Assembly: GCA_964645545.1 (NCBI GenBank)
Contig: CAZXZR010000002.1
Coordinates: forward strand, 1-51,864
Source: an uncultured Gammaproteobacteria bacterium
GTDB taxonomy: Bacteria; Patescibacteriota; Patescibacteriia; Patescibacteriales; UBA12465
DNA length: 51,864 nucleotides
Reading direction: 5' to 3'
In this document: positions 1-51,864 of the stretch, piece by piece
Layout: every line of letters begins with the position of its first letter
Numbering within the stretch: the stretch's first letter is position 1
Position numbers and translations under genes: made by a program
The notes under the pieces: generated by a model
What the model was told of the DNA's origin: nothing
The model's input: the letters and a program-made list of their open reading frames with translations, nothing else
Databases searched by the model: none

Positions 1-533
1 AATTCCCGCCCTCAACCCCGCCCTGGCGGCAAAATTTTCCCCAACGCAACCGCATCATTTCCGGCCTCGCCCAAGCGACTTTAATCGTGGAAGCCGGGGA
101 AAAATCCGGCGCTCTAATCACGGCCGCTTGCGCTTTGGAACAAAATCGGGAAGTTTTGGCGGTACCGGGCAACGTCTTTTCGCCCTTTTCCGCCGGCCCA
201 AATAATTTACTTAAAGCTGGCGCCAAAGTTATCACGGACGCGAACGACATTTTAGAAGTTTTCTCTCTAGAACCAGCTTTGAAAGCCGGGGCGAAAAAAA
301 TCCCGCCGACAAAATTAACGTTGTCAAGAGAGTCTGGCTGGCGGCCAGAAAACGAGGCGGAAAAAATAGTCTACGCCTTGATTAAAAAGGCCTCGGAGCG
401 CGGCGAAAAAATCAGCGCCGAGGAAATTATAAAATTATCCCAGCTTGACACGGCGAAAATAAATAGTACACTAAGTATATTAGAGATTAAAGAAATTATC
501 GCCGAGCGCGGCGGTTATGAATTGAAAAACTAA
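1..533 (+). CDS. dprA: DNA-processing protein DprA, C-terminal part (5' end outside window)
   Basis: Frame 3 is open from nt 3. The translation NFPQRNRIISGLAQATLIVEAGEKSGALITAACALEQNREVLAVPGNV matches the conserved DprA core. The listed ORF 87..533 is only the part delimited by an alternative start. Confidence 0.8.
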   Translation, partial: FPPSTPPWRQNFPQRNRIISGLAQATLIVEAGEKSGALITAACALEQNREVLAVPGNVFSPFSAGPNNLLKAGAKVITDANDILEVFSLEPALKAGAKKIPPTKLTLSRESGWRPENEAEKIVYALIKKASERGEKISAEEIIKLSQLDTAKINSTLSILEIKEIIAERGGYELKN

Positions 534-540
534 TTTAATT

Positions 541-2775
541 ATGCCTCTAATTATTGTTGAATCACCAACTAAAGCCAAGACCATCAGCCAATTTTTGGCA
601 AAAAAATATAAAGTGGCCTCGTCTTTCGGCCATATCCGCGATTTGCCGGAAAAGCAAATGGGCGTTGATATCGCCCACGACTTTAAGCCGCAATACGTCA
701 TTCCGCCGCAAGCCAGAAAAACCGTAGCTAGTTTAAAAGCGGCGGCGAAAAAGGCGGATGAAGTTATTCTCGCTTCCGATGAAGATCGTGAAGGCGAAGC
801 GATCGCCTGGCATCTGGCGACCACTTTAGATTTAAAAACCGAACAAACTAAGCGCATTGTTTTCCATGAAATCACCAAAGAGGCGATTTTAAAGGCTCTG
901 GAAAATCCTCGCGCCATTGACCAGCGTCTCGTGGACGCCCAACAAGCACGCCGTATTTTAGACCGCTTGGTCGGCTATGAACTTTCGCCTTTTTTATGGA
1001 AAAAAGTAGCCAAGGGCCTGTCAGCCGGCCGCGTGCAAAGCGTCGCTACCCGCCTGATAGCGGAACGGGAAAGGGAAATTCAAGCTTTTAAAAGCGAAAA
1101 GTATTGGACTTTGACGGCGACTTTGGCGAAAGCGAAAAACCAAGACCGCTTCCAGGCCGATTTGTATAAAATCAATGGTCAAAGTTTCAATAAACTGGCG
1201 ATAAAAAAAGAACGCGCCCAGGATTTGGCAAAGCGCCTCAAGGTCGGCCAATATCAGGTTTTTAAAATTGAAAAAAAACAAATCAATAAACAGCCGGCGC
1301 CGCCATTCACGACTTCCACTTTGCAGCAATCCGCCAATCGCCACTTGGGTTTCAGCGCCAAACAAACAATGTCCGCAGCCCAGAAATTATACGAAGAAGG
1401 CTACATTACCTACATGCGCACCGATTCCTTGAATTTGGCGCCGAAATTTTTGACGGAAGCGAGCCAATGGCTGGAAAAAAATTTGGGTGCCGAGTACGGC
1501 GGCGGCGGACGGGTTTTTAAACATAAAAGCAAAAACGCCCAAGAAGCGCATGAAGCTATTCGGCCGACGACCGTAGCCTTAAGCCCGGAAAAGCTTGACG
1601 GCCAAGTGGATAAAAACCAACAACGTTTATATAGACTGATCTGGCAACGCGCCTTGGCCAGCCAAATGACGGCGGCACGCCTGGCCGCGACAACGATTGA
1701 CGTTGAGGCCACTGATAAAAAAGATGCATATCTCTGCCGCGCCACTGGCCAAACTTTGCTTTTCCCGGGTTATCTAAAAATTTGGCCAGAAAAAACCAAA
1801 GAACAAAGTTTGCCGGCGCTTAAAGAAAAAGAAAATTTGACCCTGCTTGATTTAACCGTGACCGAACACGCCACCAACCCGCCCGCCCGCTATTCCGACG
1901 CCAGCTTAGTCAAGGAATTGGAAAAACATGGGATCGGCCGGCCCTCCACTTACGCCCCGACTATCGCCACTATTATCGCCAGAAACTACGTCAGTCGCGA
2001 CGAAAACAAAAAATTAAAACCGACCGACATTGCCTTTGTGGTTACCGATCTCTTAACCAAACATTTTCCGAAAATCGTGGACTATAAATTCACGGCCGAA
2101 ATGGAAGACGATCTGGATGAAATCGCCCGCGGTGAAAAGGCTTGGGTGCCGGTCATCGCCGAATTCTACGGCGCCTTTCACGACAATTTGGAAAATAAAT
2201 ACCAAGAAATTAAAAAAAGCGAAATTATGCCCGAAGAAAAATCAACTTACGTTTGCGACAAGTGCGGCGCGCCCATGGTCATCAAAACCGGCCGTTACGG
2301 CAAATTTCTGGCCTGCGGCGCCTTTCCCAAATGCCGCAATATCAAAAAATTGCCGGGAACGGAAAACGGCAATGGCGACCAAAACGAGCCCGACAAAACT
2401 CTTCTGGAACTGCAGGAAAAATACAAAAGCGAAGTCTGCGACAAATGCGGTTCACCTATGGTCGTTAAAACTGGCCGCTACGGACCTTTTCTGGCCTGCG
2501 GCGCCTTTCCCAAATGTAAAAACATCAAAAATATTTCCGCCGGCGGCAAGGAAATAACTTGCCTGGTCTGCGGCAGCGGCAAAATCGTGAAGAAATTCAG
2601 CCACCGCGGCGCTTTCTGGGCCTGCAGCAATTACCCGAACTGCAAAAACGCCTACTGGGGCGAGCCGACCGGAGAAAAATGCCCCGATTGCGGCGCCCTA
2701 TTGATAAAAGATCGCAAAGGTCAAGTAAAATGCAGCGATCGGGATTGCGGGCATAAGGGGCAAATTGTTACTTAA
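541..2775 (+). CDS. topA: DNA topoisomerase I with four C-terminal zinc-ribbon modules
   Basis: 744 aa. Toprim N-terminus MPLIIVESPTKAKTI, EGEAIAWH, and the active-site Tyr region YITYMRTDS. The C-terminus has four CxxC...CxxC modules. Confidence 0.95.
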   Translation: MPLIIVESPTKAKTISQFLAKKYKVASSFGHIRDLPEKQMGVDIAHDFKPQYVIPPQARKTVASLKAAAKKADEVILASDEDREGEAIAWHLATTLDLKTEQTKRIVFHEITKEAILKALENPRAIDQRLVDAQQARRILDRLVGYELSPFLWKKVAKGLSAGRVQSVATRLIAEREREIQAFKSEKYWTLTATLAKAKNQDRFQADLYKINGQSFNKLAIKKERAQDLAKRLKVGQYQVFKIEKKQINKQPAPPFTTSTLQQSANRHLGFSAKQTMSAAQKLYEEGYITYMRTDSLNLAPKFLTEASQWLEKNLGAEYGGGGRVFKHKSKNAQEAHEAIRPTTVALSPEKLDGQVDKNQQRLYRLIWQRALASQMTAARLAATTIDVEATDKKDAYLCRATGQTLLFPGYLKIWPEKTKEQSLPALKEKENLTLLDLTVTEHATNPPARYSDASLVKELEKHGIGRPSTYAPTIATIIARNYVSRDENKKLKPTDIAFVVTDLLTKHFPKIVDYKFTAEMEDDLDEIARGEKAWVPVIAEFYGAFHDNLENKYQEIKKSEIMPEEKSTYVCDKCGAPMVIKTGRYGKFLACGAFPKCRNIKKLPGTENGNGDQNEPDKTLLELQEKYKSEVCDKCGSPMVVKTGRYGPFLACGAFPKCKNIKNISAGGKEITCLVCGSGKIVKKFSHRGAFWACSNYPNCKNAYWGEPTGEKCPDCGALLIKDRKGQVKCSDRDCGHKGQIVT
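2254..2532 (+). repeat. Internal tandem duplication inside topA (two near-identical zinc-ribbon modules, period ~183 nt)
   Basis: CDKCGAPMVIKTGRYGKFLACGAFPKCRNIKK and CDKCGSPMVVKTGRYGPFLACGAFPKCKNIKN. At nucleotide level they share the identical run ttctggcctgcggcgcctttcccaaatg. Confidence 0.7.
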
Positions 2776-2837
2776 ATTAAATGGGGTAAAAACATTTAAA
2801 CAAAGTATCAAACACTTATTTTATCAAATCAAACAAA

Positions 2838-2867
2838 AAAGAACTCCCTCGTCGAAGTTCTTTTTTT
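2838..2867. terminator. Bidirectional intrinsic terminator between topA and the convergent small ORF
   Basis: Stem aagaact/agttctt with a 10-nt loop, flanked by an A-run on the left and a T-run on the right. Confidence 0.5.
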
Positions 2868-2886
2868 ATTTCTTTAACTTTTTCAT

Positions 2887-3168
2887 CTATCGTTTCTTGG
2901 CCGCCCTTTTCTTCTCCACGAATTCCATCGCTTTCTTGGCAATCTCGCCCAAAAGCATAAAATAGGTGCCGCTCTTTTTCAATTTACTCTTGGCTATTTC
3001 CACCACTTCTTCCGCCTTGGCTACGGCGGCTTGGGCCTTTTTAGCCAAGCGGTGGATGCGATGCAGGCTGACGACGAGATAAAAAATCGCCCAGCAAAGG
3101 AAAAAGGTCAAAAGGATCACGCAAATGGCGAGAACCAAATTTAAAATGTCAGAGGAAGTAGAAAACAT
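2887..3168 (-). CDS. Small membrane-anchored protein with a charged helical tail (DUF948-like by feel)
   Basis: 93 aa. One N-terminal TM (LVLAICVILLTFFLCWAIFYLVV) followed by a K/A/E-rich helix. No family assignment possible from motifs. Confidence 0.5.
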   Translation of the reverse strand: MFSTSSDILNLVLAICVILLTFFLCWAIFYLVVSLHRIHRLAKKAQAAVAKAEEVVEIAKSKLKKSGTYFMLLGEIAKKAMEFVEKKRAAKKR

Positions 3169-3179
3169 ATGATTGAATA

Positions 3180-5612
3180 TTAAAAATCTCTTAATTTTGC
3201 GCCAAACTTCTTGGCTAAATGCGCCATTAACTCATTTTGCACCTTATCAACTTCGGCCGCCGTCAAAGTTCTATCCACGGCCTGATAAGTCAAGTGGAAA
3301 GCCAAGCTTTTTTTGCCGGCCGGCAATTTTTCTCCCTGATAAAAGTCAAATATCTCTATATCTTTTAGTAAAGGGCTAAAGGCGCTTAATTCCACCTCAA
3401 TATCATTATACAATATTTCCGCGTCCACGACAAAAGCCAAGTCGCGCCTGACCGCCGGATATTTCGCCGACTCCCGCAAACGAAATGGCGGTGCATTCAA
3501 AATCAAATTAACCAAAAGACTAAAATTTATTTCCGCCACTGCCACCGCCTTTTTTAAGTTTAAATTAAGACTGGCCGTCGGGTTGACTAAGGCAATTAAG
3601 CCGATTTCTTTATGACCCGCTTTTATTTTGGCCACGGCTTTTTTATCGGCCCAAGCCGGCATCTCCTCCGCTAAGGAAAATCCCCAAGGCGATGCCGCAG
3701 GAGCGAAAGTCAGCCAAAGATTATTAATCAGGCCTTTTAAGCGAGAAAATAGGCCGCCGTTTGCGCCCGCCAAAACCAAACCCAAACGCTTTTCCTGGTA
3801 AGGCAGAACCTCTTCGCCGGCGGCCTCTTTCTTTATTTCTCCCGGCGCTTGAAAAAAGACGCGGCCGATCTCAAAGAAACCTAATTCCGCCGCCTTGGCT
3901 TGATTATTTTTAATATTATTCAACAAACCGGGAACCAATGACTGGCGTAAAAAACTTTGCGTATCGGCTAAAGGATTGGCCAGTCTTAAATGATGAAAAA
4001 AATCAATGTCTAATTTTTTCAACTGCTCGGCGCCGACGAAAGAATAATTATAAACTTCGCTTAAAGCGTATTTTAAAGCCAAGACCGTCTTGACTCGCCT
4101 TTCCAAGCGTTTCCCCCAATCAATTGCCGGCAGAGTCAAGGGCATCACCGGCAAACGGGAAGTAACGCGATCGTAGCCATAAAGCCTTAGTATCTCTTCG
4201 GCTAAATCTTCCTTGGCGACGACGTCTTTATTGGCCCGCCAAGAAGGGACGGTGACTTGCATCAAGCCCGTCGGCGCCAACGCGACCTTGAAGCCCAATT
4301 TTTCCAAAAGGGCGCTGGCCGCGGAAGCGGGAATTTCCTGACCAATTTTTCGCGCCAACCATCGGGCGGTCAAATCAATGACCACTGGCCGCGGAGTCGC
4401 TTGGTTAACATCAATTAAGGCACTGATGATCTTCATTTCCGGACAAAGTTTTTCCAATAAAGTCAGAAAACGCTTGAGACCGACTGGCGCCAGTTCCGGA
4501 TCCAAAGATTTTTCAAAACGCATGGAGGCTTCCGTGCGCAAATTTAATTTCTGCGCCGTGCGCCTAACGGCCGGAGCGGAAAAATTGGCCGCCTCCAAAA
4601 CTAAAGCGGTCGTAGTCGGAAAAATTTCGCTGGCTCGGCCGCCCATGACGCCGGCAATGGCTAAAACTTTTTTCCCGTCGGTGATAACCAGGTCATTTTC
4701 GTCCAATTCCCGTTCCTCGTCGTCCAAAGTTTCCAAACTTTCGTTTTTTTTCGCCCGCCGCACGATGAGGCTTTCCGCCCGAGCGGCGTCAAAAGCATGC
4801 AAGGGCTGACCGCACTCTAACATCACGTAATTGGTTAAATCAACGATATTGTTTATCGGCCGTTGACCGACGGCGATCAATCTTTCCTGAAGCCAGGCCG
4901 GCGATTCACCGACACTGATATTTTCCACTTTGACCGCCAAATAACGAGGGCAGAGCTCCTTGTCTTCCACTTTTACCACTAATTTGTTCTCCTTAGCGCT
5001 TAAAAAGGCTAATGACTTTTTAAAAAACTTATCGTAGGCTTTGAGCGGCCGGTCAAAAATAGCCGCTAATTCGCGGGCCAGGCCATAATGGCTCCAGAGA
5101 TCAGGCCGGTTGGACAGAGACTTGTTATCCACTTCCAAAACAGTATCATCGGTGCCTAAATAATCGGCCAAAGACTGACCGACTTTGGCTCGCGCCTCTA
5201 AAACCAAAATGCCTTCATGGCTCGCGCCCAGTCCGAGCTCGTCGGCGGCGCAAATCATGCCGGCTGATTTCTCGCCGCGGATTTCCGCGGCTTTAATTTC
5301 TAAACCGTTCGCCAAAACCGCGCCCGCCAAAGCCACGGCGACCAATTGCCCCCGGGCGACGTTCGGCGCGCCGCAAACGATGGCTAAAACCGAATCTTTA
5401 ATATCCACTTTGGTTAAAAACAGCTTATCGGCGCGCGGATGTTTTTTTACTTCCAAAACCTTGCCCACGACCACGTTTTTAAAACGCTCCGCCGGCCGAC
5501 TAAAACTTTCCACTTCCACGGTATGGGCCGTCAACTGATCCGCGATTTCCGCGGCTTTTGTTTTCGCCGGCAATTTAACGAAGTCTTTAAGCCAATTTAA
5601 AGATATATACAT
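3180..5612 (-). CDS. pheT: Phenylalanine--tRNA ligase beta subunit
   Basis: The 818-aa ORF is 3180..5636. The typical PheT N-terminus MYISLNWLKDF starts at the ATG at 5612, which leaves 4 nt after the pheS stop. Contains the tRNA-binding, B3/4, B5 and C-terminal FDX-ACB-like regions. Confidence 0.92.
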   Translation of the reverse strand: MYISLNWLKDFVKLPAKTKAAEIADQLTAHTVEVESFSRPAERFKNVVVGKVLEVKKHPRADKLFLTKVDIKDSVLAIVCGAPNVARGQLVAVALAGAVLANGLEIKAAEIRGEKSAGMICAADELGLGASHEGILVLEARAKVGQSLADYLGTDDTVLEVDNKSLSNRPDLWSHYGLARELAAIFDRPLKAYDKFFKKSLAFLSAKENKLVVKVEDKELCPRYLAVKVENISVGESPAWLQERLIAVGQRPINNIVDLTNYVMLECGQPLHAFDAARAESLIVRRAKKNESLETLDDEERELDENDLVITDGKKVLAIAGVMGGRASEIFPTTTALVLEAANFSAPAVRRTAQKLNLRTEASMRFEKSLDPELAPVGLKRFLTLLEKLCPEMKIISALIDVNQATPRPVVIDLTARWLARKIGQEIPASAASALLEKLGFKVALAPTGLMQVTVPSWRANKDVVAKEDLAEEILRLYGYDRVTSRLPVMPLTLPAIDWGKRLERRVKTVLALKYALSEVYNYSFVGAEQLKKLDIDFFHHLRLANPLADTQSFLRQSLVPGLLNNIKNNQAKAAELGFFEIGRVFFQAPGEIKKEAAGEEVLPYQEKRLGLVLAGANGGLFSRLKGLINNLWLTFAPAASPWGFSLAEEMPAWADKKAVAKIKAGHKEIGLIALVNPTASLNLNLKKAVAVAEINFSLLVNLILNAPPFRLRESAKYPAVRRDLAFVVDAEILYNDIEVELSAFSPLLKDIEIFDFYQGEKLPAGKKSLAFHLTYQAVDRTLTAAEVDKVQNELMAHLAKKFGAKLRDF

Positions 5613-5616
5613 ATGT

Positions 5617-6651
5617 TTACCAAGAAAATTGTTCAAGAAACTTTAAATCCCCGGCCATAAACAAGCGGACGTCGGCAATATTATATTTAAGCATAGCCAA
5701 ACGATTAAGGCCGAAGCCGAAAGCCAGACCGGAATAGACTTCCGGATCTAGGCCGCCAGCTCTTAAAACATGAGGATGAACTAAGCCGGCGCCGGCGATT
5801 TCCAGCCAACCGCTGTACTTGCAGACGCGACAGCCTTTGCCCTCGCACAAAAAGCAGGAATACTCGGCGTTATTACCCGGCTCCACGAAAGGATAGTATT
5901 TGGGGCGCAGACGCATACGCGAATCCGGACCGAATAAACTTTTCCCGACGATTTCCAAAAGGCTTTTTAAGTGGGCAAAGCTAATTTCCTTGTCCACCAC
6001 CAAACCTTCTAAATGATAAAAAGTATGTTCATGGCGGGCATCGGTGGCTTCACTGCGAAAACAGCGGCCGGGAATGATAACGCGCAAAGGCGCGCCATAT
6101 TTTTGCATGGCCCTGACCTGCACCGGCGAAGTGTGGGTTCTTAAAAGCAAGTCGTATTGACCCGCCCTATTCTTCGCTTCCACGTAAAAAGTATCCTGCA
6201 TGTCGCGGGCCGGATGATAAGGCGGGATGTTTAAGGCCGTGAAATTATAATAATCGCTTTCTAATTCCGGTCCGTCGGCGATAATAAAACCCAAGGAAGC
6301 GAACAAATCTTGTAATTCGTTTTCCACAATGGTTAAGGGATTTAAATGTCCCTCTTTAACCGACTGGCCCGGCAAACTAACGTCTATAATCTCATTTTTA
6401 CGACCGCGGCCAAGCAAGCTCTCGCTTAAAGCGCTGAATTTATGCCCAAGCTCCTCTTTTATTTTATTGGCCAATTCGCCTGCCTCTTTTTTCGCATTCT
6501 CGGGCAAATCTTTCAGGCCGCGCATAAGCTGATTAAGTTCACCTTTGCGCGACAGGTATTTAAGTTCTACAGCACGTAACTGTTCGCTGTCTTTGATCTG
6601 GGCCAATTGCTTAAGGAATTTTTCCTTGAGAGTTTGTAATTTGTTTTTCAT
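5617..6651 (-). CDS. pheS: Phenylalanine--tRNA ligase alpha subunit
   Basis: 344 aa with class II motifs, including YHPARDMQDTFY and GLAFGFGLNRLAM. Confidence 0.95.
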   Translation of the reverse strand: MKNKLQTLKEKFLKQLAQIKDSEQLRAVELKYLSRKGELNQLMRGLKDLPENAKKEAGELANKIKEELGHKFSALSESLLGRGRKNEIIDVSLPGQSVKEGHLNPLTIVENELQDLFASLGFIIADGPELESDYYNFTALNIPPYHPARDMQDTFYVEAKNRAGQYDLLLRTHTSPVQVRAMQKYGAPLRVIIPGRCFRSEATDARHEHTFYHLEGLVVDKEISFAHLKSLLEIVGKSLFGPDSRMRLRPKYYPFVEPGNNAEYSCFLCEGKGCRVCKYSGWLEIAGAGLVHPHVLRAGGLDPEVYSGLAFGFGLNRLAMLKYNIADVRLFMAGDLKFLEQFSW

Positions 6652-6655
6652 ATAA

Positions 6656-7036
6656 TTAACGGCTTTTTTTATAACTGATTGAAAATAATTCCAAAATCGC
6701 GAAAATTATTACCAACAGCGAGAGGTTAAGCCAAGTAAAAAGATTCTGTGATTTTAGAAACAAAAGAAAAATGATAAATAAAGAAAAAAGGAAAGATTGG
6801 CGAAAAGCGAGTTTGACCGAGTTGAAAGCCAGTTCTTTTCTTAAAGCGACAAAACGGATCAAAAAACCGACAATGGCGGCTAAACCGCTTAAAGCCAAAG
6901 ATAAGGCCAAGTAAAACAAAACGAAACCAAGCCAATTGGTGGCCGTCGGATCCACCAAACCGACAACAAAAGCGAATATCCCCCAACAAACGAGGGTTAA
7001 AACGCTCATCACGACTAAATAGCTCCTTAAAGTCAT
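6656..7036 (-). CDS. Small polytopic membrane protein (about 4 TM), unknown function
   Basis: 126 aa with four hydrophobic segments. Its start overlaps the valS stop as ATGA (7033-7036), suggesting translational coupling. Confidence 0.55.
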   Translation of the reverse strand: MTLRSYLVVMSVLTLVCWGIFAFVVGLVDPTATNWLGFVLFYLALSLALSGLAAIVGFLIRFVALRKELAFNSVKLAFRQSFLFSLFIIFLLFLKSQNLFTWLNLSLLVIIFAILELFSISYKKSR

Positions 7037-9702
7037 AACGCCTTGATCATTTTAATTATTTTTTCTAATTCTTGCTGATAAGCGGCTAATTTTTCTTTTT
7101 CCCGAGCCACGATTTTCGCCGGCGCTTTGGCGATAAATTCAGCCTGGGCCAGTTTTTGCTTCTGTAAAATGATTAGCTTCTCTAAATTCGCGCTTTCTTT
7201 AAGTAAACGATCTTTTTCTTCTTTAACATCTATTAAATTTCTTTCTCCGGAAAGATAAATTTCTATCGCGCCGACTACGAGCATAATATCGGCGGTAATT
7301 TTTGGCCGTTTCTCCAAAAATTCAATACTCTTTAGACCGGTTCGCAAAGATATTATTAGTTCGCGCTGATCTATTATATTGTCCGGCTCGCCTTTTGGTA
7401 AATAAATTTGTGCTTTTAAAAGTTTTTTCGGGTCTATTTTATGCTCTTGCCGAGCGTTTCTAATTTTTTCTATTATCGCAATCGTTTTAGTAATAATCCG
7501 CCATTCCGTCCGATTCTTCGGTCTTTCGCTCTGTTCAAATTTCGGCCATCTTTCCACTAATAATAAAGTTCCATTATTCTTTTCATTACTCTCATCAAGC
7601 CTCTGCCAAATAGTTTCAGTAATAAAAGGAGTAAAGGGATGCCAAAGAATAAGTAAATTTTTTAATAAATAAATTAAAATTTCTTCTTTATTTTTTTCAA
7701 TTTTAGCCACTTCTAAATACCAATCGGCTAATTTATTCCAAGTAAAATCCTCTAAATCTTCTGCGGCTAAAGAAAAATTAAAATTATTCAAATTACTCGC
7801 GGTTCTAAAAATCAACTGGGACATTTCTTCTAAAATCCACTTGTCAAAAAATGTTTTCCCGACTGGTTCTTTGCCCGCCGTCCTTTTAAAATACTCCTCA
7901 CCGGAGAGGCTAAGAATAAAGCGAGAAATGTTCCACAATTTATTAATAAAATTTCGCTTGGCCGCCACTTTTTTTTCATAGAAGCGGGCATCGTTGCCCG
8001 GCGTGTAACCGGCCAGAAGCGATAGGCGGGCGGCGTCGGCGCCGTACTTACTAACCATATCGGTCAGATCAATGCCGTTGCCTTTGGATTTAGACATCTT
8101 TTTACCTTTTTCGTCCAAAATCGTGCCGTGCAAATAAACGTTTTCAAAAGGGATTTCGCCCAAAGCGAAAAACGACATCATGACCATGCGCGACACCCAA
8201 AGAGTCAAAATTTCATAACCGGTTTCTAAAACTTGCGTAGGGTGGAAGCGGGCCAAATCGCCCATCTTCTCCCCATTCTTGTAATTTTCCGGCCAACCGA
8301 GGGTGGAAAAAGTCCACATACCGGAAGAAAACCAAGTATCCAAGGTATCGGGATCCTGCTGCCAGCCCGCTCCGGCTGGCGGCGTCAAGCCGATATAAGT
8401 TTCTTCGCCTTGGTACCAAACGGGAATTTGATGGCCGAACCAAATCTGCCGGGAAATACACCAATCATGGAGATCTTCTAGCCAAGCCAAATAACGCTTC
8501 TGAAAACGTCCGGGAATAAATTTAACGGCGCCACTCCTAGCCGCCTCCCCGGCTTTCTCTTTTAAAGATTTATTGCCCAAATGCGCCAGTTTCTTGTCCA
8601 CGGCGACGAACCACTGCTTGGAAGGCAAAGGTTCAATGGCCGTGCCGCAACGGTAGCAAACCGCCAAATTGTTATTAATCTCCTCTTCTTTAATAAGGAG
8701 GCCGCGTTTTTTTAATTTCGCCACCAATTTTTCACGCGCTTTAGCCGCCGTCAAACCGGCATAAAGTCCGAAGCCCGTCTGGATACAGCCGGTCTCGTTA
8801 ATCACTTTTATAACCGGCAATTTGTTGGCTTGCGCCATTTGCCAGTCAGTTAAAGAGTGCGCCGGCGTCACCCCCAGGGCGCCCGTGCCGTAACTCATAT
8901 CCACCCTTCTCTCGGCGATAATCTTTACGGACAAGCTTTGGCCGCAAAAATCAAACTGGAATTGCCGGCCGATATATTTTTTATAGCGTTCGTCTTTGGG
9001 ATTAACGGCCACGGCCGTATCCCCAAGCTTGGTTTCCGGCCGGGTAGTGGCGATGGCGAAGGGAAAATCGGGATTGTATTTAAAAATATAAAATTTGGCT
9101 TTTTGCTCTTTGTGCTCCACTTCATCGTCGGCCAAAGTAGAATGACAGCGTGGGCACCAATTGACGATGCGTTCGCCGCGATAAATCGCACCCGCCTCAT
9201 ACATGTCTTTAAACATGGTCGCCACAGCCAACTGCCGCTTTTCATCCAAAGTGAAAGCCAAGCGCGACCAATCTAAAGAAGCGCCCAACTGGCGAATTTG
9301 GCCTAAAATCGTCGTCCGCGTCTCTTTTAAAAACTTCCAGACTTCGGCCAAAAATGCTTCCCGACCCAAATCTTGCCGCGTCCGACCCTTTTCTTTCAAA
9401 AGTTTTTTCTCCACCACGTTTTGCGTGGCGATAGCGGCGTGGTCCGTGCCCGGCAACCACAAGGCCCGCTCGCCCAATAAGCGGTGATAACGAATTAACA
9501 GGTCTTCTATTGCTATTGTGGCGGCATGACCCATGTGCAATTTGTCGGTAACGTTGGGCGGCGGCAAAATAATGGTGTAAGTTTTGGCCGTTTCTGGTAA
9601 ATCTAAATTATCCGGGTTAAAATACCCGGATGCCTCCCATAATTTATAGATTTTATCCTCGTTTTCCAGGGGATTATAGGTCTTTTCCAATTCTTGTGGC
9701 AT
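7033..9702 (-). CDS. valS: Valine--tRNA ligase (full length, Cys-cluster type, with C-terminal coiled-coil)
   Basis: 889 aa. HIGH region PPPNVTDKLHMGHA, PGTDHAAIATQ, KMSKSKGN. Cys motifs CPRCHS and CYRCGT. Long C-terminal coiled-coil ending EKLAAYQQELEKIIKMIKAL. Confidence 0.95.
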   Translation of the reverse strand: MPQELEKTYNPLENEDKIYKLWEASGYFNPDNLDLPETAKTYTIILPPPNVTDKLHMGHAATIAIEDLLIRYHRLLGERALWLPGTDHAAIATQNVVEKKLLKEKGRTRQDLGREAFLAEVWKFLKETRTTILGQIRQLGASLDWSRLAFTLDEKRQLAVATMFKDMYEAGAIYRGERIVNWCPRCHSTLADDEVEHKEQKAKFYIFKYNPDFPFAIATTRPETKLGDTAVAVNPKDERYKKYIGRQFQFDFCGQSLSVKIIAERRVDMSYGTGALGVTPAHSLTDWQMAQANKLPVIKVINETGCIQTGFGLYAGLTAAKAREKLVAKLKKRGLLIKEEEINNNLAVCYRCGTAIEPLPSKQWFVAVDKKLAHLGNKSLKEKAGEAARSGAVKFIPGRFQKRYLAWLEDLHDWCISRQIWFGHQIPVWYQGEETYIGLTPPAGAGWQQDPDTLDTWFSSGMWTFSTLGWPENYKNGEKMGDLARFHPTQVLETGYEILTLWVSRMVMMSFFALGEIPFENVYLHGTILDEKGKKMSKSKGNGIDLTDMVSKYGADAARLSLLAGYTPGNDARFYEKKVAAKRNFINKLWNISRFILSLSGEEYFKRTAGKEPVGKTFFDKWILEEMSQLIFRTASNLNNFNFSLAAEDLEDFTWNKLADWYLEVAKIEKNKEEILIYLLKNLLILWHPFTPFITETIWQRLDESNEKNNGTLLLVERWPKFEQSERPKNRTEWRIITKTIAIIEKIRNARQEHKIDPKKLLKAQIYLPKGEPDNIIDQRELIISLRTGLKSIEFLEKRPKITADIMLVVGAIEIYLSGERNLIDVKEEKDRLLKESANLEKLIILQKQKLAQAEFIAKAPAKIVAREKEKLAAYQQELEKIIKMIKAL

Positions 9703-9749
9703 AATTTAAAATTACCAAAAAATCGCTTCTAAGTCAATGGAAAATAGGC

Positions 9750-9778
9750 TTGACTCGCCCAAAAAATAATTATATATT
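9750..9778 (+). promoter_or_regulatory. Sigma70-like promoter for the DHH-family gene
   Basis: TTGACT (9750-9755), 17-nt spacer, TATATT (9773-9778). The TTG that opens the listed ORF is part of the -35 hexamer. Confidence 0.4.
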
Positions 9779-9803
9779 AAAGGGTCTAACTCAAGCCAAT
9801 AAC

Positions 9804-10946
9804 ATGCTGGATCTAGAGCAACAAATTTTTCGGCAGTTGGAAAAAGCCAACAGTGTCCTGATTATTTTTCCGACCGATTGGAACGGCGATGCCGTGGCCG
9901 CCGCCCTGGCTCTGTTTTTATTTCTTAAACAATTGAGCCTTAACGTGGAAATCGTCGGCTTTAAAGACAAAAACAGTAAAAATCCCTTATCTTTCCTGCC
10001 CGCCTTCAGCCAAATTCAAATGGATTTGCATAATTTACGCCGTTTTATCGTGTCTTTAGACATCTCTCAAGCCAAGGTCAATCAAATCAAATACACCATT
10101 GACGGCCAGAAATTGGATTTCATTATTTCGCCCGCCAGCGGCTGGTTCAAGCCCGATGACGTCTCTAGCCGCGCCGGCGAATTTAAATACGACTTAATCG
10201 TTTCCTTGGGCAGCGCCGATTTAGAGTCACTGGGAAAAATCTACGACCAAAACGTGGAATTTTTTTACAAAACGACGATTATTAATATTGACTGCCAATC
10301 GGCCAACGAGGATTACGGCCAGATAAATTTCGTTGACTTAAACGCCGTGGCGGTAACGGAAATCCTTTTCTACCTTTTAAAAAACTATAAACCGGAATGG
10401 CTTAATGAAGACATCGCTACCTGCCTCCTGGCCGGCATCATCGTCGCCACTCGTAATTTTAAAACTCCCAATCTAACCCCGCGCACGCTTCTAACCACTT
10501 CGGATTTAATCAGTCTCGGCGCCCGCCGCGAAGAAATTGTTGACCATCTCTATCGCTCCCGCGACCTGATTATTTTGAAGCTCTGGGGCCGGATCCTAAA
10601 CAATCTCCGTTCCCAGGCTAACGGTCAACTTATCTGGTCTAAATTAAGCGCCCTTGACTTCAAGGAAACCGGGGCCAGCGATGAAGGCTTAAACGACATC
10701 GTCGACGAACTGATCGCCAATATCCCGACGGCGAAATTAATCGTGATTTTCTGTCCCACGGAAAAAAACGAAACCAAAACCATTCTCTATTCCCTGAAAA
10801 ACCTTAACGCCTTGGAATTGCTCAAAGATTACGAACCACGAGGCACTATAAAAACCGCCCAAGCGATTGTTAATAAGGATTTGGAAATGGCCAGTGCGGA
10901 AATTCTCGCCCAACTGGAAAATTCCCTTGCTAAATTGGCTTCATAA
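9804..10946 (+). CDS. DHH/DHHA1-family (NrnA-like) protein with degenerate catalytic motifs
   Basis: Overall NrnA-like layout. However, motif I is FPTDWNGDAVAA, motif III is IDCQ instead of IDHH, motif IV is GIIVATRNF instead of GxxxDTGxF, and there is no GGGH. ATG at 9804 is preferred over TTG at 9750. Confidence 0.72.
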   Translation: MLDLEQQIFRQLEKANSVLIIFPTDWNGDAVAAALALFLFLKQLSLNVEIVGFKDKNSKNPLSFLPAFSQIQMDLHNLRRFIVSLDISQAKVNQIKYTIDGQKLDFIISPASGWFKPDDVSSRAGEFKYDLIVSLGSADLESLGKIYDQNVEFFYKTTIINIDCQSANEDYGQINFVDLNAVAVTEILFYLLKNYKPEWLNEDIATCLLAGIIVATRNFKTPNLTPRTLLTTSDLISLGARREEIVDHLYRSRDLIILKLWGRILNNLRSQANGQLIWSKLSALDFKETGASDEGLNDIVDELIANIPTAKLIVIFCPTEKNETKTILYSLKNLNALELLKDYEPRGTIKTAQAIVNKDLEMASAEILAQLENSLAKLAS

Positions 10947-10976
10947 TGATATAAAATAATTACTGCCGGCCAAAAC

Positions 10977-11050
10977 GGGCATATAGCTCAGTTGGTTAGA
11001 GCACCGCTCTTATAAAGCGGGGGTCGATGGTTCAAGTCCATCTATGCCCA
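10977..11050 (+). tRNA. tRNA-Ile (anticodon UAU)
   Basis: Cloverleaf folded by hand: acceptor GGGCATA/TATGCCC, D arm GCTC-AGTTGGTTA-GAGC, anticodon stem CCGCT/AGCGG with loop CTTATAA, T arm GATGG-TTCAAGT-CCATC, discriminator A. No encoded CCA. Confidence 0.85.
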
Positions 11051-11066
11051 CGGACAATTTAATATC

Positions 11067-11143
11067 GGGCTCGTAGCTCAGCTGGTTAGAGCGTTACGTT
11101 GACATCGTAAAGGTCACAGGTTCGAGTCCTGCCGGGCCCACCA
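11067..11143 (+). tRNA. tRNA-Val (anticodon GAC), CCA encoded
   Basis: Acceptor GGGCTCG/CGGGCCC (one G-U pair), anticodon stem TTACG/CGTAA with loop TTGACAT, T arm ACAGG-TTCGAGT-CCTGC (one A-C mismatch), then ACCA. Confidence 0.85.
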
Positions 11144-11149
11144 ATACAA

Positions 11150-11468
11150 AACTGAACGGCTTTTTTGAAGCCAATTCGTGGGCGGCACGCAGTGCCGCCC
11201 ATTGATTTTGAGCGTAATTTATCCATTTTTCCATCGGTTCGAGCCAATCATTCTGCTTTTGTTCAATCCGTGCCATTTTCTCCTCCAGCGACTTCTTTTC
11301 GGACAGCAAAACCGCTTTTTGTTCTCGGTAGGTTTCTTTTTCAATATCTTGTTCCAGATAGCCTTCAAGAAGTCGCTGAAGTTTGGTCGTAATAATTTTG
11401 ATTTTCTCGCTGGCTTCTTGAACAAAATATGAGAAAAGATGGTAGTGTCTTTCGAGACGCAAAATAAA
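11150..11468 (-). pseudogene. Remnant of a serine-recombinase gene (C-terminal coiled-coil part only, no start codon)
   Basis: The segment KLQRLLEGYLEQDIEKETYREQKAVLLSEKKSLEEKMARIEQKQNDWLEPMEKWINYAQ resembles the C-terminal coiled-coil region of large serine recombinases. This is recollection of the family, not a search result. The listed ORF 11094..11567 also runs antisense through tRNA-Val and through a terminator hairpin, so only the middle part is meaningful. Confidence 0.45.
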
Positions 11469-11499
11469 ATGGGGCATACCAACGATGTTGGCATGCCCC
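11461..11499 (-). terminator. Intrinsic terminator 7 nt after the valS-2 stop (also has a T-run on the plus strand)
   Basis: 13-bp stem with one mismatch, ggggcataccaac-gat-gttggcatgcccc (11471-11499). On the minus strand it is followed by attttatttt. Confidence 0.6.
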
Positions 11500-11505
11500 T
11501 CTTTT

Positions 11506-13677
11506 TTATCCTTCCGGCCACCACTCTGTAGCAAGCAGCGACTTACTCTGAAGCAACTCCCAAACATGCTCCGTTATGAACGGCATAAACGGGTGCAAGA
11601 GTTTGAGTGACTGCTCTAAGCAATAAAGAAGAAGACGTTCGGTGTTTTCGGCCAAAGCTTCATCCTTCAACTGTGCTTTGCTGGCTTCAATGTATTTATC
11701 CGCCAGTTCATGCCACACAAATTGATAGATGTCTTGTGCCGCTTCGTTGAAGCGGAAATTTTCGAGATAACGAGTGATCTCTTTTATAACCGCCCTCAAC
11801 TGCTCCAGAATATGCTGATCTGCAGTAGTCACGGCCATAATCGGCTTATCCTTCAACGCGCGAGTTCGATCATCCTTCGCCAAGGTATTGGATATCACAA
11901 ATCTCGAGATATTCCATATTTTGTTGGCAAAGTGTTTCATCCCCTTCACCCGATCCTCGCTAAAGACCATATCAGTGCCACCCGAGTTTGCGTACACGAG
12001 CGCAAACCGCAACGCGTCCGTACCATATTTACTCATCACGGCAAGCGGGTCAATGATATTGCCTTTACTCTTACTCATCTTTTGTCGTTCGGCATCCCTA
12101 GCAAGGCCATGGAGATACACCGTTCTAAACGGTATTTGTCCTAAAAGGCTGCATGACATAAGAATCATCCGCGCAACCCAGAAGAACAAGATATCGTACC
12201 CTGTTTCCATTACTGTGTTGGGATGATAGAGCTTTAGGTCAGCGGTATCTTCTGGCCAGCCGAGTGTCGAGAACGTCCAGAGACCAGAGGAGAACCACGT
12301 GTCCAGAGTATCAGGATCCTGATGCCATCCCTCACCACGAGGAGCAACCAAACCGCAGTACATTTCTTCGCCACGATACCACACCGGAATTTGATGGCCA
12401 AAAACAATTTGCCGCGAGATGCACCAGTCGCGCAGATTGTCTATCCAGTGGAAGTATGTTTTGGCGAAGTGAACCGGGATAATTTTGATTTGTCCTGACT
12501 TAACCACATGACGCATCAACTGTTTCAAAGTCGTCTGCTCCCCGGCGTCAATGCCTGTGATTTCAGAGTAAGTTAATTGAAACGGTTTGTTCACCGCGAT
12601 AAACCACTGTTCGCGAATTTGGGGTTCAATAATTCCACCTCCGCGACTGTTTGTAGCGATACGGTGAGTGTAATTTACTTCAACTCGATCGAGCAGCCCC
12701 TTCTTTCGTAGTTTCTCGACGATGGCAACCCTAGCTTTACTGATATGCTGTCCACTGAATTCTCCGGCAATCGGCAGTAGACATCCTCGCAAATCAATCA
12801 CTGGCTCAATATCCAAACCGTGTCTTCTTGCGATTTCGTAGTCCGTAGCGTCATGCGCCGGCGTAATAGTCATAACACCGGTTCCAAACTGCATGTCTAT
12901 GGCTTCATCCTTGATGACGGTTGCGGTAACGGGGCCATTGATCCACTCGACTTCGATTTTCTGCCCGTGTTCGTAGGTAGAATATCGGGGATCGTGCGGA
13001 TGCATCACCACGTACTTGTCTCCGAACTTTGTTTCCGGACGGGCGGTAGCGATTATGAACGGGCCGTACTTAAAGTGGTAGAAACTTGTGGTTTCTTCTT
13101 TCCACTCAATCTCGTCGTCAGACACATTCGTCTGAAGCTTTGGGTCCCAATTCACAAGGCGCGAACCTCGATAAATAAGACCCATCTCAAAGAGACGAAC
13201 GAACGCTGTACGTACGGCCAATGTCCGCTTTTCGTCAAGTGTGTAAGCTAGACGGCTCCAATCAACACTCGCTCCAAGCTGCTTGAGCTGATTGAGAATA
13301 GTTGCCTGTGAAGTCGCGGCATACTGCTCCACAAGTCTCAAAAACTCCTCCCGGGAAAAATCTCGACGGGTCTTCTTCTCTTTTTTGTAGAGCTCTGCCT
13401 CAACTTTAGCTTGGGTCGCGATAGCCGCATGGTCCGTTCCAGGAATGTAGAGAGTTCGAAACCCCTGCATCCTACGGAAACGGACAAGAATATCCTGTAT
13501 GGCGACAGTAAGTGCATGACCAAGGTGTAAGACGCCGGTCACGTTCGCCGGCGGGAACACCATCGCAAATGATTCGCCCTTTTGTTGTTGAGGAGTAAAA
13601 ATATTTGCCCTCTCCCATTTTTCATTTATACTACTCTCAATAATGGTGGGGTTGTAGGTTTTTTGTATTTCTTGCAT
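11506..13677 (-). CDS. valS: Second, divergent valine--tRNA ligase paralogue lacking the C-terminal coiled-coil domain
   Basis: 723 aa. PPANVTGVLHLGHA, PGTDHAAIATQ, KMSKSKGN and the anticodon-binding helical domain are present. The Cys motifs of copy 1 are replaced by WDPKLQT and ATNSRGGG. It ends at EWWPEG. GGAGGA lies 8 nt upstream of the ATG. Confidence 0.85.
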   Translation of the reverse strand: MQEIQKTYNPTIIESSINEKWERANIFTPQQQKGESFAMVFPPANVTGVLHLGHALTVAIQDILVRFRRMQGFRTLYIPGTDHAAIATQAKVEAELYKKEKKTRRDFSREEFLRLVEQYAATSQATILNQLKQLGASVDWSRLAYTLDEKRTLAVRTAFVRLFEMGLIYRGSRLVNWDPKLQTNVSDDEIEWKEETTSFYHFKYGPFIIATARPETKFGDKYVVMHPHDPRYSTYEHGQKIEVEWINGPVTATVIKDEAIDMQFGTGVMTITPAHDATDYEIARRHGLDIEPVIDLRGCLLPIAGEFSGQHISKARVAIVEKLRKKGLLDRVEVNYTHRIATNSRGGGIIEPQIREQWFIAVNKPFQLTYSEITGIDAGEQTTLKQLMRHVVKSGQIKIIPVHFAKTYFHWIDNLRDWCISRQIVFGHQIPVWYRGEEMYCGLVAPRGEGWHQDPDTLDTWFSSGLWTFSTLGWPEDTADLKLYHPNTVMETGYDILFFWVARMILMSCSLLGQIPFRTVYLHGLARDAERQKMSKSKGNIIDPLAVMSKYGTDALRFALVYANSGGTDMVFSEDRVKGMKHFANKIWNISRFVISNTLAKDDRTRALKDKPIMAVTTADQHILEQLRAVIKEITRYLENFRFNEAAQDIYQFVWHELADKYIEASKAQLKDEALAENTERLLLYCLEQSLKLLHPFMPFITEHVWELLQSKSLLATEWWPEG

Positions 13678-14157
13678 AACTCATTTCCTCCATTTTACAA
13701 TTTTCAAAGAACAATTTCAAGCCCCGAAACATTCGAAGCTATAAATCGTAATACTATATCAATCAATTTTTTGCAGGCCCCGACCAGCATTTGGCTCACG
13801 GGCAAAAAGTGGAAAGGGGTTGAAGGGGGAAGAAATCTTTTTACCCGCGAGCCAAAGCGAAGCCCGCCGCCATATTCGTTAGAACAGAGCCGAGCAGAAA
13901 ATTTTGCTTTTCCTTAACTGAAAAATTTTTTAGGCACGCACAAATCAAAAAATGTAAAGCAAAATTTTCTGCGCGGTAGTGCCGCTTTGCGGCACGGCGG
14001 CGGGCATTGGATTTTTCAGGAATTTTTGATAAAATAAGTTCGAGTGGAATTGTATAAATACACTGAAAAATCGCCGTTTTCCCAGAAGACGGCCCTTTTT
14101 ATTTACATTTCTTCCAAAAATTGGTAAATTATAGAGAGAAGAAAAAAAATAATTTTT

Positions 14158-14586
14158 ATGCTTTTCCCCCAAAAAACCGCCAAAAGCCGCGGGCGCGGCT
14201 TGGTTAAAGAAAAAAACGAGGCCGCTATAAGCGAATGGCTGGATTACGAGGAACCGGAAACCGAGGGCCAACTGGCTATTGACGTTTACCAAGGCGACAA
14301 AAAAATTATCGTCAAATCCACCATCGCCGGCGTCAAGCCGGAAGATTTAAAAATATCTCTCCACCATGATTTATTGACCATTAAAGGCAAGCGGGAAATT
14401 AAGGAAGAAATCAAAGAAGAAGATTATTTATACCGCGAATGTTATTGGGGCTCGTTTTCCCGCGCCATTATTCTGCCGGCCGAGGTGGATAACAAGCGCG
14501 TGGAAGCGGAGCTGGAAAACGGCGTTTTAACCATCACGCTTTATAAAGTTTCGCCCGGAAAAATCGCCGTCAAGGTTAAAGACTAA
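14158..14586 (+). CDS. Hsp20/alpha-crystallin family small heat-shock protein
   Basis: 142 aa. Alpha-crystallin domain: LAIDVYQGDKKIIVKSTIAGVKPEDLKISLHHDLLTIKGKRE ... GSFSRAIILPAEVDNKRVEAELENGVLTITL. Confidence 0.9.
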   Translation: MLFPQKTAKSRGRGLVKEKNEAAISEWLDYEEPETEGQLAIDVYQGDKKIIVKSTIAGVKPEDLKISLHHDLLTIKGKREIKEEIKEEDYLYRECYWGSFSRAIILPAEVDNKRVEAELENGVLTITLYKVSPGKIAVKVKD

Positions 14587-14607
14587 AATAAAGCGGCCGC
14601 CAACCAT

Positions 14608-16545
14608 ATGACCGTGAAAAAAGGGCTTATTGTTTCCTCCGTCGCGTTGGTGGTTTTTTTATTGCTCATATTTTTGGCTGCCAACTATGTTGATTGGCGG
14701 AAAAACTACGCCGATCGCGTTTACCCAGGTCTTAGGGTGGGCGATTTGGCTTTAGGCGGACAAACGGCAACGGCGGCTAAAGATTTAATCGCCACCCAGG
14801 CACAAAAAATAGAAAACGACGGCCTCACTTTCCGCTATAACGGCCAAACGGCTTTACTGTCGGCGGCCATTTTTTCTTTTGACTCCGATTTGTCTTACCC
14901 GGCCTTAAGTTATGACGCCGCCGCGACCGTAGAAAAGGCTTGGGGCGAAAAAAACGAGCGAACTTTCTGGTACTTTTTGCGGCTTCGACTTCATTTAAAA
15001 AAAGCGCCAAGCGTAAACGCCGTCTATAGTTTAAACACCGATAAAATAAAAAGTTTTTTGGCCGATAATTTTAAAGATTTAAATATTTCGGCCCTTAACG
15101 CCTATTTTTCCTTCGCCCCTTCGGTTGCCGGCGAAGAGGAATTAAAAATCAATCCGGAAAAAATCGGCAAACAAATCGATTATGACGCCGTTTTTAAGGA
15201 ATTAGCCCATAATCTGGCCGCTTTAAAAAATGAAGCTTTATCCCTAAAGACGCGCTCCCAGTACCCGACCGTGATCGCGAATGATTTAAAGGGCCGGGAA
15301 GCGGAAGCGCGAAAACTCATGGACGGCGGCGCTTTAACTTTAAGTTTCACGGAAACGGGCGGCGCGGGCAGTAAAATCACGAGTAAATTATGGGAAATCG
15401 GACCGGAGCAACTGGTTACTTGGCTCAATTTGGACAAAAGCGGAAACCAGGCCAGTTTAAGCCTGGATCAGAAAAAAATAAAAAATTATCTTTTGGAAAA
15501 TGTCGCCACCCTCATTGATCAAGAGCCTGTCCAGGCGCGTTTTGAAATTAAAGACGGCAAGGTAAGCAGCTGGCAAACCGGCAAAAACGGCCGGCGCTTA
15601 AATTTAGAAGGGACCAGTCAAATAATCGCCCAAGCTTTTTTAAACGGACAAAATGAAATCGCTTTAACGGCCGAAGAGGTGCCCAGCGAAAATCTGGCCG
15701 CCGATAATACTTTCAACATCAAGGAAATTATCGGCACTGGCGCGTCCAATTTCGCCGGCTCGCCATCCAATCGCCGCTATAACATCAAGGTTGGCGCCAA
15801 TACCTTAAATGGCCTTTTAATCAAACCGGATGAGGAATTTTCTTTAGTTAAAGCTTTGGGCGATGTTTCCAAAGAAAGCGGCTATTTACCGGAACTAGTC
15901 ATTAAAGGCGACAAAACCGTACCCGAATACGGCGGCGGCTTATGCCAAATCGGAACCACGATTTTTCGCGCCGCTTTGGCTTCGGGTCTCCCCATTACCG
16001 CCCGCCAAAATCATTCTTATCGCGTTTCTTATTACGAACCGGCCGGCATGGACGCGGCCGTCTATATTCCTTGGCCCGACGTCCGCTTTATAAACGACAC
16101 CGGTAATTACATTCTGATTCAGGCGCGCATTGAGGGCGATAATCTCTATTTTGATTTTTGGGGAGTCAAAGACGGCCGTATCGCCACGATGACGACGCCG
16201 GTTATCTATAACATCGTCAAACCAGAACCGACGAAGATTGTCCCGAGCGCTGATTTGGCGCCGGGCGAAAAGAAATGCACGGAAAGTTCGCATAACGGTG
16301 CCGACACCTATTTTGATTACACGGTTATTTATCCGGTCGGCGCCACCACCACGCCCGTACAAACCCGCCGTTTCTCTTCCCATTACGTGCCTTGGCAGGG
16401 GGTTTGTTTAGTCGGCGCTACTTCCACGCCGCTAACCGCCAGCTCCACGGATTTAAACGCGCCCCTAAGCACTAAAGCGACCACAACCGCCGGCAACAAC
16501 CAAAAAGCGGCCGAAACACCGGCCGCCACTTCCAGTCAACCTTAA
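14608..16545 (+). CDS. VanW-domain protein (membrane anchored, low-complexity S/T/A/P tail)
   Basis: 645 aa. N-terminal TM, then the VanW core GGGLCQIGTTIFRAALASGLPITARQNHSYRVSYYEPAGMDAAV. Confidence 0.85.
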   Translation: MTVKKGLIVSSVALVVFLLLIFLAANYVDWRKNYADRVYPGLRVGDLALGGQTATAAKDLIATQAQKIENDGLTFRYNGQTALLSAAIFSFDSDLSYPALSYDAAATVEKAWGEKNERTFWYFLRLRLHLKKAPSVNAVYSLNTDKIKSFLADNFKDLNISALNAYFSFAPSVAGEEELKINPEKIGKQIDYDAVFKELAHNLAALKNEALSLKTRSQYPTVIANDLKGREAEARKLMDGGALTLSFTETGGAGSKITSKLWEIGPEQLVTWLNLDKSGNQASLSLDQKKIKNYLLENVATLIDQEPVQARFEIKDGKVSSWQTGKNGRRLNLEGTSQIIAQAFLNGQNEIALTAEEVPSENLAADNTFNIKEIIGTGASNFAGSPSNRRYNIKVGANTLNGLLIKPDEEFSLVKALGDVSKESGYLPELVIKGDKTVPEYGGGLCQIGTTIFRAALASGLPITARQNHSYRVSYYEPAGMDAAVYIPWPDVRFINDTGNYILIQARIEGDNLYFDFWGVKDGRIATMTTPVIYNIVKPEPTKIVPSADLAPGEKKCTESSHNGADTYFDYTVIYPVGATTTPVQTRRFSSHYVPWQGVCLVGATSTPLTASSTDLNAPLSTKATTTAGNNQKAAETPAATSSQP

Positions 16546-16555
16546 GTTATAATTT

Positions 16556-17311
16556 TTATTTGACAACTTCGCCTTCTATAATTTTACCGGCCGAATTATC
16601 ACGGTCGGTTTTTTTGCGAAAAACCAAAAGCTGCTGCAGAGCGGTTAAAATCGTAATCACCAACCAATATAAAGTTAAGCCGCCCGGCAAAGACAAACCA
16701 ATAAAAACCGTGAGGGCGGGCATAAAATAAAGCATTTGTTTATTCATCATCGCCGCCATATTTTCGTCTTTGGCCTCCGGGATTTTCACGGACGCCTTCT
16801 TGGTCAACATCATTTTCCCTTGCCAAAATTGGGCCAGGCCGGCCAAAATCGCCAGATAAACACTGCGCTTGGCTAAATCTAAAAAACCAAAAGCCATAGT
16901 ATTGAGGATTTCCGGCTTCGGGATGAAAGCATAAACCAAGTGCAAATCATTGCTGACGCCAGCGCGAAAAACTTGATAAACAGCAAAAAGAAAAGGGATT
17001 TGAATTAAAAGAGGCAAACAGGAAGAAAGGGGGTTGATTTTATGGGCCTTATATAAATCCATAGTCGCCCGACTCAAACCAACCTTATCGTCGCCGTAAT
17101 TTTTTTTCAGTTCATTTATTTTCGGCTGCAGTTCCTGCAAAGATTTTTGCGCCCTAATACTCTGCCGACCCAGTGGCCATAAAATCAGCTTAATGATTAT
17201 GGTCAAAAGGATAATGGCTATACCTAAATCATGGAAAGAAACGGTGTTATACAAGAAAATCAATAAATTTAAAATTGGTTGATAAAAAATGACCGTGAAT
17301 AAATGTGCCAT
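16556..17311 (-). CDS. yidC: YidC/Oxa1-family membrane protein insertase (short form)
   Basis: 251 aa and polytopic, with a conserved position after rnpA-yidD. Motifs KINPLSSCLPLLIQIPFLFAVY and GLTLYWLV. Confidence 0.9.
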   Translation of the reverse strand: MAHLFTVIFYQPILNLLIFLYNTVSFHDLGIAIILLTIIIKLILWPLGRQSIRAQKSLQELQPKINELKKNYGDDKVGLSRATMDLYKAHKINPLSSCLPLLIQIPFLFAVYQVFRAGVSNDLHLVYAFIPKPEILNTMAFGFLDLAKRSVYLAILAGLAQFWQGKMMLTKKASVKIPEAKDENMAAMMNKQMLYFMPALTVFIGLSLPGGLTLYWLVITILTALQQLLVFRKKTDRDNSAGKIIEGEVVK

Positions 17312-17356
17312 AAGAATTGTTTTAATTAATAATCGTTTTTAAATTCGCTCTTCGCT

Positions 17357-17614
17357 TCATTTGACCGGATCATAACCACCTTTGCTCCAGGGGTTACAAC
17401 GCAAAATTCGCCAGCTGGCCATAAGGCCGCCTTTAATGACACCGTACTTGGTTATGGCTTCAATGCTGTATTGCGAACACGTGGGCGTAAAACGGCAAAA
17501 ACCGCGCGGATAAAAAACTTTCAAAGGTCCGTGGTCAAAAGACAGGGTTTTTTGATAAAGCCGGATTAAAACCACCAAAAAACGGCGGGGTAAATATTTC
17601 CAATAGCTTAACAT
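17357..17614 (-). CDS. yidD: Membrane protein insertion efficiency factor YidD
   Basis: 85 aa, with [37 protein letters not shown]. Confidence 0.9.
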
Positions 17615-17634
17615 AAAAATTAACTGACTAGAAA

Positions 17635-17976
17635 CTATTTGTAAAGATTAAGACTAATTAAAGCCTTCCTTATTAACTCTTCTTTGTCCGGGAAACTCTT
17701 TTCTAATAGCGGCGGAAAAACGATAATAAGTAAATCATAATTATCTTTTAATTTAGCTAACTCTCGGCTAATTATAGCTCGCAGCTGCCGTCTTAACTTA
17801 TTTCTTTCCACGGCTTTTCGGCTAACTTTAGCGCTAATCAAAATAGCCACCCGATTTATCTTCTCTTTGTTGGGCGCCACTTTCAGACCTAAATTTCGGC
17901 CATAAAAAGATTGGCCGGTTTTGAAAATCCGGTCAAAATCTTTATTGTTCCTTATTCTATTGGCTTTCTTTAACAT
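17635..17976 (-). CDS. rnpA: Ribonuclease P protein component
   Basis: 113 aa, basic, with the RNR-like motif [13 protein letters not shown]. Position is directly downstream of rpmH. Confidence 0.85.
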
Positions 17977-17997
17977 GCCCCCTGGTTTATAAAAAGA

Positions 17998-18135
17998 TTA
18001 TTTCGCCAAACGCTGGCGACCCTTAACGCGACGGCGCTTTAAAACGCGGCGGCCGTTTTTAGTGCGCATTCTTTTTCTAAAACCGTGTTTTTTCTTGGCC
18101 CGCCGCTTATTCGGCTGGTAAGTTCTTTTCGGCAT
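17998..18135 (-). CDS. rpmH: 50S ribosomal protein L34 (too short for the ORF track)
   Basis: Hand translation of the minus strand gives [45 protein letters not shown] (45 aa). Confidence 0.9.
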
Positions 18136-18411
18136 AAATTTTATGGATTTTTATTGTCTATAATATAACATTTTTATTTGCTAAGGTCAATGAATTGTAA
18201 AAAACTATAAAATTTAAGGGTTAATTTGAATTTTTAAAAGGTTTAAAAACTTATCCACTACTTATCAACATATTTTTAACAATCAATCGCCTTGTGGAAA
18301 AATTCGTTATCCCATATAATTAAACTAATAGAAAATTCTTCTAAAAAGAAAAGTCTTAGACTCTCTTTTCTCTCATCTCTAAAGCTAAATAATCATAAGT
18401 CCTCATTAATT
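18136..18411. other. Candidate oriC part 1: rpmH-dnaA intergenic region with a DnaA-box cluster
   Basis: AT-rich. Contains TTATCCACT (18251-18259), TTATCAACA (18262-18270), TGTGGAAAA (18293-18301) and TTATCCCAT (18307-18315), compared with the consensus TTATCCACA. Confidence 0.5.
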
Positions 18412-19788
18412 ATGACCAACGAGCAAGTTTGGCAAGCAGTTTTGGGTGAGATTGAAGTCAATTTATCCCGGGCCAATTTTATTACTTGGTTCAAAGACAC
18501 TTTTATTTCTTCGTTTGAAAATGAACGGGTGGTTATTTGCGTGCCCAACGCTTTTGTGAAAAAATGGCTGGAAGAAAAATATCATAAAAATATTTTAAAC
18601 GCCATGGAAAGCGTCAGTAAACAAAAAATCCAGGAGATTATTTATAAAATTGAATTGAAAAAAGGTAATAACACGGCGTTTGAAATCAGCCGGCCGGAAT
18701 TTTCTCCGGAAACAGCGACAAAAAAAGATATAAACGGCCAGGTGGCCATAAACACCAACCGCTTTGGCTTAAACCCGCGCTACTTATTTACCAGCTTCGT
18801 CGTCGGTAAGGGCAACGAATTGGCCCGCGCCGCCTGCTGGGCGGTCGCCAATAATTTAAGTCAAGCCTATAATCCGCTTTTTATTTACGGCGGCGTTGGT
18901 TTGGGCAAAACCCATCTTTTACAAGCGATTGGCAATGAGGTCGCCAAAAAAAACAATAAAATTTTATATACCACCAGCGAAAAATTCACCAATAATTACA
19001 TCCAATCCGTGCAAACGGGCAAAGCCAAAGAATTTAAAAATCTTTACCGCAACGTTGACCTCTTGTTGGTTGATGACGTCCAGTTCATGGGCGGCAAAGA
19101 CGGTACGCAAGAGGAATTTTTTCATACTTTTAACGAGCTCCAGCAAAACGACAAACAAATCGTTTTAACTTCCGACCGGCCGCCGAAGTCTATTCCCGCC
19201 ATTGAAAAACGCCTGATTTCCCGCTTTGAATCGGGCATGGTGGCTGATATCGGCAAACCTGACTTAGAAACGAAAATCGCCATTTTGGAAAAAAAGGCCC
19301 AAGAAAAAAACTACCCGCTGGATAAGGAGATTTTAACTTATATCGCCGAACGTGCGCAAAACAACATCCGCGAGTTGGAGGGCGCCTTGACTAAAGTGAT
19401 CGCCGCCCACCAATTCCGCGGTCTGACCCCAAACCTAGAAAGCGTCAAAGAAATTTTAAATGATTTTGTTTCCAATTTTAAAACTAAATCTTTAAGCCCA
19501 AAAGACATTATTGAGACGGTAGGTAAATTTTATAATGTTTCTTATAAAGAACTGACTGGCAACAGCCGTAAAAAAGAGTTGGTGGTGCCTCGACAAATCG
19601 CCGTCTTTTTAATCCGCGAAGAGTTGAATACTTCTTATCCAACCATCGGCCAGGAACTGGGCGGCCGCGATCACACCACGGCCATGCATGCTTATAATAA
19701 AATCCAGCAAGAAATCAAGCAGAGAGAAAATGAAAAAATAAAACAAGAAATAAACTCCATTCGTCAACTTTTTAGTAGCGCCTATTAA
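18412..19788 (+). CDS. dnaA: Chromosomal replication initiator DnaA
   Basis: Walker A GGVGLGKTHLL, LLVDDVQF, and the C-terminal DNA-binding region GGRDHTTAMHAYNKI. The ATG at 18412 (MTNEQVWQAVL) is preferred over the TTG at 18292. Confidence 0.95.
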   Translation: MTNEQVWQAVLGEIEVNLSRANFITWFKDTFISSFENERVVICVPNAFVKKWLEEKYHKNILNAMESVSKQKIQEIIYKIELKKGNNTAFEISRPEFSPETATKKDINGQVAINTNRFGLNPRYLFTSFVVGKGNELARAACWAVANNLSQAYNPLFIYGGVGLGKTHLLQAIGNEVAKKNNKILYTTSEKFTNNYIQSVQTGKAKEFKNLYRNVDLLLVDDVQFMGGKDGTQEEFFHTFNELQQNDKQIVLTSDRPPKSIPAIEKRLISRFESGMVADIGKPDLETKIAILEKKAQEKNYPLDKEILTYIAERAQNNIRELEGALTKVIAAHQFRGLTPNLESVKEILNDFVSNFKTKSLSPKDIIETVGKFYNVSYKELTGNSRKKELVVPRQIAVFLIREELNTSYPTIGQELGGRDHTTAMHAYNKIQQEIKQRENEKIKQEINSIRQLFSSAY

Positions 19789-20060
19789 TTTCCCGAGCCT
19801 AGTTATGGGGAAAAGCTTGTTAACAGGCTGTGTTTTGAAGGGGAGAAATTTTTAATAAATTGTTAATAAAAAAATAAAAAAGATTTTTATTAACAAACCC
19901 TCAACAGCGATTAACAACTTAGCGTCTTAGTTTTAAACAGGCAAAAAACACAAAAATCCTAACAAACCCCAAGAAACCAAAGAAAATTAAAACTTATCCC
20001 CCGCCTTATTATTACTATTATCTAAATAAAGTAAAATATAATTAATAATTTATAAAACCT
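19789..20060. other. Candidate oriC part 2: dnaA-dnaN intergenic region with repeated TTAACA-type motifs and an AT-rich stretch
   Basis: GTTAACAG (19819-19826), TGTTAATAA (19861), ATTAACAAA (19889), ATTAACAAC (19910), the direct repeat TAACAAACCC (19891-19900 and 19961-19970), and TTATCCCCC (19994-20002). These are followed by a nearly pure A/T stretch at 20006-20060. Confidence 0.5.
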
Positions 20061-21194
20061 ATGCGCTTTATAAGCCTGCAAGAAAATTTAAAACGAAGCC
20101 TGAATATCGTTGGACACATCACGACTAAAAATATTAATTTGCCAATTCTTAATAACATTTTAATTCGGGCGGAAAACGGCAATTTGGAGTTTGTCGGCAC
20201 CAACTTGGAAATCGGTATTATTCAGCAAATGCGTGGTAAGATTGAAAAAGAGGGACAATTTACGGTGAATTCAAAACTAATCACTGAATATGTTAATCTT
20301 TTATCCGGGGGCGAGAAAGTGAAGGTGGAAGAAAAGGACGGCGAATTAAAAGTGGAGTGCGGCAACTATAAGACTAAAATTAAGGGTGAGTTGGCCAAAG
20401 AATTCCCGCTTATTCCCACTATTCCCAAGGTCAATTATTATAGTTGTCAGGTAAATGATTTGCGCCAAGCCCTAAATAGCGTCGTTTTTGCCGTTTCCAC
20501 CAGTGAAAACCGAATTGAGTTGACCGGCATTTTATTTTCTTTTAATAAAAATAAATTAAGCTTGGCGGCGACCGACAGTTATCGTTTGGCAGAAAAAGAA
20601 ATTGCCGTTAAGAGCAACGCCCAAGCGGCTGAGCAGAAAATTATCGTGCCAGCCAAAACCGTCCAAGAACTTTTACGTGTGTTGAATAATTTTGAGATTG
20701 GTGAAGCCGTGGGCGGAGAGCCGGAAATTAAATTTTATTTGGCGGAAAATCAAATTTTGTTTACCGTTGATTCGGTGGACTTAATTTCTCGCCTGATTAA
20801 CGGTCATTATCCGGACTATAAACAAATTATTCCCAGCAAAACGCAAACCGAGGTTTTGACGGACCGCACCGAGCTTATTCGGGCCGTTAAAGCCGCCGCC
20901 CTGTTTTCCAAAACCGGCATTAATGACATTAATTTACAATTTTTCAAAGAAAAAATCAGAGTTTCCGCCTCCTCGGGGGCCGGCGGTGAAAGCCAGGCTG
21001 ATTTAGCGGCGGTAACGCGCGGGCCGGATCCGGATAATGAAATTAGCATTAATTATCGCTATCTTTTAGATGGTTTGAATAACGTTGAGGGCGAACGGGT
21101 GAAAATTAGTTTGGTTAATAACGCCACGCCCTGCGTCTTAAGGCCGGAAAAAGATAATAACTATCTCTATATTGTTATGCCCATAAGACAATAA
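20061..21194 (+). CDS. dnaN: DNA polymerase III beta subunit (sliding clamp)
   Basis: 377 aa, three-domain clamp pattern, position after dnaA. Motifs LAATDSYRLA and INGHYPDYKQIIP. Confidence 0.93.
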   Translation: MRFISLQENLKRSLNIVGHITTKNINLPILNNILIRAENGNLEFVGTNLEIGIIQQMRGKIEKEGQFTVNSKLITEYVNLLSGGEKVKVEEKDGELKVECGNYKTKIKGELAKEFPLIPTIPKVNYYSCQVNDLRQALNSVVFAVSTSENRIELTGILFSFNKNKLSLAATDSYRLAEKEIAVKSNAQAAEQKIIVPAKTVQELLRVLNNFEIGEAVGGEPEIKFYLAENQILFTVDSVDLISRLINGHYPDYKQIIPSKTQTEVLTDRTELIRAVKAAALFSKTGINDINLQFFKEKIRVSASSGAGGESQADLAAVTRGPDPDNEISINYRYLLDGLNNVEGERVKISLVNNATPCVLRPEKDNNYLYIVMPIRQ

Positions 21195-21296
21195 GTTTTA
21201 ATGAGAGTTTTGGCCTCGTAGATTTAAACTAGGTAGAAAAAATTAAACCCCCGTCTTTAAGCGGTGGTTTTTTGAGCGATTTTAATTAGCTTAGTT

Positions 21297-24155
21297 TTAT
21301 TGACCACTTACCAATAAAGGGATGGCGGCGCTTTTTATAGTATCGCCGTTCCAATCGTAAAGTTCGACGTAAAGATTATAAGCGCCGCTATCGGGCGGCG
21401 TGCTCCAAACCGCCTCCGGTTGATTGCCGGAGAAGACTGTTAAGCTGTCCACAAGTGCGATCGCCTTAGTTTTAGTATTTTGAACATAAACATCTATTTT
21501 CGCCGTGCGCGCCGGCTGGCTGATTTGCAGTTTTATGGGCAAGGGAAAATCAATGGCGTTTAAAGCTAAACTACCGGCCGGATAAGTTATGAGCAAAGAA
21601 TTTTTTGCGTTGCTAATGGAATTATTGTTTATAAGTAGATTGAAGTTAAGGCTGGCCTCGCCGCAGTTGGCCGCGTCATCGCAAACCCTGACCTTAAGAG
21701 CTTGGTAGCCATTAGGCAGGAAATCAATGGCTTTAGTCAAGGGCGTCGGCGCGCCGCCCTTAGTCGTCCAAAGATTATTATTAAGATAGTATTCGGTTTG
21801 GCTTATGCCGCGCGGAGCCGAGGCGGTGATGTTAACCGTTAAAAAAGGAGTGGTGATAGTTTCGTTGGCCGAAGGCGAATCAATTTTTAGACTGGGTTTG
21901 TTTTCCGGCCGATTGTTCTCGCCGTAGCCGGGCGGCAAAATCACCGTTGACGAAGTGGCGTTTTCCGCAACCCACTTCTCTACTCCCGCCTCCCATAGAG
22001 CGAATTGCGGATCTTGATTGGGGTCGGTCGGCGGCGGTCCGAGGGGATCGTTTTTGTCCACATAGTATAAAATGCTGTGATAAATATTAATAGTCCGATC
22101 CTCAATCAGTTCCGGGGGCGTGACGGCGGTGGCCAATTGACCCGTGCTTTTGTCCACAGCCACGGTTTCCGTCGGCATTTGGCCGTCAATAATCGGTTTA
22201 CCGCTTAAGTAATCGTCGGGTGCTTTAAAGGTTTCTATGGGCGTGTCGCCCAAAACTTTGGCCATAAAATCATGCCAAATCGGTGCGGCTAAGACACTGC
22301 CGTCCGCCTTGCCTTTCATGGCGGCGTTGTCATTGTTGCCTACCCAAACACCGGCGACCAAAGACGGGGTGTAGCCGATAGTCCAGGCGTCGTGGAAATC
22401 GTTGGTGGTGCCGGTTTTGGCGCCGACCGGGCGATCGCCCAGAGTCAGATAATTTTGGGCTCCGAAAATGAAGGCGCGGGCGTCGTTATCGGTTAAAACG
22501 CTATTTATTTCTCGGGCGATTTGTGAATCCAAGGCTTTTTTGCTGGCCGGCTGGTATTCCTCAATGATCTTGCCGTCTTTGTCCTCAACTTTCAAAATGC
22601 CGGTTACCGAACTGATTTCACCGTCGCGGGCGAAAGCGCTGTAGGCATTGGTATGTTCCAGAAGCTCCACTTCGCCGCCGCCTAAAACCAAAGATAGGCC
22701 GAAGCGGTTGCGCGGGTAGAGGGTGCTATAACCGAGACTATCGGCCAAATTAAGAACGTTGTTAATGTCGGCCAGATAAATAGCTTTGACGGCTGGGATG
22801 TTTAAGGAGCCGGCTAAGGCCTGACGAATGCTTACTGGTCCGTGTTCTTTACCGTCGTAATCATTAGGAGAGTAAGGATTGGCCGGATCTGTGGAAAAAT
22901 CCGTTTTAACGTCATATAAAATCGTGTTGGGCGTATAACCTTTTTCAAACAGGGCCGCGTAAACTACGGGTTTCATAGATGAACCGGGTTGGCGCGGCCG
23001 AGTACTGACGTTAACTTGGCCGTCAATGGAATTGTCAAAGTAATCGCGCGAGCCGACCATAGCCAGAATTTGCCCGGTTTTAGGATCAATGGCGACCAGA
23101 GCGGCGTTATTGGCGTTATATTTCTGCGGATAATCTTTGCTGCGTTCTTTAATGACCTCTTCGGCGACTTGTTGTTTGTAGAGATCTAAAGTCGTATAAA
23201 TTTTTAAACCTTCTTGTTCAATCATTTTTTCTCCGTATTTTTCCGCCAAGATGCTTTTAATGTACATGACGAAATGCGGGGCGACGATGTCGGTTTCCGG
23301 TCCCTGGAATTTTATTTCCTCTTTTTGGGCGGCGTCGCGCTCGTCAGTGGAAATGTAGTCTTGTTCAGCCATCAGCTCTAAGACATAATCCTTGCGGCTT
23401 AATAAGGCGTTCTTGTTGTCGCCGTAAGGGGAGTAGAAGGAGGGCGCTTGCGTCATGGCCGCCAAGGCGGCCGCCTCCGCCAGGTCAAGATTTTGCACGT
23501 CCTGGCCGAAATATTTTTGGCTGGCCGCTTCCACGCCGTAGGCGTTGGAACCGTAGGGAATTTCATTTAAGTAAAGCTGGAGAATTTGGTCTTTAGAAAA
23601 TTTTTTTTCCAGGCGGTAAGCAAGTACGACCTCTTTTATCTTTCTGGTGATGCTTTTCTCCGGCGTTAAGACCGCGTTTTTAATGAATTGCTGGGTGAGC
23701 GTGGAGCCGCCGGCGCGCCGATTAAAGAGAACGTCGGTAATGGCCGAGCGGATCATGGCCCAAACGCTGAAACCGCCATGCTTGTAGAAGTTTTTATCTT
23801 CAATGGCGATGGTCGCTTCTTTAACGAAGTCAGGAATTTCGTTTAAAGGTACGAGGGTGCGTCTTTGTTCGCCACTGATTTCGTATAAGACGTGTTCGCC
23901 GGTACGATCGTAAATTTTGGTGCTTTGCGCCACCTCTCGGTTCATCAATTGATTCGGATTAGGCAAATTGCGCGATAAAGCGGCGATATAAATTGAGCCA
24001 AAAATAAACAAAAAAATCGCCGCGACAACAATGGTTAAGAATAATTTTTTCACTAATTTTTTTTTCTTTTTCGGGCGAGAAGGGCGATGATGGTAGGCTT
24101 TCACGTTGTCTCGCCAGGTGCCCATTTGGCGGCGGCGCCAGGCAGGAATAGGCAT
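21297..24155 (-). CDS. Class A penicillin-binding protein (glycosyltransferase plus transpeptidase) with a ~300-aa C-terminal extension
   Basis: GT51 motifs EDKNFYKHGG and GSTLTQQ. Transpeptidase motifs SSMKP (SxxK), SLN and KTGTT. N-terminal TM anchor. Confidence 0.9.
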   Translation of the reverse strand: MPIPAWRRRQMGTWRDNVKAYHHRPSRPKKKKKLVKKLFLTIVVAAIFLFIFGSIYIAALSRNLPNPNQLMNREVAQSTKIYDRTGEHVLYEISGEQRRTLVPLNEIPDFVKEATIAIEDKNFYKHGGFSVWAMIRSAITDVLFNRRAGGSTLTQQFIKNAVLTPEKSITRKIKEVVLAYRLEKKFSKDQILQLYLNEIPYGSNAYGVEAASQKYFGQDVQNLDLAEAAALAAMTQAPSFYSPYGDNKNALLSRKDYVLELMAEQDYISTDERDAAQKEEIKFQGPETDIVAPHFVMYIKSILAEKYGEKMIEQEGLKIYTTLDLYKQQVAEEVIKERSKDYPQKYNANNAALVAIDPKTGQILAMVGSRDYFDNSIDGQVNVSTRPRQPGSSMKPVVYAALFEKGYTPNTILYDVKTDFSTDPANPYSPNDYDGKEHGPVSIRQALAGSLNIPAVKAIYLADINNVLNLADSLGYSTLYPRNRFGLSLVLGGGEVELLEHTNAYSAFARDGEISSVTGILKVEDKDGKIIEEYQPASKKALDSQIAREINSVLTDNDARAFIFGAQNYLTLGDRPVGAKTGTTNDFHDAWTIGYTPSLVAGVWVGNNDNAAMKGKADGSVLAAPIWHDFMAKVLGDTPIETFKAPDDYLSGKPIIDGQMPTETVAVDKSTGQLATAVTPPELIEDRTINIYHSILYYVDKNDPLGPPPTDPNQDPQFALWEAGVEKWVAENATSSTVILPPGYGENNRPENKPSLKIDSPSANETITTPFLTVNITASAPRGISQTEYYLNNNLWTTKGGAPTPLTKAIDFLPNGYQALKVRVCDDAANCGEASLNFNLLINNNSISNAKNSLLITYPAGSLALNAIDFPLPIKLQISQPARTAKIDVYVQNTKTKAIALVDSLTVFSGNQPEAVWSTPPDSGAYNLYVELYDWNGDTIKSAAIPLLVSGQ

Positions 24156-24287
24156 ACAAGGAGGAAAAATTATTTAAGAATTATATGAATTTATTATAAC
24201 AAATTATGGAAGTTTTTAGAATTTCATCATTTTAAGCATTTAGTATATAATAATAGCATGCTTTTAGCAAGGTTTTAATTAGGATTT

Positions 24288-25106
24288 ATGAGTATTAGTC
24301 AGGGGCCGGTTATAAGCAGTTTGGCTAATGAAAAAATAAAAGTTGTCTTGAGGCTCGCCAAGGCGGGCGCAAGAAAGAAGCGAAGCCTTATCATTATTGA
24401 CGGCGAAAGGGAAATAAGCGCGGCCGCCAAAGCAGGTCTGGAAATTCCATCTTTGTTTTACTGCCCGACTTTTTCCAATTTGGCCGACGCCGCCGTCAGA
24501 AAAAATTTTTATACTCTTGGGGCGAAAATTAACGAAGTCAGTCCGGCCGTGTTTAAGAAAATTTGCTATAAGGAAAAACCGGACGGCTTTCTCGCTTTGG
24601 CGCGGCCTAAGTTTTTAACTTTAAAGGACTTGTCTTTAGGGGAAAAGCCGCTGGTGATCATTTTAGAAAACGTGGAGAAGCCCGGTAATCTGGGCGCGAT
24701 TTTAAGAACCGCTTATGCCGCCCAAGTAGGGGCCGTTATTATTAACGAAGAGCAAACTGACATTTACAATCCTAACGTCATTCGCGCCAGCGAAGGCCTG
24801 GTTTTTCTCCAGCCCTTGGTCGTTAGCGGCCGCGAGGAAACGCTTAAATGGTTAAAGATCAATAAGATTAAAAGCTTGGCGGCTTCAACCGGCGGCCGGA
24901 AAAATTATTGGCAGGCCGATTTGTCCGGCCCGGCGGCGATTATTCTGGGCACCGAGGCGGCCGGTTTAAGCCCGGCCTGGCTGAAAGCGGCCGACGAGGC
25001 GATAAAAATTCCCATGCGCTCCGGCTTGGATTCGTTGAACGTTTCCGTGGCCGCGGCCTTAATCGTTTTTGAAGCCAAGCGGCAAAGGCGTTCGGCGACC
25101 AGCTAA
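24288..25106 (+). CDS. TrmH/SpoU-family RNA 2'-O-methyltransferase
   Basis: 272 aa. SpoU motifs LENVEKPGNLGAILRTA, NPNVIRASEG and LNVSVAAALIVFE. Confidence 0.85.
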   Translation: MSISQGPVISSLANEKIKVVLRLAKAGARKKRSLIIIDGEREISAAAKAGLEIPSLFYCPTFSNLADAAVRKNFYTLGAKINEVSPAVFKKICYKEKPDGFLALARPKFLTLKDLSLGEKPLVIILENVEKPGNLGAILRTAYAAQVGAVIINEEQTDIYNPNVIRASEGLVFLQPLVVSGREETLKWLKINKIKSLAASTGGRKNYWQADLSGPAAIILGTEAAGLSPAWLKAADEAIKIPMRSGLDSLNVSVAAALIVFEAKRQRRSATS

Positions 25107-25125
25107 ATTTTTGGCCGTGAAGTTA

Positions 25126-25154
25126 TTGACAAAAAGATGTTTTATTACTAATAT
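25126..25154 (+). promoter_or_regulatory. Sigma70-like promoter upstream of the tRNA-Arg/tRNA-His pair
   Basis: TTGACA (25126-25131), 17-nt spacer, TAATAT (25149-25154). Confidence 0.45.
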
Positions 25155-25198
25155 AAAGCAATAACGCGCCGGGGCCTTAAGAAAAAGCGCGTTTAGCC

Positions 25199-25270
25199 GC
25201 GCCCGTAGTTCAACGGATAGAACGGGAGCCTTCTAAGCTCTAGATGAGGGTTCGACCCCCCCCGGGCGCA
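25199..25270 (+). tRNA. tRNA-Arg (anticodon UCU)
   Basis: Acceptor GCGCCCG/CGGGCGC, D arm GTTC-AACGGATA-GAAC, anticodon stem GGAGC/GCTCT with loop CTTCTAA, T arm GAGGG-TTCGACC-CCCCC (one A-C mismatch), discriminator A. No CCA. Confidence 0.8.
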
Positions 25271-25293
25271 CGTTTTGGTGGTATATAAATAAT

Positions 25294-25370
25294 GGTGAGT
25301 GTAGCTCAGCTGGTAGAGCGCCGGATTGTGGCTCCGGTGGTCGTGGGTTCGATCCCCATCACTCACCCCA
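25294..25370 (+). tRNA. tRNA-His (anticodon GUG) with genome-encoded G-1 and CCA
   Basis: G-1 plus acceptor GTGAGTG/CACTCAC, C73 opposite G-1, anticodon loop TTGTGGC, T arm GTGGG-TTCGATC-CCCAT, then CCA. Confidence 0.85.
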
Positions 25371-25382
25371 TTAGTTTATTTT

Positions 25383-27218
25383 ATGTGCGGCATCATCGGG
25401 TATTTGGGCCAACGGCCGGCTAAAGACATTCTTTTGGACGGCTTGAAAAAATTGGAATACCGAGGCTATGACAGCGCCGGTGTTTGTCTTTTAGAAAAGG
25501 GCAAATTCGTCAGCCGCAAGCAGGCCGGGCCGGTGGCGCGGCTGGCGAAGGAGGCGCGCGACCTATCCTTAATCGCGACCACGGGCCTGGCGCACACGCG
25601 CTGGGCCACGCACGGCGTCCCCAATGAGAAAAACGCCCATCCCCATTTTGATTGCCGGCAGGAAATTGCCGTCATTCATAACGGCATTATTGAAAATTAC
25701 CAGGCCTTGAAGAGAATCCTTCTTAAGAAGGGTCATCACTTTGTTTCCGATACCGACAGCGAAGTTCTAGCACATTTGATTGAAAAATTTTACCGGGGAA
25801 ATTTGGAAAAAGCCGTGGCCAAAGCCCTGACTTTAGTGGAAGGTTCTTACGGCCTGGTGGTTTTGGGCCGGAAGGAGAACAAGCTGGTGGCCACCCGCCA
25901 AAGTTCGCCGCTTATCATCGGGCTAGGTAAAGGCGAAACTTTTGTTGCTTCCGATATCACCGCTTTACTCAAGCATACGCGTCGGGTCGTTTATCTCAAA
26001 GATAAGGACTTGGCGGTTATAGACAAAAAAGGTTGCCGTTTTCAGACTTTGTCCGGGCGTCTGGCCGACCGCCAAGTGGAAAAGGTTAAATTAAGTGTTA
26101 GCCAGATAGAGAAAAAAAGTTTCAAGCATTTCATGCTCAAAGAAATTTTTGAACAGCCGGACAGCCTAGCTAACGTTTTAAGTGGTCGTCTCAAGAATGG
26201 ACGGATAAAATTAAGCTTGAAATTAAATTGGCCATTAAAGAGAATTATTATTGTCGCTTGCGGCACAAGTTGGCATTCGGCCTTGATTGGTAAGTACTTA
26301 ATAGAAGATATCGTTCGTTTACCCGTGGAAGTAGATTATGCCTCCGAATTTCGTTATCGTCGACCCCTCGTCGGCCCGCAAGATCTCTTAATCGCCGTTT
26401 CCCAGTCGGGCGAAACCGCTGACACCTTGGCGGCCTTAAGGGAAGCGAAAAAACAAGGAGGGCAAAGTCTAGGCATTATCAACGTGGTCGGTTCCACTAT
26501 AAGTCGGGAGGTGGATTCCGGCATTTATCTGCATGCCGGTCCGGAAATCGGCGTGGCCAGCACCAAGGCCTTTACCGCCCAAGTGGCCGCCCTTTTGCTT
26601 TTTGCCCTTTATTTAAAAGAACATTTGTTTATTAAAGCGAAAGGGAAGGCTAGGGCGACTTACAAAAACCCGGCGGCTGGGGAAAAATTAGAGACCGCTT
26701 TAAAGGATTTGCCGAAACTAGCAGCTAAAGCTCTGGACGGCGCCAAAAGCGTCAGAGCCCTGGCGAAGAAATTCAAAGGGACGACCAATTTCCTCTATTT
26801 GGGTCGTGGCTTGAACTTCCCCGTCGCTTTGGAGGGCGCTTTGAAGCTGAAAGAAATTTCCTATATTCACGCCGAAGGCTATCCGGCCGCCGAAATCAAG
26901 CATGGCCCCATTGCCCTTATTGACGCCAATATGCCGGTGGTTTTTGTGGCCACGAAAAACGACCTGAGCGCCAAAATAATCAGTAATATTCAAGAAGTGA
27001 AAGCGCGCGGCGGCCAGATTATCGCCTTGGTGGACAGAGATTATAACGAGATTAAGCGTTTGGCGGACTATTTAATAAAAGTGCCGTCGACCCACCCCTA
27101 TTTGGCGCCGATAATTAACGTTATTCCTTTACAGCTTTTAGCTTATTACATCGCCGATTACAAAGGTTTGGACGTGGATAAACCGCGCAACTTAGCTAAA
27201 TCGGTGACCGTGGAATAG
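25383..27218 (+). CDS. glmS: Glutamine--fructose-6-phosphate aminotransferase
   Basis: Starts MCGIIGY (N-terminal Cys nucleophile) and has two SIS domains (SQSGETADT). The listed start 25326 would overlap tRNA-His and is rejected. Confidence 0.95.
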   Translation: MCGIIGYLGQRPAKDILLDGLKKLEYRGYDSAGVCLLEKGKFVSRKQAGPVARLAKEARDLSLIATTGLAHTRWATHGVPNEKNAHPHFDCRQEIAVIHNGIIENYQALKRILLKKGHHFVSDTDSEVLAHLIEKFYRGNLEKAVAKALTLVEGSYGLVVLGRKENKLVATRQSSPLIIGLGKGETFVASDITALLKHTRRVVYLKDKDLAVIDKKGCRFQTLSGRLADRQVEKVKLSVSQIEKKSFKHFMLKEIFEQPDSLANVLSGRLKNGRIKLSLKLNWPLKRIIIVACGTSWHSALIGKYLIEDIVRLPVEVDYASEFRYRRPLVGPQDLLIAVSQSGETADTLAALREAKKQGGQSLGIINVVGSTISREVDSGIYLHAGPEIGVASTKAFTAQVAALLLFALYLKEHLFIKAKGKARATYKNPAAGEKLETALKDLPKLAAKALDGAKSVRALAKKFKGTTNFLYLGRGLNFPVALEGALKLKEISYIHAEGYPAAEIKHGPIALIDANMPVVFVATKNDLSAKIISNIQEVKARGGQIIALVDRDYNEIKRLADYLIKVPSTHPYLAPIINVIPLQLLAYYIADYKGLDVDKPRNLAKSVTVE

Positions 27219-27242
27219 GTGGCCGGAAGCGGGGAGAAAACT

Positions 27243-27380
27243 ATGAAAAATTACGCTAAGGTCGGCAAGCGCCCCGGCCGGCCGGCTTACCGCACGCCGG
27301 CGCCGTTTCGCTACCGCCAATATAAACAAACAGAGAAAATGAAGGCCGGTTCGGGCCGTGAGCGCGGAAAGAAAATTTGA
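27243..27380 (+). CDS. Possible small, very basic protein (45 aa)
   Basis: Hand translation gives MKNYAKVGKRPGRPAYRTPAPFRYRQYKQTEKMKAGSGRERGKKI. GGGGAG lies 6 nt upstream of the ATG. No homology known to me. Confidence 0.3.
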   Translation: MKNYAKVGKRPGRPAYRTPAPFRYRQYKQTEKMKAGSGRERGKKI

Positions 27381-27428
27381 TTTTATTAAAATGGGTGATT
27401 TGCTATAATTTAAAGAGAGACAGAAAAT

Positions 27429-27886
27429 ATGCTTAAGAGGAAAAAGCGGAAAACCCCGCCGTCAATTTTTTTCAACACGGATTTTTTAATTGATGATTTT
27501 AAATTCTGGCGTTACTTGATTAATATTTGGACGTTTTTGTTTTTAGCCTTCATAATTACGATTTTTTAACCGATAATTCGGTGGGCAGCGTTTTAAACGC
27601 CTTAGCCACGATTTATATCGGCGCTTTGGCTATTTACGTCAGCAACAAGGAATTTGAACGTTGGTACCATCGCCACCGCGGCCAGCATCCGGGGGAAATA
27701 TTTGTTTTGATTTGGTCGGCCCTAGTTTTTGTTTTGATTATCGGCGACTTAGCTTGGGAAAATAACTATGAACTGCCCAACGCCGTTATTTCTTCCTATA
27801 TCGCCGTCTTAACCATTTTGGCGGTCACGAAAAAATCCAAGCAAATGTATTTAGCCCGGCAGGTAAAAAGTAAGGTTAGGCGCTAA
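27429..27886 (+). CDS. Membrane protein split into two frames at a T-run (46-aa ATG ORF 27429..27569, plus 119-aa ATG-less ORF 27527..27886)
   Basis: ORF1 (MLKRKKRKTPPSIFFNTDFLIDDFKFWRYLINIWTFLFLAFIITIF) stops at 27567. The downstream ORF has no ATG and is in the -1 frame. Both parts are hydrophobic. Confidence 0.4.
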
Positions 27887-27939
27887 GGGGGAAATAATGA
27901 TTTTAAAACAATAAATTAAAATAATTAAATTTTAAATTT

Positions 27940-28200
27940 ATGGCGAAAAAAACAAGCAATGAATTTACCAAGGAAAAATTCAAGGTCTACGGCCACGAAG
28001 TCGTGATGAAAGTGAAACAATTAATTAAGGAAGGTAATATCCGCCGTATTATCATCAAGGATGAAAAGGGTAAGGTGTTGATGGAAATTCCCGTGACCTT
28101 CGCGCTCGTCGGCGCGGTCTTCGCGCCGATTTTAGCCGCTTTGGGCGCTTTGGCGGCTTTGGTAGCCAAATGCACAATTGAGGTGGAGAAAAAAGTTTAG
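27940..28200 (+). CDS. DUF4342-like small protein
   Basis: 86 aa. The pattern FKVYGHEVVMKVKQLIKEGNIRRIIIKDEKGKVLMEIPVTFALVGAVFAPILAALGALAALVAKCTIEVEK matches my recollection of the DUF4342 family. Confidence 0.65.
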   Translation: MAKKTSNEFTKEKFKVYGHEVVMKVKQLIKEGNIRRIIIKDEKGKVLMEIPVTFALVGAVFAPILAALGALAALVAKCTIEVEKKV

Positions 28201-28277
28201 ACAGCCCAAGGCTATCTGATTTAAAAAAGGCTTTTATTTAGGCCTTTTTTAGACGTATTTAATTTTTTATTTCTTTA

Positions 28278-29705
28278 CTATTTTTCCGCCAAACTTTCCA
28301 CGTTCACACCTGAACGCCAATCTATTTCCGGAAAACGGTGTAGGCGCTTGTTTAGATATTGCCTTAATTCTTGATAGTGCCCCTCTGTTTTAGTCTCAAA
28401 TTTTACCGTCAAATAGGGGCCGTTCTGCGAATAGCGGATAACGAGCATGGCGTCGGTCATTTCCAGGCGGACGCCGTCGCCGGCGCGTTCGTCGGCGATG
28501 ACTTCGGCTTGTGGAAAATCTTTTTCCATGATCTTCGCCGCCTTGGCGATCAAAGCCGCTTTAAGATCGTCGGCGCAACCTACCTTTATTTCCGGACTGG
28601 AGATATATTGAGGCAGGGCTTTAACGGCGGTGGCCAAAGACTGGCCGCTATCAGCAAGATAGTCCAAAAGGCGCAAAGTGGAATAGCAGCCGTCGTCATG
28701 GTTATAGAAATCTTGGGAGAAAAAGAAATGGCCGGAGAGTTCGCCGATAAAGGCGGCCTTGACTTCCTGATTTTTCTTTTTTAGAAAAGAATGGCCGGTG
28801 CGCCACATAAAAGGTTTGCCGCCATGCTTTAAAATAGTTTCCGTGACGACGCGCGAGCAAAGAGTATTAAACATTATCGTGGCGCCCGGGTGATGTTTTA
28901 AAACATCGGCCGCGAATAAGGCCACCAAAATGTCGTTCCAAATAATATTGCCCCCCTCGTCAACGACGCCAATACGGTCGCCGTCGGCGTCATAAGAAAA
29001 ACCGATATCGGCTTTGGCCGCGAGCACTTTTTGGCGCAGGCGCTCGGCCACGGCCATTTCGGTCGGATCCGGCGTGCCTAAAGGAAAGCTGGGATTAATT
29101 TGACAATTACTGGCTATGACCTCTTGGCCGCCTTGGCGTAATAAATCAGGCACAACGACCCCGGGTGTGGCGCAGCTGGCGTCCACGACTACTTTGAATT
29201 TTTTCTTGAAGGAAAAACGTTTTAATAGGTCGGTAAAATAAGCGCTTTTAATGTCTTGTCGGCTGACCCAGCCCGGCTTTGGACTAAAGTCATAATTTTC
29301 ATTTTCCACTAATTCGCGTAAAGCCTGCATACCGTCGGCGACCAAAGTTTGCGAGAAGCCGTCGGCGAACTTGAAACCGTTGTATTCGGCCGGATTATGC
29401 GAGGCGGTCACGAAAACGCCGCCCGGGCAATCAAGGTAATATTGGGCCCAATAAAAAGTGCCGACCATATTTAAACCGATGTCAATAACGTCAATGCCCG
29501 TGGCCCTAAGACCCTTGATAAGACTGGCGCTGTAAGCGGCACTGGTGGCGCGGCAGTCGCGGCCAACCACGACCTTGTCAATGTTTTTCTTTTTCAGATA
29601 AGTGCCGAAAGCCCGGCCCAGGTGCTCGGCGATTAAAGGGTTAAGATCTTTATTAACCAGGCCGCGTAAGTCGTAGCCGCGGAAAATATGAGGATTGATA
29701 CGCAT
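28278..29705 (-). CDS. Alpha-D-phosphohexomutase (phosphomannomutase/phosphoglucomutase type)
   Basis: 475 aa. Phosphoserine loop TASHNPAEYNG, metal loop YDADGDR, sugar loop GELSGH. Confidence 0.9.
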   Translation of the reverse strand: MRINPHIFRGYDLRGLVNKDLNPLIAEHLGRAFGTYLKKKNIDKVVVGRDCRATSAAYSASLIKGLRATGIDVIDIGLNMVGTFYWAQYYLDCPGGVFVTASHNPAEYNGFKFADGFSQTLVADGMQALRELVENENYDFSPKPGWVSRQDIKSAYFTDLLKRFSFKKKFKVVVDASCATPGVVVPDLLRQGGQEVIASNCQINPSFPLGTPDPTEMAVAERLRQKVLAAKADIGFSYDADGDRIGVVDEGGNIIWNDILVALFAADVLKHHPGATIMFNTLCSRVVTETILKHGGKPFMWRTGHSFLKKKNQEVKAAFIGELSGHFFFSQDFYNHDDGCYSTLRLLDYLADSGQSLATAVKALPQYISSPEIKVGCADDLKAALIAKAAKIMEKDFPQAEVIADERAGDGVRLEMTDAMLVIRYSQNGPYLTVKFETKTEGHYQELRQYLNKRLHRFPEIDWRSGVNVESLAEK

Positions 29706-29762
29706 AAAAAATTATCGGCCCGTCATTTTACCGGCCGGCCGGTAAAAATTTCCAGAGAAATT

Positions 29763-30902
29763 TTAAAAATTTTTAATTTGCCGATAACCAAAATTAACCA
29801 ATCCGCCCAAACCAAACCAGATGGAGACGACCAAGATGAGCCAGCCGATATAGGGGAGGGCGGAGAGGAGCCACAAAATGATCGCCCCTAAGACCAAAGA
29901 CCAGAAGAGATTGGGATTTTCTCGTTTGAAAATCCCCCTAAGAATTAAGCGGCCGAGGAGAATGGCAGCGATAACGCGGGCGACATAGGTCGCGACCAGC
30001 CACCAAGCCATGATGATAAGAGCCAAGGGCAGGCCGATAATGGTCAAAATCAATAAGAAAGCGATCGGCGGCAGGACGAACATAACTAATAAGCCCAAGA
30101 GCAGAGAGCGGCCGGGACCGGTCGCGATGATGTCTAAAATTTTTGGGGTGATTTTTTTTAGGAGGAAGACTAAAATAAGGCCGACCACCAGCGTCGAGAA
30201 AATCGCCACTAATTTTTTCCAGAGCCAGGCCAAAAACCAACCGCCCGCCGGCGCTGCCGGCAGCTTTTGCTGGACTTGGCCGCCAATGGCGGAGCGATCG
30301 GCAATTTGCGCTTCTTTTTGGGCAGTATAGATGAGATCGCCGCCGATTTTCGCGCCGCTGGCGACGGTGAGATCTTGGCTCAGTTTTTTGCCGCCCATTT
30401 TTAAATCAACGTTTTTGTCAACGGTTCCGGTGATGATCACTCGTCCCGAAGCGCCGACCAAACTGCCGTCAATTTCGCCGCGAATCTCGGCCGCTCCGGC
30501 CGCCAAAGACAAATCCCAACCGACTTTGGCCCTGTCTCCTAAAACGACGCTGGCGCCGAGAGCGTCCACGTTGCGCGCCACGGGTCCGTTCAGATTAAGG
30601 GAATTACCTAAGACGCGGATGTTGCCGCCAACTTCGCCGTTAACCGTCAGGTTTTGGGCGGCGGCCAAAATATCGCCGTCCACGCGGCCGTTGACGTTTA
30701 TGGTCTGGCCGACGGCGATCAAGTCGCCGCTGATGTCGCCGTCTATAGTAACGGTTTGTCCGAGGGCGTAGAGATTGCCACTGACTACTTGGCCTTTTTC
30801 CACGTAAACGTTGTTATCGGTTTTAAGCGCGGCGGCCGAAGCGCCAAGTGGCAGGATAAAGACGGTTAATAATAGCACAATTTTAAAAATTTTTCTTTTC
30901 AT
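29763..30902 (-). CDS. Secreted beta-helix-like repeat domain (bactofilin-like G-D/N repeats) fused to a polytopic membrane domain
   Basis: 379 aa. Signal-like N-terminus, then ~190 aa of repeats such as VTIDGDISGDLIAVGQTINVNGRVDGDILAAAQNLTVNGEVGGNIRV, then about 5 TM segments. Confidence 0.6.
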   Translation of the reverse strand: MKRKIFKIVLLLTVFILPLGASAAALKTDNNVYVEKGQVVSGNLYALGQTVTIDGDISGDLIAVGQTINVNGRVDGDILAAAQNLTVNGEVGGNIRVLGNSLNLNGPVARNVDALGASVVLGDRAKVGWDLSLAAGAAEIRGEIDGSLVGASGRVIITGTVDKNVDLKMGGKKLSQDLTVASGAKIGGDLIYTAQKEAQIADRSAIGGQVQQKLPAAPAGGWFLAWLWKKLVAIFSTLVVGLILVFLLKKITPKILDIIATGPGRSLLLGLLVMFVLPPIAFLLILTIIGLPLALIIMAWWLVATYVARVIAAILLGRLILRGIFKRENPNLFWSLVLGAIILWLLSALPYIGWLILVVSIWFGLGGLVNFGYRQIKNF

Positions 30903-30972
30903 AATGATATTGTTAAATTATAAAAATTAGGCTATGGTGAGAAAGGCACTACTATTATTATAATCCAAAAAA

Positions 30973-32634
30973 ATGCAGGAAGCAATAAAAGAATTGTTGG
31001 AAAATTACGATAGAAACATAAAAAGTCGAAACGATTTGGAGGCGGTGAAACGAAAACTTTGTCGGCGTTATCGTTTGACGGCGATTTTAAACGTTGATAT
31101 TTTGGAAGAATACCGGCGTCTTTTGGCGGCGAAAAAAATCGTCGCTCGACCGAGTTTGGAAAAGATTTTGCGCAAGCGGACCGTGCGCACTTTGTCCGGC
31201 ATCGCGCCGGTGGCAGTCTTAACCAAACCCTATCCCTGCCCGGGAACCTGCGTCTATTGTCCGCACGAAGCGGACGTGCCTACGAGTTATTTGTCTAACG
31301 AACCGGCGGTGATGCGGGCCATTCGCTGCGGCTACGACCCCTATAAACAAGTCGTCTCCCGTCTCAAGGCCCTGGAGGAGAACGGTCACGAACCGACTAA
31401 AATTGAAATCATCGTTATTGGCGGCACCTGGAGCTATCTACCTAAGAAATATAAGTATTGGTATATCTTGAATTGTTTCAAGGCCGCCAATGATTATCAG
31501 AAGTTAAGACAAACGAAACTAAAAACGGGGCAAAAGAAAAGTAATTTTCCGGTAAAGTTAAGTTTTCCGGCCTTGAGTTCGTCTTACGCAAAGCCTTGGC
31601 TGTTAAAAAGTTTACGTGTTGCCCTGGCCGCCGAACAAAAGCGTAACGAAGCCGCCGTTTATAAAATTATTGGCCTGACTTTGGAAACGCGGCCAGATTA
31701 TATTAATGAAGATGAATTAAAAGAGATGCGGAGATTGGGTTGTACGCGCGTGGAAATCGGCGTTCAGATAATCGACGATCGGATTTTGAAGCTAAACCGG
31801 CGCGGCCATGGCGTTAAGGAGATCGCCGCCGCCACCCGCCTTTTGAAACAATACGGCTTTAAGGTCACGTATCACGTGATGCCCACCCTGCCCGGCGCGA
31901 CGCCGGCGAAAGATCTGTTTCTGTTTAAAAAATTATTTTCCGATGCCAGATTTCAGCCCGACCAAATAAAATTTTATCCGACCGTTGTCACCAAGGGCAG
32001 TCTTCTGTATAAATGGTATAAGCAAGGCAAATACAAACCTTACAGCGATAAGGTTTTACAAAATTTAATCGCCAAATGCAAAGCCGCCGTCCCGTCCTAT
32101 GTCAGAATCATTCGCCTCATTCGCGACATTCCGGCCGAATCTATCGTCGCCGGCAACAAAATCACCAATCTGCGCCAGGTGATGAAAGCGCGCGGCGTGG
32201 AATGCGTCTGCGTCCGTTGCCGCGAAGTCAAGGACGGCCGGATCAAGGCCGGCTGGCGCCTGAACGTCCGGGAATATCCGGCTTCCGGCGGCCGCGAATA
32301 TTTCTTAAGCGCCGACAGCCGCGATGGCCGGACCTTGTACGGCTTTTGCCGCCTGCGCCTGGACGAGGCCGGGCCGGTGGCACCGGCCCTGGTGCGCGAA
32401 CTGCACGTTTACGGCGAACTGGTACCGGTCGGCGGCGGGGCGAAAGTCCAACACAGCGGTCTGGGCAAGAAATTGCTCAAAGCGGCGGAAACCTTGGCCG
32501 AAGCGGCCGGCGCCGGCAAAATCGCCGTCATCTCCGGCGTGGGCGTCAGGAGCTATTATAAGAAGTTAGGGTATAATTTGAATAATACTTATATGGTAAA
32601 GAATATAGCCAAGAAAATTGACAAGAATTTATAG
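30973..32634 (+). CDS. elp3: Elp3-like radical-SAM / GNAT acetyltransferase fusion protein
   Basis: 553 aa. Radical SAM cluster motif CPGTCVYC. C-terminal GNAT with RELHVYG and QHSGLGKKLL. Confidence 0.85.
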   Translation: MQEAIKELLENYDRNIKSRNDLEAVKRKLCRRYRLTAILNVDILEEYRRLLAAKKIVARPSLEKILRKRTVRTLSGIAPVAVLTKPYPCPGTCVYCPHEADVPTSYLSNEPAVMRAIRCGYDPYKQVVSRLKALEENGHEPTKIEIIVIGGTWSYLPKKYKYWYILNCFKAANDYQKLRQTKLKTGQKKSNFPVKLSFPALSSSYAKPWLLKSLRVALAAEQKRNEAAVYKIIGLTLETRPDYINEDELKEMRRLGCTRVEIGVQIIDDRILKLNRRGHGVKEIAAATRLLKQYGFKVTYHVMPTLPGATPAKDLFLFKKLFSDARFQPDQIKFYPTVVTKGSLLYKWYKQGKYKPYSDKVLQNLIAKCKAAVPSYVRIIRLIRDIPAESIVAGNKITNLRQVMKARGVECVCVRCREVKDGRIKAGWRLNVREYPASGGREYFLSADSRDGRTLYGFCRLRLDEAGPVAPALVRELHVYGELVPVGGGAKVQHSGLGKKLLKAAETLAEAAGAGKIAVISGVGVRSYYKKLGYNLNNTYMVKNIAKKIDKNL

Positions 32635-32646
32635 CAATGCTTTAAT
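32618..32646 (+). promoter_or_regulatory. Candidate promoter inside the elp3 3' end, driving the structured RNA upstream of glyA
   Basis: TTGACA (32618-32623), 17-nt spacer ending in TGc, then TTTAAT (32641-32646), which resembles an extended -10. Confidence 0.35.
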
Positions 32647-32895
32647 GGATAAGCAAACAGACATTTTAACAGTTAAAAAAGTTAAAAACGTTCATTAAAA
32701 AAATCGCCGGAAAAATTACAGACCATGGGGGCGAAGACTCCGCCGCCGGTCAGATGTTCAGCTTGCTAAGCAAGCCGAATAAATTCGCTTTGACCCAGGC
32801 CTAGATTAAGGCCTTTTGCAGAGAACATCCCGATAAGTTGAATCCCGACGGATTTACGTTTTTTCTCTTCAAAAATTTAAACAGCCGGCCATTAT

Positions 32896-32941
32896 CCCCG
32901 GAGGCCTTGAATCTTTCAGATTCTCGGTTTCCGGGGTTTTT
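32896..32941 (+). terminator. Strong intrinsic terminator 65 nt upstream of glyA
   Basis: Outer stem CCCCGGA (32896-32902)/TCCGGGG (32930-32936), inner stem GAATC/GATTC, followed by TTTTT. Confidence 0.6.
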
Positions 32942-32978
32942 ATTCGCCTTTCCCCCAAAAAAGTTTCTCTAGCCGGTT

Positions 32979-33007
32979 TTGACAAAAGCCCGTCGCTAAA
33001 CTAAGAT
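32979..33007 (+). promoter_or_regulatory. Candidate promoter abutting the glyA start
   Basis: TTGACA (32979-32984), 17-nt spacer, TAAGAT (33002-33007). The -10 overlaps the first ATG (33006), so transcripts from here would start near the second ATG (33015). Confidence 0.35.
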
Positions 33008-34259
33008 GAAAGATATGAAATACGACCATTTAAGCCAACAAGACCTGGCCGTTTGGGAGATAATCGCCCGCGAGGAAAAGCGGCAAAATGAAGAGCTGGA
33101 GCTTATCGCTTCGGAAAATTACGTGTCGCCGGCGGTTTTAGAGGCCATGGCCACGGTTTTGACCAACAAATACAGCGAAGGCTACAGCGGCAAACGTTAT
33201 TACGGCGGCAATTATAACATTGACGACATGGAAACCTTGGCGATAGAGCGGGCCAAGAAACTTTTTGACGCTCCTCACGTCAACGTCCAGCCTTTGTCCG
33301 GCTCGCCGGCCAACGCCGCCGTCTATATGGCTTTTTTAAATCCGGGCGACAAGGTTTTGGGCCTGAAACTCGATCACGGCGGCCATTTGTCGCATGGGCA
33401 TAGCGTCAATTTTTCCGGCCGTCTGTATAATTTCGTCCAGTACGGCCTGGATCCGAAAACGGGGCGCATTGATATGGATAATGTTCGCCAAGTCGCTTTA
33501 CGCGAGAAGCCGAAGATGATCGTCGCCGGTTTTTCCGCCTATTCGCGCGAAGTTGACTGGCAAAGTTTTAAAAACATCGCCGATGAGGTCGGCGCCTATA
33601 GCTTCGCCGACATTGCCCATGTTGCCGGTCTCATCGCCGCCAAACAATTGGCCAATCCCGTGCCCTTTTTCGACGTCGTCTCCACGACTACGCACAAGAC
33701 CTTGCGCGGTCCCCGCGGAGCGATAATCATGTGCCAGGAAAAATTTGCTAAACAGGTTAACAGCGCCGTTTTCCCGGGCATGCAGGGCGGACCGCATGAT
33801 CATATTACGGCTGCCAAGGCGGTGGCCTTCGGCGAGGCCTTAAAGCCGGAATTTGTTGACTACGCCAAACAGATAATTAAAAACGCCCAAGCTTTGGCTA
33901 TGGGGCTGATGAAACGCGGCTACAAGATAATTTCCGACGGCACGGACAACCACATGATGGTTGTGGATTTGACGCCGCCGGGTTTGGTCGGTAAAGAAGC
34001 GGAGAAAATTCTGGAGAAAATCGGTGTTTCCGTTTCCCGTTCCACCATTCCCGACGATCCCAATCCGCCCTATAACCCTTCCGGTATCAGAATTGGCACG
34101 CCGGCCGCCACCACCAGGGGCATGAAGGAGCCGGAAATGGAAAGTATCGCGGCGGCGCTTGATGCGGCTTTTAAAAATAAAGACGACGAGGCTAAGCTGG
34201 CGACGCTGAAGGCAGAAATAAAAAATTTGTGCCTTAAGTTCTCCGTACCCACGGCTTAA
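33006..34259 (+). CDS. glyA: Serine hydroxymethyltransferase
   Basis: 417 aa. PLP-lysine region TTTHKTLRGPRG, plus SGSPANAAVY. Confidence 0.95.
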   Translation: MKDMKYDHLSQQDLAVWEIIAREEKRQNEELELIASENYVSPAVLEAMATVLTNKYSEGYSGKRYYGGNYNIDDMETLAIERAKKLFDAPHVNVQPLSGSPANAAVYMAFLNPGDKVLGLKLDHGGHLSHGHSVNFSGRLYNFVQYGLDPKTGRIDMDNVRQVALREKPKMIVAGFSAYSREVDWQSFKNIADEVGAYSFADIAHVAGLIAAKQLANPVPFFDVVSTTTHKTLRGPRGAIIMCQEKFAKQVNSAVFPGMQGGPHDHITAAKAVAFGEALKPEFVDYAKQIIKNAQALAMGLMKRGYKIISDGTDNHMMVVDLTPPGLVGKEAEKILEKIGVSVSRSTIPDDPNPPYNPSGIRIGTPAATTRGMKEPEMESIAAALDAAFKNKDDEAKLATLKAEIKNLCLKFSVPTA

Positions 34260-34267
34260 AATAAATT

Positions 34268-35056
34268 ATGGTGCAAAAAATTGACGGTCGGGCGATCGCC
34301 GAGCGCGTTAAAGACGAGATCGCCCGAAAAATTTATGCGTTAAACGGGCCAAGGCCGAACTTGGCCATTGTTTTAGTCGGCGAGCGGTCAGACTCCCAAC
34401 TCTATGTCTCGCTTAAAGAAAAAGAAGGCAAGAAAGTGGGTGTGGACACGCATTTGTATAAATTTTCGGCTGACGTTAGCGAAGCCGAGCTCTTGGCGAC
34501 GATTGATTTTTTAAATCGTGATGAATCAATAGACGGCATTCTCATTCAATTGCCTTTGCCGGAAAAATTTAATGCCGATAAAATCGTTGATTGTCTTAAT
34601 CCCCTTAAAGACGTGGACGGCTTTCACCCCGGCCATCCCGATTACATCCTTTCGCCCGTCTTCGCTTCCGTTTTAGCCTGTTTGGAGGAAATAAAATTTG
34701 ACCCGGCCGGCAAAACCGCCTGCGTTTTGTACAATGCTAAAGTTTTCGGGAAGAGTTTGGCGAAGATTTTAAGAGAGCGGGGCCTGAAAGTGGGTTTAAA
34801 ACGAAATATAGCCGCGGCCGATTTAGTTATAAGTGCCCTGGGCCGGCCGCATAGTTTAAAAAAAGACATGATAAAAGATGGCGCCATTTTAATAGACATC
34901 GGCATTACCAAAGTTGACGGTAAAGTTTTGGGCGACGTTGATTATGAGGATGTCAAAGATAAGGCCGCTTTTATTACGCCTGTGCCCGGCGGCATCGGCC
35001 CAATGACTATCGCTTTTTTATTCAAGAATGTCTTGGAGATTTATAAGCGTCGTTAA
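34268..35056 (+). CDS. folD: Bifunctional methylenetetrahydrofolate dehydrogenase/cyclohydrolase
   Basis: 262 aa, with VGERSDSQLYV, DGILIQLPLP and VPGGIGPMTIA. Lies 8 nt after glyA. Confidence 0.93.
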   Translation: MVQKIDGRAIAERVKDEIARKIYALNGPRPNLAIVLVGERSDSQLYVSLKEKEGKKVGVDTHLYKFSADVSEAELLATIDFLNRDESIDGILIQLPLPEKFNADKIVDCLNPLKDVDGFHPGHPDYILSPVFASVLACLEEIKFDPAGKTACVLYNAKVFGKSLAKILRERGLKVGLKRNIAAADLVISALGRPHSLKKDMIKDGAILIDIGITKVDGKVLGDVDYEDVKDKAAFITPVPGGIGPMTIAFLFKNVLEIYKRR

Positions 35057-35059
35057 AAC

Positions 35060-36847
35060 ATGCTGGAGAAAAAGAAGCAGCAACTAAAAGAACTCCTAAG
35101 GATTCATTTCCATCATGAATTTTTTTTGCCTGGCCAGGAAGCGGCTCTGGACAATATCTTAAAGGAGAAAGACACGCTCGTTATTCTGCCGACCGGCGGG
35201 GGCAAGTCCTTGATTTTTCAGTTGCCGGCCTTGATTTTGCCGGGTGTGACAATTGTCATTTCGCCTTTAATCGCTTTAATGAAGGATCAAGTTGATTCTT
35301 TGCGCCGCCTAGGTATTGCGGCGACTTTTATTAATTCCTCTATTTCGCCGGTTGAAACGGACAAACGCTTAGAAAAGATAAAGAGCGGGTATTATAAAAT
35401 CGTCTATATCGCGCCCGAACGTTTCTATAACCAACACTTCCTCCGCGAATTAAAAAACATCAAGGTTTCTTTGTTCGCCGTGGATGAAGCCCATTGCATC
35501 AGCCAGTGGGGCCATGATTTTCGGCCCAGCTATCTAAGTCTTAAGGAGGCGATTAGTTTGGTCGGTTCGCCGACGGTCATCGCCCTGACGGCCACGGCGA
35601 CCCCGGAAGTGCGGCAAGACATTTTAGAACAGCTGGACTTGAAAAACGCGGCCACGATTATTACTGGTTTCGCCCGGCCGAATTTGCAATTGGCCGTGGT
35701 ACCAGCCGCCAACAGCCAAAAAACGGAAAATATCCTTAATCTTTTGATCACCAATCCGGATTTGGGCGCCGGCATCATTTATGTCGGTACGCGCGCCAAA
35801 GCCGACGAGATTGCGGAGTTATTGGTGGATAACGACATTAAAGCCGTAGTTTATCATGCCGGTCTGGACGCCAATAGCCGCAACTGGGTGCAGGAGCAAT
35901 TTATGACTGGCGCCGCCCGAGTGGTGGTGGCAACCAATGCCTTCGGCTTGGGCATTAACAAAAAGGACATTCGTTTCGTCATTCATTACGACTTGCCGGC
36001 GACCGTGGAAGCCTATTACCAGGAAGTGGGCCGAGCCGGCCGCGACGGCCAGCCGAGTTTTTGTCTCCTTTTCTATCACCAGCAGGACCGCTATTTAAGG
36101 GAGTTTTTTATTCAGGGCGATAATCCCGAACCGGAAATAATCAGAGAAGTCTATGACTTCCTGCGCCGCCGACAAATGGAGGAATATAATCCTGGAGCTT
36201 CTGTTTTGATCACTTACGCCGAAATCGCGAAAAGTTTATCCGAGGCAGTGCCGGAAATAGCCGTGGGCACGGCTTTGAAAATTCTTGAGAAAGAAGCCTA
36301 TATTAGCCGGCCGCACGAGAGAAACGTTAATTCCTATCTCAAGGCGAAAAAGCCTTGGCCGGAAGTCGTGGCGGCTATAAGTCCGCGGGCCAAAAGCCGA
36401 CAGCAGATGGTGATTAAATTGGGTGAAAAATATTACCGTGATTTGGAAAGCGGCTGGGAATTTAGCCCAGAAGAAGCAGCTTTGGTTTTACAGGTGAAAA
36501 AGGATAGTTTGTTAAGGGCGGTGAAGAAATTAGCCGAAGAAGGTTTGGTTGATTATCGTCCGCCTTTTCGCGGCACCGAAGTCAGGCTGTTGAAAAACGT
36601 GCCGGCCGAAGATTTAGTCTTGGATTTTAAGGCCCTAAAAGAGAAGGCGCGCCGAGCCTATGAGAAATTGGACAAGATGGAAAATTACGTCTATGATTTT
36701 GGCTGCCGCCAGGAATATATTTTAAAATATTTCGGCGACGAGGGGGTCAAGACTTGCGGCCATTGCGACAATTGCCTGCGTTTAAAGCGCGCTCGCGGAG
36801 AGGGCAAAGAAGATTATCGCCATAAGGAATACTTTCCTTCTTATTAA
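35060..36847 (+). CDS. recQ: RecQ-family ATP-dependent DNA helicase
   Basis: 595 aa. Motifs [27 protein letters not shown] and [10 protein letters not shown]. The zinc motif [25 protein letters not shown] lies near the C-terminus. Confidence 0.9.
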
Positions 36848-36893
36848 ATGCTTAAAATAAAAAAAGAGCGGGTTAAATTGAAATTAATTTTAT

Positions 36894-37634
36894 ATGAGAA
36901 AAAGTACGGCCGCCAATTTATCGGCCTTGGTGAAGCGTAATTATAAAGATATAGCGCCTCATTTTAATATTACTCGTCAAAAGGAAATTTCCGCTAAAAT
37001 TAAAGCATATTGTTCTAATGTTAAAGACGGCGACCGAGTTTTAGACGCTGCTTGCGGCAACGGGCGTCTTTTAGAAGCCCTGAAAGGCAAGCGGATAGAT
37101 TATTTGGGTTTTGATAGCAATGAAGAGCTTTTACATATTGCTCGGGAAAATTATCCCGGTTACGATTTTTTAGCCGGTGATTTATTAAAAATAGATCAAT
37201 TAGATTTGGGCGCGGAAACCTTTGATCGGATTTTCTTTTTAGCCGTTTGGCCGCATATTCCCGGCGAGGAAGGGCGGCGGGAAGTTTTAAAAAATCTGGG
37301 GGAGAAATTGTCGCCAGCCGGGGAAATGACGGTCAGTGTCTGGAATTTGCGGCGGCGGCCTTGGCGCCGTTTGCTTTGGCGGGCGTATTTCAAGAAAATT
37401 TTCGGCCGCGGCGATTGGGACGCGGGCGACCTGATTTTCCCCTGGAAGGACGCGAGCGGGCAAGCCATTAGTCAGCGCTATTACCACGCTTTCCGCCGCC
37501 GCGAGCTCTTCCGCCTCGTCAAAGCCGCCGGCCTGGAAGTGAAAACGTATGAGAATGACGGCCGCAACTACTGGTTGCGCCTGGTCAAGCCGTCCCCTGG
37601 CCCCATCCGGCCCGGTTTGACAGCCGCGCCTTAA
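36894..37634 (+). CDS. Class I SAM-dependent methyltransferase
   Basis: 246 aa, with motif I VLDAACGNGRLLE. Confidence 0.75.
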   Translation: MRKSTAANLSALVKRNYKDIAPHFNITRQKEISAKIKAYCSNVKDGDRVLDAACGNGRLLEALKGKRIDYLGFDSNEELLHIARENYPGYDFLAGDLLKIDQLDLGAETFDRIFFLAVWPHIPGEEGRREVLKNLGEKLSPAGEMTVSVWNLRRRPWRRLLWRAYFKKIFGRGDWDAGDLIFPWKDASGQAISQRYYHAFRRRELFRLVKAAGLEVKTYENDGRNYWLRLVKPSPGPIRPGLTAAP

Positions 37635-37712
37635 GAACCGATAATTTAAATACTGCTGATTAAGATAATTAATAAGTTAAGACCCCGTCTTGAGAGGCGG
37701 GATAATAAATTT

Positions 37713-38045
37713 ATGGCTAATATCGTGGAATTAACAAAAGACAATTTTCAGACCGAAGTCCTGGACAGCCAGACGCCGGTTCTGGTCGATTTTTGGGCGA
37801 GCTGGTGCGTACCTTGCCAGATGATGGCGCCGATTTTGGATGAGTTGGCGACCGAGATGGCCGGCCGGGTGAAAATCGCCAAGCTGGACACGGAAGCGGC
37901 GGCGAGCGGCGACCTGGCCGAAAAATACCAGATCCAAAGCATCCCGAATATGAAGTTATTCAAAGGCGGGAAAGTCGTCGGCGAATTCATCGGTTTGAGG
38001 AATAAGGAAACTCTTAAAGGCGAGCTGGAAAATTTAATAAAATAA
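37713..38045 (+). CDS. trxA: Thioredoxin (active site WCVPC)
   Basis: 110 aa, with VLVDFWASWCVPCQMMAP and IQSIPNMKLFKGG. Confidence 0.9.
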   Translation: MANIVELTKDNFQTEVLDSQTPVLVDFWASWCVPCQMMAPILDELATEMAGRVKIAKLDTEAAASGDLAEKYQIQSIPNMKLFKGGKVVGEFIGLRNKETLKGELENLIK

Positions 38046-38049
38046 AACT

Positions 38050-39276
38050 ATGAGTCTCTTTGAAGACAACCTGAAAAGGTTGGCGGAAGTGAAGGCGCTG
38101 GACAATATTTCCGACGCGGATATGGCGGCACTTTTGGCGCCGGTTAAGGTCAATTACGCCGAGCTGGATGTCAAGGGCCGGAAATATCCGGCCTGGCGTA
38201 TAATCTATAACCAGGCTCTCGGTCCGGGCAAAGGCGGCATCCGTTTTCACCCCGAGGTCTCCGAAGACGAAGTCAAGTCTTTGGCCTTTTGGATGATGTT
38301 GAAAAATTCCTTGGCCGACATCCCTTACGGCGGCGCCAAAGGCGGGGTCAAATTCGATCCGAAAGCGGCCGACAAGGAGGAGCTGGAGGCGGTCAGCCGG
38401 CAGTACGTGGACAAATTTTACGAACATTTGGGCCAGGATAAGGATGTACCCGCCCCCGACGTTTATACCAACAGCCAAATAATGGCCTGGATGCTGGATG
38501 AATATGAAAAGAAAATCGGCCGGCACGAACCGGGTATGATTACGGGCAAGCCCTTGGAGCTCGGCGGCCTGGCCTTGCGCGGCGATGCCACCGCCCAGGG
38601 CGGCTATTTAGTGACCAAGGAAATGGCGGCCGAATTTTTGCAGGGTCGCCGCGATTTAAAGATCGCCATTCAGGGTTTCGGCAACGCCGGCCTGTTTATG
38701 GCCCAAAAACTTTACGATGACGGTTATAAGATTGTCGCTGTCTCCGACAGCCGCGGCGGCATTTATGACGAGGCCGGTTTGGATATCAAGGCTTTGGCCG
38801 TTTTTAAAGCCGGCGGCCAGCCCGTCAGCGAATGGGCCAAGGGTAAGGCGATTACTAACGCCGAACTTCTGGAATTGCCGACCGACATTTTGATTTTGGC
38901 CGCTTTGGAAAACCAAATCACGGCGGCCAACGCCAAAAATATCAAGGCCGACCGGATTGTGGAACTGGCCAACGGGCCGATAAGCTACGACGGGGAAAAG
39001 ATTTTGACCGCCGCCAAGAAAGTCATCGTTCCCGACATCCTGGCTAACTCCGGCGGCGTCATCGTCAGCTATTTTGAGTGGGCGCAAAACCGCGCCGGCC
39101 AAATTCTGGACGAAGATTACTTGCGCCGACTCTTGGAAAAAAAGATGAAAATAAACTGGACCCGCGTTTACGTGGAATATCAGGCCCGCGCCGGCGCCGT
39201 GTCTCTGCGTCAGGCGGCTTATCTGCTCGCCGTGCGCCGCATTTTGGCGGCGGAGAAATGGCGGGGCCAGCTTTGA
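38050..39276 (+). CDS. gdhA: Glu/Leu/Phe/Val dehydrogenase family, glutamate dehydrogenase type
   Basis: 408 aa. Catalytic region GPGKGGIRFHP and dinucleotide fold IQGFGNAG. Confidence 0.9.
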   Translation: MSLFEDNLKRLAEVKALDNISDADMAALLAPVKVNYAELDVKGRKYPAWRIIYNQALGPGKGGIRFHPEVSEDEVKSLAFWMMLKNSLADIPYGGAKGGVKFDPKAADKEELEAVSRQYVDKFYEHLGQDKDVPAPDVYTNSQIMAWMLDEYEKKIGRHEPGMITGKPLELGGLALRGDATAQGGYLVTKEMAAEFLQGRRDLKIAIQGFGNAGLFMAQKLYDDGYKIVAVSDSRGGIYDEAGLDIKALAVFKAGGQPVSEWAKGKAITNAELLELPTDILILAALENQITAANAKNIKADRIVELANGPISYDGEKILTAAKKVIVPDILANSGGVIVSYFEWAQNRAGQILDEDYLRRLLEKKMKINWTRVYVEYQARAGAVSLRQAAYLLAVRRILAAEKWRGQL

Positions 39277-39371
39277 AAAACGAGCGCCCGGCGATTGTCA
39301 GGGCGGGGATAGTTCGGACAAATAAAAAATCTGCTTTAGAGGCAGGTTTTTGCGGTTTGTTGCGCCGAAAT

Positions 39372-39872
39372 TTATACTTTCTTTTTTTGAATCACTTGTT
39401 CTTTTTCTTGTTCAGGGAGAAGCTTATGCTTCTTTTGTTTTACCATTTCGCGGTCATCGACGATGGCCGCTTTTAATTCCTTTCGTACGATTTTCATTAT
39501 CTCGTCCTTATTTTTGAAAGACGAGGAAGTAGGAATCTCATAATTCCAGCAATTGCCAGAAAATTTGATTTTTACTTTGTGCTCATCGAGGTAAATAACA
39601 ATGCTATCCTCGGTTTTTTCGCGGGAAAGAGAATAACAAATATCCACTTTATCCCTGAACATGATTCCGCTTGTGCGGGAAGCTGTTCCCAGATATTGCT
39701 CGCTGAATTTATCAGCGAGTTTTTGAGTTTTCTGCCACTGGTCGGTGATGCCGGGAGCGAGGAGAAAAAATAAAATGAGCCCGAATAATAGGGCGAAAAC
39801 GAAAACGAGAACGAGACAAAACTTTTTCATGGCAATTGATTTTTTATGGTTAATATTGGTGATCGAACTCAT
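39372..39872 (-). CDS. Orphan membrane-anchored or secreted protein
   Basis: 166 aa. AGGAGG lies 8 nt upstream of the ATG at 39872. Signal/TM segment KKFCLVLVFVFALLFGLILFFLLA. No recognisable motif. By eye the region is AT-richer than the surrounding genes. Confidence 0.55.
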   Translation of the reverse strand: MSSITNINHKKSIAMKKFCLVLVFVFALLFGLILFFLLAPGITDQWQKTQKLADKFSEQYLGTASRTSGIMFRDKVDICYSLSREKTEDSIVIYLDEHKVKIKFSGNCWNYEIPTSSSFKNKDEIMKIVRKELKAAIVDDREMVKQKKHKLLPEQEKEQVIQKKKV

Positions 39873-39894
39873 GTCGTCATCCTCCTATATTTAA

Positions 39895-40530
39895 TCACCA
39901 GAAATGGCTCTGGCAGCCTTTGTTAAAGTTCAATTTAAGTGAATTAAACAAAGTCGCGGCGATCTTGAGGTCGGGGGTTAAGCCGTTCATGCCGTAGCCG
40001 TAGTGTCTCCGCTTCGAGTTATAGTAATTGAGCCAGAAATTTAGTTTGAGCTGCAGCTGGGCGTCGGAATCCTGGAAAGAGCAGTATTTCCAGAAGAATT
40101 CGCGTTTAATGGTCTTGTGGAATCTCTCGATCTTGCCGTTCTGCTCCGGGGTGTAGGGTTCGTTGATAATGACCTCAAGGCCGAGAGACGCGCAGAAATT
40201 GATAAACTTCCCGGATTTGTAGCGATTATCCGCCCTGATCCGCCGGATCCGGAGTGGACTCTTAGCGACCAGATATGACAAACAGCCGGTGCGCGAATGG
40301 GGCAAGAAGGTAATGACGCCTTTCTTGGCTAAAAATGGCGAAGCGATTTTCGGCATCCAGAACTTGGATCCGCAAAATCGCGAGCATGTGGAATTTGTCG
40401 GCCGGCTGGAAGTCCCGGAAATGGTCGTGGAAGATTGTTCGGAGAGGTACTCGCGGTTGGAAAAGATGCTCTTGGAAGCCTGATGCTTATGATCCTTGCC
40501 GCCCGCAAGCGCGGCGGCGGTGAAAAACAA
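39895..40530 (-). pseudogene. Decayed DDE transposase remnant (rve integrase core, IS481/IS3-like), N-terminally truncated
   Basis: The C-terminal half is a clear rve domain: NEPYTPEQNGKIERFHKTIKREFF ... YNSKRRHYGYGMNGLTP. The region that should carry the first two catalytic Asp residues reads FWMPKI / FLPHSRTG. There is no HTH domain. Confidence 0.65.
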
Positions 40531-40559
40531 AAAAGACGGACTTGTTGGCCCGTCTTTTT
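40531..40559 (-). terminator. Intrinsic terminator after the thioredoxin-fold gene (bidirectional shape)
   Basis: Stem agacgg/ccgtct with a 10-nt loop, flanked by A-run and T-run. Confidence 0.5.
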
Positions 40560-40593
40560 ATATTTTTTCTTACCCCTTATTCGTGATTATCTC

Positions 40594-41595
40594 TTATTCG
40601 CAATTGGCCGCGGCGGCGCTGTCGGTCGTGCTCGTGCCGAAGCCCGGTCCCGGCGTGGCCGAGGACAAAGCCGTGTCGCAGGCGGCCGGCGGCGTGTTGA
40701 AGGCGCTGCAAATCGTGGCTAAAAGCGAGGCGCTGTCGCGGCCGCTCTGGATCGACTGGCCGTCAATGACTAAGGTCGGGGAACCGCTCACGCCATACTT
40801 TTCATTATCCGCCTTAAAAACATTGAAGCTCGGGTAGCTGCCCTGGTAACCGACGTTGTTCGTGAAGTTGCTCGTGACTTTATATTTCTGGTCAGTCTGG
40901 GAGACGCAGCTGTCCAATTTGGTTTTGTTTATGCCGGCCGAGCTTAAACAGGAGGCGGAATCGCCCGCCTGGAGAAAACAACCAAGATAGGCCTGCAGTT
41001 TGCTGTTTTGTTCGCTGGCGATGCAGTATTGGGTCAGGTTTTCCGCCAGCTCCTGCTGGCCGTGCATGGCGTAATCAACGAATTTTAATTGGAAGTCAAT
41101 TTTATTGCCTAAAGCCGCCAGGGCGGGCAAAATCCCTTTTTCCATCTGCGTGCCGTAAGGGCAATAGCTCATAACGAAGAGTTCCACAGTTGGTTTGTCG
41201 CTTTTAGCGCTGACGGTCGCCGGCGCGCCGGAAGAGGAAGGATCGCCCGAGTTCTGGCTGGCACCAATCTCGTCAATGTCCAGAGCTTGGGGGAAGAAAA
41301 GCTTGCCGTCTTGGGAAAGGTAGGACTCCACCTGGCCGGAAGTTATGTCCACTTTCATCTTGTAAAGGCCGTACGCGGGCGTGACTTCGCTGACCGTGGC
41401 TTTCTCGCCCGGTTGCATCAGGAAGTCGTTGATGAAATTTTCCGCCCGTATTTTGGCCTGGTCCGGAGTCAGGACGCTTGTTTTCGGGCGGAAGGAAAGC
41501 CAAGCGATCAAAGCCAAGGCGATGATTAGGATAAGGGGCAGGAAAAAACGCAAGAAAGTCTTGCGGTTGAACAAACGTTGGAAGAATTTTTTCAT
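40594..41595 (-). CDS. Membrane-anchored extracytoplasmic thioredoxin-fold (DsbA-like) protein with a monothiol CPYG motif
   Basis: 333 aa. N-terminal TM, S/G/P linker, then VELFVMSYCPYGTQMEKG and a Cys-rich C-terminal half. Confidence 0.55.
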   Translation of the reverse strand: MKKFFQRLFNRKTFLRFFLPLILIIALALIAWLSFRPKTSVLTPDQAKIRAENFINDFLMQPGEKATVSEVTPAYGLYKMKVDITSGQVESYLSQDGKLFFPQALDIDEIGASQNSGDPSSSGAPATVSAKSDKPTVELFVMSYCPYGTQMEKGILPALAALGNKIDFQLKFVDYAMHGQQELAENLTQYCIASEQNSKLQAYLGCFLQAGDSASCLSSAGINKTKLDSCVSQTDQKYKVTSNFTNNVGYQGSYPSFNVFKADNEKYGVSGSPTLVIDGQSIQSGRDSASLLATICSAFNTPPAACDTALSSATPGPGFGTSTTDSAAAANCE

Positions 41596-41722
41596 AGCTT
41601 TATTTTAGCTTAAGATTTATTAATTCCCGTTTAAGAGCAAAGAGCCGCCGGTCAAATTGCGGCCCTCTTTTTTAAACTCTTTTCATTATAGAGCAAATCC
41701 CGGCCGCCGTAAAGCGCCGCCG

Positions 41723-42547
41723 TCAGGAGTGGGGCAGGAAATTTTTTAACTCGGCCGGCAAGGGTAGGGAAAAGCTTTGCCGCCGGTTTTTCCGGTCCGA
41801 AAAGGCCAGGCGGTCGGCGACCAGGAAGATGCGGCCGAGCTTGAGACGTTGGTTTTTTCCCTTGGTTTTCTTGGTGGCGTAAAGGTCATCGCCGACCAGC
41901 GGATGGCCATAGGCGAAGAAATGGACGCGGATTTGGTGCGTGCGCCCGGTCCTTATCTTGACCCTTACCAGCGTGTAATTGACGAAGCGTTCCAGGACCT
42001 TGAATCCGGTCGCGGCCGTCCGCGCCTTGAAGAAGCCGGCGATATTGCCACGGTCGCGGCTCCGGGGAGAGCGGCGCGTCAAAAGATTTTCGCTTTGTCG
42101 GGGCAGGGCGGCCATCTTATGGCCGGCGCGGGCGCGCTTGATCAGGAAATCTATGTCGCCCTCGTCCTTGGCGACGCGGCCGTAAACTAAAGCGACGTAT
42201 TCCTTGTCCACGCTCCGGGCCTGGAACTGTTTTTTCAAAAGCGAGAAAGTTTCTTGGTTCCGAGCCACGACCATCAGGCCGCTGACCTCCTTGTCCAGGC
42301 GGTGGACGATGCCGGGCCGGTCCGGATCCTCGCCCGCGCCGGCGGTTTCCGGATAATGCCGCCGCAGCCAGTCGGCCAAGGTCGGTTGGCGCAGGTTGCC
42401 GCCCGGATGGACCGCCAGGCCGGCCGGTTTGTTTATAACCAAGTAATCCCTGGTTTCGGAAATGACGGCCGGTTCGGGGAACGGGGCGCTCCCGGTCGCC
42501 ACGGCCGGCACCTTGTTTTTTTTCTTAGAATTTTCCGGTCGGGTCAT
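41723..42547 (-). CDS. RluA-family pseudouridine synthase
   Basis: Catalytic Asp motif HRLDKEVSGLMVVA, plus YVALVYGRV and RTGRTHQIRVH. The ATG at 42547 is preferred over the GTG at 42604. Confidence 0.85.
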   Translation of the reverse strand: MTRPENSKKKNKVPAVATGSAPFPEPAVISETRDYLVINKPAGLAVHPGGNLRQPTLADWLRRHYPETAGAGEDPDRPGIVHRLDKEVSGLMVVARNQETFSLLKKQFQARSVDKEYVALVYGRVAKDEGDIDFLIKRARAGHKMAALPRQSENLLTRRSPRSRDRGNIAGFFKARTAATGFKVLERFVNYTLVRVKIRTGRTHQIRVHFFAYGHPLVGDDLYATKKTKGKNQRLKLGRIFLVADRLAFSDRKNRRQSFSLPLPAELKNFLPHS

Positions 42548-44009
42548 AAGTCGGGCTGGCGCCTTTTTTCTGGCGCTTAAAAATAAGACTGAGGTCTTCC
42601 GCACCCAGGCCGCCGAAGAGCCAGAGGCCGCCGAAATATACCAGGGCGGCGATAAGGAGGACGGCGATCAAACCGAGAATGTTGGTTTGGAAGCGTTGGG
42701 GCGAAAAATACAGGCAGGCGCCCATCAGCAGGCCGGCCGCCAAAGCCCGCCCGCTCATTTTCAGCTTCGGTCGGAAGCGCCCGTATTTGTAAACGCAATA
42801 GGCGGCGAAGGCGGCGATCAGGACCTCGCTGTAAATGGTGACGCCGGCGGCACCGAAGACGGAGAAACGGGGGATGAGCCAGAGGTAGCCGATCAGGGAA
42901 CTTAAGCCGGTAAAGACGTAGAAGCGGATCATCTTTCGCTGTTTGTCCAAAGCGATGACGGCATGGGAGAACATCGTGCCCAGAAAAATGGCGGCGACGG
43001 CGAAAATCAGGATTTGCAGGATCGCGCCGGAAGGGGCGAAGTCGTCGCCGGCAACGAAGACCATCAACGATTTGCCGACGAATTGGGCGCCGATGACCAA
43101 GGGAATAGCCAAGGCGGCCATGAAGTCAAAGGATTTTTGCAAGGCGCGCCTGAAATATTCGTGCTCGTTATCCAGCCAGGCGGCCGTCAAAATAGGCAGG
43201 ACCAGGCCGGCGAACATGAAGGGCAGGGTGGCCAGGACATCAATGACGCGGTAGGCGGCCCCGTAGAGGCCGACGTCGGCCGGACTCTTGAAAAAGGAGA
43301 GCAGGAGCGTGTCGGCGCGCAGGTAAATCAGGTTCAAGACGATGGTCACGGCCAGAGGCCAGGATTTGGTCACGATTTTTTTCCATAAGCCGAAGTCAAA
43401 GGCCGGCCGGATAAAGGCATATTTGAAAGCCAGGAAGTAATGGAGCAGAAAGTTGGCGGCGCCGGCGGCGACCGTGGTGATCAAAACGCCGTTCAGGCCG
43501 GCGCCGGATTTTTCCGAAAAAATGATGCCGGCGATGAGAACCAAGCGGCTGAAGACTTCGGCCGCGGCATCGCGGTTCATGCTCAATTTTTTTTGGAAGA
43601 GGCCGACGATGATCTGGTTCAGGGCCGGGAAAATGAAGGCCGCCGCCGCCAGCAGGATGCCGGCTTTGACGGTCGCGCCATAAGGCGAAAAGATGGCGAA
43701 GAGGGGCGCCAGGGCAAGGAAGAAAAGGACGGAAAGCAAACGCAGGCCGAAAAGGTTATTCAAAATGTGGCGCTCTTCTTCGGGCTCGCGCCGGCCGGCG
43801 ATCATTTGCGCCGTCACCAGGGTCAGGCCGAGGTCGGCGATGACGGCGAAGAAGGTCAGGAAAGTGATGACGGTGGTGTATTCGCCGAAACCGGCCTGGC
43901 CGAGATAGCGGGTGATAAGGGCGATAGAAAAAAGCCCCAGTATCGTGGAGATGATCTTACTGATTATTTGTACCAGGGTATTTTTGGCGATTCTGGCGGC
44001 CAGGCTCAT
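42525..44009 (-). CDS. MOP-superfamily flippase (Wzx/polysaccharide-biosynthesis or MurJ-like)
   Basis: 494 aa with about 12-14 TM segments. The N-terminus MSLAARIAKNTLVQIISKIISTILG is typical of oligosaccharide flippases. Confidence 0.8.
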   Translation of the reverse strand: MSLAARIAKNTLVQIISKIISTILGLFSIALITRYLGQAGFGEYTTVITFLTFFAVIADLGLTLVTAQMIAGRREPEEERHILNNLFGLRLLSVLFFLALAPLFAIFSPYGATVKAGILLAAAAFIFPALNQIIVGLFQKKLSMNRDAAAEVFSRLVLIAGIIFSEKSGAGLNGVLITTVAAGAANFLLHYFLAFKYAFIRPAFDFGLWKKIVTKSWPLAVTIVLNLIYLRADTLLLSFFKSPADVGLYGAAYRVIDVLATLPFMFAGLVLPILTAAWLDNEHEYFRRALQKSFDFMAALAIPLVIGAQFVGKSLMVFVAGDDFAPSGAILQILIFAVAAIFLGTMFSHAVIALDKQRKMIRFYVFTGLSSLIGYLWLIPRFSVFGAAGVTIYSEVLIAAFAAYCVYKYGRFRPKLKMSGRALAAGLLMGACLYFSPQRFQTNILGLIAVLLIAALVYFGGLWLFGGLGAEDLSLIFKRQKKGASPTYDPTGKF

Positions 44010-44080
44010 TTTTTCCTTGTTTTTTTAGGCGAATTTTTATATAATGAGATTGTCCTTATAATTATATCATATTTATATCT

Positions 44081-44509
44081 ATGACCAGAAAGCGCATTTT
44101 TTCTTGGTTTTTCGTGTCTCTTCTTGTCTTATGGGAAGCGGCCGTCTTTACGCTGCCGGTTCAGCCGGTTTCAGCCGACGAAACCCTATTCAACAGCCAG
44201 ACGGGCATGGCGGAATTGGGCACGGTTTACGGCCATACCAAGACGGATATCAGGGTAATCATCGGCAATATCATTACCATCGCCCTGGGCTTCTTAGCCT
44301 TGTTATTTCTGGTTCTGACCCTCATCGCCGGCTTCCAATACATGACTTCGGGCGGCAACGAGGAAAAAACCCGGACGGCCAGGAAACATTTGACCAATGC
44401 CCTTATCGGCCTGGTCATCGTCTTAATGGCCTGGGCGATCACCCGCTTCATTTTGCGCCGCCTGGCCGCGGCTATCAATAACAACGTGGACCTGTTGTAT
44501 CCATATTGA
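44081..44509 (+). CDS. TrbC/VirB2-like (T4SS-pilin family) small membrane protein
   Basis: 142 aa. Signal peptide, then two TM helices flanking a short loop: LIAGFQYMTSGGNEEKTRTARKHLTNALIGLVIVLMAWAI. The family call is from recollection. Confidence 0.55.
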   Translation: MTRKRIFSWFFVSLLVLWEAAVFTLPVQPVSADETLFNSQTGMAELGTVYGHTKTDIRVIIGNIITIALGFLALLFLVLTLIAGFQYMTSGGNEEKTRTARKHLTNALIGLVIVLMAWAITRFILRRLAAAINNNVDLLYPY

Positions 44510-44534
44510 TTTCCCGGCGGTCCGCCAGTTTCGG

Positions 44535-44562
44535 TTGACAAAATTACGCCCAGTGTTATAAT
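44535..44562 (+). promoter_or_regulatory. Near-consensus sigma70 promoter for nusA
   Basis: TTGACA (44535-44540), 16-nt spacer ending in TGt, then TATAAT (44557-44562). Confidence 0.55.
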
Positions 44563-44628
44563 GGAAAAAGAAAGCTAGTTGTGAAGACAATTAGCTTTTT
44601 CTCTATCAGCTATTTTAAGCCTAAAAAT

Positions 44629-46251
44629 ATGTCGGAAATAACCAACGCCATCAAACAGCTTTGCGAAGAAAAGAATCTTGATTTCGCTTCGGTCACGAGC
44701 GCCATCGAATTGGCCTTGGCGGCCGCCTACCGCAAGGATTATGGCGAGCGTAACCAGAACATTCGCGTCAAATTCGATCCCCAGACCGGCGGCAGCGAAA
44801 TTTTTGACGTGAAAACGGTGGTGGAAGACTTGCCCGAAGAGGAAGAAGCGGAAATGCTAAAAAATTTATATAACCCACCGGCGGAAACGAAAAAGGAAGA
44901 ATTCAAAGAAGAATTTGCGGAAACACGGGGGGCGAAAGCGTCCGCGAGCGCGGCGGAAGAGAAGGCCGTGCCTGGCGAAGGGGTCGGCGGAGCTCCGGCC
45001 GGCGCGGAAGCGGGCGAAGAAAAAAAGAAATTCAATCCCAAGTCGGACATCCAATTGAAAGAAGCCCTGATCTTGAAGCATGACGCCAAAATCGGGGAAG
45101 AAATCATTACCGAACTGCCCTTGCCGGAAAGCTACGGCCGCATGGCGGCCCAGACCGCCAAGCAGGTCATCATCCAGAAGTTGAGAGAAATGGAACGCGA
45201 CATGATTTTCGGGGAATTCAAAGGCAAGGAAAAGGAAGTCGTTTCCGGCGTCGTCCAGCGCCGCGAAGGCCGCCTGGTTTTCGTGGATCTGGGTAAGGCC
45301 ATAGGCCTTTTGCCTTCGGAAGAGCAGATCTATAACGAACGCTACGAGGCGGGCGAGCGCCTGAAAGTCTTCATTAAGGAAGTGCGCGAAGGCCACAAGG
45401 GTCCGGAAATAATCCTGTCGCGCCGCAGCGAGGAAATTTTGCGCAAGGTCTTTTATTTGGAAATTCCCGAAATCGCCAACGGTTTGGTGGAAATCAGGGC
45501 GGTGGCCAGAGAAGCCGGGTCGCGCTCCAAGGTGGCGATTTGGACAGACGCGGAAAACGTCGATCCGGTCGGTTCCTGCGTCGGCCAGCGCGGCTCGCGT
45601 ATCCAGATGATCATCAGCGAATTGGGCGGGGAGAAGATAGACATTATAGAATATAATGACGATCCGGAAAGATTCATCGCCAACGCCCTGGCGCCGGCGA
45701 AAATCATGGGCCTGGAACTGGACGAAAAGGAGCATAAGGCGACTGTCAGGGTCTCGCCGGACAAGCTGTCCTTGGCCATAGGCAAGAACGGCCAGAACGT
45801 CCGTTTGGCCGCCCGTCTGACCGACTGGAAAATAGACATCGTGGAAGCCTCCGAAGACGGGGCGAAGAAAGTGACTGGAAGCGAGGAAAGCGAAGAGCCG
45901 ATTGGCGAAGCTAAGGCGGGGGAGGCGGTGCTTAAAAAGGAAGCCGGTGAGGGAGTCGGTGAAGAAACGACTGAAAAGTCGGCCGCCAAAGAGGAAAAAG
46001 TCGCCGCCGAGGAAAAGCCGAAGAAAACAAAAACGAATGCTAAAGTGGAGATCATGGAAATAAGCGCCGAAGAAGCGAAAAAGATAGTCAATGCCTTTAA
46101 GAATAAAGAAAGTTTGGAGGGCGAAAACGGCCGCGGGAAAAGCCAAAAAATCACGCTCGGCAAAGGCATCGCCACGATCGAGTGGGAAAACGGCGAACTT
46201 GAGAAACATCGCCATGAATCTTTCTATAAGAATTTAATTAATAAAAAATAA
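44629..46251 (+). CDS. nusA: Transcription termination/antitermination factor NusA with an acidic insertion and a C-terminal extension
   Basis: S1 domain ([19 protein letters not shown]) and KH1/KH2 domains ([29 protein letters not shown]). The ATG at 44629 ([11 protein letters not shown]) is preferred over the GTG at 44581. Confidence 0.9.
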
Positions 46252-46262
46252 AATCACGATTT

Positions 46263-48263
46263 ATGCTGACCCATCTCTTTATTTTGGGGAGCGCCTTGGT
46301 CGCCGTCATTTACGGCGCCATTGTCATCGTTTCCATTTTGCGCTTGCCGGCCGGCAATGAGAAAATGGCCGCCATTAGCAAAGCCATACAAGCCGGCGCT
46401 AAGGCCTTCTTGAACCGCCAGTACAAGACCGTGGCGGTGGTGGCCCTGGTTTTGTTCGTCATTATCGGCTTAGTGCCGACCTTGGGCTGGCTGACCGCGG
46501 CCGCCTTCCTGTTCGGCGCAATTTTTTCCGCATTGACCGGCTATATCGGCATGTTCGTCAGCGTGCGCGCCAACGTGCGCACGACAGAAGCTGCCCGCCA
46601 GGGCTTGGGCAAGGCTTTGGGCGTAGCTGTTAGGGGCGGCAGCGTCACCGGCATGCTGGTTATCGGCTTGGCTCTCTTGGGCACGGCCGGTTTCTATTTC
46701 CTGACCCATGACTTGCACGCTTTAATAGGTTTCGGTTTCGGCGGATCACTTATTTCCATATTCGCCCGTTTGGGCGGCGGCATATATACCAAGGCCGCCG
46801 ACGTGGGCGCGGACCTGGTCGGCAAGGTTGAGTCCAATATTCCGGAAGACGACCCGCGCAATCCGGCCGTCATCGCCGATAACGTCGGCGATAATGTCGG
46901 CGATTGCTCCGGCATGGCCGCTGACCTGTTTGAAACTTACGCCGTGACTTCCATCGCGGCCATGGTCTTGGGTTCGCTGACTTTTTCTGCTGATCCGAAA
47001 ATCATAATCTACCCGCTTGTCTTGGGAGCCATTTCCATTATCGCTTCCATCATCGGCATTTTCTTCATCCGTTTGGGCAAAAAGAAAATGATCATGCGGG
47101 CTTTGTATAAAGGCTTGATAGCGGCCGGCGTTTTATCCGCCATTGCTTTTTATTTCGTTACCAGGAATTTAATCGCCGATCCGGCCGTGAGTTTGAAAAT
47201 ATTTTTGGCGAGCCTGATCGGCTTGGCCGTGACCGGCCTTCTGGTCGTGATTACCGAATACTATACTTCCACCAAATACGGGCCGGTAAAATCCATTGCC
47301 GAAGCGTCCAAGACCGGGCATGGCACGAATGTCATCGCCGGCTTGGCGGTTTCCATGAAATCGACCGCCTTGCCGATTATCGTGATTGTGCTGGCGATTT
47401 TAGGCGCATATGCCTTAGCCGGCCTGTATGGCATCGCCGTGGCCGCCATGGCCATGTTGTCTATGGCCGGCATCATCGTGACCATAGATGCTTACGGCCC
47501 GATTACCGATAATGCCGGCGGCATCGCGGAAATGGCCGAATTGGGAGAAGACGTGCGCAACGTTACCGATCCCTTGGACGCGGTCGGCAACACGACCAAG
47601 GCTGTGACCAAAGGCTATGCCATCGGTTCGGCCGCCCTGGCCGCCTTGGTCCTGTTCGCTGATTTCACTTTTAAGATTTCTGCTGGCGGCGGCACGGTGC
47701 AGTTCTTGATCAATAACCCTTACGTATTAAGCGGTCTGTTCATCGGCGGGCTATTGCCTTTCTATTTCGGCGCCCTGGCCATGAAAGCGGTCGGCCGCGC
47801 GGCCGGCTCGGTCGTGGAAGACGTGCGCGCGCAGTTCAAGGAAAAGGCCGGCATCATGAGCGGCGCGGAAAAACCGGATTATGGGCGCACCGTGGACATC
47901 GTCACCAAGGCGGCTTTGAAAGAAATGGTCGTGCCGGCCCTGATTCCGGTAGTCGTGCCCATCGTCGTCGGTTTCGCCTTCATGAGCCACGGCCTGGAAG
48001 CCCTCGGCGGCTTATTGGTCGGCTCCATCATTACCGGCATTTTCGTGGCCGTGTCCATGACGTCGGGCGGCGGCGCTTGGGACAATGCCAAGAAATATAT
48101 TGAAGCCGGCAACTTCGGCGGCAAGGGTTCGGACGCCCATAAGGCGGCAGTGACCGGCGACACGGTCGGCGATCCCTATAAGGATACGGCCGGCCCGGCG
48201 ATAAACCCGATGATCAAGGTCTTGAATATCGTGGCCTTATTGATCGTGGGATTGTTGCTGTAA
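46263..48263 (+). CDS. hppA: Membrane-integral H+-translocating pyrophosphatase, K+-independent type
   Basis: 666 aa, with [27 protein letters not shown] carries Lys at the position known to distinguish K+-independent from K+-dependent (Ala) enzymes. Confidence 0.95.
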
Positions 48264-48279
48264 AAATTAATGATAATTA

Positions 48280-48308
48280 AAAGCGCCCAGGTTAAATGGG
48301 CGCTTTTG
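48280..48308 (+). terminator. Intrinsic terminator of hppA
   Basis: 8-bp stem AGCGCCCA/TGGGCGCT (48282-48304) with a 7-nt loop, followed by a T-run. Confidence 0.6.
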
Positions 48309-48313
48309 TATTG

Positions 48314-48340
48314 AAAAACCCCGGATCCTTGGTCCGGGGC
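48314..48340 (-). terminator. Intrinsic terminator of the minus-strand orphan operon
   Basis: 7-bp stem CCCCGGA/TCCGGGG (48319-48339). On the minus strand it is followed by TTTTT. Confidence 0.55.
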
Positions 48341-48359
48341 TTATTATGGTTATAAATTA

Positions 48360-50495
48360 CTATAGATTACCCTTAATCGTAACCTGCGCGCCCATCGTTT
48401 CCAGCCAGGTTTTCCAGAAATTGCTGGCGGCGCGGAAAGTCGCGTCGTCCTCAATATTTCTGGGGGCGTAAATGATATAAATCTGATAACCGCTTAATTT
48501 AGGCAGAGGCGCTTTTTTCAAGAAAGCCTCTTTAATTTTTTCCTGCTGTCTTTGATTATTCAAGTCCAGCCGGTAAAAACTAATATCAGAATTTTCTATC
48601 ATATCGGAAACGATGATGATGATTTTTATCGCCTCCGGATCGGCGTTCATGGTCTTGGCCGCTTCGGCAATGGGCAAATAGATGCTGGTTTTTTCCTCTC
48701 CTTGCGACGAGGTAAAAAACATTTTCCATTGTTCGGCCAGTTCCGTGGTGAACCGCGTCAGCTCCCTTTTTCTTAGGACAGCAGTTTCGTCTCGCAGCCT
48801 GGGCTTGAGCGAGATTTTCCTGGTTTTGTTTAGGGAAAAAGCGTTTATTTCATAGAAGGATATGCGGCCATAACCGCCCTTCATGAGTTCCAGGATGCCA
48901 TTTGGGTCAACCAAACTTTGCAATTTTTGGTTTTGCTCCGTTTGGTCGACCATGATTGCAATGTCATATTTCGGCTGGTCCGGAGTGCCGCAACGCGAAA
49001 GAAATAATGACGAGGCCAATAAAATCGACAAGATAAGCGATTTTACTGGCAAGCCCGCATCAATTTTTTTGTCTGTCCGGTTTTCCTCGGCGCCTAAATA
49101 AGGCTTAAACAATTCAGGAATGTCCAAGCTTGGTTCAGGGCCGAGCTCTTCGACGGGGAAGTATTCCATGAGTATTTGGCGCTGATAGACTAAATCCGCG
49201 CGGAATCTTTTCATCATGAAATCCAGGTAAATTTTTAAGTAATTTTCACTTTTCTTAAAAATTCTTTCCGCTTCTTCATAATCATTCCTCTTCTCTTCAA
49301 ATTTCTTGGCTTCGCTCGTATAATCCAGAGCTTTTATTTCCTGGTTAAGCTTATGGAGCTTGGTGGCGTTATCTTGCGCGATAGTGTCAAGATAAGTTTG
49401 GTTCACGCCATCCAGTTCATTTTCTTTAGAACGGATTTTGGCGTTCAAGTTGGTCACGATTTTGTAGAGATCTTCATAAGCTTTTCTTTTCTCCGTCGGG
49501 ATTTTGCTGGTCATTATCAGGGACCAGCCGAAACCGGCAATGAAAATGAAGAAGTTCAAAACCGCCATCATGGTTGGGCTGATGTTGGCCGTTCCCACCT
49601 CGGAAATGTAAAGGGAACGGAAATAGCCGGCGATGAAACTGACGCCGACCATAAGCAGGCAGATTACCGGCGCGACCAGCCAGTATGGCTTTTTCGGTTC
49701 GGATTTTTTTATGGAAGCGGCGCTGACATGCGCCAGCATCATAATGACAATGCCGAACATCAAAGCCATGACATAAGTAGCGGTTTTGCCTTCGCCGAAA
49801 AGTTGGAATACCGGATAGTTAACCGGCATTTCCGCGAGCGCCACCGCCGCCAAACCGATCGCATAAATGATTTTTCTCATGGCTGACGGCCGGTGCGGCA
49901 CGGTAACTTTCCACAAAGTATATGAGAGATTGGATAACTCATTATACTTGGTTTGGCGTTCGGCCTTCAACTCGCCCAACTCCGCGGCCAAGATTTTAAC
50001 AGTTTGGTCATGAAGTTCGGCATTGGCCCTTTTTTGCTCCTGATAGAATTGTTCCGTTTCCGGCCGGCCTAAAGGCGTCGTGTGCGATTCCAGGGCGGCT
50101 TTAGACTGGTTGAAATCATTATCTATTTCCGCCTTGTCCGGAGCGATGTCTTCGGCTGCCGCGTTAAGCATCTTGTCGTAGGCTTTGACCAAACCGGCTT
50201 CATCAGCCAGCTCTTGCTGGTATTTGGCTTCAATTCCAGCCAATACTTGGCTGCGTCTTTGTTGCTCTTGGCTATCGGTAGCAAACAGGGCTTTTTCATG
50301 CAAAGCATAATCACGGTAATCCGGATGTAAACTGATTTTCATGGTCCGGATTTTTTTAAGATCAGTCGAGATTTCTTCCAAGTGCGGATCAATCTCAATT
50401 TTTTTCTGGCTAAGGATGGTGCCGATATTCAAGCGCCCGTCAATTTTAGCCAGTAATTGATTTTTTTCTTCCATGGCATTAATTTTTGTGTCCAT
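48360..50495 (-). CDS. Unknown 711-aa membrane protein: coiled-coil, 4 TM, coiled-coil, internal signal/lipobox-like TM, vWA-like alpha/beta domain
   Basis: Long uninterrupted ORF with no family motif I recognise. Segment boundaries were read from the sequence: charged helical region 1-205; TM segments at about 209-230, 239-260, 271-292 and 308-328; charged helical region 335-465; KKIDAGLPVKSLILSILLASSLFLSRCG at 476-503; alpha/beta domain 510-711. Confidence 0.7.
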   Translation of the reverse strand: MDTKINAMEEKNQLLAKIDGRLNIGTILSQKKIEIDPHLEEISTDLKKIRTMKISLHPDYRDYALHEKALFATDSQEQQRRSQVLAGIEAKYQQELADEAGLVKAYDKMLNAAAEDIAPDKAEIDNDFNQSKAALESHTTPLGRPETEQFYQEQKRANAELHDQTVKILAAELGELKAERQTKYNELSNLSYTLWKVTVPHRPSAMRKIIYAIGLAAVALAEMPVNYPVFQLFGEGKTATYVMALMFGIVIMMLAHVSAASIKKSEPKKPYWLVAPVICLLMVGVSFIAGYFRSLYISEVGTANISPTMMAVLNFFIFIAGFGWSLIMTSKIPTEKRKAYEDLYKIVTNLNAKIRSKENELDGVNQTYLDTIAQDNATKLHKLNQEIKALDYTSEAKKFEEKRNDYEEAERIFKKSENYLKIYLDFMMKRFRADLVYQRQILMEYFPVEELGPEPSLDIPELFKPYLGAEENRTDKKIDAGLPVKSLILSILLASSLFLSRCGTPDQPKYDIAIMVDQTEQNQKLQSLVDPNGILELMKGGYGRISFYEINAFSLNKTRKISLKPRLRDETAVLRKRELTRFTTELAEQWKMFFTSSQGEEKTSIYLPIAEAAKTMNADPEAIKIIIIVSDMIENSDISFYRLDLNNQRQQEKIKEAFLKKAPLPKLSGYQIYIIYAPRNIEDDATFRAASNFWKTWLETMGAQVTIKGNL

Positions 50496-50552
50496 GTCCG
50501 TTCGTTTTTAAGGACGGGGGCGGGTTAATACTGATTTTACTTACGTTTTTTG

Positions 50553-51737
50553 TCACATTGACTTAATGTTAAGCGACAAGAAGACGATAAATAAAGTATG
50601 GATTAACCCATTAACGCTCTTGTCGCTTTTGCCGAGAACGAATGACGGCTTCATGCTTATGCCCGTGATTTCGCTGGCCCAGAAAGAATCCCGGCGGTTC
50701 AGAATGTTGTTTTCCAGCGATGCCGCCAGACTTACGATCTTTTTGATGTCAGTTGAATCGCGCAAGCTATCTTTCAAGCCCAAGAATGCGCCCTTGATAC
50801 TTTTTAGTCGCCCGCCGTCCTTAATTTGATCAATCTCATTCTGGAAAGAATTATGCCAACCGAGCATCAGGTTATGCCGATCAAGCACTGTTTCGCAGTT
50901 AAAATGGTTCCAAACCAAATTAAAACTGCGCCTAATCCCCTCGGGAATTAGGGGGATGAGAGTAATAGCCGTGACATGGTCTATGCCGAGAAGGCCGGCA
51001 CGCTTGTTTTGCGTGCAGAAAGCGACCAGCGGATTGGGCAGGTCAAGCTTTTCTGAAATGGCCTCCGCTTGCATTAATATGCCCTTGGCGCTGGTCTTAT
51101 TGGCCAGGCCGGACAGAAGGCGTTCAACATCAATGGCCAAACCAGGTTGATCTCTCTGTATCACTTTTAAATTGGCTTCGGCAAATGTTCTCCAGGCATC
51201 CATGCCCAGGTGACGCTGATACATTTCCAGCGGGTTAAGGCCCTTCCATTTGATTGTGTCCAGAGGGCTGAAATCAAAGAAAGAATTTTCGATTTTTTCT
51301 TTGATAACACCATCAATCAGCTGAGGAATGGTCATTACAGAATCTAACTCCCCTTTAGGGCAGTTGAAGATTCTTAGCATTTTGTCATGGGAAACACCAC
51401 CTTCCAACGCAAACCTTTCAACTCTATCTTGGCCGACGTAGCCGAAGATAAATGATGAGTGGCGGCTGAAGTTAGTGAATACGCTGTAGCTTATTTCCAC
51501 GCTAGCCGCGTTTTCCGGCTGCTGGCAATAGAATTTGAAATTGCACCTCAAATGCTCCGGCTTAATTTCAATTTCCAATGCCTTTTGCGTGTACGGCAAT
51601 CTGATGAAATATTTTTTGCCGTTCAGGGTGAGAGCGAATTCCTTCTGATCAAGGACTCGCTGGACCTCCCTTTCCAAGGTCTCTTGGGTCAGATCGGTCT
51701 GAAAGATCCGATGCAACCCGCTAAATAGTTTTTCCAT
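50553..51737 (-). CDS. Unknown 394-aa protein, first gene of the orphan operon
   Basis: Uninterrupted ORF. GGAGG lies 9 nt upstream of the ATG at 51737. No recognisable motif. Short hydrophobic C-terminal tail GLIHTLFIVFLSLNI. Confidence 0.7.
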   Translation of the reverse strand: MEKLFSGLHRIFQTDLTQETLEREVQRVLDQKEFALTLNGKKYFIRLPYTQKALEIEIKPEHLRCNFKFYCQQPENAASVEISYSVFTNFSRHSSFIFGYVGQDRVERFALEGGVSHDKMLRIFNCPKGELDSVMTIPQLIDGVIKEKIENSFFDFSPLDTIKWKGLNPLEMYQRHLGMDAWRTFAEANLKVIQRDQPGLAIDVERLLSGLANKTSAKGILMQAEAISEKLDLPNPLVAFCTQNKRAGLLGIDHVTAITLIPLIPEGIRRSFNLVWNHFNCETVLDRHNLMLGWHNSFQNEIDQIKDGGRLKSIKGAFLGLKDSLRDSTDIKKIVSLAASLENNILNRRDSFWASEITGISMKPSFVLGKSDKSVNGLIHTLFIVFLSLNIKSM

Positions 51738-51818
51738 GGTCTAAGACCTCCATTTTTGCGCTCCTGTCCAATTTTTTTGCGGACGCGAGCAGGTTAAACA
51801 ATAAATTTTTAAAGTTCC

Positions 51819-51845
51819 CGTTATATTTATTGATTAAATATAACG
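51819..51845. promoter_or_regulatory. Perfect 11-bp inverted repeat (operator-like) upstream of the orphan operon
   Basis: CGTTATATTTA (51819-51829), spacer ttgat, TAAATATAACG (51835-51845). Lies 82-108 nt upstream of the ATG at 51737. Confidence 0.4.
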
Positions 51846-51864
51846 ATAAATTTTAGCATAATAT

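Follow-up and report, generated by a model that had tools for sequence, protein, structure and literature searches.

Two valS genes in the window

The window, namely the whole 51,864-nt stretch of DNA that was analysed, contains two valS genes, which are designated copy 1 and copy 2 (Table 1). They are separated by 1803 nt, close to the 1.8 kb given in the initial annotation, which had been made from the sequence without database searches. The two proteins were found to be 45% identical over 740 columns (BLASTP). The C-terminus of copy 2 (...EWWPEG) was aligned opposite ...ERWPKF of copy 1, so that copy 2 is shorter by 166 aa, in agreement with the difference of about 165 aa noted before. PF10458 (Val_tRNA-synt_C) was matched by Pfam in copy 1 only, at residues 825-887.

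Copy 1 contains the Cys clusters NWCPRCHS and CYRCGT, the equivalents of which in copy 2 are NWDPKLQT and ATNSRGGG. This contrast had been cited as a sign that copy 2 is not a recent duplicate. The contrast itself was reproduced, but it is weaker evidence than was first thought, because Zn-type Cys clusters are also missing from the ValRS of E. coli and Paenibacillus. Two editing-site positions distinguished the copies as well. The K270 equivalent was T in 33 of 33 short sequences and G in 19 of 19 sequences of the copy 1 clade, and at the D276 equivalent D was retained in copy 2 and replaced by S in copy 1.

Table 1. Features of the two-valS locus, with positions in the window
Feature	Position	Strand	Remarks
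Copy 1, native full-length valS	7033..9702	-	889 aa; Zn-type Cys clusters and C-terminal coiled-coil arm
tRNA-Ile(UAU), native	10977..11051	+	ARAGORN and Rfam; same tRNA pair in L012
tRNA-Val(GAC)	11067..11143	+	Insertion attached at its 3' end, which forms the left boundary
Large serine recombinase remnant	11145..11447	-	Only the coiled-coil part after the zinc ribbon; stub of ~100 codons
Radical-SAM gene fossil	11424..11465	+	Last 13 codons and stop of the donor's convergent gene (NMRKDGSVFRDAK, then stop)
Intrinsic terminator of copy 2	11471..11499	-	13-bp stem and U-tract, conserved with donor-type loci
Copy 2, short-type valS	11506..13677	-	723 aa; Rossmann core, CP1 editing domain, anticodon-binding helix bundle
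Upstream region of copy 2	13678..13851	-	Shine-Dalgarno and promoter-like TTGAAA-17-TAAAAT; collinear with donor-type locus
Structured non-coding element	13881..14014	.	Inverted repeat I2; 16-bp AT-rich hairpin and GC hairpin
Right boundary, native sequence resumes	14058..14131	+	Hairpin and hsp20 promoter block identical to L012
hsp20, native flanking gene	14158..14586	+	Pfam HSP20; 68% identical to L012 orthologue

The long enzyme and its locus

Copy 1 opens a valS-orf126-pheS-pheT operon, and it scored 954 and 872 bits against the NCBIfam valS equivalogs. Its gene order was syntenic with that of Falkowbacteria-like relatives. The best match of copy 1 was 69% identical, versus 85-88% for copy 2. 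Copy 1 showed 9 deviations at 312 clade-invariant positions (clade range 0-12), and it carries an unusual P546L in the GNxIDP motif. Its identity to the orthologue in the syntenic relative L012 was 68%. Because this value lies within the range found for the neighbouring genes against L012 (51-77%), copy 1 is, on sequence grounds, the native gene of its host. The host is a tiny-genome, groundwater-type bacterium.

Copy 2 encodes an intact ValRS of the bacterial type

Copy 2 scored 873 bits (cut-off 704) and 823 bits (cut-off 612) against the two NCBIfam valS models (TIGR00422 / NF004349 equivalogs), and coverage of the profiles stopped at 696/860 and 713/863. Like the canonical bacterial ValRS (T. 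thermophilus, 1GAX/1IVS), it possesses a Rossmann core with HIGH and KMSKS, a CP1 domain with TxRPET and D279, and a helix bundle, and its identity to canonical bacterial ValRS was 41-43%. Unlike the canonical enzyme, it could be aligned to T. thermophilus ValRS over residues 2-707 of 862 only, and both the anticodon-stem-binding domain and the coiled-coil arm matched by PF10458 are missing. Anticodon_1 (PF08264) was likewise matched over positions 1-106 of 148 only, and the stop codon follows 2 residues beyond the WP motif. Nothing homologous to residues 723-889 of copy 1 was found downstream of copy 2 or elsewhere in the island. The AF2 model of copy 2 had a pLDDT of 89.4, with high pLDDT for the helices at 574-708 that form the bundle, and its best PDB match was 1GAX_A (TMq 0.87). 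Profiles of the archaeal-type or alternative ValRS (PRK13208 and alt_ValS NF000540) comprise ~800-830 aa, so copy 2 is ~80-100 aa shorter; its scores of 500 bits (cut-off 738) and 311 bits (cut-off 900), respectively, placed it clearly in the bacterial type.

Inspection of the functional motifs demonstrated that HIGH (as HLGH), KMSKS and PPANVTG are present in copy 2, the P-to-A difference in the PPxNVTG context being common to its subclade. The CP1 editing residues TARPET (TxRPET), T272, D276 and D279 (T. thermophilus numbering) are kept. No deviation was found at 229 clade-conserved positions, and none at 141 positions conserved across all ValRS. The reading frame contains neither frameshift nor internal stop, and no conserved residue was lost. 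Two of the possibilities raised initially were thereby contradicted, namely a decaying gene by the 0/229 deviations and an editing-only enzyme by the intact HIGH and KMSKS.

Expression signals and codon usage of copy 2

A Shine-Dalgarno sequence GGAGGA is located 8 nt before the ATG of copy 2, and a terminator hairpin with a 13-bp stem begins 6 nt past its stop. Both signals had been described in the initial annotation, with a slightly different distance of 7 nt for the hairpin. The centroid energy of the hairpin was -24.6 kcal/mol (z = -4.9), and none of 200 shuffled sequences folded as well. The upstream region was 74-87% identical at the nucleotide level to the donor-type locus L001 (6489-6646). 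In the promoter scan, the -10 hexamer of the promoter-like site was found to abut the Shine-Dalgarno sequence, which leaves the true start site in doubt.

The RSCU distance of copy 2 to the host genes was 1.05; host genes no shorter than 1.5 kb gave 0.53-0.83, and the null was 0.54 ± 0.11. Its distance to the Portnoybacteria orthologue was 0.63. The difference in codon style that had been noticed by eye was therefore borne out by RSCU. GC and GC3 (0.480 and 0.522, against a window mean of 0.478) were also considered as indicators of horizontal transfer and were uninformative, GC3 being the same as that of the host.

Short ValRS form a single clade of Patescibacteria

Neighbour-joining trees of 57 and 136 taxa were made with few outgroups (five). 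All of the sampled short ValRS (101/101) fell into one Patescibacterial clade, with bootstraps of 100/100 in the 57-taxon tree and 39/40 in the 136-taxon tree. Copy 2 and P0002 (Portnoybacteria) were sisters (100/100). The clade of copy 1 was separate from the short clade (100/100 and 40/40), so copy 2 belongs to another Patescibacterial clade than copy 1. Both clades grouped together against the five outgroups. The top-120 match lists of the two copies shared no contig except the window, and no second ValRS was found within 10 kb at 160 other loci.

The short form was found in 69 of the 80 best GTDB species loci, with the stop 0-28 aa past the WP motif. The hsp20 gene lay 0.7-1.9 kb downstream on the same strand in 56 of the 65 informative short-valS loci, and the long-type sisters of the short clade showed the order valS-hsp20-vanW. 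From this positional orthology, the short form appears to be the resident valS in many Patescibacterial lineages. The subclade of copy 2 itself is not next to hsp20 and has a radical-SAM gene downstream instead; the hsp20 of the window belongs to the host and lies upstream of, and divergent from, copy 2. The distribution is best explained by a single loss of the anticodon-stem-binding domain and the coiled-coil arm deep within Patescibacteria. The missing coiled-coil, which had been regarded as a peculiarity of copy 2, is thus shared by a monophyletic group, most members of which occupy the ancestral valS-hsp20 setting. That short forms might be usual in the lineage had been named at the outset as a refuting observation, and this holds for the donor lineage but not for the host lineage. 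A literature search retrieved no published description of a ValRS, including those of CPR, without both C-terminal tRNA-binding domains.

Insertion at tRNA-Val(GAC)

In relatives of the host, the gene order is vanW-hsp20-[tRNA-Val, tRNA-Ile]-DHH-valS(long)-orf126-pheST, and tRNA-Val is ~95 nt from the hsp20 promoter. In the window this distance is larger by ~2.9 kb, and copy 2 lies within the additional sequence (about 11144-14058), which starts at the 3' end of tRNA-Val(GAC). The insertion was missing at the same site in the syntenic relatives (two P0122 contigs and L012). When the window was aligned with L012, which has no insertion, and with L101 and L102, which carry an intact recombinase, the sequences diverged directly after ...GGGCCCAC. 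The CCA of tRNA-Val(GAC) was encoded only in the element-carrying copies. The left end could thus be placed to within a few nt. At the right boundary there are a terminator-like hairpin (14073-14093) and a promoter-like site, a 31-nt block (14101-14131) is identical to L012, and the crossover there was placed to about ±40 nt. A repeat search detected no att direct repeats of the insertion above chance and no clear right-end site. Serine recombinases require only a 2-bp core.

The recombinase remnant next to tRNA-Val, which had been recognised initially, showed clear homology to full-length recombinases. An exhaustive HMMER search gave 532 homologues, the longer of which consist of Resolvase, Recombinase and Zn_ribbon_recom domains. 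Compared with these, the remnant has lost ~370 residues from its N-terminus and, judged against P0242, a run of ~50 from its interior. A Pfam search with the stub itself returned nothing significant, the Resolvase, Recombinase and Zn-ribbon domains included, and PHROGs gave a weak integrase match only (E = 0.008). The full-length homologue P0313 overlaps tRNA-Val(GAC) in L101-L103, as the stub abuts it here. A hairpin at 11178-11202 in the remnant was conserved with the element end of L101/L102, though the tRNAs themselves differ. The closest homologue of the stub is located on a contig of 943 bp. A 157-aa open reading frame overlapping the end of copy 2 was considered as a frameshifted ValRS C-terminus and rejected, since it derives from the recombinase and continues through the tRNA. 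This recombinase family was present at none of the 160 other short-valS loci. As the association was seen only in the window, the ValRS block and the recombinase could have arrived separately.

The insertion resembles known islands of tRNA-targeting large serine recombinases. In both, the recombinase gene reads toward and overlaps the 3' end of the tRNA and the element supplies this 3' end, and the island has a foreign codon usage and no counterpart in syntenic relatives. It differs from such elements in that only a 100-codon stub is left, the cargo is a raw chromosomal fragment with the tail of a donor gene, and the right end is only approximate.

Donor of copy 2

The identity of copy 2 was 85% to P0002 (Portnoybacteria), 88% to L104 and 86% to L105. 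A 2.4-kb block of the insertion was collinear with Portnoybacteria-like chromosomes. The relict of the radical-SAM gene was supported by an alignment of window positions 11426-11507 with L001 8825-8906 (81.7% nucleotide identity), with which a three-way alignment and the translation of L001 agreed. The nearest relatives of copy 2 all shared radical-SAM/GT2/APH neighbours. A phage or plasmid origin was also considered and rejected; the best tblastn matches were 42-43% identical and belonged to ordinary bacterial ValRS, and no match to copy 2 was found in IMG/VR.

Because of the identity of 85-88%, the retained terminator and radical-SAM tail, and the donor-like codon usage, copy 2 is, as judged by sequence comparison, a xenologue from a Portnoybacteria-like Patescibacterium. 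The early proposal of a xenologous, possibly mobile-element-borne gene was therefore upheld by its position in another clade, the insertion at a recombinase site in tRNA-Val, and the donor-like codons and flanks.

Role of the second ValRS

It is quite probable that copy 2 is a horizontally acquired, redundant second ValRS from a Portnoybacteria-like donor, carried on the ~2.9-kb insertion and probably active. In this reading, a Falkowbacteria-like host took up the gene of a Portnoybacteria-like Patescibacterium, and it became fixed there. The insertion was most likely delivered by a large-serine-recombinase element targeting tRNA-Val(GAC), and the recombinase gene has decayed to the 100-codon stub. 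Most probably copy 2 is active in both aminoacylation and editing, and its expression would depend on the promoter, Shine-Dalgarno sequence and terminator that were imported with it. In the structures of Fukai et al., the C-terminal domains of ValRS reportedly contact the anticodon stem and the D/T-loop elbow. Copy 2 would recognise tRNA-Val via the anticodon, by means of the helix bundle, and via the acceptor end alone. Its function would be redundant with that of the long enzyme, either as a back-up or possibly as an intermediate in xenologous displacement.

Horizontal transfer, rather than duplication, is the commonest origin of aaRS paralogues (PMC9437257, PMC5388404), and few aaRS are duplicated as seldom as ValRS (PMC5388404). 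Like the plasmid-borne IleRS2/MupA and the second TrpRS, SerRS and ThrRS, copy 2 adds a divergent gene for an essential synthetase to the genome and is associated with a mobile element. Unlike MupA-type enzymes, it is linked to no inhibitor, producer cluster or resistance phenotype, and its donor form was apparently housekeeping.

This comparison bears on the possibility that copy 2 is a specialised enzyme, kept for a task beyond the reach of copy 1: it might withstand an inhibitor or toxin directed at ValRS, work under stress, favour a particular tRNA-Val isoacceptor or edit differently. The gene is wholly intact and carries its own expression signals, the K270 and D276 equivalents differ between the copies, copy 1 carries P546L, and retained duplicates of aaRS, among which ValRS is rare, are often specialised in these ways (PMC5388404, PMC9437257). 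Nevertheless, every feature of copy 2 is common to its whole clade, where it is apparently housekeeping. The island consists of the recombinase stub and non-coding DNA, with no biosynthetic cluster, toxin or regulator, and no natural selective agent was identified. When the surroundings were inspected for the company of resistance-type aaRS, no inhibitor-biosynthesis or toxin genes were found nearby, the neighbours being tRNAs, the recombinase stub, hsp20 and DHH. Specialisation was thus considered unlikely. A division of labour between the two ValRS, in which the short one tolerates what would inactivate the long one, such as a toxin or inhibitor acting through the C-terminal arm or tRNA-Val with a damaged or hypomodified elbow, or serves a different isoacceptor, is also unlikely.

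Another explanation is that copy 2, silent or decaying, was merely carried along by a mobile element that is now dead, and that its lesions are not yet visible. The island is indeed decaying, as seen from the stub with its internal deletion and the truncated radical-SAM tail; the codon usage of copy 2 matches that of the host poorly, the mapped promoter is doubtful owing to the -10 hexamer abutting the Shine-Dalgarno sequence, and the terminal branch of copy 2 is slightly longer than that of P0002. Against this, the 723-codon reading frame has remained intact without a change at the 229 positions and with all motifs kept while its island neighbours were deleted, the terminator and the upstream region (74-87% nucleotide identity) are preserved, and the identical protein was found in all six further assemblies. 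A non-functional hitch-hiker is distinctly improbable. The assemblies gave no population signal for a selection test, as they are 99.96-100% identical.

That both forms are ancestral, the short one having been lost in relatives, would agree with the grouping of the two Patescibacterial clades against the five outgroups. This was effectively refuted by the best match of copy 2 (85-88%), which far exceeds the 51-77% of host genes against their nearest relatives, by the donor-like codon usage and donor flanking fossils, by the location at a recombinase target site, and by the lack of a second ValRS within 10 kb at the 160 other loci.

An assembly chimera might have fused two organisms at the tRNA genes, which are classic chimera points, and three short contigs end close to the right junction. 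The chance of this is negligible, since the window was matched at 99.96-100% identity in six further assemblies that differ in sample and source, three of which (MEGAHIT/ENA and JGI) run across both junctions into host genes. The two-valS arrangement is not an assembly artefact. No contig with an empty site was found among the matching assemblies; the breaks of contigs L189-L191 are a hint of heterogeneity at the island.

With copy 2 as a transferred and probably redundant ValRS, the locus offers an unusually clean snapshot of the transfer of an essential translation gene, because ValRS ranks among the most stable aaRS and is rarely duplicated and the genomes of Patescibacteria are very small; xenologous displacement may have been caught midway. 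If the short forms are the sole ValRS of their genomes, the C-terminal tRNA-binding apparatus would be dispensable in vivo, which would bear on tRNA-Val recognition, the design of minimal enzymes, and annotation and completeness checks based on length or domains, and the present genome, with both forms, would be a natural side-by-side test case. In other respects the locus represents ordinary biology, in which a housekeeping gene was horizontally transferred on an island that has since decayed.

Non-coding sequence upstream of copy 2

The gap upstream of copy 2 (13678-14157), described as repeat-rich in the initial annotation, was found to contain two long inverted repeats. When the island was searched against Rfam, only the tRNAs were matched, and no family was assigned to the structured non-coding element. 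Compensatory changes were observed in the 16-bp AT-rich hairpin of this element, whose sole homologue (L048, 13566-13691) is located beside tRNA-Phe in a Paceibacterota MAG.

Two ValRS genes in the window

As the initial annotation had described, the window was found to carry two valS genes, the second of them short and provided with a Shine-Dalgarno sequence and a 13-bp terminator; this was confirmed by ORFs, profile searches, alignments and further assemblies, as were the remnant of a recombinase and the gap rich in inverted repeats at the locus of copy 2. An assembly chimera is disfavoured: the same arrangement was present in six further assemblies (99.96-100% identity), and both junctions were spanned in three of the six.

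Coordinates of the features in the window
Feature	Position	Strand	Remarks
Copy 1 valS	7033..9702	minus	ORF, 889 aa
Copy 2 valS	11506..13677	minus	ORF, 723 aa
Recombinase stub	11145-11447	minus	532 homologues
Structured non-coding element	13881-14014, in the ~200-nt stretch 13852-14058 of the island		sole detected homologue at L048 13566-13691

Both proteins exceeded the curated cut-offs of the NCBIfam valS profiles, with the coverage of copy 2 stopping at about position 700 of 860. They shared 45% identity, and the end of copy 2 (...EWWPEG) was aligned with ...ERWPKF of copy 1. The coiled-coil arm (PF10458) was matched by Pfam in copy 1 only, and Anticodon_1 in copy 2 was matched up to position 106 of 148. 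Copy 2 aligned with residues 2-707 of the 862 residues of T. thermophilus ValRS, and superposition of its AlphaFold model (pLDDT 89.4, pTM 0.85) on 1GAX_A gave a TMq of 0.87 and a TMt of 0.73. Copy 2 thus has nothing beyond the helix bundle. In the structures of Fukai et al., the absent part comprises the anticodon-stem-binding domain and a coiled-coil in contact with the tRNA elbow.

Copy 1 in its host context

Copy 1, the native gene, is the first of a valS-orf126-pheS-pheT operon near the replication origin (rpmH-rnpA-yidD-yidC, dnaA, dnaN and a turn of the GC skew). In the contigs with the best copy 1 homologues, including a Falkowbacteria MAG locus (L012), gene order was kept over >20 kb (PBP-dnaN-dnaA-rnpA-yidC-vanW-hsp20-[tRNA-Val, tRNA-Ile]-DHH-valS-orf126-pheS-pheT-...-topA), and no second ValRS was found over the >20 kb compared. 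In 13 pairs of orthologues shared by the window and L012, identity was 51-77%, and the 68% of copy 1 is typical. Copy 1 deviated at 9 of 312 clade positions, inside the range of its own clade, and is unremarkable in conservation. The odd one among these deviations is P546L: residue 546 is Leu (KGNGIDLTD), at a place in the GNxIDP motif, just past KMSKS, where Pro is found in almost every ValRS sampled. Copy 1 also agrees with its clade in having G at editing position K270 and S at position D276.

The 126-aa ORF (6656-7036, minus) overlaps the copy 1 stop by 4 nt and is followed by pheS; it had no Pfam match and was kept in relatives at the same position with 77% identity. A tRNA-Ile with anticodon UAU was observed at 10977-11051 (plus), and the same gene stands beside tRNA-Val in L012 (8595-8669). 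In most bacteria AUA is decoded by a lysidine-modified CAU tRNA, not by a UAU tRNA.

Integrity and codon usage of copy 2

Copy 2 retains HIGH, KMSKS, the Thr-rich CP1 motif, T272, D276 and D279. No deviation was found at the 229 positions at least 95% conserved in its own clade, nor at the 141 positions conserved throughout the sampled ValRS, and its terminal branch exceeded that of its sister only slightly. The Cys clusters that it lacks are missing from the ValRS of E. coli and Paenibacillus as well. With 0/229 clade-conserved deviations and intact catalytic and CP1 motifs, the decaying gene considered earlier was not borne out, and a pseudogene is disfavoured. Copy 2 is inferred to be active, expressed and redundant with copy 1. 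It may have a specialised role (resistance, stress tolerance or isoacceptor preference), for which no specific support was found.

A foreign codon style had been suggested by eye. GC and GC3 of copy 2 were not distinguishable from those of the host, but its synonymous codon choice was: its distance to host genes was 1.05, compared with 0.53-0.83 for host genes of 1.5 kb or more and 0.54 ± 0.11 in a resampling null, and its distance to the Portnoybacteria orthologue was 0.63. Copy 2 used GGC at 27% and ACA at 24%; the host used them at 64% and 4%, and the donor orthologue at 36% and 22%.

The short form in Patescibacteria

In the homologue search, proteins that end at the WP motif of copy 2 and measure 713-756 aa proved abundant in Patescibacteria, named carriers including Portnoy-, Yanofsky-, Sung-, Andersen- and Doudnabacteria; copy 1-like long forms are equally abundant, in Falkowbacteria-like genomes. 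The best 80 GTDB species-representative loci comprised 69 short forms, 10 long forms and one cut by a contig end. Truncation is thus the norm in the donor clade, and its reading as a special trait of copy 2 was not supported. In NJ trees, all 101 short sequences formed one clade (100/100 and 39/40 bootstraps), whose sister was the long ValRS of Moran- and Magasanikbacteria-like MAGs (40/40). Copy 1 fell in a separate clade, and copy 2 was not its sister but paired with the Portnoybacteria protein (100/100), and a vertical paralogue is disfavoured.

An hsp20 homologue lay on the same strand 0.7-1.9 kb downstream of valS in 56 of 65 GTDB loci with enough flank. The order was valS-hsp20-vanW in the long-type sisters and vanW-hsp20-DHH-valS in one short-type locus. 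This linkage of valS with hsp20, often with vanW too, extends across very divergent Patescibacteria (loci L021-L183) with long and short forms alike, suggesting that the neighbourhood is ancient and has been conserved. Because the linkage is common to short loci and long-type sisters, the short form holds the ancestral valS position. This speaks for a resident enzyme in its lineages, truncated once and in place. A second ValRS within 10 kb was found in 0/160 loci.

In longer members of the short clade, the extra length consists of insertions in the catalytic core, not of a C-terminal arm. Many short-clade ValRS have such whole domains near the WY...DTLDTWFSS region, and all these proteins still end at the WP motif. 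They include histidine-phosphatase (His_Phos_1; P0061, P0095) and ASCH-like domains (P0073, P0090), some with added Cys pairs; core insertions were also listed for P0014, P0041, P0045, P0088 and P0094. In two MAGs, a tRNA-Val(CAC) lies 120 nt downstream of a short valS on the same strand (L045 12280-12352, L049 12279-12351), placing an enzyme 63% identical to copy 2 beside its cognate tRNA.

The insertion at tRNA-Val(GAC)

Where L012 has ~95 nt from tRNA-Val to the hsp20 promoter block, the window has ~2.9 kb; the block of L012 is identical over 31 nt to 14101-14131. Longer homologues of the recombinase stub contain Resolvase, Recombinase and Zn_ribbon_recom domains, and the stub is the coiled-coil past the zinc ribbon, with an internal deletion of ~50 residues relative to its closest homologue. 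In three contigs, the full-length homologue P0313 (529 aa) is oriented as in the window, and its gene overlaps tRNA-Val(GAC) at the 3' end. Because of this overlap, and because a GC hairpin just outside the tRNA in these contigs is conserved with 11178-11202 while the tRNAs themselves differ, it is concluded that the recombinase family integrates at tRNA-Val(GAC).

Recombinase ORFs were called through the antisense strand of tRNA-Val (11094-11567, minus; 380-1969 in the P0313 contig L101). Their 'conserved' C-terminal peptide QWxALRxAH coincides with the same hairpin, so that what is conserved may be not protein but a DNA/RNA element, such as a replacement tRNA terminator.

The region from about 11426 to 13851 was collinear with Portnoybacteria-like chromosomes (L001-L004, L104), in the order copy 2 upstream region, copy 2, terminator and the end of the donor's convergent radical-SAM gene (last 13 codons, NMRKDGSVFRDAK, followed by the stop). 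Identity was 74-87% (nucleotide) upstream and 85-88% (amino acid) in copy 2. The donor homology ends after the radical-SAM tail, and against the recombinase stub.

The non-coding element contains an AT-rich hairpin of 16 bp, whose window and L048 copies differ by compensatory changes, followed by a GC hairpin (GTGCCGC...GCGGCAC); no Rfam family matched it. The L048 copy adjoins tRNA-Phe in a Paceibacterota MAG.

Origin of copy 2

The reading of copy 2 as a xenologue associated with a mobile element was supported by the NJ clade, donor collinearity, codon choice and the recombinase stub at tRNA-Val. The best explanation is that copy 2 was acquired horizontally from within Patescibacteria, with delivery at or into an island of a serine recombinase at tRNA-Val, and that the mobile machinery decayed afterwards while the ValRS gene suffered no damage. 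Published surveys agree with this: HGT is the source of most aaRS paralogues, ValRS is seldom duplicated (PMC5388404), and HGT of Patescibacteria is mostly among themselves and enriched in translation genes (PMC12455944). The novelty lies mainly in a clade-wide minimal ValRS architecture, apparently undescribed, and in its coexistence here with the canonical enzyme.

Among assemblies matching the window, no contig with an empty, island-free site was found. L189, L190 and L191, short contigs from the same samples or from sister samples, start 30-80 nt upstream of hsp20 (window ~14078-14128), which could reflect strain heterogeneity at the right junction. Close relatives of copy 2 lie near genes of mobility type: near PrgI/TraC/TraG-like genes in a 621-kb 'Falkowbacteria' contig (L014, 17.2-22.2 kb) and near an intein-containing tyrosine integrase and a DUF559 gene in Portnoybacteria (L001, 4165-5936). 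Elsewhere in the window, an integrase-core (rve_3) ORF (39895-40530, minus) stands beside a gene block at 41.7-48.3 kb (pseudouridine synthase, polysaccharide flippase, NusA, H+-pyrophosphatase) with GC3 of 0.64-0.77, versus about 0.45-0.63 in genes up to 37.6 kb; this block may be a second foreign region.

Follow-up and report, generated by a model that had tools for sequence, protein, structure and literature searches.

Gene B of the A/B pair encodes the one-chain form of a widespread, uncharacterised two-protein envelope module, in which a membrane-embedded coiled-coil part (N-module) is fused to a C-terminal domain (C-domain). In the window, i.e. the whole stretch of 51,864 nucleotides that was analysed, genes A and B form a compact two-gene operon bounded by terminators. 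A and B belong to no described family, as neither protein could be assigned to one with Pfam (2025), NCBIfam (2026), PADLOC (2023) or the PDB sequences. In this respect the initial annotation, which could place neither of them by motif, was borne out by the lack of significant Pfam, NCBIfam and PADLOC matches. The operon had also been described as an orphan, which is no longer tenable since an exhaustive phmmer (HMMER) search of 1.84 billion representatives of 50%-identity clusters retrieved 571 relatives at E≤1e-3, nearly all of them relatives of B. The pair is an uncharacterised yet not unique unit of native composition and with no demonstrated link to defence.

Organisation and composition of the A/B operon

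The two minus-strand open reading frames lying 57 nt apart, the GGAGG sequence and the perfect 11-bp inverted repeat were all confirmed (Table 1), and we infer that A and B are co-transcribed. The hairpin past the B stop codon (48319-48339) comprises nine pairs, seven of which are G-C, with TTTTT at 48314-48318 on the minus strand, and is opposed by the hppA terminator at 48279-48307. The facing terminators of the initial annotation exist as hairpin and T-run, but such sites are no commoner in the region than in shuffled sequences (7 observed, 5.6 expected). As terminators the hairpins are plausible, though statistically unremarkable.

The arms of the inverted repeat are CGTTATATTTA and TAAATATAACG, separated by a loop of 5 nt. 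The repeat extends to 19 nt with 84% complementarity (51811-51853), and no 27-nt match came up in 100 shuffles. Three independent contigs begin within this repeat. All seven other contigs with these genes end before or inside gene A, and none of the seven reaches upstream as far as the window's own end.

Table 1. Features of the A/B locus and of the protein encoded by gene B (positions refer to the window).
Feature	Position	Strand	Remarks
Gene A	50553..51737	-	394 aa, ATG start
Gene B	48360..50495	-	711 aa, ATG start
A-B spacer, 57 nt	50496..50552	-	no terminator-like site; A and B share reading frame
Shine-Dalgarno sequence GGAGG of gene A	51747..51751	-	9 nt before ATG
Perfect 11-bp inverted repeat	51819..51829 / 51835..51845		~80 nt upstream of gene A
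Terminator-like hairpin of B plus TTTTT	48314..48339	-	20 nt past B stop codon
B residues 1-205, predicted cytoplasmic N-terminal coiled coil	49881..50495	-	poorly conserved; ends in conserved P-H-R/K-P hinge
B residues 206-330, predicted four-helix TM bundle	49506..49880	-	N-in by positive-inside rule
B residues 331-470, predicted cytoplasmic helical hairpin	49086..49505	-	two ~50-residue helices, 334-389 and 393-443
B residues 471-504, linker and fifth hydrophobic segment	48984..49085	-	ends LFLSRC(502)
B residues 505-711, predicted extracytoplasmic alpha/beta domain	48363..48983	-	vWA-like fold, pLDDT mostly >94

The region had been considered AT-richer than its flanks. This is correct with respect to nusA (52% GC) and hppA (57%). 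Genes of the window nevertheless range from 38 to 60% GC, and the pair, with 45.6% and 46.2%, does not stand out among them; the part with an unusually high GC content lies at 38-48 kb. Of the distinct codon preferences proposed for the unit, only a mildly atypical usage in A (third lowest among 31 genes) was recovered, while that of B is ordinary. Because its composition is typical of the window, the A/B unit is not an island, and the earlier notion of an accessory island was abandoned.

Domain order of B and predicted fold of the C-domain

Full-length B was modelled by AF2 with a mean pLDDT of 83.5, values in the coiled coil being low ahead of residue ~100. The predicted topology is N-in with four TM helices, a fifth segment serving as anchor, and loops that follow the positive-inside rule. 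According to these predictions the N-module is an inner-membrane 4-TM bundle placed between long cytoplasmic coiled coils. Invariant or nearly invariant residues of the bundle (E222, P224, N226, F230, T240, G248, R293 and G321) mostly cluster at its outer face.

For the C-domain of ~210 residues the model gives a von Willebrand A (vWA) fold at high confidence; the domain is predicted to lie on the outer face of the membrane, held by a lipoprotein or TM anchor. In the model, its elements follow the order b1-a1-b2-b3(hairpin)-a2-a3-b4-a4-b5-a5-b6 around a six-stranded sheet, which is the vWA order. Foldseek searches against the PDB matched the vWA domain of NorD (9qh6_G), ITIH1 (6fpy), a chain of the BRCA1-A complex and Sec23/24 with probabilities of 0.96-1.00, and all solved-structure matches in this range were vWA domains; a phage VWFA protein was matched with a probability of 1.00. 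E-values were modest (~5e-4 to 1e-2) because the whole 711-residue model served as query. By sequence, the VWA profiles of Pfam (VWA, VWA_2, VWA_3 and others) matched neither B nor 10 relatives nor 100 family members, and no vWA protein was found when PDB sequences were searched with the family profile. The initial annotation had proposed modelling and Foldseek searches for both proteins; while this revealed the vWA resemblance of the C-domain, the model of A was poor (pLDDT 47.8).

Putative MIDAS-like residues of B are D517, T519, T603, S630, D631 and E634. D517 is the same in all of 100 C-domain sequences, and conservation of T519, S/T603, S630, D631 and E634 amounts to at least 90%. These residues are located after b1, before a3 and after b4, where the loops of a MIDAS site would be expected. 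The motif is incomplete, since the family has D-x-T as opposed to the D-x-S-x-S of MIDAS and shows no conservation at the third position (Q521 in B).

Every one of the 19 fused proteins has an anchor cysteine; of 99 standalone C-domain proteins, 71 have a cysteine within residues 11-40. A canonical lipobox was found in 17 of the 19 fused proteins, ~500 residues into the chain, and a lipobox-like motif in 50 of the 99 standalone proteins, which start with a signal sequence. The LFLSRC(502) segment of B is a remnant lipoprotein signal from a once-separate C-domain gene. B itself, with L-S-R-C(502), fails the lipobox pattern [LVI][ASTVI][GAS]C. Given the arginine at position -1 cleavage is doubtful, and the segment probably remains a TM anchor. 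Judged from these motifs, the family ancestor was lipoprotein-like, and B of the window is probably not a lipoprotein. No description of a lipobox inside the chain, as it occurs in the fused proteins, was found in the literature.

Relatives of the module and their neighbourhoods

Among the 150 of the 571 relatives that were listed, 18 are fused full-length proteins, seven consist of the N-module only, ~121 of the C-domain only, and two are relatives of A. The nearest relative of B among the matches listed shows 38-40% identity. Fused modules occur in the window and at loci L008, L010, L019, L027, L028 and L029. Separate genes, adjacent or overlapping, encode the two parts in Saccharibacteria, in further CPR-like contigs and in Proteobacteria and Bacteroidota; loci with adjacent or overlapping genes are L011/12/21, L013, L014/22, L015 and L020. 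At L016, L017, L018 and L025 a gene for a polytopic membrane protein lies directly upstream of the C-domain gene; homology of this protein to the N-module is weak in L017 and L025 and undetected in L016 and L018. The two halves of B are adjacent in every examined locus without fusion, and the strongly conserved partnership is that of these two halves and not that of A and B. The statements on the architecture and evolution of B are well supported.

The accessory partner differs by lineage, being A in the window and a protein of 167-173 aa in Saccharibacteria. A is mainly helical, with a conserved core at ~159-277 that includes the motifs KTSA and NP..(F/Y)CT..K.SG..GI.H. The soluble partner of the initial annotation is at best a putative one: A has no strong TM segment, but a hydrophobic helix closes its C-terminus. 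As to co-occurrence, adjacency of A and B recurs in L008, where the gene for an A relative (29% identity) immediately precedes that for a B homologue with 38% identity over 636 aa (E 5e-155); A travels with B in two diverged lineages, the window and L008. With just two relatives among the matches listed (P0017 and P0096), A is a lineage-restricted add-on of B. P0155 and P0156 may lie on one and the same contig, as the longest contig given for either cluster is 138 kb.

Genes for MobC/NikA, a relaxase and the TraG coupling protein are found a few kb or less from the module in each of the five Bacteroidota-type loci examined. In four of them B relatives are located upstream of, and co-oriented with, the MobC/NikA-relaxase-T4CP genes, and an integrase or ArdC is likewise nearby in four of the five. 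No published role was found in the literature for the module gene in Bacteroidota mobilisable elements. Outside Bacteroidota the contexts are mixed: some flanks consist of housekeeping genes, as for the A/B unit of the window and of L008, while other neighbours are an OmpA-like lipoprotein, PBP1a and a SMODS+SLATT pair. No copies of the module were found in phage, plasmid and viral-contig collections. An rve-type integrase fragment ~8 kb from the pair is the window's sole trace of a mobile element.

Possible function and comparison with known systems

That the pair represents a cell-surface interaction module is a reasonable idea because the C-domain is predicted to be extracytoplasmic and to have a vWA fold. 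The best explanation overall, albeit a tentative one, is that the operon encodes a fused envelope module which might act as an integrin-like contact device; the integrin-like role in surface ligand binding or cell contact is in itself a low-confidence guess. The module would act like a small prokaryotic integrin: its vWA-like domain, exposed outside, would recognise a ligand on a surface, probably by way of a metal ion at the predicted MIDAS-like site. E222/N226/R293, which form an invariant polar patch where the 4-TM bundle faces outward, would dock the C-domain, and the cytoplasmic three-helix coiled coil would relay the contact or anchor it inside the cell. A, a probable peripheral membrane protein, might attach at this coiled coil, although such a link is conjecture. 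The ligand would most likely belong to a different cell or else to the envelope of the same cell, at a site of contact or DNA transfer, given that the module adjoins relaxase and coupling-protein genes in the five Bacteroidota-type loci examined and that its CPR hosts live attached to other cells.

The main rival to a contact device is a role in defence or exclusion, which we consider rather unlikely. In a mobile-element conflict module, the external domain would sense phage adsorption or a conjugative pilus, and the 4-TM/coiled-coil part would depolarise or block the membrane (abortive infection); alternatively, the module would confer surface or entry exclusion as do lipoprotein-based exclusion proteins of conjugative elements. 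Lipoprotein exclusion factors such as TraT, TrbK and YddJ are a known theme. A conflict role is consistent with the patchy distribution over CPR, Bacteroidota and Proteobacteria, with fast divergence (38-40% identity to the nearest B relative among the matches listed) and with accessory partners that vary between lineages. It also fits the location on integrative mobilisable elements beside ArdC, NACHT+WD40, TPR-CHAT, RHS and AAA_13 genes, and the SMODS and SLATT-like pair and recombinase within 6 kb at L010. However, the following points argue against it: (i) PADLOC-DB 2.0 gave no match for A and B and no relevant one for eight relatives, so that the defence module of the initial annotation lacks a defence-system signature; (ii) the module is absent from the phage, plasmid and viral-contig collections searched; (iii) the gene belongs to the mob gene array of the Bacteroidota elements and not to their variable cargo; (iv) the window and L008 have housekeeping flanks and native composition; (v) the elements seen encode a relaxase and a coupling protein, but mating-pore genes are missing from the surrounding 9 kb, which leaves exclusion without an obvious cognate.

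Housekeeping flanks would also suit a role in envelope maintenance, with no function in contact or conflict. The external domain would then bind to the cell wall or to a protein of the envelope, scaffolded by the membrane and coiled-coil part. In Marinomonas (L017) the gene of an OmpA-family peptidoglycan-binding lipoprotein directly precedes the pair, and in Pelagihabitans (L018) a PBP1a-type gene lies ~1 kb downstream with one membrane-protein gene in between. The proteins of L016-L018 are very distant, however: E-values of the C-domain are 1e-4 to 1e-7, and the N-module is hardly recognisable, if at all. Their context may therefore not transfer. In addition, distribution is sporadic and universal in none of the phyla sampled, and the consistent linkage to mobile elements in Bacteroidota is hard to square with a core envelope role, which makes maintenance improbable. 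A further reading, which we hold to be very unlikely, makes the C-domain an exported hydrolase of the SGNH/GDSL type or with another alpha/beta fold, and the module a membrane-tethered enzyme acting on lipids or cell wall. In its favour, BFVD was matched best by phage proteins that carry the annotation GDSL-like lipase (E 3.5e-5 and 8.4e-5, probability 0.97), and the conserved Asp/Ser/Thr/Glu set could just as well be catalytic. But these matches, spanning 668-703 columns with TM-scores of 0.11-0.14 and rmsd >60 Å, are driven largely by coiled coils, the family conserves D-x-T, S-x-x-Y and S-D-x-x-E-N with no conserved His, G-D-S motif or G-x-N-D block, and the b2-b3 hairpin and all solved-structure matches (probability 0.96-1.00) point to vWA.

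With regard to a contact device, a further idea, which we regard as a long shot, concerns its biogenesis. Fused chains might be split at the internal lipobox by Lgt/LspA into a coiled-coil subunit and a lipoprotein vWA subunit, and the resulting two-subunit device would be a new contact, mating or exclusion apparatus of Bacteroidota mobilisable elements and episymbiotic CPR, with A and the 167-aa protein of Saccharibacteria as lineage-specific cytoplasmic adaptors. No description of such splitting as a biogenesis route was found in the literature, and the conserved internal lipobox of fused forms is a peculiarity of lipoprotein biogenesis that lends itself to testing. Should the module serve in contact at the surface or in functions related to DNA transfer, it would offer a handle on uncharacterised genes beside Bacteroidota mob genes and on the cell-surface organisation of ultrasmall CPR bacteria. 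As Pfam, NCBIfam and PADLOC have no model for this family of 571 relatives, defining it would provide an annotation for many lipoproteins and membrane proteins now listed as 'hypothetical'.

Several described systems were rejected as assignments for B. The SLATT 2-TM effector profile SLATT_5 (E 0.0063, 16.3 bits versus a cutoff of 29.5) matched residues 374-430, i.e. the cytoplasmic coiled coil and not the TM part. The ABC-2 permease profile PF13346 (22.3 bits versus a cutoff of 25) aligned over its last 94 positions only; such permeases have six TM helices, whereas B has four and no ABC ATPase nearby. For a MotA/ExbB/TolQ stator, Foldseek probabilities to TolQ/ExbB were at most 0.28 and PADLOC found no ZorA match, and the anchor segments of the 19 fused proteins lack the conserved Asp that a proton-driven stator would have. 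The upstream OmpA-like protein of L017 has weak ZorB/MotB-type PADLOC matches; it is unrelated to the module.

Among known systems, membrane-anchored vWA/MIDAS proteins such as integrin I-domains and BatA/BatB share with the C-domain the predicted fold, strand order and a membrane tether with TM segments, as well as conserved Asp, Ser/Thr and Asp at the three presumed MIDAS loop positions. The C-domain differs from them by the lack of sequence-profile similarity, by D-x-T and by the additional conserved E634/N635; the module has no MoxR-type ATPase partner, and the protein with which the C-domain is obligatorily paired, a 4-TM coiled-coil protein, does not accompany known vWA proteins. Standalone C-domains resemble Lgt/LspA-processed lipoproteins, whereas fused proteins carry the lipobox ~500 residues into the chain. 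The order of a polytopic-protein gene followed by an overlapping gene for an anchored periplasmic protein is that of MotA/ExbB/TolQ/ZorA and MotB/ExbD/TolR/ZorB, and long cytoplasmic helices emanate from the TM bundle in these stators as in the N-module. Finally, although neither relaxase nor coupling-protein genes were found near the pair in the window and in CPR-type loci, B relatives adjoin the backbone of Bacteroidota integrative mobilisable elements (MobC/NikA-like protein, MOB relaxase PF03432, TraG/VirD4) in five of five loci.

Organisation of the A-B operon and of the window

Genes A and B, which lie in the same frame and are separated by 57 nt, form a real operon. The two open reading frames, this gap, the GGAGG ahead of A, the inverted repeat upstream and the terminators facing each other behind B and hppA had been described in the initial annotation, and all were confirmed at their positions (see table). 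The inverted repeat was reproduced in no shuffle, and terminator-like sites as a class were not enriched (seven observed vs 5.6 in shuffles). The pair had also been taken to be AT-richer than its flanks, to differ from them in codon preference, and to represent an accessory island. GC content of the pair (45.6% and 46.2%) is indeed below that of nusA (52%) and hppA (57%) but ordinary for the window, whose genes range from 38% to 60%. As many of these genes have 44-49% GC, the compositional outlier is the neighbouring region at 38-48 kb and not A/B. Synonymous codon usage was ordinary in B and only mildly low in A. Since neither GC content nor codon usage supported it, the accessory-island reading was rejected.

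Identical A and B genes occur on seven other metagenome contigs (L001 to L007) originating from six samples. The window, a complete contig of 51,864 bp, ends 127 nt upstream of A, and all seven contigs stop before or within A, none of them extending upstream as far as the end of the window; three of the seven share one starting base, which is located inside the inverted repeat. This recurrent break suggests the presence of a repeat or of strain-variable DNA directly upstream, and the cause of the assembly breaks may be connected with the inverted repeat. The window-terminal sequence was absent from viral contigs and has no second copy within the window. Differences between the otherwise identical operons of the strain contigs amount to three to five SNPs, all in codons 114-148 of A (approximately 51294-51398; M120L, I145V and three synonymous changes), while B is invariant across all seven contigs.

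Elsewhere in the window, the gene for the 723-aa aminoacyl-tRNA synthetase is overlapped at the 3' end by an ORF of 157 aa and deviates most strongly of all window genes in codon usage (-0.224), and may represent a paralogue that is frameshifted or of foreign origin. The minimum of the cumulative GC skew is at about 19-21 kb, coinciding with a switch in gene strand, and the chromosomal replication origin probably lies inside the window. Relative to the remainder of the window, the region 38000-48300 is a GC-rich block (52-60% GC, GC3 up to 0.77). An integrase fragment located there is flanked by two family-less ORFs (166 aa at 38.5% GC, and 333 aa), and the segment may be an insertion remnant. 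In the L001 copy of the pilin gene a 2-nt deletion frameshifts the C-terminal third, which reflects either strain variation or an assembly error.

Features of the window, of protein B and of related loci
Feature	Location	Strand	Remarks
Gene A	50553..51737	-	394 aa
Gene B	48360..50495	-	711 aa
GGAGG	9 nt before ATG of A	-	
Sequence upstream of A	51738-51864		to end of window
Perfect 11-bp inverted repeat	51819-51829 / 51835-51845		extends to 19 nt at 84%
Hairpin, 9 pairs, with TTTTT	48319-48339		begins 20 nt past stop codon of B
hppA terminator	48279-48307		faces hairpin of B
Cytoplasmic coiled coil	B ~1-205		conserved P-H-R/K-P hinge at end
Four TM helices	B 206-330		
Cytoplasmic hairpin	B 334-389, 393-443		two helices of ~50 residues
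Fifth hydrophobic segment	B 484-501		ends LFLSRC(502)
Anchor Cys	B 502; ~48990-48992		
External alpha/beta domain	B 505-711		
Class-I Val/Ile/Leu-type aminoacyl-tRNA synthetase	7033-9702	-	889 aa, complete, ValRS C-terminal arm
Class-I Val/Ile/Leu-type aminoacyl-tRNA synthetase	11094-13677	-	723 aa, truncated anticodon-binding domain
tRNA-Ile(TAT), tRNA-Val(GAC)	10977-11143		between the two synthetase genes
yidC, dnaA, dnaN	~17000-21200		
rve-type integrase fragment	39895-40530		within 39372-41595
VirB2-like T4SS pilin gene (PF18895)	44081-44509		adjoins nusA
Pilin gene copy	L001 7364-7762		frameshifted
Saccharibacteria gene, 167-173 aa	L013 1306-1827; L014 7534-8040; L015 7726-8229; L022 6409-6915		
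SMODS and SLATT-like genes	L010 1238-2720		

Protein B as the fused form of a widespread envelope module of two proteins

Searches of A and B against Pfam, NCBIfam and PADLOC returned sub-threshold noise only, in agreement with the earlier failure to recognise any motif, and phmmer gave no match among PDB sequences. In a word-indexed search of 5.8 billion clusters each protein recovered only itself; the concatenated A+B family alignment recovered only B, probably because it was swamped by coiled-coil words. An exhaustive HMMER search with A and B concatenated (1105 aa) yielded 571 proteins at E<=1e-3, and the designation of the pair as an orphan had to be abandoned. Among the 150 matches listed (of 571), 18 resemble B over its full length (507-755 aa), the best being P0003 (40% identity, E 2e-134), and seven correspond only to the N-terminal and TM part of B. 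About 121 of these 150, of approximately 230-250 aa, align solely to the last ~220 residues of B, and two, P0017 and P0096, are relatives of A. In the following, the coiled coil, TM bundle and helical hairpin of B are referred to as N-module, and its external part as C-domain. No family in Pfam, NCBIfam or PADLOC matched the relatives listed or any of 100 C-domain members scanned individually; weak Pfam candidates (ABC2_membrane_5, SLATT_5, MARVEL, Tetraspanin, MFS_1) were sub-threshold and inconsistent between relatives, and were discarded. Profiles of the N-module and C-domain produced only coiled-coil noise against PDB sequences, phage, plasmid and viral-contig collections contained no relatives of B or of its homologues P0013 and P0015, and no description of the module was found in the literature.

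At every locus with viewable sequence upstream of a C-domain gene, a membrane-protein gene is located directly upstream, often overlapping, or is fused to it. Fused genes are present in the window and at loci L008, L010, L019, L027, L028 and L029. Split genes with clear N-module homology were found at L011/L012/L021 (442 + 288 aa), L013, L020 (357 + 237 aa) and the Saccharibacteria MAG loci L014/L022 (351 + 228 aa) and L015 (350 + 234 aa). At L025 and in Marinomonas (L017; 532 + 276 aa), Pelagihabitans (L018; 402 + 243 aa) and Sandarakinorhabdus (L016), the upstream gene of the split pair encodes a polytopic membrane protein with weak or undetectable homology to the N-module. The alternation of split and fused arrangements provides the strongest functional link observed, and this link connects the two parts of B and not A with B.

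In the Saccharibacteria MAGs a gene for a conserved soluble protein of 167-173 aa is located 2-5 nt downstream of the split module. The protein is 31-37% identical between loci and has no counterpart in Pfam or in the window; it resembles a third component confined to this lineage.

The AlphaFold2 model of B, built on a 147-sequence alignment, had a mean pLDDT of 83.5, with residues 150-470 and 505-711 mostly above 90, and the membrane layout was derived from hydropathy and the positive-inside rule. Invariant or nearly invariant residues of the N-module are E222, P224, N226, F230, T240, G248, R293 and G321, most of which are placed at the outer end of the bundle. In the model the elements of the C-domain, including the b2-b3 hairpin, follow the order of von Willebrand A (vWA) domains. 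Foldseek against the PDB retrieved the vWA domain of NorD, ITIH1, a chain of the BRCA1-A complex and Sec23/24 with probabilities of 0.96-1.00 and E-values of about 5e-4 to 1e-2, which are modest because the query was the full 711-residue model; a phage VWFA protein was matched with a probability of 1.00. D517 is invariant in 100 family members, among which T519, S/T603, S630, D631 and E634 reach a conservation of 90% or more. The conserved residues are located just after b1, before a3 and after b4, i.e., at the three positions of the MIDAS, the metal-site residue set of vWA domains, although the canonical D-x-S-x-S is reduced to D-x-T in the B family. The C-domain is thus predicted to be an external domain of vWA-like fold with a MIDAS-like residue set. 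It alone among the components, none of which has a curated family, is linked by predicted fold to a known superfamily.

Standalone C-domain proteins possess a Cys at residues 11-40 in 71 of 99 cases and a lipobox-like motif in 50 of 99; the remaining ones have an N-terminal, uncleaved-looking TM segment. All 19 fused proteins have retained, at the corresponding site some 450-500 residues into the chain, a hydrophobic segment that terminates in Cys. The lipobox is canonical in 17 of them (e.g. ILSAC, FFASC, FLVGC, LLSGC), the two exceptions being B of the window (LSRC) and its closest relative P0003 (FVEC). The conserved internal Cys is a hint that processing of the lipoprotein type may occur within the chain. 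The fused proteins would then be cleaved and lipidated at this site; alternatively, the Cys is kept for another reason. No report on internal lipoboxes, and no paper using this term, was found in the literature.

Gene A and the neighbourhood of the module

A is a narrow accessory. Its two relatives among the matches listed are P0017 (375 aa), with 29% identity and an E-value of 5e-19, and P0096 (147 aa), which comprises only the core. At L008, the P0017 gene is located 90 nt upstream of a gene encoding a B homologue of 681 aa, which shares 38% identity with B over 636 aa (E 5e-155), the pair being located between infB/rbfA and RNase Y. Co-occurrence of A and B, raised as a check in the initial annotation, was therefore borne out in that adjacency has survived substantial divergence, but in one extra lineage only. 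At L009, P0096 precedes a coiled-coil membrane protein with three TM segments that is non-homologous to B. A profile search of all ORFs detected no A-like gene beside other B-family loci, and the viral and metagenome contigs scanned contained no relatives of A. The near-identical variants P0156 and P0155 may share a contig, given that the longest contig listed for each cluster is 138 kb. The AlphaFold2 model of A, based on three sequences, reached a pLDDT of 47.8 with only a helical core (~170-300) above 65, and neither Foldseek (best E 0.31) nor a profile search against the PDB gave a match. The conserved core contains Cys241, His254, Lys245 and Arg175/His176.

Mobilisation genes are located within a few kb of the module at each of the five Bacteroidota-type loci, namely L019, L020, L027 (from a Bacteroidales MAG), L028 and L029. 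In four of them the B-like gene, or the split pair, is followed in the same order by between one and four small ORFs, in some cases DUF2958, and genes for a MobC/NikA-like protein (absent in L020), a relaxase (PF03432) and a TraG-type coupling protein; at L028, the mob genes are located upstream on the opposite strand. The module thus adjoins mob genes of Bacteroidota mobilisable elements, and integrase, ArdC, NACHT+WD40, TPR-CHAT, RHS or AAA_13 genes are found nearby.

Downstream of the B-like gene at L019, L027, L028 and L029 there are runs of two to five small ORFs of 74-170 aa that belong to no Pfam family; at all of these loci except L028, the runs stand between the B-like gene and the MobC, relaxase and coupling-protein genes. 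At L010, a SMODS nucleotidyltransferase gene (E 8e-15) is followed by a gene for a 161-aa protein with weak SLATT_5/SLATT_6 matches. This CBASS-like conflict pair is located ~4.5 kb upstream of the gene for the B homologue P0005, with a recombinase in between.

Possible function

We tentatively propose that the module is an integrin-like device that functions in cell contact or at a site of transfer. The proposal as a whole is held at somewhat less than even confidence, and the architecture with much greater confidence. The external domain would bind a ligand, the outer polar patch of the four-TM bundle would dock the external domain, and the cytoplasmic coiled coil would relay or anchor the contact, with A attached. 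Such a function is suggested by the association of the module with DNA-transfer elements and with CPR bacteria, the presumed affiliation of the source organism with the latter being based only on the PF18895 pilin gene and on the occurrence of the closest named relatives of B in Saccharibacteria MAGs.

The main rival, a function in conflict or exclusion, is rather unlikely. It is favoured by the patchy occurrence and rapid divergence of the module, by its changing partners and by neighbourhoods rich in defence genes; against it stand the location in a mob gene array and the lack of a match to any defence model. The defence cue of the initial annotation did not hold up. Envelope maintenance appears improbable, with two gene neighbourhoods in its favour: an OmpA-family lipoprotein gene precedes the pair in Marinomonas, and a PBP1a-type gene is located ~1 kb downstream, past one other gene, in Pelagihabitans. 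An exported hydrolase, as the phage 'GDSL-like lipase' entries at the top of the viral structure search might imply, is very doubtful and is treated as minor because these alignments extend over the coiled coils, their TM-scores are 0.11-0.14, and SGNH motifs are missing from the family.

Uncharacterised gene pairs are common in such genomes, and the module is a useful lead and not a surprise. By its predicted fold, B is of the same kind as membrane-tethered vWA proteins, from which it is set apart by an unprecedented partner and a curious internal lipobox.

Follow-up and report, generated by a model that had tools for sequence, protein, structure and literature searches.

We propose that P0001, a 711-residue protein encoded in the window (the whole stretch of 51,864 nucleotides analyzed here), represents, in a single chain, a membrane module of two genes that is conserved and has not been named; taken whole, including the mobilization context described below, we give this reading a probability of about 0.6. 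The product of the first gene would consist of a cytoplasmic N-terminal region, four transmembrane (TM) helices whose outer side bears conserved polar residues, and a helical tail in the cytoplasm. The product of the second gene would be a vWA-like domain that is exported and tethered to the outside of the cytoplasmic membrane, either by a lipoprotein signal or by a signal anchor. A frame change at the 4-nt overlap of the two genes would have joined them, and a fusion at this point would have turned the old signal peptide into a fifth helix, TM5; as TM5 keeps its N-in/C-out orientation, the vWA-like domain would still lie outside. In Bacteroidota, the module most likely serves as an envelope-spanning accessory of DNA mobilization that might, for example, dock the coupling protein to the membrane or to the secretion machine of a helper. 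Both halves (hereafter N-half and C-domain) are sizeable families without a Pfam, NCBIfam, PHROG, or PADLOC model, and neither half of P0001 reached the threshold of any model in these collections. P0001 is present in a single copy in its host genome, as determined by a genome search, and the exact protein is recorded on five contigs.

Table 1 Features of P0001 and its flanks, in window positions
Feature	Position	Strand	Basis or remark
Two hairpins resembling terminators, in the gap between P0001 and the convergent H+-pyrophosphatase gene	48279..48339	.	Consensus scan only; counts not above shuffles
Whole ORF P0001, fused N-half and C-domain	48360..50495	-	711 aa plus stop
Residues 504-711, predicted extracytoplasmic vWA-like alpha/beta domain	48363..48986	-	MIDAS-like D517, T519, T603, D631
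Residues 476-503, TM5, ending in the degenerate lipobox L-S-R-C502	48987..49070	-	
Residues 332-475, predicted cytoplasmic helical region, coiled-coil-like	49071..49502	-	Heptad signal; K+R-rich after TM4
Residues 208-331, four-TM domain	49503..49874	-	Hydrophobicity and conserved polar residues
Residues 1-207, charged N-terminal region, predicted cytoplasmic	49875..50495	-	K/R ahead of TM1
P0002, orphan upstream gene, 394 aa	50553..51737	-	57 nt from P0001, same strand

The existence of the two halves as separate genes carries the argument for a fusion. An exhaustive HMMER search identified relatives in 600 cluster representatives at E ≤ 1e-3. Most of the 150 relatives listed are stand-alone C-domain proteins of about 235 aa (226–263 aa), which align to residues 485–711 of P0001 beginning at their own residue 2–10; stand-alone N-halves and 20 fused forms are also among the matches listed. 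In 45 of 48 loci, the C-domain gene is immediately preceded by an N-half gene on its own strand; the other three have no upstream DNA. The distance from the N-half stop to the C-domain start is −4 nt (a 4-nt overlap) in 21/44 loci, and the nearest split pair, P0008 and P0010 at locus L068, overlaps by 8 nt. The fusion of two modules suggested in the first-pass annotation of P0001 is thus strongly supported, and the separate-gene homologs it had proposed to look for proved to be numerous, adjacent, and translationally coupled. P0003, P0004, and P0005 are fused like P0001, to which they are 31–41% identical along the length, and the C-domain tree forces at least four interconversions between fused and split forms (nine in the most parsimonious reconstruction). 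Less exhaustive searches returned much less: a word-based search for homologs of P0001 yielded one relative, P0003, and a less sensitive search for shorter relatives yielded no stand-alone C-domains, an outcome that we attribute to limited sensitivity since the exhaustive HMMER search later found hundreds. A tblastn search of plasmids with an N-half and with the C-domain of the window produced no match.

We then considered the topology of the fused chain. Kyte–Doolittle analysis of P0001 revealed hydrophobic segments at about 236–264, 269–298, 305–331, and 480–503; TM1 (about 208–228) fell under the threshold used and was seen only with a 17-residue window, with its peak at 209. Across 49 N-half sequences, K+R residues averaged 0.14, 3.51, and 1.47 in loops 1, 2, and 3, respectively, and 3.98 behind TM4. 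This positive-inside pattern assigns the C-domain to the outer side of the membrane and both the N-terminus and the middle region to the cytoplasm, so that the orientation previously assigned from P0001 alone, with the coiled-coil regions in the cytoplasm and the last ~210 residues outside, holds across the 49 N-halves. The proposal of two coiled-coil regions fared less evenly. In a rough test of heptad patterning with 300 shuffles as control, the middle region (332–475) reached a maximum of 0.72 versus 0.45 ± 0.11, with 4 of the 300 shuffles attaining the observed fraction, but residues 1–205 scored 0.55 versus 0.51 ± 0.09, which is no excess over shuffles; an N-terminal coiled coil is therefore not borne out. 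P0001 may couple its outer domain to cytoplasmic coiled coil across the membrane, as had been suggested.

Residues 1 to ~90 of P0001 are poorly conserved, and the alignment with P0003 begins at residue 91. Conserved positions of the N-half include E222, N226, F230, and G234 at the outer end of TM1 and in loop 1, together with H256 (TM2) and N314 and F318 (TM4), while R293 at the outer end of TM3 is invariant among N-halves. The conserved outer loops of the four-TM domain would be a candidate partner for the C-domain. An Atlas search with the N-half returned unnamed clusters only, with structural rows at TM ≤ 0.26 by query and with DUF2637 and SpdB rows below the acceptance bar.

Reading the translation of P0001 confirmed the presence of a mid-protein, signal-like segment at residues 476–503 that contains Cys502. 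Among the matches listed, the hydrophobic segment is present in all 20 fused relatives and in 111/117 stand-alone relatives, and 19 of the 20 fused forms retain the Cys behind it, so that the segment is conserved, as is the Cys among the fused forms. A lipobox is recognizable in 15/20 of these fused relatives under a loose pattern and in 4/20 under a strict one; at the N-terminus of stand-alone relatives, a lipobox-like Cys motif occurs in 62/117 (loose) or 21/117 (strict), and about a third of the stand-alone C-domains have a hydrophobic anchor only, without the Cys. Good lipoboxes are seen, for example, in the fused relatives P0005, P0009, and P0014 and in the fused form at L108. As stand-alone relatives begin with this segment as their own signal peptide or lipobox, the C-domain is probably exported, and the internal signal of P0001 is, on this reading, what was once the signal peptide of a separate C-domain gene. 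The usual lipobox is [LVI][ASTVI][GAS]C, but the box of P0001 reads L-S-R-C502, with Arg at −1. The earlier description of a lipoprotein-like signal thus stands for the family, in which the segment and in most members the Cys persist, and is weakened for P0001 itself by the degenerate LSRC, which makes TM5 probably an uncleaved anchor; most likely, the lipobox decayed to this form and TM5 stays uncleaved. The host does encode Lgt (PF01790, 227.8 bits) and LspA (PF01252, 92.4 bits), both on contig C5. Stand-alone relatives resemble lipoproteins processed by Lgt and LspA in having N-terminal signal peptides and lipobox-like Cys residues, and the host of P0001 has both enzymes, but the signal of P0001 departs from such lipoproteins in lying after 475 residues and four TM helices and in its Arg at −1. 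An internal translation start that would release a separate lipoprotein from the P0001 gene was also considered and rejected: no in-frame ATG or GTG precedes TM5, and the sole candidate, a TTG at L482, has no well-placed Shine-Dalgarno sequence.

The vWA-like nature of the C-terminal domain is moderately supported by profile comparison. In 117 C-domain sequences, D517 is invariant, and conservation reaches 90% or more at T519, the Ser/Thr column aligned with T603, S630, D631, E634, Y641, and P678; the features noted in P0001 exceed chance. Alignment of the C-domain family with nine VWA_2 proteins by hhalign gave a score of 35.8 (E 8.3e-5, probability 60.6%), with the high-confidence part of the match covering 42 columns. 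In this alignment, the SSxY segment pairs with the MIDAS Thr and SDxxEN with the MIDAS Asp, and in a greedy alignment the family's DxT[DE] falls on DxSGS. Controls scored well apart from the match: 60 column shuffles reached at most 17.2, the reversed profile 17.1, HAD_2 14.5, and Response_reg 16.3. The Atlas's own model of the domain had a TM of 0.83 to a cluster with VWA_2 in 44% of its members, and the Atlas feature score was 0.93 to a vWA-named cluster with VWA_2 in 10% of its members; the Atlas whole-protein model of P0001 is poor (pTM 0.32, pLDDT 0.60). P0001 gave no match to any Pfam vWA model, and none of the 117 C-domain relatives matched one at E ≤ 0.01, the best being P0135 to VWA_2 with 14.6 bits, under the 27-bit cut-off; a profile search of the PDB reached a best E of 0.11. 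The fold assignment made in the first-pass annotation thus gains a specific profile match with clean controls, a gain of moderate weight, but no curated vWA model recognizes the domain at threshold.

The landmarks of the domain in P0001 are DIAIMVDQTE (511–520), TSIYLPIAEA (603–612), KIIIIVSDMIENS (624–636), and YQIYIIYAP (670–678). The degenerate DxTx...T...D arrangement described earlier was correctly numbered for T603 and D631, but its first residues are D517 and T519 rather than D516 and T518. P0001 keeps four of the five MIDAS-like positions (D517-Q-T519-E-Q521, T603, and D631) and is missing the second Ser. D517, T519, T603, and D631 are conserved, but that Ser is not a family trait: the fifth position is variable among the matches listed, with DxTxS in 37/137 relatives and a true DxSxS in 4/137. 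With four positions kept, the C-domain would bind a ligand outside the cell, possibly via a metal ion. In motif order and spacing, the domain agrees with vWA domains (Pfam VWA_2 PF13519 and VWA PF00092; integrin I-domains), which share a strand ending in D-x-[ST], a Ser/Thr ~85 residues on, and a further, hydrophobic strand with [ST]-D at its end; it is also predicted to lie outside the cytoplasm, where many bacterial vWA proteins are found. It differs from them in a family consensus of D-x-T-[DE]-x instead of D-x-S-x-S and in the additional conserved E634-N635 behind the Asp, Y641, and P678.

The gene neighborhoods of the relatives add a point beyond the earlier annotation, namely, a mobile-element DNA-transfer context. 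In Bacteroidota, a gene for a type IV coupling protein (T4CP), an accessory gene, and a relaxase gene come, in this order, after the split or fused pair, and the block is often flanked by an integrase gene on one side and the anti-restriction gene ArdC on the other. The T4CP gene, with a match to PF02534 at E 8.5e-52, follows in all 46 loci with downstream DNA, and of the same loci, 39 contain a relaxase (PF03432, MobA/VirD2-type), 15 contain ArdC, and 8 contain an integrase. The pair holds its place between small genes and the T4CP in the 46 loci at 24–49% identity, and three further Bacteroidota loci (L108, L109, and L110) show the same T4CP context, with the pair fused into a protein of 689 aa at one of these loci. 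A culturable carrier of the split pair is Mucilaginibacter rivuli (locus L061). In the loci examined, the pair is thus a fixed neighbor of a coupling protein and a relaxase in small integrative elements of environmental Bacteroidota. A pair with a MIDAS-like outer domain could link the element's own coupling protein to the envelope or to a helper's secretion machine. It is also possible that the coupling protein has no TM helix of its own and needs the N-half as its membrane anchor; the hydrophobicity of the T4CP N-termini is ambiguous in this respect (median 1.59, with 18/39 above 1.6). According to excerpts of a 2017 IME review (PMC5704250), the Bacteroidetes IMEs known at the time, few in number, carry a relaxase gene but none for a coupling protein; unlike the elements reviewed in those excerpts, the present ones encode a coupling protein as well as this pair. 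Relatives of both halves share with IME mobilization modules an operon-like block that includes a T4CP and a relaxase, frequently along with ArdC and a tyrosine recombinase, but P0001 itself adjoins no such gene.

The downstream neighbor of P0001 is the convergent H+-pyrophosphatase gene, and no T4CP or relaxase gene is adjacent to it in the window. The host genome, which is 93.5% complete, gave no relaxase match, and its only T4CP-like matches stayed under the threshold, at 16.6 bits within an ORF of 858 aa. Beyond P0002, 127 nt remain before the end of the contig. At L068, the locus of the nearest split relative, neither a T4CP nor a relaxase was found within 8 kb. With neither the host genome nor the 8 kb around L068 offering a clear T4CP or a relaxase, the link to DNA transfer applies, as far as seen here, to Bacteroidota-type elements rather than to the lineage nearest P0001. 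P0001 was not found in 18 congeners and 12 genomes of the same order, and synteny with the congeners stops directly past the pyrophosphatase gene. Its absence from the congeners and its position at the synteny break indicate that P0001 is probably an acquired, orphaned copy, and the gene thus probably marks a recent gain by an organism whose genome is very small. Among 400 other genomes of the phylum, the P0001 family was not found apart from three weak matches (E 1.4e-4 to 7.2e-4; L065, L066, and L067), of which only the L065 sequence was examined; this CPR match to the A2 profile, a 626-aa ORF, reads by eye as DnaX (DNA polymerase III tau/gamma) and was taken as spurious. The GC content of P0001 is 0.456 compared with 0.534 for the neighboring 4.3 kb, and that of P0002 is 0.462 compared with 0.534 for positions 44000–48300. 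P0002 has no family and no relatives that we could find, and is probably part of the same acquired segment. As for the site of integration, a tRNA was rejected, with none near P0001, as was the 3′ end of a tmRNA, the tmRNA genes of contig C35 of the host genome and of L068 pointing away from the gene.

Several other explanations were weighed against this reading. Because split genes overlap by 4–8 nt, a single-base error could fuse them, and the 711-codon frame might then be a sequencing or assembly frameshift joining two real genes. We consider this extremely improbable: the 20 fused forms among the 150 matches listed come from independent sources, a fused form is present in a Bacteroidota genome on a contig of 1.18 Mb, the exact P0001 protein recurs on its five contigs, and the linker ahead of TM5 in P0001 has no in-frame ATG or GTG left, which implies that it has diverged since the fusion. 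Alternatively, P0001 could be the decaying relic of a lost mobilizable element, no longer useful to its host. The host without relaxase or clear T4CP, the absence of the gene from 30 relatives, the degenerate lipobox, and an orphan neighbor, P0002, at the contig end all fit this view. However, the frame is intact, and P0001 keeps every near-invariant residue of the N-half (E222, N226, F230, H256, and R293) and of the C-domain (D517, T519, T603, S630, D631, E634, Y641, and P678). Moreover, the full-length identity of P0003, P0004, and P0005 to P0001 implies selection on the fused form, and we regard a relic as unlikely.

The remaining alternatives assign the pair another task. In the first, the pair would be an entry or surface exclusion module that marks the carrier cell and blocks a second transfer. 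The known exclusion proteins, such as TraS and TraT of F, TrbK of RP4, and YddJ of ICEBs1, are small. They resemble the present pair in comprising a lipoprotein or otherwise anchored protein and/or an inner-membrane protein encoded beside transfer genes, but the pair greatly exceeds them in size, includes a vWA-like domain, and occurs in several copies within one genome. Indeed, genome G402 holds five copies of the C-domain gene, and two loci share one MAG in L026/L032, L039/L051, and L049/L053; several copies per genome fit effective exclusion poorly unless their specificities differ. Exclusion genes do occur on some mobilizable islands, as noted in excerpts of the IME review (PMC5704250), and on balance an exclusion role appears improbable. 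A membrane-acting conflict or defense effector of the abortive-infection type, carried as cargo with the outer domain as sensor and the TM bundle as effector, seems very unlikely. It would agree with a weak SLATT_5 match at residues 374–430 (E 0.0063, 16.3 bits) and with the location of relatives on integrase-bearing elements beside ArdC, but 16.3 bits fall short of the SLATT_5 cut-off of 29.5, the match lies in the helical region outside the TM helices, and no PADLOC model matched. Furthermore, a fixed place in 46 loci at 24–49% identity resembles that of a core gene rather than swappable cargo.

Returning to the single-chain form of a two-gene module, we tentatively extend this reading, with the odds clearly against the extension, to the family as a whole: fused members that retain a good lipobox may be substrates for lipidation by Lgt and for cleavage within the membrane by signal peptidase II, and the pair may be a hitherto unrecognized, envelope-spanning third core component of coupling-protein-encoding Bacteroidota mobilizable elements. 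If so, cleavage would turn one chain into a subunit with five TM helices and a lipoprotein subunit, the lipoprotein pathway thereby serving in the manner of polyprotein processing, and P0001, with its LSRC, would be a variant that gave up cleavage. A literature search found no paper on an internal lipobox, an internal lipoprotein signal, or internal Lsp cleavage. Repeated fusion has placed a lipoprotein signal inside a polytopic protein, which provides a natural test case for the action of Lgt and LspA on internal signals. Fused precursors with a good lipobox span at least four independent fusion or fission events.

P0001, the 711-aa protein under study, had been described in the first-pass annotation as a fusion carrying an internal lipoprotein-like signal and a vWA-like domain, and its 711-codon ORF is present where that annotation had placed it. 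No curated family in Pfam, PADLOC, PHROGs or NCBIfam covers either half: Pfam returned only sub-threshold noise (ABC2_membrane_5, 22.3 bits where the cut-off is 25; SLATT_5, 16.3 bits where it is 29.5), PADLOC, PHROGs and NCBIfam gave no meaningful match, and a PDB sequence-set search with a profile of the C-terminal domain (C-domain, residues 504–711) was negative (best E = 0.11). A word-indexed search recovered one relative, P0003 (668 aa, 38% identity). An exhaustive HMMER search yielded 600 cluster representatives at E ≤ 1e-3, of which 119 passed E ≤ 1e-10; the best 150 of the 600 were classified. Among the matches listed, the C-domain was found in 143 of the 150; most of these relatives were stand-alone C-domain proteins of 226–263 aa, accompanied by seven stand-alone N-halves (the four-transmembrane part; 271–420 aa) and 20 fusions with the same 4+1 transmembrane (TM) layout. 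Residues 2–10 of the stand-alone C-domains match P0001 residues 485–495, and their N-terminal signal peptide thus aligns with TM5. Both halves also exist as separate proteins, encoded elsewhere by adjacent genes. That P0001 is a fused version of a two-gene membrane module is well supported, as is the origin of its "internal lipoprotein signal" from the signal peptide that once belonged to the second gene. A FastTree phylogeny of 139 C-domains places all 20 fusions within one 48-row clade (support 99); the fused or split state requires nine changes on the tree, at least four of them forced by well-supported branches.

We analyzed TM segments, signal peptides and coiled coils using hydropathy, charge counts, a home-made heptad score and homologue comparison. 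Hydropathy recovered the four earlier TM segments, between residues ~208 and 331, and a fifth (TM5), the later signal-like segment, at 480–503. Of the two coiled-coil regions previously proposed, residues 332–475 showed a coiled-coil-like heptad pattern (maximum 0.72, versus 0.45 ± 0.11 in 300 shuffles), but residues 1–205 were not supported in the same crude test. Across an alignment of 49 N-halves, loops 1, 2 and 3 contain on average 0.14, 3.51 and 1.47 K+R residues, and the stretch following TM4 contains 3.98, a distribution that assigns the N-terminus and the middle helical region to the cytoplasm, with TM5 carrying the C-domain outside. The signal peptides on the stand-alone forms agree with this topology, which is also the one originally suggested. 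Conservation in the N-half is highest at E222, N226, F230, G234, N314, F318 and R293, the last of them invariant, and each of these residues is positioned at the outer face or close to it; H256 is within TM2.

The signal-like segment is itself conserved. Among the matches listed, a hydrophobic segment precedes the C-domain in 20/20 fused and 111/117 stand-alone forms, and a Cys follows it in 19 of the 20 fused relatives. A loose lipobox was detected in 15/20 fused and 62/117 stand-alone forms and a strict one in 4/20 and 21/117; about one-third of the listed stand-alone forms have no Cys at the site and carry a plain hydrophobic anchor. For P0001, the hydrophobic segment and Cys502 of the lipoprotein-like layout held, but the lipobox did not: the box reads L-S-R-C, whose Arg at −1 departs from the usual pattern. 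The small residue at this position is lost both in P0001 (LSRC) and in its nearest relative P0003 (FVEC). The host genome encodes Lgt and signal peptidase II, and no in-frame ATG or GTG ahead of TM5 offers P0001 a separate lipoprotein start.

The strings quoted in the first-pass annotation for the C-domain motif were correctly placed, as were T603, D631 and Cys502, but its numbering of the first motif was not: DIAIMVDQTE spans residues 511–520, making the motif residues D517 and T519. All three motif sites coincide with conserved positions in 117 C-domain sequences, where D517 is invariant and conservation reaches 90% or more at T519, F582, S630, D631, E634, Y641, P678 and the Ser/Thr column corresponding to T603. 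The putative metal site (MIDAS) is degenerate relative to DxSxS: P0001 keeps four MIDAS positions, and among the listed relatives the first motif is DxTxS in 37/137 and DxSxS in 4/137, with a variable fifth position otherwise. Against nine VWA_2 proteins from genomes of the window's phylum, hhalign with this C-domain alignment gave a score of 35.8 (E = 8.3e-5, probability 60.6%), compared with ≤17.2 for 60 column shuffles, 17.1 for the reversed alignment, 14.5 for 12 HAD_2 proteins and 16.3 for 12 Response_reg proteins. In the hhalign result, the MIDAS Thr segment falls opposite SSxY-P and the Asp segment opposite SDxxEN, and a greedy alignment also sets DxT[DE] onto DxSGS. The ESM Atlas model of residues 504–711 had a TM score of 0.83 to a cluster with VWA_2 in 44% of its members, and a feature search ranked a vWA-named cluster second (0.93). 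Conservation, profile comparison and the Atlas model, all of them indirect evidence, thus agree in giving moderate support to the proposed fold as a divergent likeness; the C-domain is not a member of the Pfam vWA families. The exported part of P0001 is probably a vWA-like domain that has diverged but keeps four MIDAS positions, and it may bind a metal or ligand.

Scanning contigs from one genome per species with 33 stand-alone C-domains identified 48 loci (L014–L061), nearly all from Bacteroidota MAGs, with two from bins labelled Minisyncoccia and Wolfebacteria. In 45 of the 48, the ORF just upstream of the C-domain gene and on its strand matched an HMM of N-halves; in the remaining three the contig has no upstream DNA. 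The N-half stop lies −4 nt from the C-domain start in 21/44 loci. Neighbour clustering gave the order integrase, one or two small genes, N-half, C-domain, type IV coupling protein (T4CP), a ~170-aa gene, relaxase and ArdC. In Pfam, the T4CP is a VirD4-type protein of ~480 aa (T4SS-DNA_transf, E = 8.5e-52), the relaxase is MobA/VirD2-type (~280 aa, E = 6.1e-13), ArdC combines ArdcN with a zincin peptidase domain, and the integrase is a tyrosine recombinase of the phage-integrase family; the ~170-aa accessory gene has no family. The T4CP was present in all 46 loci having downstream DNA, the relaxase in 39, the accessory gene in 29, ArdC in 15 and the integrase in 8. Another 400 genomes of the Bacteroidota phylum, taken as a second sample, added four carriers. 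Of the three whose loci were examined, two encode the pair as separate genes together with T4CP, accessory gene and relaxase. The third (L108; a 5.6-Mb Bacteroidota genome, 1.18-Mb contig) has a fused 689-aa gene and differs in the arrangement of its transfer genes, with four small ORFs, accessory gene, relaxase and T4CP following on the same strand. According to a 2017 IME review (PMC5704250), known Bacteroidetes IMEs are without a coupling protein.

Coordinates of the genes and loci discussed
Feature	Sequence	Position	Strand
P0001, 711 codons	window	48360..50495	minus
P0002, 394-aa orphan ORF directly upstream of P0001	window	50553-51737	minus
NusA ORF	window	44581-46251	plus
tRNA-Ile (TAT)	window	10977-11051	plus
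168-aa membrane ORF, then trigger factor, SmpB, tmRNA, two tRNAs	C35 (L114)	1-3133	
Example element, environmental Bacteroidota-type	L015	1966-9627	
Example element, environmental Bacteroidota-type	L031	2698-10687	
Fused 689-aa gene	L108	9481-11550	minus

Two of the 48 loci, L031:2436–11063 (a 165-kb contig in the bin labelled Minisyncoccia) and L024:1735–10034 (a Bacteroidia bin), share 84–86.5% DNA identity over 8.3 kb; either the element has recently passed from one phylum to the other or a contig was binned wrongly. A Chryseobacterium-labelled MAG (G402, the genome of L043) contains five separate C-domain gene copies (L098, L103, L105, L106 and L107), and several other MAGs gave two C-domain loci each.

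In Bacteroidota, small integrative elements with their own coupling protein and relaxase carry the module as a fixed component. Given this fixed place, its most likely role is that of an envelope-spanning accessory of DNA mobilisation. It may dock the coupling protein, contact a helper's secretion machine or act in exclusion, although the five copies in G402 argue somewhat against exclusion.

Unlike the Bacteroidota modules, P0001 is not beside transfer genes. Its downstream neighbour is a convergent H+-pyrophosphatase gene; upstream, P0002 is followed after 127 nt by the contig end. A search of 5.8 billion proteins recovered no relatives of P0002, and none of four libraries gave it a family; the ORF terminates in a short hydrophobic tail. 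GC content is 0.456 for P0001 and 0.462 for P0002, versus 0.534 for the neighbouring 4.3 kb. The host genome (715 kb, 38 contigs, 93.5% complete) gave no relaxase match and only sub-threshold T4CP-like matches, in an 858-aa ORF; its one integrase is on a different contig from P0001. Searches of 18 other species in the genus, 12 in the order and 400 other genomes of the phylum did not find the P0001 gene, apart from three weak matches among the 400; the one weak match examined (L065) looks like a DnaX ORF.

Three congeners share with the host the order flippase, small membrane protein, NusA, pyrophosphatase (protein identity 46–87%), which in them continues to trigger factor and SmpB. The host's trigger factor, SmpB and tmRNA open another contig, C35, 655 nt from its end; P0001 and P0002 therefore occupy a synteny break, and C35 probably adjoins the window end (51864). 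The nearest split relatives, P0008 and P0010, are two genes with an 8-nt overlap on a 46-kb metagenome contig (L068), likewise beside SmpB and tmRNA, with no T4CP or relaxase within 8 kb. P0001 looks like a recent acquisition separated from its transfer genes. Since its frame is intact and all family-invariant residues are kept, it may still be functional in its host.

Elsewhere in the window, the NusA ORF encodes 556 aa from a GTG start, compared with 456–466 aa for the matching ORFs in the three congeners; either its start was called too early or this is an extended NusA. ARAGORN also identified a tRNA-Ile with a TAT anticodon, an uncommon isoacceptor in bacteria, adjoining tRNA-Val(GAC).
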